A DNA stretch of 50,564 nucleotides, counting the filler, from Streblomastix strix (Eukaryota): NCBI GenBank assembly GCA_008636045.1. It is 3 parts of 3 records of this genome, joined end to end, with 100 filler letters (N's around TTAATTAATTAA, not from the genome) between each part and the next. Parts side by side here need not be neighbours in the genome. Positions count along the whole stretch, not along the records: positions 16,904 to 33,692 come from SNRW01000767.1; 2 more parts are not named here. The stretch is one strand, 5' to 3'. The notes beneath the pieces are model-generated. The model saw only the letters and a program-made list of their open reading frames with translations, was not told the DNA's origin and made no database searches. The position numbers were made by a program, and so were the translations under genes. Positions within the stretch are counted from its first letter, which is position 1, and each line of letters opens with the position of its first letter. This document shows positions 1 through 50,564 of this stretch, one piece after another.

Positions 1-1
1 G

Positions 2-256
2 ATGCAAGTGATGAATGTGAAAAATCTCGGAATGATGCTTTTAGTTCTTGTTATAATCACGATGAAGATTCATCGAGATCATCCATACAAGAACAGTCAT
101 TTTGCGACTATATTTGGGATTCAACTGCCTTTATTAAACTATTCAGAGGCGGCATTTCTACGAATAGTGGATTATGAACTTTTTATTGAAGAAACAGCTT
201 TCTCGCTTCTATTTGAAGATATTTTTTAATTTAAATATAGCAAGATTATATTTTGA
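2..256 (+). CDS. Cyclin (PHO80/cyclin-U-like) C-terminal part, 5'-truncated
   Basis: LLVLVIITMKIHRDHPYKNSHFATIFGIQLPLLNYSEAAFLRIVDYEL resembles a cyclin box. With TAA=Gln the frame extends to TGA at 254-256. Confidence 0.7.
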
Positions 257-359
257 TATGTAACATAGTGTTATTTTTAATTTTAATACGTTTATTATTA
301 ATTTACTACTAAATTTTCAACAACTTTAAATATTTATTTGATTTATATTAACTTTTTTG

Positions 360-470
360 AATTTATTGTTTTTTATATTTTGAATTTATTGTTTTTTGTA
401 TTTTAAATTTTATTGTTTTTTGTATTTTAAATTTTATTGTTTTTTGTATTTTAAATTTTATTATTTTAAC
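360..470. repeat. ~24-bp tandem repeat (attgttttttgtattttaaatttt), about 4 copies
   Basis: Directly visible in the sequence. Confidence 0.8.
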
Positions 471-1039
471 TTATTTGTGTCATAACTTATTGAATATGCC
501 ATATTTGTCTAATATTTTTCAACAGATAAATCTGTTAGTTTTAAATAAGAATTAAATCGGCATATCTTTGATCTTTCTTATCTGAGATAATAATCTAGAT
601 TTTCATTTCAGATTTTTATTTGTATTGATTTACTTTTCATTCATTTCAGTATGAATTATTATTATTCTAAGTTAAATTTTCAATAGTTTTTTTAAATTTG
701 TTATTGAATAAAAGTTTTAACATTTTCAGAGTTTTTGATAAGATGTTTGAACGACTTGAAGATTTAAAATCACACCTGGAAGAAAAATATATCAAAATAT
801 GATATTTATAAAATTTATTATTGAATTTTCTTTCGAATTTATTAAAAAACTATTTTTTATAAAAACAATCTTATCGAAATATTTTTAAAACCCTATGTTG
901 TATGTTCACTCAAAAATTAATTTATTCATAACATATTGTATATCTGAATAATCAAAATTTTATAATATTAAGCTCTAAAAGTCATATTCATCTTTTTTAT
1001 AAAAAAATTTTTAATCCATTTATTTAAATATTTATTAAA

Positions 1040-1430
1040 TTTATTAACATAGGAGAAAAATTCTATTTCATGGCTTGAGTTTTATTCAATCCATACAGGA
1101 AAATCCTCTTTTAGGCCGGCAAATATCAACTGGAATTGAAGTAGAAATTTTACAAATGATTCTCATATTTTCTAGCAAATTGAACAATTCTTCTTTTATG
1201 ACAAATTCACACATTTCTTTTATATTCACTCTAACAAAAATTCAATTTAAATATTTTCTAATATATTTCCATTCCTCAATTACTTATTATTTATTTGACC
1301 TAATGAAATATTTGAATTAGATATTTATACCTGATTTATTGAACACAAGATTCAGCATCATCTTTATAGAGATTAGGATTCAAAATGTTGAAATTGAAAT
1401 GCATCTCATCTGGATGTCCTTTTTATATGT
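1040..1430 (-). pseudogene. hAT transposase C-terminal dimerisation-domain relic
   Basis: The minus strand reads CKISTSIPVDICRPKRGFSCMD*IKLKP*NR, a decayed match to the IPxSxxxxERxFSxxxxIKxxxRNR motif. Confidence 0.5.
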
Positions 1431-2339
1431 TTATAGTTGATAATTAAATACATATATATGATATTTGTATAATATATTTCTCATTAACTTCTGAAATTTC
1501 ATAATTCTTAAGTCGCAGTTTATCAAAATCATTTTTATTTTATTAATACTCTTTTACTATTTTAGTATTTCTAGCTGAATGTGGAAGAATATTAAATTAT
1601 TATTCAGATAATCACTAATTTATTGCTGATGGATTCGTAGAATAATTAAATGATATTTTGAACGATGACGAAAAAAAAATTACTTTATTAATTTATTCTT
1701 CGTTTTCTAATAAATTTCATTAGATTTGAGTCCGATGACTCAAAAGATTTCGTTTCGAAACAGATTACAATTAATAGAATAGTTGAACTTTCAAAAATTT
1801 AAGATAAATAAAATTGATAAATTAACGCGTAGTGCTTATTGTGCAATATATATTTATATATATATAATTAATTACAAATGCTACATTAATTGAAGAAAAA
1901 GAAAGTAATAAAGAAGAGGACTTAAATGAAGAGGAAGTGATGCAAATTGTAATAAAATAATCTTTTGATATCAATAATAATTAATCATAAGAATTGAATT
2001 TGGAACAGAACGAAATAATGAAAAAAGAAATAAGTGATAAATAATAAGAGAAAAAATAATTAGATAAAATAAAATAATAAATTTTAGAAAATTTAGAGAT
2101 AAGTAGAATTGTTGAAATATTAAAAAACCGTTAAGAGGAAATTTAGAGTAATAATTACAAATAATAAGAGAATAAAATTTCGAATGTGAAAAATTAGAAT
2201 TACAAACGGAAGACAATAATAATGATATTGAATTTTGCTAATAGATAACTAATTCAAATATTTTTGATGTTCTAAATATATCCTCTTAAATAGATATATT
2301 GATTAAATATCAATTTTATAAACGTTATTATTTCTTATA

Positions 2340-5300
2340 TTAACAATGTCATCGGTTGAAATAAGGTTTCAAATTTTCAATAAAAATCCATATCCTTCGT
2401 TCTTCCATCTTTTCAAGTCTAAAGACCTTGATATTGATAATAATAAACTCAAATCTATCTCAAACATTCTCTTTGTGTATTAAATTAAATTTTAACTGCA
2501 TATTTTTGTCTTCAAATTGATAAAATATAGAAATTAAACGGAATAAATAAATTATAAAAATTATTCTTAAGTAAATGCTATTATTATCCTTTTTACCTGC
2601 TCCAACTCTACCTTATATATGACTGCTGGAATCAATGAGATTGGGCAATGTAGTGATGGTGTTTCGCATTCCCATGATTGTTTCATTCAGTCCCAATTCT
2701 CCGCTAAAGCGTCATTTTCAATTTAGAAGTACCTATGATGTTTTGTATTTCTCCTTGTAGCGAAGTAATTGACTGTAATTATTATCTCCCATTCTTCTAG
2801 CACTTGCAGTAGCATTTATTTATCTATTGAGTAGTCTTCCGAATCTTCGAGCTTCGATGGCGAATCCGCTTCTGTATTGTTAATTCCCGGAATATGTCTA
2901 AATTTAACTTCTCACTGTTGTTCCTTGAAATATACGAGTATCTGGTTTATTAACCTTCTCAATCCTTCCATAGCTTTCCCTTTGAATAAATTGCGGCATG
3001 CTATCGTATTGTCCGTCTTTACATTCAGGTAACACAAATGGTTGAATTGTAATATGAGCTATAAATAATTCAGTTCTAGTAAAATCTCATCTATTTCTCT
3101 TCTGTTCGATGTTGGAATCTTTGCTTTCCATGGTTTAAATATCCTTTGTATATTCTCTTCCAGTATTTGAAAAGTTACTCCCCTTCTCCATAGAGACGCG
3201 TCAGTTGTAATCGTTGCTTAGGTAGTTTGTGTCTTTATATTATTAGATTTATTGTTCTTAATTAGTGTTATCCACCATTCTACCTCTATCAATGCCCTTC
3301 TAGATTACTTGATTGGGCTATCCTATCCTGCTTTCTTTGCTCTCTTGCTCATTTCTCGATTCATGGACGTGATATGAGGACTTCCTTGTGTGCATTGAAC
3401 TCCTATATATTGGATTTGTCCAATCAGCCTTGCCGCGCTTCTTACGGTTGGTACTGTTGCTACTGTATCAACTGTACCTGTCTGAGTAATGCTGCTATCA
3501 CCAGTTTCCTCATTAATTTGGTTATCTATAGCGTCATTAATTCCGTATTCCAACTCCATCCCAGGAATTTTATTTATCTCTTAGGATCCGGTTTACTCTT
3601 ATTCCGATTAATTATTTCCCATCTCCTCGATTATTATTATGTATATTAATTCCTTTTATATATAGTATTTATTAATATTATACAGTATCATGTCGTCTTT
3701 GTAATTCTATATTTGCGTTTCACATCTCGCCCATACTCTCTGCACTGTTGATTATATCGTTTTCGCAAATATTTATGGTGCTATATTAATCCCAAATGGC
3801 ATTTCCACTGATGTGTAGTTGATTCCTTCTATCTGGAACGTTAGATTTTATTACAGTATTTAGTTGACCCTTATATGGTTGAAAGCAGATGTTATATCCA
3901 ACATGCACTTTCAGTCTCCTTTTCTCAACGTTAAGATTGTATCCTGGATGTCTGTCATCTTAAAATTTTTAGCTATAAGCTCTCTAATTAGCGTTCAACA
4001 ATCATAAATTCTTATCCATTCTCCGTTCGGTTTGGGCTCAAGGTATGTTAAAATTCCATAACTTTATCTCCTACTCCTGTATTATCCTTAAGGTTCATTC
4101 CATTAGCTCTTTGTTGACGAAGTGCATCAGCAGTAGGATCTATTGCTAGTTGCCTTCGAACTCTATCCTCGCATTGCACATCTACAGTATTTACTGGTTT
4201 TGGGGGCTTCTCCAATTTGGTGCGCATCCAATTTCGATTAGTTTCCTTTTCCCAATTTGGTCCCATACTTAAATAAAATTTACTAATCGTGCTCCATTTT
4301 TCGGTTGGTTTTCGTTATCGGACCTTTATAAGCCTCATCTTAACTCATCACTATCATCCTTCACTTCTTTCTCTCCCTATTGGCTCTCTGCCATGGATGA
4401 GCCTTGTAACTCTTCCTCATCAACGCATGGATTATGTGGAAACACTGGAAAGGCATTCATATCCGTTTGAACGTTTGTTAGTAATCCTCCACGTCCGCGA
4501 CCGCGTCAGCCTCGCCACATGCTTTGAAATTCTCTCCCTCCCCTTGGAAATCAACTTGATTGCTGGTTATAGTATTGCTGCGTTTGATTGCATGGGTATG
4601 GTGGTATCAGGTATGGTATTGGGTTTGGATTGAACAGTTGTGGTAAGAACTGAGTTCCGTATTACATTGCTACAGCTGCTGCCTAGTATTCCATGTTCCT
4701 CTATTCAGTATATTTCTTGATTCTCTCTATTGTATCCTCAGTTATTATATCAGGAGGCAGTATATTGTTCCCCGCAACTGCTCTAAACTGGTATGGCAAG
4801 TTGATTCCTTCTCTCAGTTAAATAACTGCATTTATTTCAATTGCACTTAATTTAAATATGTGTTTAAACTCGTCTGCATTCTGTTTTCCATCCAATGTCA
4901 TCGCATAAGCTGTCAGAGCTGTTGACAATGATGCTCAGAACGCTGTTATTACATCGTCATATTGTTCATCCTTCTCGATATTAGTTTTGCATTTCTATTT
5001 TTTGATTGGTATTTCGTTTCCAGTCCTCCTGTATTTTGTGGCTTCTTGATTGATTCCCTGTCTATCTGTGTAACTAAATTACTTCCATTTGCTCATATCT
5101 ACTCCCAGGTCCTCTCCGATTTGCTCCTGCATTGTTTTGATAGTCTCCTTCCTGAATCTTTTCCTTGAGATGCCTTGTGTTTACTGTGACGATCTCTCCG
5201 AATTGGTCCTTAATTCAATGTCATACTTGAGGTCAATTGTGTCCGACTGCTACGAGTTAGGTTCCAATTTAATCTTGGTGTTAGTAATCATCTCATCGAC

Positions 5301-5700
5301 TTAATGCGCGCGAGTACTTTTCTCCGGATTTGAAACCAACGATTAGGGTGCCGCTAGCAGGTTCTTTCAAAAGTCCTCTTTTAGTAAATTCTTGATTACG
5401 ATTCTATACTTGCGTTTTGTGTCGCCACTTCTCAGGTCTAAGTCGTCCTCGCTAAATCCCGCCTGTAAAAGTTGCGCTTTTGTTTGCTCCTGATCTTGAA
5501 GCTCTGCACGTATTTTCGCCAGTGTCAGTATTTATTCTGCTGCATCATTGCGTGTCATGAGTTCCTTGTACAGTCCTTGCCTGTCCGTCGAACTTGACTG
5601 CATTTCAAAAAAAACCTATCAGGCCCTTAAGTGCCTTTATACCCAAATAAACAGGGAAGCTCGCATTAGCGAAAGGATTGCGACATAATCCGACCGCAAG
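2340..5700 (-). mobile_element. Degenerate DIRS-like retrotransposon (gag, RT, RNase H); no recombinase seen
   Basis: Gag-like ORF from ATG at 5603. RT motifs include PKPNGEWIRIYDC, LDITSAFNHI, MPFGINIAP and YKDD. RNase H motifs include ITTDAS, SNRRE and HIPGINNTEAD. Stops and frameshifts are present, and the ends are approximate. Confidence 0.8.
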
Positions 5701-7079
5701 GAGCGTTAAGAAAAAGAATATTAGCTATATTAAGAATAAGAAAAAAAATAAGGATAATAGAAAGAATAAGAGAAAATATAATAGAAAGTATTTGAGAAAG
5801 AATATGACATTTAGCAAAAGAAATTATAAGCATAAGAATAAGAGAATGAATAAGAGAAAGAATAGGAGAAGGGAAAAGAGTAAGAATAAGAATTAGAATA
5901 ACAGAAAGAATAAGAGAAAGAATAAAATTAAGAATAAAAATAAAAATAAAAGAAAGAATAAGGAAATGAAAATGGAACTAATAATAATTTGAATATAGAT
6001 GATTAATAGATAGAAAAGGCATTATTATTTTCACACTTTGATACGAATTATCGAAATTTTAATTTTAATAAACAACATGAAAATTAAGAATAAAAAGAGA
6101 AAGAGAAAGAGAAAGAATAATATACTGATGATGAAATGAAGATAGAATATGCATTTAAGCTCTAATATTAATAAGATAGTTATAAATATTATTTTGAACA
6201 TGAGAACAGTTAATTATCGTCCATATATTCTACACAATTTTCACAGAATTAATATAATTAATTATCAAATCAAATTGAAATAAAGAATTTGAATAGAAAA
6301 GAAAATAATTCTGATGAAATGAATGAAGAATAAATGTTAGAAATAGCATTATTATTATCATAATAAGAAAGCAAAGTTGAAAAACATGAGTAAGAAAATG
6401 AATAAACGAAAGAAGAAGAATAAGATTAAGGAGATATTTAAAAAAGAAATTCTTGAAAATTAGCAATGAAAATGTTTATAGTATTGATTTAAGGAATGAT
6501 ACAGAGTCGAATAATTTAGAAGCATTAATAATTGTATATTTACAGTTGTAAGAATACTATTTGTATTAACATTTTAGCAGTTTATAATGCAAACTCATAT
6601 TTTTTATTATTATTTAATATTATAGTTTAATAAATAGTAATGTTTTACCTAAATAAAAATAAAAAATAGTACTGAAAATTCTATATATTTTATAATTCAA
6701 GTTTGTCTATTAAAGCAAATAAACAAAAATGTGGAAGGATAAAATAAAATGAGTGTTGATGAAAAAAATTAAGAATAACATTATTTAAATAAAAAATATT
6801 AAAGAAAAGATATATAAATAATACTATTATATTAAAATATTAATTTAAATATAAACATTTATGAGAGAATTATTAAAAAATCAAGAGTTGGTTGCTTTAA
6901 TATAAATATCAAAATATTTACAATAAAAATATCAAAATATTTACAATAAAAATGTCAAAATATACAAATTAAACTAATTAATCACACAAATCTAAATGAA
7001 ATGACAAAAATATAAAAGTTATATTCCTTAAATGTAGATTAGTGAAAGGAATAATAAAATAATAATAAATAAATCATCA

Positions 7080-10000
7080 TCACAGTTTCTTATTAGTTAA
7101 ATCTCCCATCAATTAAGATGGACTTAGATATTGTATGTTAGGTGATGACATGATAGATTCTTACTCAGGTGAAGATGTTGGAGTAAATCCAGGTGATAGA
7201 ATTGATGAAGCTGATAAAAGTGATGATGAGGAAGAATTTATCTTTCTTCTTTAAATGGGTTTAGGTTTTGCAATAATATTATTATTATTATTAATAGTTG
7301 ATGTTGATGATGAAGGTGGTTATAATTAATTATTTATTTAATTCGCTTTATTTTCACTCATATTTATTATATCTCTTGATTAATTTGAGTTTAATGTGTT
7401 AAAAATAGTACTTCCAACAAATGATGATAGATCATTATTAGTAAAAACAGGTGATTAAGCAGATGATGAAGAAGGAAATGAACTGAATTGATTACTTGAA
7501 GAAGAAGATTGCGATGAATGTGAATTTGAAATTGATTTCAATTATTATTATGATGATTAATTCGCTGCTTGAATTGGAGCTATTTATTTTCTCTGTTTCT
7601 TGTTAATAGGAGAAGATCTAGTTTTGTTTGTTTAAGCTGTTGGATTTAACAATGATTGTTATGAATCAAAAGTTAATATTGTAGGAGAAAGTGCAGAAGA
7701 AGGAGATTGAGATTGAAGTATAATGGGTTATTTTTATTGCTATTATTTTGATTATTATTAATAATTGTGAGGATATTACTTGAAATTTGAAGAAGAATAT
7801 ATTTAATTACTTTAAACACTAATTTTGTCGTTTATGGATTGGTTCGAATTATTATTCATTCTTTCGTTCATTTATATTTATTATTTGGTATTTGGTTAAC
7901 TTGCACTTTAAATTTCTAATATATTTATTGGTTTTAATATCTTCATTATTTTTTTTACCTTCTACTATTAATTTTGATCAGTATTTTAGATTATTTAGTT
8001 TTAGTTAATTGAAATGGGTTGATTATCTTTTATTATATTTGATAATTTATCTTAATTAGTTTGATTTTGAAGTGGATTTGATATTTAAGATTATTATTCT
8101 TTATTATTATTGCCTATTGAAATTCGATTATCAGTCTTTTTCTCGATTTCAATTTGTTTAATATTATTATTTATTTATATATCTTTTTTAATAATTATAT
8201 CTTCTTTCAATTTTAATTCTTTTTCCTATTTCATTTCTTTTATTTATTAATTATGTCCATTTCCTAATAAAATATCTCCAGTTGTGGAATTCTTAATTTA
8301 TTTTAATTGATCTTTCTGTTCATTCAATCTTTGAATAAAATTATCACTAGTTTATTACTAAACTCTCTTATCTTCTTCTTATCCATCTTTTTCATCAACA
8401 TATTAGATTGAATCAACATATTAGTCCCACTCATACTCTTTTTTGTTCTATTCTTTTTGACTTTCTTCATTAATTTCATTTATTTCATATATACTGGAAT
8501 CTTCATCTTATTGTGAATCCACGAGCGAACCAAGAATGTTTCTGAATTATTGAACTGTATTTACTCTAGGAATTTAGCTATCTGGTGATTCATCTATCTA
8601 AATAGGTGAAAATTGTCGGTCCATTCCCAAATTACTCGGAAATTGAGTTATGTCGTTAGTTTGACTTAATGGAGAATAAACTTTCTCTTACTTATTGATT
8701 GGAGACATAGCTCTTTCGCTTCCTTTGTAACTTTATGAACGAGCTCTTGCTATTTATAACCCATTGGATTGTGATTATTACCTGATCTCGAAACTACCAG
8801 ATGAATTTGCTTGGTTAAAAGATGTTGGTGAAAGTGACCCAAATCTATTCATTTATTTTATGGAACCAGAAGATTGAGAAGTTGGAGAAAATAGCAAAGA
8901 TCTTGAATTAGGCTTCAAAAATCTTTTAGAAGATCCAATTTTCATCATTTAAAACTGATTTTCATTCTGTCCTTGCTCAACTTCTTCAATATATTATTGT
9001 TGATACTTCTTTTTCAACTTGTGGAGTATGTTAATAACATTCACTTGCACTTTTAGTTGTTGCGGATCGCGCAATTAGTCTATTTAATCCTATTTTTCCT
9101 GTTCTAACTCCTCAATCCTATCATTTAAATCTTTATTTTTCTGGATCCTAATTTTGTTTATCTCTTAATCTATATCACTGATTATTTTTTTCACCTTGTT
9201 GTTGTACTTCGCATGGCGCACCATAATCTTTTTTCTTTCCTCGTTGATCTCTTCTTCAAACTCGAAAGGTTAATTCAGATTAATGTTGTTCTCTTATGCT
9301 GCTTAATTTAGTAGTGATGTGATGAATTGATAATTTGGGTCTGTTTAGTAATCAAGCGTTGAAATGTATTGTTCAATCTCAAGGAATTGCTTTGGAAGAC
9401 TTTTAAGTAGTTTAATTCCTTGATAATACTCTTTTACGGACTTGATTTCTTCCTATAATTAAAAATAATTGTGTATAAAATAATAATTAATATACAAATT
9501 AGTATATAAATATAATAAATAAAATTCTTCAATATTTAAATACCACATCTGTAACGCCACTCCAAGGAAGTGTCCCATTAAAGAATTCAACCAGAATATA
9601 AAACAGCGAAATCAGATCATCGTGTCTTCCAAGTTCAATGAATTTATGCGAATTGAGTGAAGCATACATCAACGAACCTCGGAATTTCCCTCGTGTAGTT
9701 GGCTAAATTAAATATCAATAAAGAAAACATAGGAAATATAATTAATTAAATTAATATATTAAAATTTGTTATTCAAACTTTAGTAATTTTCCCTCCAACT
9801 TCATTCAATTTCTTACACATAGAAAAGTCGGTTAGATAAAAAGTGCCTGAAGTGTTTGGCTCATTTCCGACTGCAAAGTTTTCCTAGGTATTAAAATAAT
9901 AAACAAAATAATAAATAAAATAATAAATAAAATATATAAAATAATATAAAAATAAACAAAACAATAAACAAAACAATAAACAAAACAATAAACAAAACAA

Positions 10001-10581
10001 TAAACAAAACAATAAATATAAAACAGAATCAAACTGAATTAACATCGCGATGTACAATTCCTTTACTATGAAGCCTGTGAAGAATTTCAATTGCTTATAT
10101 GCCAAACTTCAAGACAGAGTGTAAACTGAACCTGTAAGGCTTCTTGTAGTTAACCAATTCACTAGTTGAATAAGTAAATGATAATTAAGATATTACTATT
10201 AAATAATAGTCATTATTATACATCAAATTTGGACCAAGCAATTCCAATGCCAGGAATTTGTAATTTTTGTGCGAACCGTACTCATAAAATTTAGGGAAAT
10301 GCTTTGAACCAGCTGTTATGAAAAGCAATAAACAATGCAAAATTAGATAATTCTATTGTGTGAAATAAAAGATTATTACCTAATATTTTTAGTATTGCTG
10401 CTTCAATACAGACCCCTGTTTATTCTTCTTCATATTATTTTTCTATTTTTAGTGCAATTTATCTAATTTAAGGATCAACAGCATAAAATGTTTCTTTAAA
10501 TTTTCCTTGTGAAATCCTCTTAACTAGTTCATAGCGATTCTTGATAACATCACCCACAGAGAATGGAGATTCTTTATCCAT
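7080..10581 (-). CDS. Casein kinase 1 / tau-tubulin kinase-like protein with a long low-complexity C-terminus (several introns)
   Basis: Motifs include IALKIE, LELLGPNL, HRDVN, TDFS, FRGSLMYASLNSH, GRHDDLISLFY and LPW. GT-AG introns are present. The Ser/Gln-rich tail stays open to TGA at 7080-7082. Confidence 0.85.
9890..10020. repeat. 12-bp tandem repeat (aaacaaaacaat)n in a kinase intron
   Basis: Directly visible. It also generates the spurious YCFV/FCLL-repeat ORFs. Confidence 0.85.
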
Positions 10582-11199
10582 GGTTTGCTAAAGAATAAAA
10601 AAAAGTAAAATATTAATTTTCAATTCAAAAAAGCGAAATATTGCTTTTATCATAAAAAATGTGTTGTGTATAATAATTATATCTTTAAAAAAAATGAATA
10701 TAATTAATTTATGAGAAGGTAGCAAGATCTGTGCGTAATTTAATCTGAAAAATATTATGCGCTTTAAAAATGGTTGTAAAATTATTAAAAATTGGAAATA
10801 TATATTTGAATTAACAATATATTATATCATTAATTAAAATATATTATTTATATAAATATCGAACGAATGTATAGCGCAGAATTTGGATTTTATAAATAAA
10901 TCATCTATCTCTTTATTAATATGTTTAATATTAAAATGATATTATAGGGTTCTTCTAGACGAGAAATTTATGTAATAAGGAAAATTAAGTTCGTGGGTCA
11001 AAAAAAGGATAACACTAAAAGAATTTTTTGAAAAAAATATAAAAAAAATATTTCTCATTGCCTAACAACTAATTATACTTATATATTTTAAAATAAAGAT
11101 TTCCAAATATTTTTAATGTTTTGCGAATAATTTGAATTAAAATTTTTAAATTGCAATAAAGAAAAAAGTTTGATTCTTAAAAAATTCAATTTGCTAATT

Positions 11200-11960
11200 A
11201 TAAATTGCAGATATCTGTTTTAGGACCAGACACCGTTTAAGCGTCGGACACCCATACTGGTTTGAAATTGTTGAAGTTTATACTGGTTCTCGATATGTGG
11301 ATTGTTTTAAGAATTTATATTTATCATACAATTAAATTAGGTAATAATTAAAATAGATTCATATGAAATTAAAATGTTTGATAACTTAATGACAGGAATT
11401 TAATTTTTTTTCAATTTTTTTCATTTCACCAAGAAATAGTTCAGAAAGCCTCGTATTGTACTCATCTTCGTCGATTCACACGACATATCTGCCATCGACT
11501 AATTTTGACGTAATTGCTGCTCTTCTGAAAGCCGAGGGACTCCATGAAGGCATAGTAGCTGCTTCGGTTGCTGCTACTAAGCGTGCAATGGTTTGAGCCT
11601 AATTTCTTGCATTTGAATTTTAATTAGCTTTTTTCAACTCTAACTTTAATAGTACAAATATTTCAAAACTTTCCACTTTAAATCCATTTCTGCTATGTGG
11701 AATGACCGACAAGAACCAGTACTACTTTTTATTTGTCAGGATAATATAATCTTTATTTTCGTTCTTTATGCCACTCACATAAGAATTAAGTATAAACATG
11801 ATAAACATCAAAATCCATTCAGCCACTGTTATTTCTAAATATATAAATTAATATTTTATTATGATATAACTCTCTTTCAAGAGGGAACTTTTAAAGTCCG
11901 CAAATTGCTATAAATATTGGAGGAGTTATCATTTAAAATGCTTGTAATCATACACTTCCA
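11200..11960 (-). pseudogene. DDE_1 (pogo/Tc5-like) transposase relic
   Basis: NNSG*MDF...KVVLVLVGHST matches the decayed SGWM and LILDGHxS motifs. Confidence 0.5.
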
Positions 11961-14900
11961 TTCTTCTGGGTTTTGTACCACTCAGGCCGTCATATATGGC
12001 CTCCACTCTTTATTGAAATACAATCAACCCTTAAAATGGGTCAGATCAAGCAAACTAAAAGTATAGGTATACGCGCATCCAAAATGTTCAGAGGAAGTTC
12101 GACAACCGTAAACGGTCTAAACATTAATGATAAGGAGCATGACGGAGTGCCTAACATTTAGGAGCAGGATCCACCGAGAGGCGAGGTAAATGAATAAGAT
12201 TAAGCCGTTCCTCCATGTATGCGCGATTTACTAGGCCGTCCTCCCGACTCCCCTGAAGCTATGAGGTTATAAGCACAGCTTGACACCGCCACTAAAATGT
12301 ATGAGGTGTATTACGCGAAGAAGGTGGAAAACTTAAACCGTACAGGCGAACGAGCAATAAAGCATGAGAAAGAATTTCTACTCCAAAGAGTGGATGAAAC
12401 ATTGGGACTTGAATTTAAGAAGAATGGAGTAATACCAGGTTCAGGGGGAGCGGACCCAGAAAATGAAATTGATACAGCAAGAATGGCTGTTCTGATCCAA
12501 AGGGCATGCATTGCAGGCTCAAAAGCTTTGGTTAAGGAGATTTCTAAGCTACGTAAAGGTTCTATCTCACTTGTCAAATATCGCACGTATAATCGCAGGA
12601 GATTCTTAACAGCGAAGAGAAATAGCCCTTGTTTCGGAGCAATACAAAGCAGTGTTGGTCAAAGTTAATAACATTTTCGCTGTACTTTGGCGCGAATCGA
12701 AGGAAAAAATTAAAGAATCAAATAAGTTTATCAAAATAATTACTCCAACAAGTGAAACATTATAAGCAGTAGAAATTAAACAGTTATAATCGTAATAATC
12801 TTCTGAATAGATAAGCAATCAAGAAGCGAGTTAAGTACCCTAGCCTCAATTCCAGATGCTAAACCATTTTGGCAATCAATCAATATTCATTAATAAGAGA
12901 TAGTAACGCAATCAGTTCTTTTAGTAAGGTTTGTATTCTAGACCTTGGAAGAGGAATAGATTTGGTTTCATTATGAACCTTGAATGACAGTTCTACCATT
13001 AACCATAAGATACATTCTATCAATAGCCAATGAACCTTGCCTATTAGTAGTAATATCCTCAATTTCAGCATTAGATTCCTGGAGGCTATAATATCTAATG
13101 GTCAAGTGTTGTATCATCGAATATTATTCAAAGTTCTTAAATCATTCCATAGCAAACTCCACAAATCCCGATGTAATCACAGCAGCAAAATGCGTAAAGA
13201 GTTCGATCCCAATCAATACAACCAAAATAAGAATGATTGGAGAGCTGCGCGGCTCCGGAATAAGTGAATGATAGAGATTCAGAAAATGATACTAAAGATG
13301 CTGAGTGAGGTACAGATAGAAATACAAGTGGGAGAGGAAGAGAATAGTTACAATTAAGCCGCACTATTTCTGTTGGAGGAGTTCAATCTAAAGAATGTCT
13401 CTGTACCAGATATACTGACAACATAGATCCACGAATGGGATTTAATCAATGGGGGATCTTAAGTTAGGATGGGTGCAACACCAAATTGGACCTTCATAGA
13501 AGCTCTTTAACAGTTAGAAGCAGTGCAGCTTTACAATGAATATCAAAGTTCCAAGAAACAGATGTTAGAATACCGGAATCAACTGATGAAACAAATCTAG
13601 GATGGTATTGTGATCGAAACAGATAATATTCGAATTTTCAACCCAACATCTCTGGTCCCCACACCAGGTGGAAAACAACGGAAGATCTTGGATTGTAGAT
13701 ATATCAATTAATTGACGACATTGCCGAAGTTCAGAATGGATGGAATAGAATTCAAAAAGTAGATTTTGGAACCTTCATATTTCGCCACAACTCTTGATCT
13801 ATTTGATGCATATCACCATATCTGAATGTCAGACCAGCTTCTTCCATATTACGGTTTTGCCTTCATGAGGAAGACTTTCGCTTATAGAGGTCCACCGTTC
13901 GGCTATCGAAAAAAGCCCATACGTTTACAAAAAGATAATATAACTTGCGATCAGAACGATCAGAAAAAGATGGACTTCATTGAAAGTGTCCAATTACATA
14001 GATGACATAATCCTAATTCACAAGAGTAAAACGGAATTGAAGAAAATTACCTAAGAAATAATCGACTTTCTTAAAAAGTTAGAGTGGAAGCTCTAGATTA
14101 AGAAATGTAATATGTATCTATCAATCACAATCAAATACCTAGACTGGCAATGGTCTTCGACAAAGATGGAGGTATTGATGCCACTAGAGAGAAGAAAATT
14201 GATTAAAACTCTAATTAGAAAATGGATTCAAGCTACTAAGAATCGACAAATTATTCAATTGAAAGATCTTGCGAGTCTGATAGGCGAGTTGAATTTTCTA
14301 TGGTTTCAGTTCCAGAATGCTTCATTAAATCTGAACTCTTTGAATCTATTGAAATGCTAAGCAATTAGGAAGGGAGGTTGGAATTGCAAAATGAAATTGA
14401 CAAGAAGGATCCTTAATAATCTCTACTAATGGCTGATTCTTGTTTGCGATAATAGACCTAAGAAATTACTGGAACAACCATTAACAGCAACTCTAACTAC
14501 AGATGCAGCAGAATCAGGATGGGGCTCAACTTTGGTGACTCCGAATATCAAGTTGATGGATGCAGGCAAGTGGAGCAATAATTGGCATTTGAGCAGTAGC
14601 AATTAACGAGAAACAGCTGCAGTCTTGATATCACTCCGCTCGTTTGTACCAATTCTGATACAAGAGAAAATCAAGTGTTTAACATTAGAGACCGATAACT
14701 AGACATTGGAGAACTCATCACTAAAATGGAAATGATCAGCAAATAGAATATATCTAATTAGAGCTAAATTTAAATTGCTAGATCAATTGAAGATTAGTCT
14801 AGTGACTGTTCACATTGCTTATCTATGGAATAGCTTAGCGGATACGTTGAATAGACTGGCTTGGAGAGGAGATTATATGATTAATCCTCTGATTCTCTAA

Positions 14901-16239
14901 GAAAAAATGCAAATACTCCAATTCTACCCGTAACTTGATGCCTTCTCGATTCGAATCACAAAACAATGTAAAAGATATTGCTCGCTATTGAAAGACTGAA
15001 AAGCAGAAGGAAAATGCGGAGCGTTCAGCATTCCATGGAACAATGAGTCACTATTACTTCACCCACTAATCAAATTAATTCCAACAGTCTTCAAGAAACT
15101 AAAGATGGAACCAGCAACAGCTTTATTTATTCTACCGAAGTGGAGTCTGGATAAATTTAGAACTCTTGTTCCTACGATAATTTCCGAAATCGACCTGGGA
15201 AAAGTGGAGATGATACTCGAAAAGGGTAAAACACTACAGGAATTAAATCTGAGACTACCACAAGGAAACCTTTCTGCTCTTCTTCTGACAAGTATTCAGC
15301 TGGAGAATAGTTATATAGAGAATTGGCGTAATTAGCTGGATTTGAATAATAAGCAATACATAAATGATTGATAACTCAAACTGGGAGACCTGGAAGAAAA
15401 GAAGATAAGGACTTACGCTGATGTGTCAATATATTAAATTGAGAAACATAAAATCTGAATAATTAATTGCTGAACGTCCAGACATTCATGTGGTCAATGC
15501 AATGGTTTGGATAAATGGGTTAAGAGGTAAAATCAAGAAGTCTAATATAATCACTCTGAAAACGCATGTAAGCTCAACGCGTTCGTAATTCTCTAAGATG
15601 CCGAAAATTAGTGAATCAGTAATAATTAGAAATTTTTCAAGGTGTTTAAACTTAAAAACGAAATCTAGAGCTCGATATGATGTTATCAGGAACTTAGACA
15701 GGCTACTTAATTATATCGAAGATACAGATTTTAGATCACCTTATGAAGTTCAACTTCACGCAATGTATCTTTTAGTTATTTTTTCTTCCGCAAAAATGAC
15801 AGAACTTTCTCGGATACAACTTTCTGATATAAATTAAAAGCAAGACAAATGCATGATCATTAATGCATGCATCGGGATTGGCTTTAGAATAAGAAATGAA
15901 TAAATAAAATTAAACAAGACTAATACAAAGCTCTGCCATATTAATACATTAAATAAAAGGATTAATATGAGAAGATCAGTTAAAAAAGTTGGAGATTATA
16001 TCTTCTGGAACTATAATAAATCAAAACCTGCTTCATCAACATATTGCAGCTAAAGTCTCACATTACTTCTGAAGAATGCTGGTATATAATAGCCTTATAA
16101 TGGACCATCAATTCGACACGCATCGACGACAAAACTACGTGCATCTGGAGCCTCGATTATGGAAATTAACGCATTGTCCCGACATATTTTAACGTCTAAT
16201 GTTGTGGATGACTTATATTATAGACCAAATACTACGTGA
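11960..16239 (+). mobile_element. Degenerate DIRS retrotransposon: gag, RT/RNase H/methyltransferase-like domain, tyrosine recombinase
   Basis: Gag from ATG at 12036. RT motifs include RKILDCRYIN, LDLFDAYHH, PFG and YIDD. RNase H motifs include LTTDAAESGWG, SSNQRE and TDN. MT-like segment LDAFS...LLHPL...ILPKW. YR motifs include SIRHA and SRHILTSNVVDDLYY. Internal TGAs and frameshifts are present. Confidence 0.88.
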
Positions 16240-16803
16240 GAATCAGGATATACTTTATTCTCAATCGTTGATAATGCAATAAAACCAAAATTCAGTGGAA
16301 CACCATCAAATATATCTTTAAATGCTGTTCTGTTTGCTTATAAAGAATAGGATTATCCAATATTATGGAATGGAGCTATTTCTATTGATTGTTATATTAA
16401 TGCAAATGGTAACGTTATTATAAATACAATGTGTTAGATTAATTTACCTGATGATTTTTGTGTTAAAGTATGTGATTCATATGCTATTCAAAATTAATCA
16501 GTTATTTGACATAATCGAAGATTCTAACTTAAAATGTTAAATTTAAAAATAAACAAATGAATCCGATAAATGAAACAATCATCTATTCTCTAGAATTATT
16601 GAATATTAATTGGAATTCTATCTTTAAGACGATTAGGGATGCAGCATTCAAATATGCTTGCGAATCAAAGATATGCCATTGATAATTAAAATAAATTTAT
16701 TTTTGTCTTCAACCAGCATTAATCGTACTTCCTCCAATCTTACTAATTACGTCAATATTTAACACTTATGGATCAGGATTATTATCAAATGTAATTCGCA
16801 TAA
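16240..16803. mobile_element. Fragment of another copy of the endogenous virus: short-fibre 3' end (+, to 16509), 41-aa ORF (+, 16557-16682), capsid gene 3' end (-, 16709-16803)
   Basis: Colinear, high nucleotide similarity to about 27844-28373. Confidence 0.9.
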
Positions 16804-16903
16804 NNNNNNNNNNNNNNNNNNNNNNNNNNNNNNNNNNNNNNNNNNNNTTAATTAATTAANNNNNNNNNNNNNNNNNNNNNNNNNNNNNNNNNNNNNNNNN
16901 NNN
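16804..16903. other. Artificial contig linker (N run + TTAATTAATTAA + N run)
   Basis: Stop-in-all-frames spacer, identical in design to 33693-33792. Confidence 0.97.
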
Positions 16904-17200
16904 CATCAGGCGTTCCAACGATCTTTGGAGATCTTTCACTAGAAGGATGTAGTGATGTGAGTTATGCGCTAGTTCGCTTCTTGCCTGCATTGACGATTGC
17001 GGGTTCCGATGTTGTATCAGCGAATACAACAGATGAATTTCCATTGGCATATGCCGTCGTATCCAACATATCTAATTTAAATTCAAAGGTTCCTCCGTTC
17101 ATAAATAAATCGTTGCTCACAAATTTGTTCTTGGAATTTCCTGCTGTTTTTTAACCTAAGCAACTTTGGAATAAAAATTTTTGTGCTAGATAATTGCAAC
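16904..17200 (-). CDS. Partial hypothetical host gene (exon running into the contig edge)
   Basis: Open, GC-richer frame CLGQKTAGNSKNKFVSNDLFMNGGTFEFKLDMLDTT...; no family recognised. Confidence 0.4.
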
Positions 17201-20099
17201 TCGCAACTTAAACGCAAGCAAACGACAGAGGCTATGCTACATAGGTCTAAAAATAAAAATAATTAAAATATTTTTTTTGACGATAAATGAAAGAGCACAC
17301 GTTAAATTCAATTTAAGAATCTTTGCGGCAATGAGGCGAAGAGTACGATGACGTGAAAAACGAACCATTATTCAGCAACGACAAGTGAGATCCTAGAATT
17401 TGTTGATTTGCCACGAATTCACAGGGTACGGAGGCATAAGATCCTTAATAAATGTCCTAATCGCACTCGCTGAGCATTACTTGTTCAACGAGAACAAATA
17501 TTAATATGTACAAAACGAGCATCACAGATTTATTACGATCATGCCCATATTTTGAAAAAAAAATTAATTAAATACAACCTACGCATGTTAATCTGATCGA
17601 CAACATGAGCCAGACCAACCGAGTAATATAAATATGATATTTGAAACAAATATTTTGAGTAATAAAAATTAGAACTAAAATATAATAAGAAATACTTCAG
17701 TTCCAAAATCTGTCTAACTGTATGAAAAGCTGGTTCGACGAATTAGTTTAAAACTTACAAGTTTAAATTTAATTGATATATCTATTAATAATATTATCAA
17801 TAAAACGTAAGTAAGAAATTTACTTGATGGAGACATTAAATGATCATATGAAAGCAGCATAAATATAATCTCCAAGGTTCTATCGATAGATATAAGAAGA
17901 AGTTGAAATGGCAAAGGCCATAGCAACTTAGATGACTGACATTCAAAATAAGATTTAACAATAAGAACGAAAAATAATGATGTTTAATCGTCTTGAAGGC
18001 TTCATAATAAAAAGTGAAGAAAATTTTTTAATACTTCATGATTATATAATGTTCTTCTAAATATTTTGTATTATTAATAAATATCTAAAAATTTAATTCT
18101 CCATATAAAGTTGAACTTTATCAAATTAAGAATTATGCTGTATAATATGTTTGAATTAGTATATTTACTTAAATTTAAATGTAAATTATAAATCAAATTA
18201 TAATGAAAATTTAATATTTTACTTAAACAATTAAAAAAATTCTAAAACTGAAAAAAAATTGAATTTTGTTAAAATGAACTTCTCTTAAATTTTAAAAAAT
18301 TAATTTTAAAAATGTTCAACTTTTAATATAAATACCAAAATTATATTTAATTATTTAAAAATTTTCAAACATACTTTTTTTATTACTTTGGTGCTTAATT
18401 TCAAATCAATATTTCAAAATAATATACATGCATTTTTTGTTGACATAAATTTAAAATTTTTTAAAAAAATTATTAAAATTTTACTAATATTATTAAAATT
18501 CATTTTATTATTTAATATATTTAATATTTTACTTCATAATTAAACATGAAATCATCGAAGAGTTCTTAAAATCTAGTTTCAAGCTCATCACGTTTGACAC
18601 ATGAGTTGGAGAGTACAAAACTAAATTCAACGATTTCAAAATCAACTACTTAATTGAACCAACAGCATTAATGAAACAATACATATAGTTCTATTTTTCG
18701 ATAACCATCTACATCTAATTTTTCATATATATGTTTACATATGAATGATTTGGAAGAGTTTCGCTAAACGAAATTATCTGATAATAATAATTAATTGAAA
18801 TATAATTTCTAGAGTAAAATTGCATAAAATGAAAAAGATAAAGATAAAAATTTATGAATAAATCTAAAATAAAATTTAAATCTTTGCATAAATAAATAAA
18901 AATAATTGTTAGGGAAAATTATAATTATTAAATAATTATTTAATGTTTATAAATTGAATGTGAATTTTAATAAGAAAATGAAATTAATCGAAGAAAAATA
19001 ATAAAATTAAATTAACAAAAGCACAATTAGAAATAAGAAAAGCGTAAAAAATTAACCACTGCAATAATAATCAAAATAATAATAATCAGAATTGCCATCA
19101 TTTTAACAATAGGAATAATAGCAATCAATGAAAATTATAAATGAAGATTTAAATTGTATTAAAAAAGATAATAATTCTAATCTTTAATTTGAAATATAAA
19201 ATAAATTAATAATTGAATTAAAAGAATTTGATAAAAAAGTTATGAATTAAATAATTTATAATCAAACTTAATAGATAAAAATAAAGAAAAAAAAAAAAGT
19301 TGAAAATGAGTCCGATGATCAGAATTTATAAAATTAAAAATTTATAAATAAATTTTTATTAGTGATATAATTATAGTAAGAACTACAATATCAATTTGAA
19401 AAAGAATAATATTAATAGTAAACGCAACAGCAATAATAATGATATAATTATTTATATTAATAATGTTAAAATTTAAAATAACAATAATATTAATAATAAT
19501 AATATATAGAATAAATATAAGATAACTAAGATAAATTTCAAATTCCATAATAATTACTGATCAGGTAAATGCAAATATCATCACCATCATAAGATCCAGT
19601 TTAATCTTCTCTAATATTACATTATAATTATTCTCAAATTATTAACAATAATTAATTAATATTTTCTTCCTATTATATTTAATTCAATTCATTGTAATAA
19701 AAGTAACTTCCTGCTTCTGGTATTTTACAATAAACTCCATCTGATATTTTATATACTTTTAATAGTAAAATATTATCATAATTAATTTTGTAATATGAAT
19801 AATTATAAATTAAAAAATGATCAGAATAGTAATAACTTATTTCTCCTAATTATTCACTACATTTTAATTAAAATTTATCATAATCTCCTTTAGTTACATC
19901 TTTTTTATTTCCAGAATAACATTTATAGTAGTAATATTCATAATAATAGTTAATATTATAATTAGAATATCATTAATAATATCATTCGTTATAAGAGTTG
20001 TTATAATAATCAGAAACGCATTTAAAATATTAATATTAATAATAACTGATAATATTTAAATCTTAAATTTAATCGTAATCATAAAATGAAAGTGACGAA

Positions 20100-20550
20100 T
20101 AATGAATAAGCATGATTTGAATTAAAAATATGTATTTTCGTGAAAGAGACATTGACTCTGCTTATTGAACAATTAATATTAATTCAAATGAAAATTTCAC
20201 GCAGTAATTCAATGCTGCAACTAAAGGATCATGATTTTTGCAATAATAATTCTAGAAACTTTTTTCTAACCAATCGTGTAGTCATTATGGATGAAAAAAA
20301 AATTTTTGTTTAGCAATCTAATTTCAAGGGCCAGCAATGATTGCATTAGTTAATGAGTGTTAATTATCGAATTAATTTAATAAAAAAATTAAAAATTATT
20401 GATAATATTAATGATAGCTTTATAACTAAATGCACGAATATGAGATTAGGATAAAAAGATAACTAAATGTCGATTTTAGATATATTTAAGATTAGAATCA
20501 TTAGTGCATATATAAAAATGATTCTATTTGAATGTCGAATTTGCAATGCC
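20100..20550 (+). pseudogene. Family-B DNA polymerase C-terminal relic (Polinton/virus type)
   Basis: MYFRERDIDSAY* is a decayed DTDS catalytic motif, followed by QQFNA, DEKK, GPAMIAL and CTNMRLGQK. Frameshifted. Confidence 0.6.
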
Positions 20551-20599
20551 ACCAATTAGTTATTTTGAATTTATATTTTTTTTAAATATACAATTTTTT

Positions 20600-21080
20600 A
20601 AGATAAGAATTTTATATATTTATATTCTCAATTTCATCGTCGTTAACAATTATCATTTCATTGAATTACAAATATTTTGAATTAAGATCAATGATTTTCT
20701 TATAAATCACAATTAGTTCAAATATTAATGTTGTTTTTCCACTTCCAACTGCTCCTACAATATAATGATTTCTATTAAAATTGAATAATGAATTCATCGT
20801 TAATGGTTTATTTTTATATTCATCCAATAGACATTAGTTCATAAATGTTATAATTTGTAATTGTTGAAGAATAATTTTAATAATAATAAAATAAATATTC
20901 TTAAAGCCATCAATGAAACTATGAATTTCACGTTCAAGGGCATTAATTTTACTGTTTCAATAGTCGTATTATCAATATCAGTTCAAAGAAAAGAGATAAA
21001 TGAACTGTTTAATGTATTGTGGAGTTATTTCGATATATTATTGTTACTTTTGAATTCAGAGATTTTTGTTTTTAAATTTC
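20600..21080 (-). pseudogene. P-loop ATPase relic, probable viral packaging ATPase (A32-like)
   Basis: Walker A HYIVGAVGSGKTTLI at about 20732-20755 and a possible Walker B IIVNDD, next to polB and viral ORFs. Confidence 0.6.
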
Positions 21081-21094
21081 TTTGTAAAAGAAAA

Positions 21095-22311
21095 ATGGCA
21101 AAAGAGAAACCAAGAATGCATTGGTCAAATAAATTTCATTAGAATAAATAGAAGCAATTTTTAACAAAGCTATTGCAAGTAAAGATTTGGAATTAGCACC
21201 ACATTGTAGGCATTTCTTATATTTGAAAATGTTAAATCATCCGAGTAAATATAATGTTTATATATAATTTAATGGAACTAATTTACGAATTAATGACAAG
21301 TATTGGTTTGAAATTTAATACAACAGATCATGAATTTTTCAAAACATTTGATGTACTAATTGAAAATCATGATTTGAACAAATAAGAAAAATAGTTGTAT
21401 GATTTTTTTTCAAAACAATAAACATACATAGAAACGATATAATACGAAATAACTGGATATCATAAAATATTTAAAATGTCTCAGTTTGCTATTGTGGATG
21501 AAATAAGCTAATTCTTCTTCGATAAATTTCACAGAAGGAAATAATAATTAACAAAACTGATATTTTCATTACCATTAATAGATTAATTTTATATTAATTT
21601 TTCTCATCAATTGCTTCTGATATGATATACTTTTTGATTTGTTTCTGCTATGTATTTTGATCTATTGTTTTTTAAATTTTATTGTATTTACTTATAAAAT
21701 ACTACTTTTGTTAATTAATTAGAATATTTTTGAATTTTTCTTCATCAACATATTTCTTGATTTATAATAGCTTCGAATATCAATTTATAAATTATTTATT
21801 TATTCATATTAATTCTTAAAATATTGGATGTATTTATTCATCCTTATCTTTAACCAAAATGTTTTGTAAAGCTTCAATGATGAATTTAATTGTAAGAGTT
21901 TCTTCGAAATGTGATTTCTCAATTTTATTGGTTAATTGCTTAATTTTTTGGTTTCTTTAAATAAAAAATAAAATGTTGCATTATTTATAACTTATTCATT
22001 GAATAAAAAATAAGTTTATATATCTTCTTTTGAATCGTAATCAGTTGATATATTTGAAACAGGATTAGACGTTAGTATATCAGTATTGAGTTCCGGAAGA
22101 GCAATTATGCCTCAAAGGAAATGTAAAAATTAATTTTTCCATAGACCAATGATAAATCTAAAAAGAAAAATATTAATTTTGCTGTGCAAAGGCATATTTC
22201 ACTTTCACTTGCAAATTTATTTGCATTTTCCTAAATAATTTTGAATATTTCATGCAAATTAATATTCCATTGTCAGAGAGAATAAATGATAGATTCATTG
22301 TGAGAAATCAT
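21095..22311. pseudogene. Decayed homologues of viral ORFs A (+21095), B (+21272), C (-, about 21480-21990) and D (-, about 22190-22311)
   Basis: PRMHWS/AIASKDLELA vs PRIHWS/AIANKDLELA; KSHFEETLTIKFIIEALQNIL vs KSHFNDIDTIKGTIEALQNLL; NESIIYSL...FASESEIC vs NETIIYSL...YACESKIC. Confidence 0.8.
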
Positions 22312-23391
22312 TTATTTTATTAATAAATTTTCCATATTTCATTTATGAATCATTTACTTCTTCAGAAAGTTACATAATTAATAAAATTTGTACCATAAAT
22401 TATAAAATTTAAATATATTATTAATGATGTATTAAGATGCCTGCCCTCGAATCAAAAATATAAAAAGTTATTTGGAGGATTAATTGAGATAGTTTTAATT
22501 ATATTGGTGAATTATTAAAAAATATTTAATGGATTTATTATAGAATTGTTTAAGAAAATTGAATATGTTTAATAATGAAAATGAAAGTGAATTGTTGTTG
22601 ATGTATAAATTTATTAATGAAAATGAATTATATTGAGCAATTGTATGAAAAATTGTATGAAAAAATTGTGTGAAATATTTAGTTTGGTTGCTTTGCGGGT
22701 TAATGAATAGGAATTATTGTTATAAATAATTGTATTGATTTTGATTCTCAGGCAGGCTACTTAATATATAACTACTCATTGTTCAAACCTGATGATTTGA
22801 ACGATACGTGTTAACATATATTGACTAAAAGACTTGGTCGAATCAAGTTTATACAAGTGAAAATGAAACAACAGTATCGACTAGTTTTACCATTCATAAA
22901 ATGGATTATTTATTAAAATTAATGGTGTTGAACAGTTATAGAATTGATTATAAACGTTTTTTTTGGAATATACACATATGATATGACCTTAGGTTTGTAT
23001 TTCAGATAGACATGAAAATTTAAGATTTTTATGGGGATTCAGACGTAATATAAAATATTATTATTTTAAATATATATACCAAAAAAAAAGTTAAAAATAC
23101 AAGGAAAAATAAATGTTTTCTAATTGACTTGAGAATAAGTTTTAAGGTCAATGTCGATATACCAATCATGAATTTGATGTTGAAAGTGGGTGCTGCAATC
23201 ATTGTTTAAGGTGAATTACGAGGAGAAGTATGAAGATTGATCATATCGATTAAAATCGCGTATGAATTGAATAAGTGTCATTGAATTTCTTATTTATTAT
23301 TGTAAATTTATTAGTGATGATTTAAATTCATTATCCGCAAATTATAAAAGTTAATTTAATATAACTAATTGAATGGTTTTATTTTAAACAA

Positions 23392-23826
23392 ATGCAAACA
23401 AACAAACAAATTAAACAAACCAGAAAAAGATAACCGAAACAAGTAGTCCTATAATTGATCGAAAAATATCCTGCTCCAATTGATGAAGTACTTCAAACTC
23501 CTATAAATGCTCCTATTATTAAATTATCTTAAATTATTACCACTCCATTGATCAATATATAATAAGAGTAAGAACGAAAAGAATTTAGAGGTAGACCTAA
23601 AAAATATATATCCCAAGGAGAAGCTGAAAGAGTTGCTGCAGAGTAAAATTATTGGGCTCAATAGCTGTATCGCATTCATCGATAGGAATTCTGTTCATCT
23701 GCTAATGGTTTGTAACTAATTTTGATTCGACGTCTTCAGAAAGCTGTCGTAACTAACATATAAGATTTATTCAAGATTTGTGACATTATCCTAAGATCAT
23801 ATCTTAGTCATAGATTACAAAAATGA
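23392..23826 (+). CDS. AT-hook protein (144 aa)
   Basis: Intronless ORF containing RKEFRGRPKKY. Confidence 0.65.
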
Positions 23827-24884
23827 TGTTTATAATCAATTCTGAAACTGTTCATCATCATCAATTTCATCAAATGATGTATTTTAATCAATGAAAACTT
23901 GGTTCAACATATTCATATAGTCATTATAAGATAATCAAACCAAGTTAGATAAATAAAATAGACATATAATTAGAACGTATCGGTCAAATCATTCGATTTG
24001 AGCTATGTATTATGAACAAAATGGGGGTCTGCCTGTAGAAAAATTAAAAAATTTTCATTACTAAATTTAATCAACAATCATAATAAATAATTTCCAATAT
24101 ATATTTTTGAATTTATATATTTCATCAATAAATATAAATTTTTAGTCTCAATAATATTAATTATTACTTTGAATATTGCAAATATGCTTATTTTTTGTTA
24201 TATTTTTATTTAAGAATTTTTTTTTGAAAATAAATCTTATTTTTTCTATATATTTATATTATAGAGCTAAATTTCCCTAATTAATTGATATAGAAGCTCA
24301 AATATGGACCCTGCATGAATGTAAATATTGAATTCTTTCTTTATAACATACATATATATTTATTAATTAATTTAATGTTAAAATTTATTTATAATTTAAT
24401 ATTATTTATTAAAATTATAACTATAAATTGTATAAAATTATAATTAATTAATTTTTTAACTATAAAAAAGGATAATAACTCATTTTTTGGTTCATTGAAT
24501 GACTATTAAATTGAATAAGTTCGAATTTTTCTTATATATATGTATATATAAAAATATGAGTAGTATAGAAAGAAGAAGTTTGGGGTAAGTTCAAAATCGT
24601 ATTTATTATAATTAATTTACCCGCGATTTTGAACTTTTTCCGTCAATTTGCGAAAATCCCTAGAGCGGAAGCACATACATAGGTATGGTTCCATTAATCA
24701 TAGGAAAATGTAAAAATTGATGAAATAGAACAAATGTGAATAAATTGATTATAATAAATATGGTTTCGAACCTACTACAAACATTTTTCTGAGCAATGCT
24801 AATTAATTATTAAAAATAAATTATTGAGGGTTAGCGTATTAGTTAGTGTTAATAATTGTTATAATAAATTATTTTTATATTTGT

Positions 24885-24956
24885 AAGTAGCCCAGTGGAT
24901 GGAAACATGAATTTTCCAAGAGGTGCTGGGTTCGAACCCCACAAAGTGCCGTTTTT
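24885..24956 (+). other. tRNA-like / Pol III A-box and B-box element (degenerate)
   Basis: TAGCCCAGTGG (A box) and GGTTCGAACCC (B box, T-arm stem tggg/ccca), followed by TTTTT. There is no proper acceptor stem. Confidence 0.5.
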
Positions 24957-25449
24957 GCATTCAGTCATTTAGAGCCAAAATGCAAAAATTTGTAAGAAAA
25001 AAAAATTTTTTTTTCGATTTTAGACAAATTTTTTAACCTCCCTTTATTTATTTTTATTTTTAATTTTAATGATTTTTGGGATATTCAGAAGATATTTTTT
25101 TAATATAATTTTTACAAATAAGAATTATCCTTAAAATTATTTTTTTTGCAACATTCGTGCGTATATTGATGAAAATTATATATAAAATAAATGTAAAAAT
25201 AAATTACCTGCACATCATTCAGTGATGTTTAATTAATCTTTATTTTTAAGATATGCATCAATATACGTATTATATCACGTATACTACTTAAAATAGCATA
25301 TAGATTTGATGCTAATTTTTTCTTTGTTTCAATTTTTTTAATTTCATTATTAAGTTATTAGCATTCTTACTGTAATTTTGGTTCTATCTCTTTAAAATAT
25401 TCATACATTTATTTGTCCATTTTGATTAAATTACAAAAAATAATTGTAT

Positions 25450-26067
25450 CAATATAAATCAAAATCATTGTATTCTTATTAATCTTATTCTTGTGGTTGT
25501 TCTTGAATGATTTGTTAAGGCTCCTATTAAATTTATTATGGCTCTTCCTTTTCAACAATCTGTTTTGATTATTTGTTTCGTTTTGCTTTCAATTTATATT
25601 TCTTTATTTGTTTGATAGCGTCTTAATGCTATTGCTTAATAAATGAATTTTCTGTTCGTAATTTGATTAATTTTTCTAAATCAAGTGATGGATTAGTGTA
25701 ATTAATTTATAGAGTTTTAGATGTTTTTACAACTCTTTTTTTAATTTATTTCTTTAATGGTTTTTCTCGAACTTCACTAATGAAATCGTCACTTTCAACC
25801 TAATCTTCCTACTGTTCATAAGATATAAAATCTTCATCATCAATTTATTTTTAAGATGTTTTTTAAACATTTTTCTTTGGAGCAACCCCACATTTCGCTT
25901 ATAACAGTAATTTATTCTACTATGTTTAAGTTAATTTTTTAAGTGTCTTTTTCCTTCTTCGAACACTTTAATATCTTTATTAATTTAGATGACGTATCCG
26001 TTGTCAAAGTATTCAATATTTGTTCCATTCTCTATTAAATTCTTCAATGCGTGTTGTAAGTCCATAT
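25450..26067 (-). pseudogene. Viral hypothetical protein, probably frameshifted
   Basis: Starts MDLQHALKNLIENGTNIEYFDNGYVIQ and ends with an acidic/Gln-rich QEYNDFDLY*. Confidence 0.45.
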
Positions 26068-26142
26068 GAATAATTTTAAATTATGAAAATGATAAAAGGT
26101 ATAGAAAGAAACTAAATTCGCATGTCAAAATCTAAAATATAA

Positions 26143-26835
26143 ATGTCTGAGATTAAACACAAAAAATTAACTGATGAAGATAAAATAAGATTGCAATTGA
26201 TCGATGAAGCATTTAGTCACATAAAATCAATGCCTAGTCAAGGACTTGAGCGAAGTGAAACGGTCGATGAGACCATCAAACCAAAAGAAAATGAAACATA
26301 AACCTAAAATGAAATTATTACATCAACGCCTGAATAATTAATGCTTACATAATAAAAAATAACTAAATATGAGAGTAAATATAATAAAGATAAATATAAA
26401 CAAATTGATAGAACAACAGCATAAGTTGAACCAGATGAAGTAGTTAAAAATACTTATCTTTCCCATCCAAATTTAGCCGTCATGAAATTCATCATTGATT
26501 GTCTATGGAAGACAGTAACAACAAGAAAAAGAGGAGATGAATTTATATTTTCATCAGATAATTTTATTAAACTTTGGTCATTAATCACTTAAGAAAATGA
26601 AGATGACATTGAAATAGTAATAGAAGAACCATTGATGTAATCACATTCATGCAAAGGAAAATCATATAAAAAGAAAGATTTAATTCGCGTGATGGATGTA
26701 TTAATTAAAAATGTTAGCATATCAGTTATTGATAATGTGCTTTTCAACTCTATTGAGAAATTATATAGAATCAACAAGGATTTCGTTCGTTTATCTGATG
26801 CTCCTATATCAGAGCTTACCAAAGATGATTTTTGA
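26143..26835 (+). CDS. Viral hypothetical protein (230 aa; alternative in-frame start at 26122)
   Basis: Open frame MSEIKHKKLTDEDK...ELTKDDF*. Confidence 0.7.
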
Positions 26836-26891
26836 TAATTATTTTAGAAGTCTATTTTTTTACTATTTATTTATTTTTACCAATAACCAAA

Positions 26892-27329
26892 ATGCTTTCA
26901 AAATCCGAAATACTTAGAGGAAAATTGCTTTAGAAACCTTAAAATATTGCAAAGGAAATATGCGTAGAACCAATATATTAATGTGATGATGATTTCTAAT
27001 AACGAACAGTAAATTAATATAACAAACCATACTATAAATTATTAAAGCGTTATGGAAATAATCAATGGATTCCATAAACAATTTACATAATGATCGAGAA
27101 AAGAAATAATGAACATATTGAAGAAACAATTAAACAATATACATAATAGATGAAAGAGCTTCTGAATAGCATTTCTCATTATCCAATACGTAATTTTAAT
27201 GATGCAGAAGCAACTAAATTTTATGAAATGGAACATGCAATTAAATAAATGTAAGAACAAACAAAATACAATTAGTACGGCTAATGCGGAGTTTAAAATG
27301 AAATTAATTGTATATAATACTACGTTTGA
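26892..27329 (+). CDS. Viral hypothetical protein (145 aa)
   Basis: Open frame MLSKSEILRG...CIQYYV*. Confidence 0.65.
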
Positions 27330-27353
27330 TGAACGATTATTTTTGTAATAAAA

Positions 27354-28112
27354 ATGTACCAAAATATAAGTGATTTAGATATGATTGATGAAGAAGAATA
27401 ATCTATGTAATAAGAACAGGCAATTAAATTAATATAATTGTAGGAATAATAATAAAAATAGATAAATGATAGGAATAATTTATTTTAAATCATTGATTAA
27501 GAGACCATTAAGTACTTCAATTATTTGAGTTAATTTTTCAAAAATGCTATTGATTTTGTTAATTTACATTCTGACTAGATAATTAGAGGAGTAAAGACAT
27601 TTTTATAACCAATCATTGCTAGTAAAATTGTTAAATAAGGTGAAACAAGCAACTAAATTCTATTAGCTAATGGAGATACAATCGATAAAGATTAATTAGC
27701 CTATGAGCCAATTGAGAATGAACGTTATTCATCAATTGCATATAGGATGTATGAATAGCGAATATGGGGCACATTAACAATATAAAATAGTAGAGTATAT
27801 ATTTCACTTCAAATAACTCACTCAGATCCGAATACTTAGTGTGAATCAGGATATACTTTATTTTCAATCGTTGAAAATGCTATAAAACCAAAGTTCAGCG
27901 GAACACCGTCAAATATACCATTATATGCTGTTATATTTACGTGTAAAGGATAAGGATATCCAATATTATGCAATTGTGCTATTCCTATTGATTGTTTTAT
28001 TAATCCTAATGGTAATGTTATAATAAATACAATGTTTTAGCTAAGTTAAACTGATGATTTTTGTGTATAAGTATGTGATTCATATGCTATTCATAATTAG
28101 TCGGCTGGTTGA
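27354..28112 (+). CDS. Short fibre-like protein (252 aa)
   Basis: Coiled-coil N-terminus, fibre-type motifs DQIIRGVKTF and QILLANGD shared with the long fibre, and a beta-rich C-terminal domain. Confidence 0.6.
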
Positions 28113-28131
28113 GCAATTTAAAAATAAACAA

Positions 28132-28257
28132 ATGGACGGATTCAATGAAACTATCATCTATTCTCTGGAATAATTGAACATCAATTGGCATGCTATCTTT
28201 AAGACAATCTGGGAAGCAGCGATCAAATATGCGTGTGAATCAAAGATATGCTATTGA
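28132..28257 (+). CDS. Conserved 41-aa viral ORF D
   Basis: MDGFNETIIYSLEQLNINWHAIFKTIWEAAIKYACESKICY; a same-length homologue lies at 16557-16682. Confidence 0.65.
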
Positions 28258-28278
28258 AAAATAAATTTATTTTTGTAA

Positions 28279-30222
28279 TCAACCAGCATTGATCGTACTT
28301 CCGCCAAGCTCACCAATGACATCAATATTTAACACTTATGGATCAGGATTATTATCAAATGTAATTCGCATAAATGCATCACATAGATAATGTAGCATTG
28401 GTGTAATAGATGCCTTAGTTGGATCAGGATAACTTCTCATAGCAATAAATTATTTTAAGTCATTTCAGTTCTAATCTTTATTTATATCTGTACTATCTAA
28501 TACTCCTTTAGTCAAATTACCATTTAAAATAACTTATATATTTGTTCTTGCACCTAGCATTGATGAGTTATATCCTCGCATAAATGAATCATCAGTAGCT
28601 AATTTCCACGCTAACATATATTTGTTAGGATATAGTGTTTTACTAGCTTTTGTCCCTTTAAATAATGTAGTCATTGTGAATACATTTACGTCACCTCGTC
28701 CATAAAAATCACTTTTATCAGAACAATTCAGATTTTCAAATGTAAGTGAATGATATAGATCTGATGGGGCACTAACAACATCTTAATCAACGAAACAATC
28801 AAAAATTAGTCCATTAACGGTTTGTGTCAATGCGTTATATAGCTATGGAACTACATGTCGTTAATCAATAATTAAATCAAAATCATAAAATAATATAGGA
28901 TAAAACCATGTTGGATACTATGGCATGGCAAACGTCATAAATAGTGATTTCATATTAGAGAATGACATAATATTTTACATTGCTCCACTTTATTCAGTAA
29001 TACCACTAAATGGGAAATTTGATGATTAAGATTTAAATACTTAGGTAGGAAAATTGACTATTATTTATTCTCTAATCATGCTAACTATTGCTTCTTCATT
29101 TTCAACATTAAAACATATATTCTATATCTCTAATTTCTCAAATCGTGCATTATTTATTTAACTGATATTGTTCTATGGTCCTCTATCTCCATTTGCAGCA
29201 TTTTACATATTGACTATTCGTACATTAAATTTCTTATAACTAAATACTTCTGCTTCATTTGGTTCAGCTAATATATATACTATATCTGGTTTCTCAGGTG
29301 GAATCATGTGATAAGCCAAATGTAAATTTTGAACAGCATCAGTTTTGTTAAGCCAAACTACCTTCAAATCCTATAGATAATCTTATATCCAAAGTTATAG
29401 AAATAGTGAAGCATAATTCCGTGAAAGAACAGGAAATGAATTAAAGATTGGATTTAATTAATTAAGATCAAGTACTCCACTAAATGTAATATCAAATGGA
29501 ATTTTAAAATACCAAGGAGTTGTACCTGATTATTCATCAATATCAGATAGAGGAATGTCAATAAATATTCCACAATGACGTTTACCATTAATGATGCTTT
29601 CTAGTGGAGAAACACTAACGCTATTACTAGTGCACAAATCACTCAATGAATTAGAACTAATTGCAGCTTATTCTCTGGCATATATAAAAGTATTCCATAA
29701 TGCAGTAGCATCACGCATCAATTGAAATTGGTGAAATGGTATACACGCAGTGGAGAATCCAAGCCAAAAACGTAATCGCTCAGATTTCTCATCTCCTTCA
29801 ACTGTTTTTCCATAAAACTTTTAATTTGCTTATGCTATATTTTTTGCAACAGGATCTTAGGAATTTATTTTACCATTGAAGTTAAATCTTTTATTTATAT
29901 CATCTCCTTCTTCATTTGTTTTATTTAATTATATCGCTAATGTATCGGCTGGTATGGTAATTGTCCAATTTACTTAGCATGTATACACCATTGAACATGT
30001 GGCTAATCCCCTTGCCCCTAGTGGTGCTCTAGTATATTTTACTCCACTAGATGTTAATTCATTTTCTGGTTAATCGGTGAATTATTGCATGGAAATTGAA
30101 AATGATCCTTGATGAATCTTTAATGTTTTTAATACTTCACCTTATTACATATAACCAGCAACGTAATCAGAGTGTTACATTTTTTGCAAACGGGCTAGAT
30201 AATCACTAGATTTGAATGACAT
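28279..30222 (-). CDS. Putative major capsid protein (647 aa; double jelly-roll inferred)
   Basis: Intronless ORF MSFKSSDYLARLQ...RLRFWLGFSTAC...FSGVLDLNQLNPIF...YMLAWKLATDDSFMRG...TPMLHYLCD...INAG*. Size, beta-rich pattern and neighbourhood fit an MCP. The ORF is well supported but the function is inferred. Confidence 0.65.
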
Positions 30223-30288
30223 TTCAATAAAACAAAAATAACTGTATGCTGATGACAATAATGATAATAAATTTTATATTAAATCAAA

Positions 30289-30498
30289 ATGGGATTCTTC
30301 TCTGGAATAGCGAATTTTGGATCGAAAATTTTAGGCGGTGTTAGGAAAGCAGCGTGATGGGTAGCACCAGCATTACATAAAGTTTTATCAACGATATCTG
30401 GCCCAGTTGGAATGATTCATCCTGCTATTGGTGGCGCATTAGGGGCAGGAGCTAATCTTGCTGGTGCTGTTGATCGATTAGTCAATAAGCGAGGATGA
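30289..30498 (+). pseudogene. Small Gly-rich amphipathic protein, adenovirus protein-VI-like (one internal TGA at 30355)
   Basis: MGFFSGIANFGSKILGGVRKAA*WVAPALHKVLSTISGPVGMIHPAIGGALGAGANLAGAVDRLVNKRG*. Confidence 0.6.
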
Positions 30499-30524
30499 AA
30501 CTCGATCAATTTATTTTTGTAAAA

Positions 30525-32789
30525 ATGAACATCCCATTATCGTAACAAAAAACTCGAACAGTTAGATAGTTAATCACTAACGATATTGCTTAATATATTC
30601 AATATTAGAAACGAGGTGGATCAAGTGGCGGAATGATGTCCGATGAGGAGTATCAATTATTCATAGATAATAACAATGCATTAGTCTATGCCGCTAACAA
30701 ATAAATACTCGATGGAATGGCATCAGATTACGCATTAAAAATAGATCCTCCGGGGCTATTAACGATAAAGAATTTGAAGGTGATTAATTTTGATTTTATC
30801 GCTTTGATTAATTAGTTGATTAATTAAGTGAATTTACTATAATAATCAATTGGAACAACAAAATAAGATATCTCTGATATAAAAAATGATATTGATACTA
30901 TTAATCAAAAAATATCAAGATAAACACATTTCAGAGGATATTATTTATTGAATACAGATATTAAAAAATTTTTTAATTCCTCTAATGGAGATTTTGCTTT
31001 TAGTGCTGAAAGTGGAACAGTTTGGATGTTTGATTAAAATTGGTATAATAGTGAAGATATAGTTCCAGATCAAGTTACACCAGCTAGTGATGCAACACCA
31101 TTATCTGATGGTACAGCATCAGCAGGAATTAGCACAGACTAATCACGTGGGGATCATGTGCATCCCAGAAATGTAACATCAACTATTCCAATTAGTGATT
31201 CTGCTAGTGGATCAGTTGGTACAAGCAATTATTATGCTATAAACGATCATTCTCATCCCCTCAATATAACTTCTACTGTACCACCACAAGATAGTGCAAG
31301 TGGATCAGTTGGTACAACTAATTTTTATGCTTGAAACGATCATTCATATCCCATTAATGTAGAAACTAACGCTTCAAATATTCCAATCGTTGATGGTGTA
31401 GGAGCTAATGGAACATCTTCTTTTTACGCTAGACAAGATCACGTTCATCTATAACAATTAACATATGACGGGAACGTAACTGCAACAAAATTTATTAAAA
31501 CTGGAGGATTAGCAACTGAAGTGTTATGCACTAATGGAGATACTACAACGATATCTAATAAGATATCTCGTGAATATAATGCAAGTGCTGGCGTATGGAT
31601 TAGATTATGTAACTTTCCTGCTGGTGCCAGTGTTGGTAGTCCATTCATTGAATTTAAAGTATATTCAACTTATAATGCAGTTCAAACCATTAAATTACTG
31701 CCATATTATACCGAAAATGGAATCACTAATGTATATGGAATATTTAATGCTCCAGTTAAAGTTAGTTCATATTATGATATTGAATAAAGTGTTAATTAAC
31801 TATTTCATAATCATTCTGGATCAGGCACATCAGCTATTTATTCGGCATATGTTCGATTAGAATCAGCTGGTACCGTTACGATAGTTGTATCTGATTAAAG
31901 CACTTATTATACCAATAGAATCACAGAGATATTAACCTAAGATGTAGTCTAAGTAGTAGCAAATGGTACATAAATACCAATTACTTATGATTTAGCTAAT
32001 GGAGGAATAATAAATAATATGCTATAAGTTAATCCAACAGGTAGAACATATACTACGTTTAATAATGGTATTAGAATTGGAAACTATAACACAGAATACT
32101 CATCATTATATTTAGGCTGTTCAAATTCAGCTATAAATACTATACGAACTGGTTAATGAGAAATTAGTAAAACAAGTGATAGGGCATTGACAATTAACCC
32201 ATCTTCTCAATGATAAGCTGATCATAGTGTTGGTTTAAGTATTATTGGTGACAGTTCAATAATAAAATTTAATGGTAATGAATTAGTGAATGTTAGAACT
32301 GATTAAACAATTACAGGTATAAAAACATTCGGAAAATTATTATAAGATAACCCATCAGCTGATGGAACATATAACGAAGGGATACGAATTAGTAGATCAA
32401 CAAAAAATTAATGGAGTAATATATAATTTAGTTGTGATCCAAATACAAATTCTGGGGGTATTGATAACTAATGGATTATAGGAACATCTGGAAATAATGA
32501 TGAAAATCCACTTGGTTTTATCATAGCAAAGGCAGGATAAGAAGGTTAGACTAGTAGAGGTTTATAAATATCCGCTGATGGAAACACATTAACGTTCAAT
32601 GGATCTGTTGTTGCTGGTATTGGGGCAACAAATGGTGCAACTAATGGTTCAGTTAATTATTCTGCAGGCAATCCAATATTATGTGGTCTAAATAGCGTTG
32701 ACACTAATGGAGGATTTTATAGCGGTGGACCTAAAGTGTATTGGAGAGCTAAACCAGTTACATTAGGGGCTGTTCCTGTTCCTCCATGA
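30525..32789 (+). pseudogene. Long tail-fibre-like protein (754 codons; TGAs at 31332, 32157, 32211)
   Basis: One continuous frame with four G-x(4-5)-(Y)(A/S)RxDHxHP-type repeats, DQTITGIKTF, and repeated GIRI...W modules. Confidence 0.7.
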
Positions 32790-32819
32790 TCAATGATAAT
32801 AATTTATTTTTGAAATTAA

Positions 32820-33173
32820 ATGGAAAAACAATAGATATAGCCAATCAAATAATTATTCAATGAATTAGTCAAATCTCACTTTAATGATATCGATACAATT
32901 AAAGGAACAATTGAAGCATTATAAAATTTGTTAAAGAATGATGTAAAAGAATCAATCCATCCATTACTCTAAGAATTAATGAGAATTAATAAAATGTTCA
33001 CTAATCAATAACAATAATTATAAAATATGAAGAAGATGGTAGATGAAGAAGATAATAAAAATAAATTATTTAATGAATAGGATAAATACTTCAAAAAATA
33101 AATATTTATTAATCAAAAAATCATTAGATCTAAACAATTAATCATAACAAATAAAGAAATACATTATCTCTGA
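32820..33173 (+). CDS. Viral ORF C, coiled-coil (probably frameshifted, continuing to about 33280)
   Basis: MEKQQIQPIKQLFNELVKSHF...; KKYIISEA in another frame matches the sister copy. Confidence 0.6.
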
Positions 33174-33238
33174 AGCTAGTGAAGAAGAAAAATAGATTCA
33201 CCATTAATTTGTGAATGATGAATAATACAGTAACTTTG

Positions 33239-33493
33239 TCAATTATTATCAGCTTAATTTAAAATAATAAGATTGTTGATATATTATATGTATTTGATTA
33301 TCTCTTCAATTTTATCTTACATTGGTTCGAGAAAACAAAAATGCTAATTTAATTGTTCATATATTTATTTTTCCTCATCATTCATTTCATTTAAATTTAT
33401 CTCAATTAATGCTTCAAATATTTTGAAATTCTCATACTCAGATGCATTATACTTTTCACCAATGCTTCTAGCTAATTAGTAAAGCTATTCCAT
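33239..33493 (-). CDS. Viral ORF B (84 aa)
   Basis: MEQLYQLARSIGEKYNASEYENFKIFEALIE; homologue at 21272. Confidence 0.65.
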
Positions 33494-33503
33494 TTCATTT
33501 AAT

Positions 33504-33668
33504 TCAAACAATTTATTTACTTGGTTAATTTAACATTTTAAGATAATGGATATATCTCCAATGTGTGGCCAATTCTAAATCTTTATTTGCTATTGCTTCA
33601 TTCAGAAATGTTTCGATTTATTCTACAGATAGCTACGACCAGTGAATTCTAGGCTAATTCTTATCCAT
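33504..33668 (-). CDS. Viral ORF A (54 aa)
   Basis: MDKNQPRIHWSQLSVEQIETFLNEAIANKDLELATHW; homologue at 21095. Confidence 0.65.
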
Positions 33669-33692
33669 TTTTCTTTTGTAAAAGAATTGTAT

Positions 33693-33792
33693 NNNNNNNN
33701 NNNNNNNNNNNNNNNNNNNNNNNNNNNNNNNNNNNNTTAATTAATTAANNNNNNNNNNNNNNNNNNNNNNNNNNNNNNNNNNNNNNNNNNNN
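33693..33792. other. Artificial contig linker
   Basis: N run + TTAATTAATTAA + N run. Confidence 0.97.
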
Positions 33793-35256
33793 ACTATCCT
33801 TGTACAACTTTTAACTAGGAGAATATAATAAAATAAAAATTAGAAGCTGAAACAATGTGGCGGATGATCTGTGGTCATTTTATTGAGATTGGAAAATGAG
33901 ATATTGAAAAAAATTAAAACGCTCTCCAAAAAATAACCCCTGCCAATTCAATGGGAAAATGTGTTTGTAGCGCCATTAGACATAAATTGAAAGTTTTGGT
34001 GCCGCGGCCAACGATCTGTGGTCATTTCAAATTTTAATAGGGATTAGATGCTAATCTTGCCATCCAGATATGATCTAGAAAAAATAAGAAAGTTTTGACA
34101 TGAACCCCAGCCATTATTAAAAAAAATATAATTAGAATACCAATATTCTTAGTTTTATGGAGAAAACGAGAAAAAAGCTGTAGCTCGTGCAGATATGCTC
34201 TGATATATAATTTGTTGGTATACAACCTCTTTATTTGGCATTTCTCACAGAATGAGCTAGTGTTGTTTTGGAGGCACGTGTAGGCAAAAAATTTTTCCTG
34301 GCCTATCTCAAATATGCCTAAAATGCCATGGTTAGGCCGACCCACCCAGTCAAAACCTTCAGGGTCAATTTGGCATCCCCAAGTTTATATTAATTATGTT
34401 CTATACATCAAAAAATTAAATGTATATTGTTTAAGAACTCAATAGTAAAGTGCAAAATTCTCAAAATTAACACCAATTTCGTTGAGAAAAAGATAATTTC
34501 TTTTTATATATGCAATTTCAACTTTTTATTTTTTATATTTCTTATAAATAAAAATACAATATTATTTAAAGACTCATTTAAATATTTAATTATAAATCCT
34601 TAATTGAAATAAAAGGTTAAATGAGTTTTTAATTTGACTTTAATTCGTTTTAATCAGAATGATGAAAACAATCCCCGACGAAGGAGTTACAAGTGTTTCA
34701 GGAAAAAATAAGATTTGGCTGTTGGGGCACAAATTCGCAATATTAGGGAGTTCATTCTTAGTTTTTTTCTTGGTCATGATAATAAGTGGAGATGCTTAAT
34801 TGATATATCCTGGCATAATTAATGCGTCATACTTTATACCTATTGGAATATTTCTTCTGAGTATAAATGCATAGTTGATTATAACTTACGATCTTAAAAG
34901 CAGAGTATTGATTGCATTCAAAGTATGAAATTAATTTTCTTTCTTTAAACATCCATTCAATTAATGTATTAAAATAGATAAGAAACATTGTGAAACTTAT
35001 GTTCTGTATGAATAAATATAAGCAATAGACATATGACGAAAATTCAATCAACTGTGCATTTCAGAATGATGGATACTGTTATAGAGGATGCCATGAATGT
35101 TGTCAATGCAACAAATCATAGAAACTTTGTTTGACAAATGGGAAAATTAAATCATTTGCTTAAATATTCAAGTAAGACGAACTCATCCCTATAGTTGAAG
35201 CTACTAATTCAAGAGAGCCACAAGATCCACAAGGATACGGATTAGTATCGTACAAT

Positions 35257-37720
35257 CAGGGTTATTTTTCATATTTTTTTGTTGGTGGCTACGTAACATT
35301 TGGGGGTGGCAAACTTTTTTTGAATGTAAATTAATAATAATAAAATCTTTGAAATTTATTATTAATAAATAATTAATTTTTTTTTATTTTGACGAGTATA
35401 AATAATTAAAAAAAAACCATTGATAAAAAAATATATTAGTTTAACAAAACTGATAATTATTCTGAATGAAATTGAAGAATTTTTAAAAAAATGAACAAAT
35501 AGAAAATTGGATATAAATAATAATGAATTAAATTCAAGTATCATTTGAATTAAGTGTTTTTCAGGAACAATTCAGAATATTTAAGATTAATATTGATAAA
35601 TCAATTTATTGAAATGAATATGAGGAATAATTATGATTGTTTCCGATTTTACTTGAAGTTTCATTTGAATTAAGTGCTTTCCAGGTGCATTTCAGTGTAA
35701 TTCAGATTAATGTTGATAAATCAATCTAATGAAATGAATAAGAGGAACAAATATGATTGATTCTGATTTTAATTGTAGTTACATTTGAATTAAGTGCTAT
35801 CTAGGAACAATTCAGAGTAATTTAAATTATTTGCTTAGAAGTGTAATTAATATGATACATTGAGTTATTAATTTGATTAATTTTAAATAATTTTCAAGAA
35901 TATAAAGTTTGAATTCTTTGAAAAACAATAAAATTCAACATAAATAATAAATATTTAAATAATTACATAAACAAATTAATTAATATATTTATTAAAAATT
36001 ATATATCAAAATATAAATTAAATTTCTATATATAGACATAATAATCAATAAAAACAATTATAATTAATAAATAAAATAAAATTGTGATTTGATAATCTTA
36101 TTTTTCTCATCATCCATTTTAATCATCTTCAAATTCATCCATATATCCGTTAAGAATATATAGTTTAGACTGCCAAAAATTATGAGGTAAGCTTAATCAC
36201 TATAATGCAATAATTCTCGAATCTTCATCAGATATTTCATCTGGAGAACTAAAAATTACTGAAAGGATATAATTTAAAGTAGGTTCTCCAAGTCTATTCT
36301 TTATTGATGATTTAACTTTTTTCTTTGCACTGAAAAGACACTAAACAGGTGCATTTGATGGAGCGATTGTAATTTGAATTTGAGCTAAAGTTCTTATCAT
36401 CAGAAATTAGCTAAATTCTTATGATCTCAATACAATTTAACAAGTTTATTGCACAGATTTTCCTTCTGTATCTTTATTAAGATTTTTTGCTTCAACCCAT
36501 TCTTATTGCAATTGAATTGAAACTTATCTTTTTTATTATTCATCATGTTCTTTGATAATTAAGTGAATTTATTCTTAATTTAGTGTTGATTACAATTTGT
36601 GATTATTTCTATTCTTCTATAATTTTGATTTATCATTATTTTCTATTTCTAAGAGATTGAACTTTAATACTTAATTGAACTAAATTACTATAAGAATTTT
36701 TATAATAACAGCAATAAATTTAATTATTATTAATAAAAAAGCAAAAATATTCAAGTTTTATTAAAAATATGTTTTAAATTTTAAAATTAAAAAAATAATT
36801 AATACCGTCATCATCAGAATCAGTTTCAAATATATCAGCCTCATTTGAATGTTTTGTACTTTATTTTTATCTTAATTGAAATCATTACTTCAAATTCCAT
36901 TATTATTATGCATAAACTTTTCATTTTGTAAAATTCTTTATGATTCTTAACCGTTTTGTGCCTAAATTCGAATAGTCTTTGCATATATTCCAATTTCACT
37001 TCAATGTCATATCTGTTAATCAATCGAAACAAAATCCTGGAAAAATAATATAGCCTGTGGAGGATGATTCATTTTTTTTCAGTAATATTAATTTTCTATA
37101 ATTTAAATAAAATAAATATTAATAAAAATATAATAATGCACACTTTATTTATCTACATTTAGAAAAAAGTAACACAAGATCATCCTCATCTAGAAATAGT
37201 TGTTAATCAGTCAAAAGCAGGAAAGATTCTAATTATTCACTTTAATAAAGCAATCTTCAGAAAATGGTTTTATTCTAGTTGAATTTGTCTCTATAAATAT
37301 ATAAATATAATAATGCATGTCAGTAAAATACAATTTTTGAAAAAATATAAAATTTAGGTATTTATAGGAAAAAAAAATTCTTTTTAAATTAGCAAAAAAA
37401 CTGTCTATTTTAATTAATTTTTTATTAAGTTAATAAAATAAATTTTTAAAATATAATTATATCGTTCAAATAATTGAATTAGAACATAATAAAGTACCTT
37501 GTTAAAAGAGTAGAGAACCGGTTAAATTTTTGCTTATTTTCACGCTATTAATCATGTCAAGTCACTTTTAAAAAAGTTAGATTTTTTTCTTTGAATTTTT
37601 TGAAAAATTGTCAAAATAGGTGAAGTCGAAAATAGGCTTCTTTTCCTAAAATTCAAGGTGGCAACAAAAATGGTTCAAATGTGGCTGTTGCCACCCTGTT
37701 TAAAGTAGAAAAAAACCCTG
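35257..37720 (-). mobile_element. hAT DNA transposon (internally decayed) with TIRs and 8-bp TSD
   Basis: Ends CAGGGTTATTTTTC and GAAAAAAAACCCTG, flanked by CGTACAAT at 35249-35256 and 37721-37728. Subterminal GGTGGC(A/T)AC motifs occur at both ends. Relic dimerisation domain TIAPSNAPVQCLFS...KNRL at about 36250-36400. Confidence 0.92.
35542..35825. repeat. 120-bp tandem repeat, about 2.4 copies, inside the hAT element
   Basis: catttgaattaagtg recurs at 35542, 35662 and 35782. Confidence 0.9.
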
Positions 37721-38628
37721 CGTACAATCCACCTTCCACAATTTTGTTACACGAATCTTAATTATCTTATCCGCTTAAATATTCTGATTCTGTTGTGCTA
37801 TCATCGTCACAACTAGCACTTTCGCAACAATAGGCTAATTATCAACTTCAGAGCTCATACCCTACACAGTTGCTTGCATAAGATCTTTGTTTTGCCAAAG
37901 AAAGATACATATAGACTTCACCGAACCAAGTTTTATATATACTATCATACATTTTCATTAATTTGTTATTTATCTTAATATGTATTAATGGTAGATTGAT
38001 AGAATATTGAATAAATTTATTGTTTAACGTTAAAAATCTTAAGAGAGACTATGATTTATCATTTGATTATTACCATTTTAGTGAATTTGAAATTCGAATT
38101 TTAAATAATTAGAAATTTTATTTGCATAATCTAAATTAAATTTTTTATATTAAAATAAAATAATAAATTTGAATATAAATAACCGGAGAATTTTAGGGAC
38201 GTCGATGGCCGTAGCGGTTGGATGGACCCCGCAGATGGCTTCATTTCGCTAGCAAAAACGCCAGTACCAGGGGACGCCCCCACAACAGTCGCCTGGCACA
38301 TACGGGTACGATGAGACGCCTTAATTTGATCCTGAACATGAAGTAGCCGTACAAGAGGTGTGCGTTAGGCAGATGGAGTCTTTTTTCTCTTTTATGGACG
38401 TTCTAGAATTAGTTAGATAACCAACTTGAATATTTTTTTTATTTACATACTATACATGCTATTTTCCAGTAATTTTATTTCAATAAACTTCACCTAGTTT
38501 AAATTTTTTCAATTTCAATTTTTTTCACTAATTTTGTAATGATCAATTGTTTCAATATTTTATTAAATTTTCTTTTCAAATTTAATTTGCATATATTTTT
38601 ATTAATTTTTCTTTAGATTAAGCAATCA

Positions 38629-40985
38629 ATGTCGCAACAGGCGCAGCGTCTGCGACAAGAAGGTCTTGACGAATCAGAACAAATTTTAGCACTTCAATAG
38701 GCTATACTTGGCGCCATGGGAAGTATACATTTACATTATTATCTTATAATTCTAATTTTCTATATAGCATCCGATAGCCGTGCAATAACACGTGAGTGTG
38801 GTGTTTTGGAAGCTTCAGGTGGCTTAGTCGGGATGTCTGACAGTGTAGAAGTTCATGTGTGATATTAACTTATATTGCTTGCTTTTTTATTTATAATTTT
38901 TTCTTATTGGTTAAAATAGGCTCTGACTGGTGCGTTGCTAACTTTGATAGGACTTAGAACTGCTAGAAGTGCACGAGATGTTGATTTTGCATGCATATGC
39001 GCTCCGCTTATTACAATGTTATTTGTGTGCTTTAAATTTAATTCTATTTATATATTTTTCTATTTTATAACTCTATTATTACAACCCACTCTATTTATTC
39101 TCAAAAATTTATTATTATTATTATTAATAGTCTCAAGATAATGAAATTTCAAGCACAGCCAAACTAGTCCTATTCCAACTTGCAGGCCAAAACAAGAAAG
39201 CTGTTGATGGTATGCTTAATGTATGCCTACACGACCGTGCAGCTGAACTTCTAGATAAGCAGATCCCACCTTCATTCCCATTACCACAGAACAAATTCTT
39301 CATTGTACCCGAAACAGTGCTTTTGAATGTGATGGATATTTTGGACTTATCTTTCACATAGAGTAATTCATTGGAGCTTTTCTAATCTGAGAAACTACGT
39401 ACTGCGCTTGAAAAGATCAAAACCAGCCATCCATCCATGAACGCATAAAGAAAAGCAACCATGTTTCTGTCATATTTCGATAGGAATTCCCCAACTAAGA
39501 AAAGATCCAAACAATCATAGAACAGCTACGAAGACCAAAGAAGGGATGAGTATGTGTCTGATATAGAGCACTTCACTGATTCTACTGTATAGGCCATATA
39601 TGAGAGGATGAGGGTCACTGAGGAGAGAGCCAAAGCGGTGGAAGTGGAGAATCAGCATTTGAGAGAAGGGCTTCAGAGACTGAGGATGTAGTAGAATCCA
39701 TATGGTATATTATTACTATTATTGTTATTATTATTATTATTGTTGTTGTTATTATTATTGGAATTTGTATTTATGTATAAATGAAATGTTGGATGTTTTA
39801 TATATTATTGTTATTGGGGATTATATATAATAATAATAATAATAATTTACGTTGTATTATATTTTTATTGACTTTTATTTTATATAGAGGAGGATTACTA
39901 AGTTGGAAATGTATCAACTAAATACACACGTTTGGATGAGCTTAGAAAGAGGCTTAGAAGAGTAACTGCATTGAAAGTATGATATATTAATATATATCTA
40001 TATTTATATCTATATTTATTTCTATATTTATTTCTATATTTATTTCTATATTTATATTTTATTTGAATTTTTCATTCCTCTTATAATTTTATTATATTTA
40101 TAAATATAAATAAATCAATAATTATTAATTTAGGACGGGTTCTGCTGTATTCCAATTGATCTGATAGTCTATGAAGGTATATACAAATGCGAGATTGAAT
40201 TCTCAGGGAATAACAACATTGATGGTCGTGGAGTTGGAATAATGAGAGCACATCTTGATGTTCCTTATCCATGCGCACCTTGGGAACCACCAAGTGTGAT
40301 ATATAATATATATTAATGGAATATATAATAAATTGGATGAATTTAATTTTTTAATTATTAATATTCTCATTTTTTTGTTTGTATTTATATATCAATTTCC
40401 TGATATCACATTATTCATATTTCACAGATCGTGACTACATGCTTCATTACAGTGGATAGTATGTTTATATTTATTTATAACTATATAAACATCTAATTAA
40501 TTCATAATTATATTAATATCTATATCAATATATAATATATAATATATTATATCCACAATCACAGTACTGGTGCAACCTGGCACAAAGGCGACAACACTCC
40601 AGGCAACGGTCGCTTTGAGGATGATGTCCATGTCATTGGTATGGAGGTTAACATGAAGTCGGGGACTATGCACTTCTTCTGCTGTGGTGAACAATAGAAG
40701 GTCTTCGTTACTGGGATATCGGAGCCTATTAGATTCTATGTATGCGGTTTTTTATGTGATATTATGATTGAGATAATAATAGGATAAATGAAAAGGAAAA
40801 ATAATATAGCTTATTATATATTATATTTACTAAATGAATTATATTATTTATTTTATTTTGATATTAATATATTATCACAGGGCTACATCTTCTATAAGAA
40901 TTCAATGATGACTGTGAATTCACTTCGGAGGTTGCAGGCACCAACAGCTGAGAAACTCCCTGGTGAAAAAGCGATCCGATGGTGA
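38629..40985 (+). CDS. Multi-exon protein with helical/ARM-like N-terminus, coiled coil and C-terminal SPRY-like domain
   Basis: GC-richer exons between AT-rich GT-AG introns; GNGRFEDDVHVIGMEVNMKSGTMHFFCCGEQQ...EKAIRW*. Confidence 0.7.
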
Positions 40986-41631
40986 AATTGAGTTAAAGTA
41001 ATGATAAATGGATAATTGAATATATAATAATTTCACATACACATAGGCATGCTTAAATGTGTCAATGACCTTCACTGAGTTGTGCGGGCAGAGCAGCAAT
41101 AATCATTTCTTGAACTTAACTGTTTTTTATTTTATTTTCATTTCATGTATAGATTAGATTAAAATATTAATTTTTTTAATAAATTTTAATAGCACTATTA
41201 TTCCTTCAATATTAATGAATAGATCAAAAATTAAATTGATTAAACAATTTTGTTTATTTATTTTTGCTGAAATGGAGATCAGAGAAATATTTTTGCGAAT
41301 ATTTAGTCATTTGTTGCGAACATAAAAATGTATGTATTAAGCGACTTATATATCTTATTTATTCGAATATTAATTAATTTTGACTCTAAAATAAGTGGAA
41401 AAATAGAATTTATTAATAAATCGAAATTTTTCCTGATCAATTTAATTAATTACTCTAATTATTGATTATTCTTTATAATAATGATATGATACGTTTAATA
41501 GTTATACTCCGAGCTAATTTAATATTTATAAAAACCTAGTTTATTTCCTTTAAATCAATTAATTCTCCGAAGCTTTTTTTTACTACTTATTGACTTTATC
41601 TCAACATATACATTGCAGGTCTTTCAATACC

Positions 41632-42639
41632 ATGTTAGTTGTCTTAAGTTTCTTTACCTTTCAATACGCGATGATGCCGCTACAGAGCAATGCTATAGAA
41701 TCGTTCCGCAAGTATATCTTTGCAGACGGAATACTGACACCCACTGGAACAAACTTTGATGTAACAGTCTAAGAACAAGGATAATTTGGGAGCTCAGATG
41801 CATCTTAATTCACGCTTCTTCCAGATCCGTTAAACATCAATAACCTCAAATGGAAAACAAGTTCAGTCTACGATCAAACTGTAGGATCAAAATAATTTGC
41901 AGATTCGATGTTCTACGACTTCTAAGCATCTGTACTTTACGCATACAAGTAATTGAACATCGCACCCTCATATTGGCACATGTACGAGTGCCATCCGCGA
42001 ACTGAAACCCCCAACAAAGATATTTTCGGAGTCGACGGCACAGTTACCAATTGGGCATCAATCACTTTCCAATCAGGTGTATGTGATGAAGCTTGCTATG
42101 GGAACACAGCTTCAACTGGGCGTGTATGCAGGGCATCTTGCAGTAAATAGACTTACGGCGGGGATTTGCTTCTAACTTAAGGTGGATCACTGACAGCTGA
42201 TGGTATGAAGCAGAGATTGGTCAACTTTGGTCCAGTGCTTGTCTTTACAGTGACTGAAGGAAACAGACTCTATTATGGATGGAACACCACTGGGTTACTT
42301 TATCTGTACAGAAACCAGTAAGGACAGCTGATGCAGACACAAGAAGAGGAAATTACCTAGGTAATGAATTACATCATATCTTATTAGTTCATAGACTGCA
42401 CGAAAGATATCAAAGTAGATACACCGAAAGAAGACTGCCCGTGCCCTGACTCAGCGGATAAAGCAGCTTACAAAGCAGACCCAAGGACAGAAGTAGATGG
42501 GATATGCTACGTGAGAGTATAACCTGAGCCCGAACCCGTACCTGAGCCAAAACCAATTGTTGTCGCTGCTGGATCAATCCGCACTTCTTTAGCTGTGATG
42601 GCTGTTGTGATGCTGATTCCTCTTCTGTTGATGTGGTGA
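41632..42639 (+). CDS. Secreted/surface protein (335 aa), degenerate papain/cathepsin-like, with C-terminal TM or GPI signal
   Basis: Signal peptide, GVCDEACY, MKQRLVNFGPV, YYGWN, a Cys-rich DCPCP motif, a PEPEP stalk and a hydrophobic C-terminus. Confidence 0.65.
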
Positions 42640-43098
42640 ATGCGCTGATATGGATTCGATGATGATGTTGCCAGATGGCCATTGAGATTTGCACTATCTG
42701 GCATTCTCCAAGCAACAATTTTTATTGTTATTATTTATGATGGCAGAATGATTTGTGCCATGAATGTTATTTTCTTTCAAGTTTTGTGCATTAATTGTTT
42801 TAATTTTGCAAAGATTTATCTTCTTACAAATATTATTTAGTTTAAACGTAGAACTTCGATCATAATTTATTTTATTATTTTGTAATACTAATGATAATAA
42901 AATTATTCTAAAAGAACTATAATTGAGATTTATTTATTCTATTTTTATTAATCAACATATTTAAATAATACTATCATATGAGTTTTAGCTCAAGTTAATT
43001 GGTAAAACAGAGAGTTAAATGTAACTTCAAATATCTTTAATAAATTGTGATATTAATCATAAATTTATCTTATAATAATCAATAAGTTATTATTATGC

Positions 43099-45084
43099 TC
43101 ACATAGAGCGACAAGCGTCCTGATCGTAGTAGTTCTTAGCTGGTGGTGAAGATACAGAACTGTATTGGAATGGATTAATTTATAAGTTTGTGCCTGATAA
43201 CCTCAGAAAAGCGCCTTTGTTTGTGTCATACATGTGGGAAGGTGCGCTGAAGAGTGTCATCTGATGATTTGGTAGGTATAATGGTTGATTGATTATATAT
43301 GTGCAATTGATTGATTGATTATGTTTAGATGAGATTGGATGATTAGCAGAATGTTATATATATGAGAGAAATAGAGAAAATAAGAATGAATTAAAGGCAA
43401 GAATAATATTACATTATATTATTTATATTACAATAATACACACCAATTTACCTCCATGTTCCACAGAATAACCTTCATTACGAACTTCATTTGAGCGTAT
43501 TATCATCTAAAGTTAATTTATATCCAAAAATTTCTATATTTTTAGAATTAATAAAAAAAATATAGATAATTAAAAAAAAATAAATTTTAAAAATATAATA
43601 ACTTAACATATATTTACATCTACTATTTTATCATATAGAATATATAATCCATCATTATACATCCGTGACATTCGGCCCAAATGAGCACCCAAAATGCCTC
43701 TAACTCTGCCTCTATCCAGGTTATTCCATTGGATCTGACCACTGGATGATAAAATATAATAAAATATAAAATAATATAAAATATTTCTTTAATATAATAC
43801 ATTAATATAATATAATAGTATATCAATATAATAGTATATAATATATCAATATAATAATATATATTCATACAAGCATCTGCGCCATCAGAGTTTCACCTCC
43901 TTCCTCTCCAGGTTCAGTGAAGCGGTTAACACGACGAATTTCATCAAGACGGACGATGAAGCGTGTGAAGAGACCGCCGTGCTGTTGATTGGTTTGGGTA
44001 GATTGAGTTACAATAGAAAAATAAATAATAATAATAAATAAATAAAAATTAATTGAAAAATTGTGTTTGGATGGAATTTATAAGCATTATTTTTTGGAGA
44101 ATTTAAAAACTTTTTAAAAATCATCATTATTCAAAAATTAATATTTCAAAATTATAAATTCATATAAAAAACACACAACAACAAAAATACGTTTGTTGAC
44201 ATTTGAACAAATTGGAAGTGCATTGAAAATATATAGGAAATTTTGATAGACTGCAGTGTTGTATTTATCCTCTACTTCATTCTTAAACCCATATTCTTTT
44301 GTGCACAGCATACTCTCATGATTACCGCGGAGCAGATGAACAGACTTAGGGTATGCTAATTTGAAGCATAAAAGTACTAGAAATAGCTAAAATAAAGCAA
44401 AATTGAGAAAATAGAATTAAATCAAATTTAAAAATATGTGATGGTTACCTCTGTTCCGAATGATCCTTTATCAACATAATTGCCTAAAAATAAGTATGGG
44501 TTCTCATTAGAAGGCTTTCCGTTTAAAGTGAATATGTGAAGCAAATCGAAGAATTATCCATAAATATCGCCCTGTTATAGCACATGTATAGTAAGTAAAT
44601 TAGACACAAAATTAACAATTAAAAAATCTACTGTTTAATGGGTAATTAATTAAAATAGCATACAACTAATGTTATCTCTTTTCCCTCGGGGACATTCACT
44701 TCAATTATGTTTGGAAGTTTTTCGAATAATTTTCTACTTTGTGAAAGAATTGCATTGACTTATGATATTTTAAGACGTTTAGATTCACGAAATGCATCGA
44801 TTAACATTACTGAATTATTAAATTGTGAGTTTCAATAGATTCGGATAAATTTTTTAAAAAATAATAATAATGAGTTCAAATAAAAACAGTCTTATAAGTA
44901 CATACTTGCATATTCAGGCGTCACGGGATTCGGTACATCAAATGGATCTATAAATAATATAAAGGAAGATAAAGCTGTTTTAAATATAATATAGATGAAA
45001 ACCTGCCTATACTATCCTTGGTCTTTGTGTTTATTAAGAAGAAGATGGTTTCTTTTGAGTTGATTTGGAATTACATTAACCCAT
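43099..45084 (-). CDS. PPP-family (PP5/PPEF-like) Ser/Thr phosphatase homologue with substituted catalytic motifs
   Basis: GDIYGQFFDL, FLGNYVDKG, LRGNHE, HGGL, WSDP, IRSNE and FSAPSH; multiple introns. Confidence 0.85.
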
Positions 45085-45692
45085 CTTCAGATAAAAAATG
45101 AAAAATACTATATCAAAACAATAACAATTTATTAGTTGCGGATAAAAAGAGAATTTTTTGAAATGTTATTTTTAATTTATTTGGATATAAGCAGAAGTTA
45201 AATAAATTATTTTATCAAATATATGATGTTGCTTTAATAATATTTAAATAAATAAATTTATTGGTTACATTGAAATAAATTTTATAGGACACGCAATACG
45301 TTCAAGTTTGTGAAAAAAATTTTGATTTACAATTTTAGGTTTGAACATGATATAATTTGCGTTTAAAATAATGTAATTTAATTTAACGTTTATAAAAATC
45401 GTTAATTTTATAGTATTTATAAGGTATGCACTCTGTGTAGTTTGAGCTAGGATGTATTTTAAAATTCCTGTTTTTATTTGAAGATGTAGAAATTGTTCAG
45501 CAATTAGGATAATTGCACGCATAAAAAGCAAATCAAAATATTGAGTTTCGAAAAAAATAATATATTCGTAAAAGCTATTATCTTAACAGAGAATACAACT
45601 CAAAATGTTGATTAGGAAATAATAGAATGAAATAAGATGAACACACTCTAATATATATACAAGGAGTTAAAAAATATTGACAATTAAAACAC

Positions 45693-47805
45693 TCACTCCC
45701 ACAAAAATTCCTTTACACCAGAAGCTAATGCAGAACATGCAATATTTTACCGTTTCAATGAAATCACAGTAACAGATTCTCCAACCTTGCTGAAATAGAA
45801 CTAAAAAAATAGTAAAATAATCATGGTCTCAAATTTAAAAGATATAATATATACGAAATATTGAATGGATTTGGGTATCTTACTCATGTACACAGGTTGC
45901 AACACTCCATTGATGAATAGTCTGACAGTCCTTAGTGCTGCATCCATATTGACTTCAATAGCGATTATGTCTCCTTCTTTCATGGCCTGGTTTCCTTTTG
46001 CTTCTTTTCCATTCTGGCAGACTCTTCCGCTTAACCAAAATATTATGTAAAGAAAAATTTAGTTTAAATTAAATAAAAAATGTATTTATATTAAATATAA
46101 TTAAATTATGGTGATTATAATAATTTGATTTAATATTATGTGTTAAATATATTCATACTCTGCAGAGAACTCCATGCATTTGTCTGCGACTGTTAAATAT
46201 TGAAAAATAAAAATAAAAAATGGGAAAATAATCTTTTTCAATGAAAATTAATTATTAATATAAAATTAATAATAAAAAATAGCACATATCGAATATAAAA
46301 CATACAATGTGTTTGAAGAGGTCCAAAACCAAATAAAATTCTTGTTCCTGATTTCAAGATTCCAAAATCTAAGAAAAATATATAAAAAATACAATTAAAT
46401 TATTTTTCAGCAACAATCAAATAATTTCAAACATTATATTTCCTTCAGCTAATTGATTTTAAACACGCATCTATACACTCCATATGTAATCATCTGATCA
46501 ACCTGAAACGTCTTCAGTTCATCACCTGTTGACGTATAAGTGAATTCTTTGTCCTTTTTAATGTACGATCCAAGCGGAACTGTGATCGTGATGGCGTTTT
46601 CAGCTAATTTGAGCGTATTTAAGGATTATGAGCCAAATTTGGTTTTGAGTTCACTGCCCTGACTTTTGAGATCTGAGAAAAGCTTCGATTTTGGCTCATT
46701 TGCGGCTTTGAGCTCTTCAATTCTCATCTGGCTTTCGTATTCTTTTCTTTCAAGCTGTTCAATTTTCGCTTTATTGTCAAGGTTCAATTTTTCGAGGTAA
46801 TCAATCTTCTGCTGTTTTTCATCGTTGATTTTGTTGATTTCCTCCATTTCCAATTCCATCTCATAGATTCTCAACTTCTGTTCTTCAATCTGAATTGAGT
46901 TTTCTTCATTCTTAACTTCAATTTTCTCAAATAAGCTGCTTGAGTGAATGTTCAACCCTGTTTGCCCATGAATTTTGAGTAAAGAAAAAACCATCTTAGC
47001 TTTTTTCACAACTTCTTTTCTTTCTTCTGATTCATCTTCTATTATTTTAGTGAGGGTAGGAATGATGGTGCGCAAATCTCTGGCATTCTGGCCGAAGAAA
47101 ATGAGATGGTAAAGAACATCAAGCACGTTGAGTAAGGTAAATATTTGAGTTGTTTCGTCAAGCTATGAAAAAAAAAAAAATTAAATGTGAATAAATATAA
47201 TAATAAAAATAGAAAACCAAAATATAACGAGCAGTTTCAATGAACCCAATTTTTACAAATATATTACGAACATCTTCAGAATTTTTAGCAAGAGCAATAA
47301 GTGAATCTTAAGCAGCAACCGAAACTTCATTGCTTCCTTCCTAAAAAAAAATTATATAAAAAAAATTATATAAAAAAAAATCAATTTTTGGTGTTTTGTA
47401 CTAAACATACCATAAGGAGTGCTGTAAGAAGATTTAATATTATTCTTTATTAAGTATATGCACATTCTGCGGGTTAAATAATAAAATAAATTATTAATAA
47501 GCACGAAAAAATTATTTTTTAAAAAATAAAATGATAAATAAATTATTTAACCTTACGAAGAAATTTGAAGGAGTCTATTTATTATTGATGCGTGTGCATT
47601 TTTGTCCTTAGATAGAAAGCCATCAACTAACTGGCTAATTTCATTCTGAATGATTGTTGTCGTAAAAAATTATTTTTTTTTATAAAAAGCAAAATGAAAC
47701 CGTTAGGGAAGTATTTTATTGTTAAACTACTTTGAATTCTTCGTTAACTTTATCTTTAGTATCTATTTATTTGTCCACTATTGGGGCACTGTCTTCCTAC
47801 TCCAT
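45693..47805 (-). CDS. Multi-exon ARM-like / coiled-coil / SPRY-like domain protein
   Basis: GNQAMKEGDIIAIEVNMDAALRTVRLFINGVLQPVYM and a coiled-coil exon at 46626-47126. Same architecture as 38629-40985. Confidence 0.75.
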
Positions 47806-48030
47806 GAAATTCGTTTTTTTTAGAACTAAAATTCACTATAAAAAAACTAGAAATTTAAGTATTGACCAAGCCTTATTTTTAAAATAAAAATCAATTATTA
47901 TATTTATTAATATATTTTAAAATAAATTTGTGAGTTTATCTGTTAGCAACTCTTAAAACTGATTTTTTTTTACTGTAAAATCTAATAATCGTGCACTTAT
48001 CATACAGCTCCTACATGCCCATGCATAACC

Positions 48031-48891
48031 TCATTCTTTCCACTTCAACCTGTCAATTTTCTCAGCAGTGTACTTGCAACGGTGGAATTTGCCTTCTTTC
48101 TCGTCCTTGTATCCTTTGCAGAAATAAATCAGCTTCTTCTTATCGAAATCAATGTGTCCTTCTTTGCATGAGGGGCACCTCGCAGGTGGACCATTTACAA
48201 CGCCGTCGGCAACTCTGATTATTGAATGATGCAATTAATTATAAGAAAAGAAAAAATAAACTAAAAATAAATTTTTATTAGAAAATAAATCAAACCTTTC
48301 AAGAAGAACTTTCTTCGCGCCAGTTGCAATCAGATCATTTTTCCTTAAAAAAACAATTGAAAATAAAATATAAAATAAATTAAAATAAAGCATTTAAATA
48401 AAAGAATTAAATCAAACGTGCACAATTCTCTCAGTTCTTCGTTTGTATAGTCTTCCATCTCGCCTTTCTGAAGTTTGATATCTTCCCATTTACGATCTTT
48501 CTGCAGAGGGAATAATTAATTAAATTATGTTTAGATTATAATACAAAATATTACAAACCAAAATTTGAGGAACTTCTTTATCTTCATAGTCTGTGCTATC
48601 ATTGTCTATTTTTTCTCCGTCGGGATCGCTGTCAATTGAATCATCTTCGTCTTTCGGCTTCTTTATCTTCTTTGGTGCTGGCTCTTTCTTTGCTACTTTC
48701 TTAGAAGCTGCTTTCGGCGACTTCTTCGGTTTTTCTGTTTTTTCTTTCGGTTCGGATTTCTTAGTTGGTTTTCCTGCCTTCTTAGCAGCTTTAACAGGGC
48801 TTTCCTTATCATCAGTATCCTTCGTCTCAATATCTATAACTTATTCAACTTTCTTAGCTTTCTTATTTCCACAGCCACCGCACTTAGACAT
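48031..48891 (-). CDS. Lys-rich protein with SAP-like and PADR1 zinc-binding domain
   Basis: YTNEELRELC...RVADGVVNGPPARCPSCKEG...YFCKGY...RCKYT resembles the PARP1 PADR1 domain. Confidence 0.75.
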
Positions 48892-49559
48892 CTAGAAAAA
48901 ATAAAAAAAATTAAGGATAAACTAGCTATTATGGTTTTAAAAGAGTAGTGAAAGATTTAAAATTGTTACTAAAATGCATATAAACGAGTGAATACAAATT
49001 AATTTCTCACATTTTAAATATGGATAGTGTGCTACGGTTGATTTTATTTATTCTTAATTACGTGCTTTTGCAGCTTTGCAAAACTTATTACGATTTGCAA
49101 AATGAATAGGTGTTGAATAATAATAGTCCCTATATAATTACTAATTCTAAAATTTAATATTTGAATGAGAATGAGATAATTAAAAAAAATTAAAAAAATT
49201 AGATAATAATAATTTTAATTTTATTTATTTAATTAGTCCTGGTGAAATTTTGTCAAAAAATAGGGAATTAAAATTGACTGAAATTTTGAATTATTAGTTT
49301 ACCAAATTTTTTTCCACTCAAAGTAAAAATTATATTATATTACAAATTTATTTTTAAATTAATTTATTTCCTTTACAAAAATAATATTACTAAGAATGTT
49401 TATTAACCATTAGACGCTACAAACAATATTATTTTACATATTTGTATTTTTCTCATTAGTTTCGAACTTTTTTATTGAATTACTTTTATATTTTTTATTA
49501 AAAAATATCTTCATTATTTAAATATTTTATTTTGTATTTTTTTAATGCATTGGTTCCAA

Positions 49560-50564
49560 ATTTTGTCTGTTAACTTTTTAATTTATGATATGCAAATTGC
49601 ATTAGCAGCAAAGCTCATGAAACTATGCATATCGATATTGTATTAATTGAACCAGTTAATCAAGTTGTCTAATGGATATATCATTATCTAGGAGTCTAAT
49701 TCGTCATAGTGTTAAAGATAGTCCTATCTTGTTTGATGGTTTTTAGCATCATTGAGATATCGTAAGTAATCTTCATCAGTCATCTACTTATTTTTCTACA
49801 TTAAATCAAACGATTTAATTGGAAAATGTTATTGCATAATTAGCTTATAATTATAGTTATCTTAAGTGATTCCTTCATAAGGAAATAGACCTTTAGATTA
49901 GTTATCTTAGTTACCAAATCCTTCGCGAAATTGGCTAAATCAGTAGGAAAGTGTAGTTCATTACATCGATGAAATTGCTCTATTATTTAGACTATTTATT
50001 TTCAATTACTATCTGTTTTCCTTTAACATAGCTACCAATGTAATTTTTAGATAGTCGACTAATCACAATGAAGATATTTAGAGAATAGAGCTTAATCAAA
50101 TCGAGATGAATTGAATCCTATAATCGATACATTTTAGTTATAGCTTATCTACAATTTTCAAATTTTTCTGCTAAAATACTGGATACAAATTTTGCATATT
50201 GGCCTTTCACGGTCTATATCACACTTTCAGAAGTTATGACAATCCTATTATGTCCTTATCCATTTTGCTTCTTCTATTCTAATATTAATTTTGCAGTTTC
50301 AAGTATTTAAAATTCTCTTAAAAATTTTATTATTTCAAGATTTCCTCTCAAACGACCTAGTTTTCGTCTTAATTCGGAGAAATTCCTTTCGCAGCTCGCC
50401 TCAGAAGTTGGACAATTCATGAGTTTTTAATGCTATCCGTCCAAATTCAGCAGACCCATTTGTTGCATACCTCAACTAACTTCAGAAAGTTACTCTCTTT
50501 TAGAGAAACAGTTCTTTCTGCTCCGGTAGTCGACGCCCTGACCAAAACTTATCCGCAACATCTT
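49560..50564 (-). pseudogene. hAT transposase C-terminal fragment (runs off the window)
   Basis: EFGRIALKLMNCPTSEASCERNFSELRR, with an upstream in-frame TGA. Confidence 0.75.

Follow-up and report, generated by a model that had tools for sequence, protein, structure and literature searches.

The accessible part of PMC4642659 describes Polinton-like viruses and Polisuviricotina-type elements as having genomes of 15–40 kb with terminal inverted repeats, a double jelly-roll major capsid protein, a single jelly-roll minor capsid and an A32/FtsK-type packaging ATPase. Endogenous Polinton-like elements are already known from the oxymonad Streblomastix strix, where, according to the accessible text of PMC10120064, they use a genetic code in which TAA and TAG specify Gln. 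That text counts 820 S. strix capsids, all assigned to one cluster (MMN, cluster 40) common to Trichomonas and Entamoeba under a similarity measure of 25% identity over 30% of the length, and estimates that viral elements make up ~11% of the S. strix assembly. PMC10120064 was the only report of S. strix viral elements found in a search that reached few subscription papers. The accessible text of a 2026 framework (10.64898/2026.06.19.733378) leaves the Metamonada elements ungrouped, and the main text of 10.1101/2024.03.23.586382, 10.64898/2026.10.13.758929 and 10.1101/2025.04.19.649669, as accessible, makes no mention of S. strix.

Here we analyzed a stretch of S. strix DNA of 50,564 nucleotides (the window), which, in our assessment, very probably carries a Polinton-like dsDNA virus of this oxymonad with a predicted double jelly-roll capsid. 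The virus is likely integrated and present in high copy number, and the copy studied here is decaying. A Polinton-like virus written in the code of its host is thus already known, and the novelty of the element was overstated when a sequence-only reading first described it. As compared with the Polinton-like viruses of PMC4642659 (as far as that text is accessible), it has in common a predicted double jelly-roll capsid and a putative linkage to a P-loop ATPase, and its relatives lie on contigs of 18–22 kb, but no minor capsid and no sequence link to described Polinton-like virus capsids were found. Like strict Polintons/Mavericks, which are defined by pPolB and an RVE integrase and also have target-site duplications and an adenain-like maturation protease, it is multicopy, capsid bearing and likely integrated; in contrast, neither pPolB nor integrase was found in the available part of the element. 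The capsid fold predicted from a homolog is also common to the virophages Sputnik and mavirus (Foldseek E of 4e-10, VIA Z of 11–12), but at 8–10% identity, with a match no better than that to Nucleocytoviricota capsids and with evidence for a helper virus absent.

Results

The window consists of three pieces (1–16803, 16904–33692 and 33793–50564) joined by identical N spacers, and the right side of the element is cut off at 33692, where its contig ends. Eleven called table-6 frames cover 96% of 25088–33692. The sequence-only reading had proposed about 10 kb of tightly packed ORFs; packed table-6 frames are indeed present, but the block spans 25085–33692 only (Table 1), and frame calling with table 6 gave no supportable ORF in 23900–25050. 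As it had also stated, the genes are hidden in the standard code, since table 11 gives just two ORFs of ≥100 aa inside 23392–33692. Left of the block, the 169-aa ORF with an RGRP motif that we take to be AT-hook-like probably belongs to the left portion of the element. Folding of the hairpin region (24560–24990) yields a z of −4.0, with 0 of 100 shuffles as good. Searches for tRNAs and against Rfam returned zero matches, and a GGTTCGAACCC stretch near 24930 was for that reason dropped as a candidate tRNA.

Table 1. Features of the S. strix element and its related fragments, in window coordinates
Feature	Position	Strand	Remarks
580-bp fragment of another copy	16225..16803	+	Different contig; abuts DIRS-like retroelement
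P-loop ATPase relic, frameshifted	20250..20842	-	Walker A GAVGSGKT at 20755; Walker-B-like and RH motifs
Inverted remnant of the same family, with large deletions	21075..23008	-	Matches 23790-24007, 28108-28265, 32829-33689
169-aa ORF with RGRP motif	23317..23826	+	Raised depth; 3' region common to remnant
Inverted repeat, imperfect, noncoding long hairpin	24573..24787	.	47-nt arms, 81%; left of gene block
127-aa ORF	25085..25468	-	No family above cut-off
Charged low-complexity ORF	25449..26065	-	Frameshifted near 25950 (frame analysis)
262-aa ORF	26047..26835	+	No family above cut-off
145-aa ORF	26892..27329	+	No family above cut-off
Second fibre-like ORF, 252 aa	27354..28112	+	Open; module also present in one homolog of the long fibre (45% over 80 aa)
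41-aa ORF	28132..28257	+	Kept in all three window copies
Major capsid protein gene, predicted double jelly-roll (647 codons)	28279..30222	-	TGA at codon 586 (28465-28467)
Amphipathic Gly-rich peptide, 69 codons	30289..30498	+	One in-frame TGA, codon 23
Long fibre-like frame, 764 codons	30495..32789	+	Three in-frame TGA; start likely 30525
117-aa ORF	32820..33173	+	Homolog in inverted remnant
Frameshifted ORF at contig end	33239..33692	-	Shift near 33475; homolog in remnant adjoins ATPase

The damage to this copy totals five nonsense stops and at least three frameshifts, and a one-base insertion at 25947 is present in 12 contigs of sequencing run X1. Pfam searches of the ORFs and translations found no integrase, protease or penton, and no termini were found in the available part of the element. 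Specifically, there was no RVE integrase match in 18000–26000 or among the called ORFs, no adenain-like protease in the available part, and no family match among the ORFs for a single jelly-roll minor capsid (penton). Because the element is truncated, these absences mean little.

The Gln residues of the capsid frame are specified by 33 TAA/TAG and 7 CAA/CAG codons, and TGA occurs once in the 647 codons, compared with 13 expected from base composition, a 13-fold depletion. S. strix homologs could not serve as a test of the code, as the same translation table had already been applied to them, which would make the test circular. We therefore used nine distant homologs, which are 21–28% identical and for which the standard code is deduced from their full-length gene calls. 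At 31 columns with TAA or TAG in the window frame, these proteins have Gln in 44 of 240 cells (18%), compared with 4% elsewhere, and 0 of 10000 permutations reached as high an enrichment. These data support a code in which TAA and TAG are read as Gln and TGA is the sole stop (NCBI table 6). The residues of homologs at the five in-frame TGA sites are Gln, Arg or Trp, and as the breaks fall on such mixed columns, TGA is best read as a stop and not as a reassigned codon; read-through or reassignment of TGA was rejected on this basis. The in-frame TGAs thus appear to be nonsense changes or assembly errors and not a further change of code. False stops are possible as artefacts in such assemblies, according to the accessible text of PMC10120064. 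Two of the five breaks sit on Gln columns, where a TAA codon would be a single transition away from TGA, the sole stop codon.

The capsid frame lies at exactly 28279–30222 on the minus strand, as the sequence-only reading had it, but the 647-aa ORF described as intact is interrupted by a TGA, at a column that holds Gln in 74 of the 86 homologs aligned there. Searches of PDB, Pfam and PHROGs by sequence left both the capsid and the fibre unnamed, and no Pfam capsid family was found in 82 members of the capsid family at E ≤ 1; several of the UniRef homologs carry the label "Major capsid protein." AlphaFold2 modeling of the full-length homolog P0003, which is 91% identical to the window capsid over 571 aa, used 104 sequences and gave a pLDDT of 87.0 and a pTM of 0.90. 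A Foldseek search of the PDB with this model returned 230 matches at E ≤ 0.001 (best E, 1.6e-12), with the capsids of PBCV-1, iridovirus, Sputnik and mavirus in the top rows. The model also matches the faustovirus capsid, and its identity to the matched double jelly-roll capsids is 5–10%. In BFVD, the top Foldseek rows were viral capsids throughout, bar a few that are unnamed or oddly named, and VIA on the P0003 model gave a Z of 14.9 and an rmsd of 3.7 with 336 aligned. The truncated 585-aa protein of the window itself yielded a poor model (pLDDT 52.5) and zero Foldseek matches. Hence, the double jelly-roll expected of this frame was recovered for the 91%-identical homolog but not for the window's own protein, and the window capsid is predicted to be a double jelly-roll protein by way of P0003. 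In the P0003 model the final strands fall within the last 62 residues, the part missing in the window copy; the stop would take away the closing strands of the second barrel, and it is unlikely that this copy folds completely or supplies a complete capsid.

The two fibre-like ORFs that had been noted are both present, the longer one being the one with TGA breaks. It combines an N-terminal coiled coil with DHxHP repeats and a β-rich C terminus, and the sole match of its profile to sequence libraries is a coiled coil; among the 120 clusters listed of 280, two bear the UniRef label "Tail fiber protein." Comparison of the 252-aa ORF with the copy on the first contig shows 22 changes at third positions versus 11 and 8 elsewhere. 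Both are putative fibres, as judged from these sequence features. The short peptide between the capsid gene and the long fibre frame has a hydrophobic moment of 0.55 over residues 3–20, a value taken without a control set. It had been called pVI-like, a label given by resemblance to adenovirus protein VI, whose kind is marked by an N-terminal amphipathic helix with membrane-lytic activity. The peptide is amphipathic and Gly-rich, its frame is broken by a TGA, and it has no Pfam match or other family match. All 26 homologs aligned at this break have Gln there. The same amphipathic peptide opens 24 of the 119 fibre gene models listed, which indicates the same gene order in those copies.

Three copies of the element had been proposed in this DNA. 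Related fragments do occur at 16225–16803 (81%) and at 21075–23008 (64–77%, inverted), but the window is three joined contigs, the supposed sister copy is a remnant of 2 kb that has undergone heavy deletion and retains the element in three separate pieces, and the third copy, at the end of a contig, measures 580 bp and contains the end of the 252-aa ORF, the 41-aa ORF and the C terminus of the capsid. A 64% inverted match between 21075–21945 and 32843–33688 was rejected as terminal repeats, because it lies in coding sequence and has diverged well beyond the level seen among copies of the family. The Walker-A ATPase relic ascribed to the sister copy is present at about 20250–20842 on the minus strand, ~230 bp past the match of the remnant to the right end of the element and at multicopy depth. 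Its Pfam matches are to generic P-loop families only (E of 0.005–0.03, below cut-off), and we take its Walker-B-like and RH motifs to be of the A32 type. This relic in the neighboring inverted remnant is the only evidence that links an ATPase to the element.

In contrast to the ATPase, the polB relic proposed for the sister copy found no support. There was no Pfam match in 21 + 17 frame translations, and the only motif-like stretch with a second copy lacks codon-position bias (17, 20 and 22 changes, with controls clearly biased). Of the six frames, moreover, synonymous changes are fewest in the putative polB frame. Loose A/B/C-like motifs at 22735–23040 on the plus strand were discarded because their spacing is too tight and the codon signal is absent. 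Linkage of these ORFs to polB is thus unsupported by Pfam or codon tests in this incomplete element.

The element belongs to a large family. Counted through protein databases at 90% identity, with 120 clusters of each listed, it comprises 233 clusters of capsids and 280 of fibres, and the named rows are all S. strix; the element is therefore multicopy, as had been claimed, but its family is far larger than three. Among the 119 + 119 homologs listed, inspection by eye found at least 12 capsid/fibre pairs with near-adjacent locus tags on contigs of the same size. Searching 1.84 billion representatives with the profile gave 212 matches at E ≤ 0.001, 187 of them at E ≤ 1e-10. At least 10 long distant homologs are present among the 150 listed of these 212, from metagenomic or unnamed sources and on contigs of up to 21.8 kb, and a second search added 14. 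Profile–profile comparison connected the distant homologs with the S. strix family across 588 columns, and locus scans of viral, metagenome and genome contigs found no relative. A quick tree was built from 30 selected rows; its branches are long, and it served just to assess the grouping of S. strix, whose copies (15 of the 30) form one group on a long branch.

The depth data point to likely integration. In run X1, perhaps the window's own source, summed depth is 17,000–83,000 over 25304–33692 and 62–131 in flanking bins, a several hundred-fold excess that is no copy number. The small-share runs X2 and X5 contain short pieces only and point to no habitat, and the short-sided read joints 18856–23279, 20876–24360 and 26879–20876 were left out of the evidence. 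Low-depth contigs with zero to three differences tile most of 18197–22754. Pfam identified no host gene in 16904–20500, and the flank is labeled as host by depth and composition. The element is likely integrated on the basis of this low-depth flank on its contig and of the fragment fused to a DIRS-like element. The tyrosine recombinase at 15700–16200 was rejected as the integrase of the virus because it follows a reverse transcriptase and thus belongs to the DIRS-like element.

Discussion

As the sequence-only reading proposed, these genes represent a dsDNA virus-like family that encodes a capsid, is highly divergent and uses the TAA/TAG = Gln code; the predicted capsid fold of the homolog, the enrichment of Gln and the family counts together bear this out. 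From the results (the frames, the code, the breaks, the family size, the capsid–fibre linkage in other copies and the predicted fold of the homolog), a life cycle may be outlined. Intact members would be expressed by host nuclear transcription and translated by the Gln-reading ribosomes of the host. Capsid trimers would assemble into icosahedral particles with fibres at their vertices, the A32-like ATPase would package the DNA, and the amphipathic peptide could breach membranes on entry. The virus may then have reinserted into the host genome many times.

Alternatively, the family might spread as an intragenomic transposon or by passive duplication, with no particles and with the capsid genes as relics, a reading that we consider unlikely. 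The nonsense stops and frameshifts of the window copy would fit it, as would the heavily deleted remnants and the finding that just 30 of 121 capsid proteins examined reach 590 aa. However, capsid frames remain open across 45–91% identity, the tree branches within S. strix, TGA is depleted, and the changes in the 252-aa ORF fall mostly at third positions. Together, these features indicate that the structural genes were under selection during diversification, after the code was adopted, which speaks against this reading.

The second alternative is that the window element belongs to the published cluster 40 Maverick-Polintons, either counted there already or as a second capsid-fold gene in the same elements. 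The two families share much: the presumed S. strix host, the TAA/TAG = Gln code, hundreds of copies and a double jelly-roll capsid recognizable by structure alone. The accessible text of PMC10120064 counts its 820 capsid genes in this same code, and ESM Atlas searches with the distant homolog P0225 retrieved capsid clusters, the top one being a 583-aa, Parabasalia-rich cluster, which suggests remote kinship. Moreover, the locus tag of the fibre homolog P0360 is three away from that of a listed cluster 40 capsid, a proximity in tag numbers. In contrast, six motifs and six locus tags of close homologs had zero matches in the accessible PMC10120064 supplement, exclusive of its S. strix Table S5 rows and Table S6, and the printed 562-aa example of the cluster is without the motifs of the window family. 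The 212 profile matches in 1.84 billion representatives leave no room for the large trichomonad family, none of the 82 family members showed a capsid Pfam family, and the window capsid has a fibre and a peptide of its own as neighbors. The capsids also differ in size (about 630–660 aa compared with about 550–590 aa in cluster 40, as accessible) and in their nearest relatives, which are unnamed metagenomic proteins for the window family and trichomonad capsids for cluster 40. On these motifs, tags and profiles in the accessible material, membership in cluster 40 is distinctly improbable, and the window capsid is probably a second lineage beside the published one.

It is highly improbable that the contig is a chimera in which host DNA was joined to a free virus from the sequenced cells, and that the stops are assembly errors among many similar copies: a short-read amplified assembly is likely, false stops are reported in the accessible text of PMC10120064 and some relatives lie on contigs that measure about 20 kb, but hundreds of divergent copies are differently broken, the low-depth contigs match most of 18197–22754, one fragment is joined to a retroelement, and kilobase internal deletions cannot be base-call errors.

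The preferred reading, a decaying copy of a Polinton-like virus, may extend to a broader one to which we give about even chances: an unclassified family of protist viruses of ~20 kb that has a capsid lineage, a fibre and a membrane-entry peptide of its own, and of which one branch, recoded to TAA/TAG = Gln, invaded the S. strix genome in hundreds of events that were independent of the published Trichomonas-type elements. If so, comparison with standard-code relatives would make it possible to follow directly how viral recoding came about and what it cost. If the family is distinct, the published counts in the accessible text of PMC10120064 (820 capsid genes, ~11% of the assembly) miss a second large family. 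The copies described here would also supply more divergent metamonad-type capsid lineages, which the accessible text of 10.64898/2026.06.19.733378 says are lacking. As 33 of the 40 capsid Gln codons are TAA or TAG, a host with the standard code would be unable to translate the virus, and such a capsid gene would tie it to a host lineage with the TAA/TAG = Gln code. Recoded members and their apparently standard-code relatives would thus form a paired set on how viruses adopt, and become confined to, the code of their host.

Structural genes of the element

Removal of a phase-0 GT..AG stretch at 30481-30608 (+) would fuse the amphipathic peptide in frame with the fibre-like frame, and many of the depositor gene models contain this fusion. 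The peptide-fibre join may be an artefact of the gene predictor, because the skipped stretch is conserved as the N terminus of the fibre. GG-containing sites (ILGG, KRGG, and ELGG), which resemble adenain-type cleavage motifs, lie close to the ends of the structural proteins at 30289-30640 (+) and 28282-28300 (-), hinting at a protease not seen in the available sequence.

Other features of the window

In contig 1, the reverse transcriptase and tyrosine recombinase of a DIRS-like retroelement match Pfam with E values of 1.2e-10 and 1.9e-7, respectively, and the viral fragment, a piece of another family copy, directly abuts the recombinase end at 16225. The phosphatase gene in contig 3 illustrates the interrupted nature of host genes.

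Features outside the gene block
Feature	Position	Strand	Evidence
Another decayed reverse transcriptase	2915-3910	-	Pfam E 8.5e-10
DIRS-like retroelement	11865-16239	+	Reverse transcriptase and tyrosine recombinase, Pfam matches
Long noncoding hairpin	24573-24787	n/a	z = -4.0 (24560-24990, 100 shuffles)
Tandem repeat, 3 units of 120 nt	35525-35884	n/a	Translation leucine-rich-repeat-like
Host phosphatase gene, fragmented	43099-44807	-	Metallophos, E 4e-8

A short stretch at 23170-23260 (+) with CCxxC and IDHID motifs, inside a bin of raised depth, resembles part of an HNH nuclease; a family search with it gave no match. Left of the gene block, GC-richer, smaller stems continue from the long hairpin to 24990, and the hairpin itself is a candidate origin or terminal structure.

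Follow-up and report, generated by a model that had tools for sequence, protein, structure and literature searches.

A small amphipathic protein encoded beside the capsid gene of Polinton-like elements in Streblomastix strix: a candidate membrane-penetration peptide sharing a helix motif with virophage capsid tails and adenovirus protein VI

Membrane-active proteins in adenoviruses, virophages and Polinton-type viruses

The lytic helix of adenovirus protein VI (pVI) ruptures endosomes and also binds hexon (PMC8310329), and the protease cut in pVI lies directly upstream of this helix at 34-54 (10.1101/857581). In mavirus, GG is where the viral protease cleaves the tail of the capsid protein. 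The first fragment so released was suggested by Born et al. to contain an amphipathic helix that ruptures the endosome, and a role as assembly scaffold has been proposed for the tail as well (PMC6048507). Membrane-active small virion proteins have already been postulated for Polinton-type viruses (PMC8502044, 10.1101/341131, 10.1101/2024.03.25.586562). The 'Macc' class of adintoviruses and adomaviruses (Cupiennin, PLA2X, GasderminX and LO6), which can be likened to the peptide of this study by description only, also comprises small genes of predicted membrane activity that Polinton-type viruses carry in their virion module; in contrast, these are animal viruses that encode adenain. For Polinton-like viruses (PLVs) and virophages, published proposals for membrane crossing are guesses, for example lipases, SLATT pores (PMC4642659, PMC12220804) and the mavirus tail helix, and the first-described PLVs are without a protease (PMC4642659).

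Endogenous PLVs that use genetic code 6 were reported in Streblomastix strix by Bellas et al., with 820 listed capsid hits in this species; the capsid hits and code 6 are features that link these elements to the Metamonada group (PMC10120064). In the available text the group is described by capsids only, without an entry protein (PMC10120064), and it is still unplaced (10.64898/2026.06.19.733378). Within the accessible full-text literature, a range that leaves out most subscription journals, we found no description of the peptide gene reported below or of a sequence motif that pVI and the tails of virophages have in common; the supplementary tail alignment of Born et al., which lies outside this coverage, may show the motif. 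The peptide gene is likewise absent from the available text of 10.1101/2023.08.22.554363, 10.1101/2025.10.09.676808, 10.64898/2026.06.19.733378 and 10.64898/2026.10.13.758929.

The capsid, peptide and fibre-like genes of the S. strix element

The window analyzed here is a stretch of 50,564 nucleotides (filler included) from S. strix, a termite-gut oxymonad in which homologues of the peptide and of its neighbour are annotated. It consists of three contigs joined by N spacers, and all positions refer to this joined sequence. The spacers at 16804-16903 and 33693-33792 (TTAATTAATTAA core) mark the joining and flank on both sides the contig with the degraded element (16904..33692; 16,789 bp, no strand assigned). 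Translation with table 6 opens many long reading frames in the window versus almost none under the standard code. With a major capsid gene of the double jelly-roll (DJR) type, code 6 and an oxymonad genome, the element agrees with the Metamonada group of PLVs.

The DJR major capsid protein gene occupies 28279..30222 on the minus strand (647 codons, ATG at 30222) and contains an in-frame TGA at 28465-28467. Its assignment as a DJR capsid is indicated by Atlas features (0.95-0.96 to the Capsid_N and Sputnik-MCP clusters) and weakly by fold, six of the top seven rows of the VIA comparison being DJR capsid-fold proteins (Z 3.1-4.8). Sequence likeness to virophage capsids was not found, and the AlphaFold model of the capsid, which was poor (pLDDT 49), gave no Foldseek match at E<=0.001. 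As the original prediction noted, the peptide gene (30289..30498, plus strand) is divergent from this capsid gene; the two stand head to head, 66 bp apart, and from the AT-rich spacer between their starts (30223..30288, unstranded) we infer a shared promoter that serves both. In contrast to the virophage arrangement, the peptide is a separate, divergent gene and the capsid of the window lacks GG-type sites and the basic amphipathic tail. On the other side of the peptide gene, a fibre-like gene extends over 30495..32789 on the plus strand; it encodes a coiled coil followed by DHxHP repeats, was named by eye without a family match, and its start is uncertain.

The peptide gene holds a fixed place between the capsid and fibre-like genes. 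Adjacent locus tags were observed for 13 peptide-capsid pairs against 0.6 expected, with a maximum of four in 2000 draws (151 and 119 tags). Moreover, 38 of the 83 proteins matched by the family profile are fused gene models, with the antisense capsid frame involved in 17 and the fibre gene in 24. Two other gene structures were considered and set aside. The capsid ORF could be extended upstream by 52 codons, over the peptide gene, but several full-length homologues start at MSF, and the longer form was therefore dismissed. A splice fusion of the peptide with the fibre-like protein is unlikely, given that the stand-alone C-terminus of the peptide is conserved and that the predicted junctions at which gene models join the two vary from model to model. 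Many copies carry a conserved K-R-G-x-S-S-G-G before the Met-Met of the fibre-like gene, located at 30560-30640 in the window.

At this locus the peptide gene is a nonsense pseudogene of 69 codons plus stop that starts MGFFSGIANFGSKILGGV and has a premature TGA at codon 23 (30355..30357, plus strand), where other copies carry TAA, read as Gln in code 6. A protein search matched 72 proteins at E<=1, of which 70 are named Streblomastix strix. Among 60 aligned full-length homologues codon 23 specifies Gln in 54, Lys in four and Tyr in two, a count biased by the exclusion of stops from the protein database. At the nucleotide level, position 30356 is A (giving TAA) in every covering contig from four runs of three studies, two of the runs being from one sample (22, 6, 6 and 5 contigs). 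Third codon positions make up 25 of the 33 listed variable places of the ORF (p 8e-7; seven further rows fall outside the list). Judged by the 72 matches and the third-position bias, the ORF is real and conserved and not a chance frame, and the alignment of other copies that the original prediction had called for shows that the TGA at 30355 is normally a sense codon.

The peptide family is under purifying selection, and the window copy is one of its decayed members, as follows from its TGA against TAA elsewhere, the third-position variation and the TGAs in the neighbouring genes, which are also broken (three in-frame TGAs in the fibre-like gene and one in the capsid gene). This copy would yield only a 22-residue fragment. 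Functional readthrough of the TGA was rejected because the other copies have TAA and the neighbouring genes show the same kind of break.

Several further remains were observed in the window. A second, partial copy of the 3' end of the capsid gene and the gene next to it (16225-16803, cut by the contig end) is 82-92% identical to 27828-28373. DIRS-like retrotransposon remains occur at 12036-16239 on the plus strand, where reading frames like those of reverse transcriptase and RNase H accompany a tyrosine recombinase (Phage_integrase, E 4e-9), and, judged by eye only, at about 2900-5600 on the minus strand. A degraded P-loop ATPase fragment with a Walker A motif and weak AAA matches, possibly a packaging ATPase, lies at 20501-20842 (minus strand). 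There are two pairs of inverted repeats: 21140-21363 / 33402-33625 (73%), which resembles a duplicated small gene more than terminal repeats, and 22897-22993 / 23790-23886 (77%).

The peptide family and its helix motif

Altogether we collected 154 proteins, 114 of which have 66-71 aa with a start Met. The latter group as four subfamilies (50, 33, 15 and 12 proteins) plus four singletons, and although identity between medoids is 51-71%, length, charge and helix are retained in all four subfamilies. Intact members are 67-69 aa long, cationic and amphipathic, and well over 100 copies are present in the single genome of S. strix. A profile search of 1.84 billion proteins gave 83 matches at E<=0.001, with pVI and virophage capsids both absent from them. 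Three distant relatives among these matches have E-values of 1e-4 to 5e-4 (P0261, P0262 and P0265). In P0265, a 66-aa relative, GG stands immediately ahead of the F-W helix start, as in a short propeptide form, and its format stands between the virophage and free-standing formats. In the viral and metagenome contigs searched, no relative of the peptide gene was found; the one match was a chance hit, antisense to a long phage tail gene.

An amphipathic helix is predicted at the N-terminus, over residues 2-26 (30292..30366, plus strand), and carries the motif F-[FW]-S-G-[IL]-x-N-F-G, which is common to virophage capsid tails and mature pVI. The best 18-mer of an intact copy (residues 3-20) has a hydrophobic moment of 0.58, compared with 0.37 +/- 0.07 in 2000 shuffles (p 0.0035), and the best 18-mer of the window copy also reaches 0.58. 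Segments 2-17, 18-26, 28-38 and 46-67 are oriented within about 60 degrees of one another. The predicted structure of the peptide comprises two long helices, with the weak support of pLDDT 62 and pTM 0.25. The amphipathic N-terminus of the original prediction was thus recovered as a cationic helix, with a moment that matches the 0.52-0.60 of pVI.

Among the comparisons made, the nearest match is the capsid tail of Sputnik-type virophages. It was the motif that first led to this virophage clade, so that a selection bias is present. Virophage capsids fetched by their jelly-roll core gave 15 loci, 14 of them complete and nine distinct and new. In each of the 14 complete capsids, a GG or GxG site precedes [DN]F[WFL]S-x-L-x-x-FG, and the alignment of the mature Sputnik chain 3J26 (508 aa) extends exactly as far as this site. 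Scored against a matrix of the nine core-found tails, the four family medoids (36.9-44.2) each exceed 200,000 of 200,000 shuffles that preserve the hydrophobic pattern, and tape-measure-like windows reach at most 17.4. Profile-profile comparison with the tails gave 52-54 over 51-53 columns for the broader profile, at 97% probability in the tool's own run; in some tails the likeness extends over 35-50 residues. Bit scores to the tails are at most 20 with the S. strix-only profile and at most 30 with the broader one. The 11-residue S. strix pattern occurs at four loci in all viral contigs, namely three virophage tails and one non-coding frame, while a tail-derived pattern, in a partly circular search, occurs at 15 loci, all of them virophage capsids.

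Masking of the motif removed the signal of the first 13 tails when they were scored with the S. strix-only profile (11.7, where shuffles gave 9.6 +/- 2.9 with a maximum of 21.2). Against the broader profile, the pooled tails scored 19.8 (shuffle maximum 13.2). Among seven later tails, L084 scored 21.3 over 38 columns (maximum 13.6 in 12 shuffles); with the broader profile a clear remainder was also obtained for L083 and L077, and most of the other four tails had no clear excess over their shuffles. These values are to be read beside masked tape-measure controls of 16-17 and the fact that the shuffles lack helical periodicity. On these comparisons, common ancestry with the virophage tails is plausible.

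Like the S. strix element, virophages are DJR-capsid viruses of protists, and their tails (mavirus fragment MCP-C1; Sputnik-type, PF21915/PF22031) have an F-[WFL]-S-G-L-K-x-F-G helix and a layout of helix, Pro kink and helix, with L084 alignable over 51 columns. In contrast to the separate gene described here, these tails are fused to the capsid behind GG/GxG, have an Arg-rich end and are encoded near a protease-like gene; the tail of mavirus itself did not align to the family. In the Sputnik-type capsid C-termini of L054-L067 and L074-L088, the helix right after GG/GxG is almost the same as the beginning of mature pVI; it is often followed by a P-H-P kink, by linkers that are rich in Gly and hold additional GG sites, and by an Arg-rich end. 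The C-terminus of a protein on a 3.1-kb viral contig (L053:2821-3036) likewise combines an aromatic helix of this kind with a P-H-P kink and a basic tail.

The pVI comparison of the original prediction holds for a real motif but missed the closer match in virophage capsid tails. In viral contigs the eight-residue motif occurs at 51 loci: 36 in adenovirus pVI, four in virophage capsid tails, eight in proteins judged tape-measure-like by eye and three others. Since eight of the 51 loci are of this tape-measure-like kind and two distant homologues of the family match tape-measure PHROGs, amphipathic convergence is real. The motif WSG[IL]KNFG is exact in sister subfamilies, the one starting MGFWSGLKNFGSK being nearest to the mature pVI motif, and the window copy keeps seven of 11 residues. 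Pattern-preserving shuffles reached the pVI motif scores of the four medoids in 97, 174, 0 and 5 of 200,000 cases. However, the profile-profile score of the family with pVI was 33 over 15 columns, where motif-matched tape-measure controls gave 21-29, and eight pVI sequences out of 32, compared one by one, scored 30-34 versus 23-33 for five motif-matched tape-measure segments. With the motif masked the comparison with pVI fell to 11.0 (shuffle maximum 13.1), the likeness ending by about 15 residues.

Pre-pVI accounts for three of 15 rows in a PDB profile search at E<=10, none significant (best E 1.3), and pVI was not retrieved from PDB at this threshold by the virophage-tail profile or by a single subfamily member. 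None of 61 members matched the MCPVI Pfam profile at E<=1, nor did further subfamily members at E<=2, while a real pVI matches it at E 5e-101. Taken together, the short motif shared with mature pVI is real, but it covers only 12-15 residues and does no better than the tape-measure controls. The peptide lies outside the pVI family (PF02993), with which it shares the motif at the mature N-terminus, an equal hydrophobic moment and a gene adjoining the capsid gene. In contrast to the peptide, pVI is 233-279 aa long, with a propeptide removed at GG upstream of the helix, PPxY and a C-terminal cofactor peptide; in the peptide the helix begins at residue 2-3, PPxY was found in none of 113 members, and the propeptide and C-terminal region are absent. 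The peptide may nevertheless act in a pVI-like manner.

Proposed function and competing explanations

The intact product is probably a virion-packaged membrane-penetration peptide, predicted to act without protease cleavage. In the proposed mechanism, the peptide would be held inside the capsid and released after uptake; the aromatic helix at its N-terminus (residues 2-26) would then insert into the vesicle membrane and rupture it, together with two more helices that are in phase with it, the breaks between them being at Pro27 and at His-Pro 44-45. Because translation starts one residue ahead of the helix, no cut would be needed, which would fit both a capsid without a tail or GG sites and PLVs without a protease.

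A role inside the particle as cement, scaffold or core, in which the amphipathic helix binds a capsomer cavity or DNA and not lipid, would agree with the mean net charge of the family (+5.8), the tie of its gene to the capsid gene, the binding of hexon by the same helix of pVI (PMC8310329) and the scaffold proposal for the mavirus tail (PMC6048507). We nevertheless hold it to be unlikely, since the basic residues are dispersed over the polar face of the helices without the Arg-rich cluster found at virophage tail ends; capsid binding and membrane lysis are, moreover, compatible in one protein, as in pVI.

In a different reading, the membrane-active product would not be part of the virion but would serve in exit or in killing of the host, like a viroporin or holin, and its likeness to pVI would have arisen by convergence only. 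Published proposals for the egress of these viruses include pore-forming proteins (10.64898/2026.10.13.758929), and the peptide has cecropin-like features (Atlas 0.78, a lead only) and weak single Pfam matches to frog antimicrobial peptides (E 0.17-0.34, each for one of 61 members). However, the other homes of the motif are virion parts, in which it takes the same position after the cut, the highest mean hydrophobicity of an 18-mer is only 0.70 at a net charge of +6, and the gene belongs to a structural block, all of which makes this reading distinctly unlikely.

The original prediction in its full form, a pVI orthologue that is myristoylated and matured by adenain at ILGG|V, is very improbable, even though the motif beats pattern-preserving shuffles against pVI, pre-pVI appears among the PDB rows and Met-Gly is found in 103 of 113 members. 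ILGG|V (residues 14-18; 30328..30342, plus strand) lies within one in-phase helix, which a cut would split in two, and is thus an unlikely maturation site. It is not conserved across subfamilies, being retained in 55 of 110 copies (32/50, 14/33, 9/15 and 0/12), and the distant relatives P0261, P0262 and P0265 have IWNG, IVSG and IVGG at this site. Nothing in the window, which holds a 16.8-kb fragment of the element, matched a profile built from nine protease-like proteins of virophages (best 1.3 bits). The absence of masked likeness and of the propeptide, PPxY and C-terminal region likewise tells against orthology. The PROSITE-type rule for myristoylation, itself imperfect, asks for Met-Gly, a third residue of a permissive kind and a small one at position 6. 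Although Met-Gly is common, Phe follows it in 106 of 113 members and breaks this rule, which only four of 113 satisfy, so that myristoylation is poorly supported.

Adoption by the host as an antimicrobial peptide acting on the bacterial symbionts of the protist, to which the antimicrobial-peptide-like composition and the high copy number in one genome might point, is extremely improbable, as no signal peptide was seen and the copies travel and decay with the capsid and fibre genes.

The virion-packaged peptide remains our preferred reading. A function in membrane penetration as an internal virion protein is likely for a product that is conserved, capsid-linked and amphipathic; what falls away from the original prediction is the detail of the adenain cut and the myristoyl group. 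The comparisons point to one N-terminal helix motif in three formats: adenoviruses free the helix by cutting pre-pVI, Sputnik-type virophages would likely do so by a capsid-tail cut at GG, and in S. strix the helix would be free-standing from translation onwards. More tentatively, and with considerable doubt, the lytic helix of pVI, the first peptide of the virophage tail and the free-standing gene might represent one ancient entry-peptide module of DJR viruses. If so, this module has existed as part of a capsid tail, as a protein guarded by a propeptide and as a minigene independent of protease, and its moves among these forms would explain both the entry of protease-less PLVs and the origin of pVI. 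With the helix motif, which is shared and position-specific, a definite candidate peptide can be named in two groups of protist viruses; the motif may also offer a reason for protease-free viruses as well as a lead to the origin of pVI.
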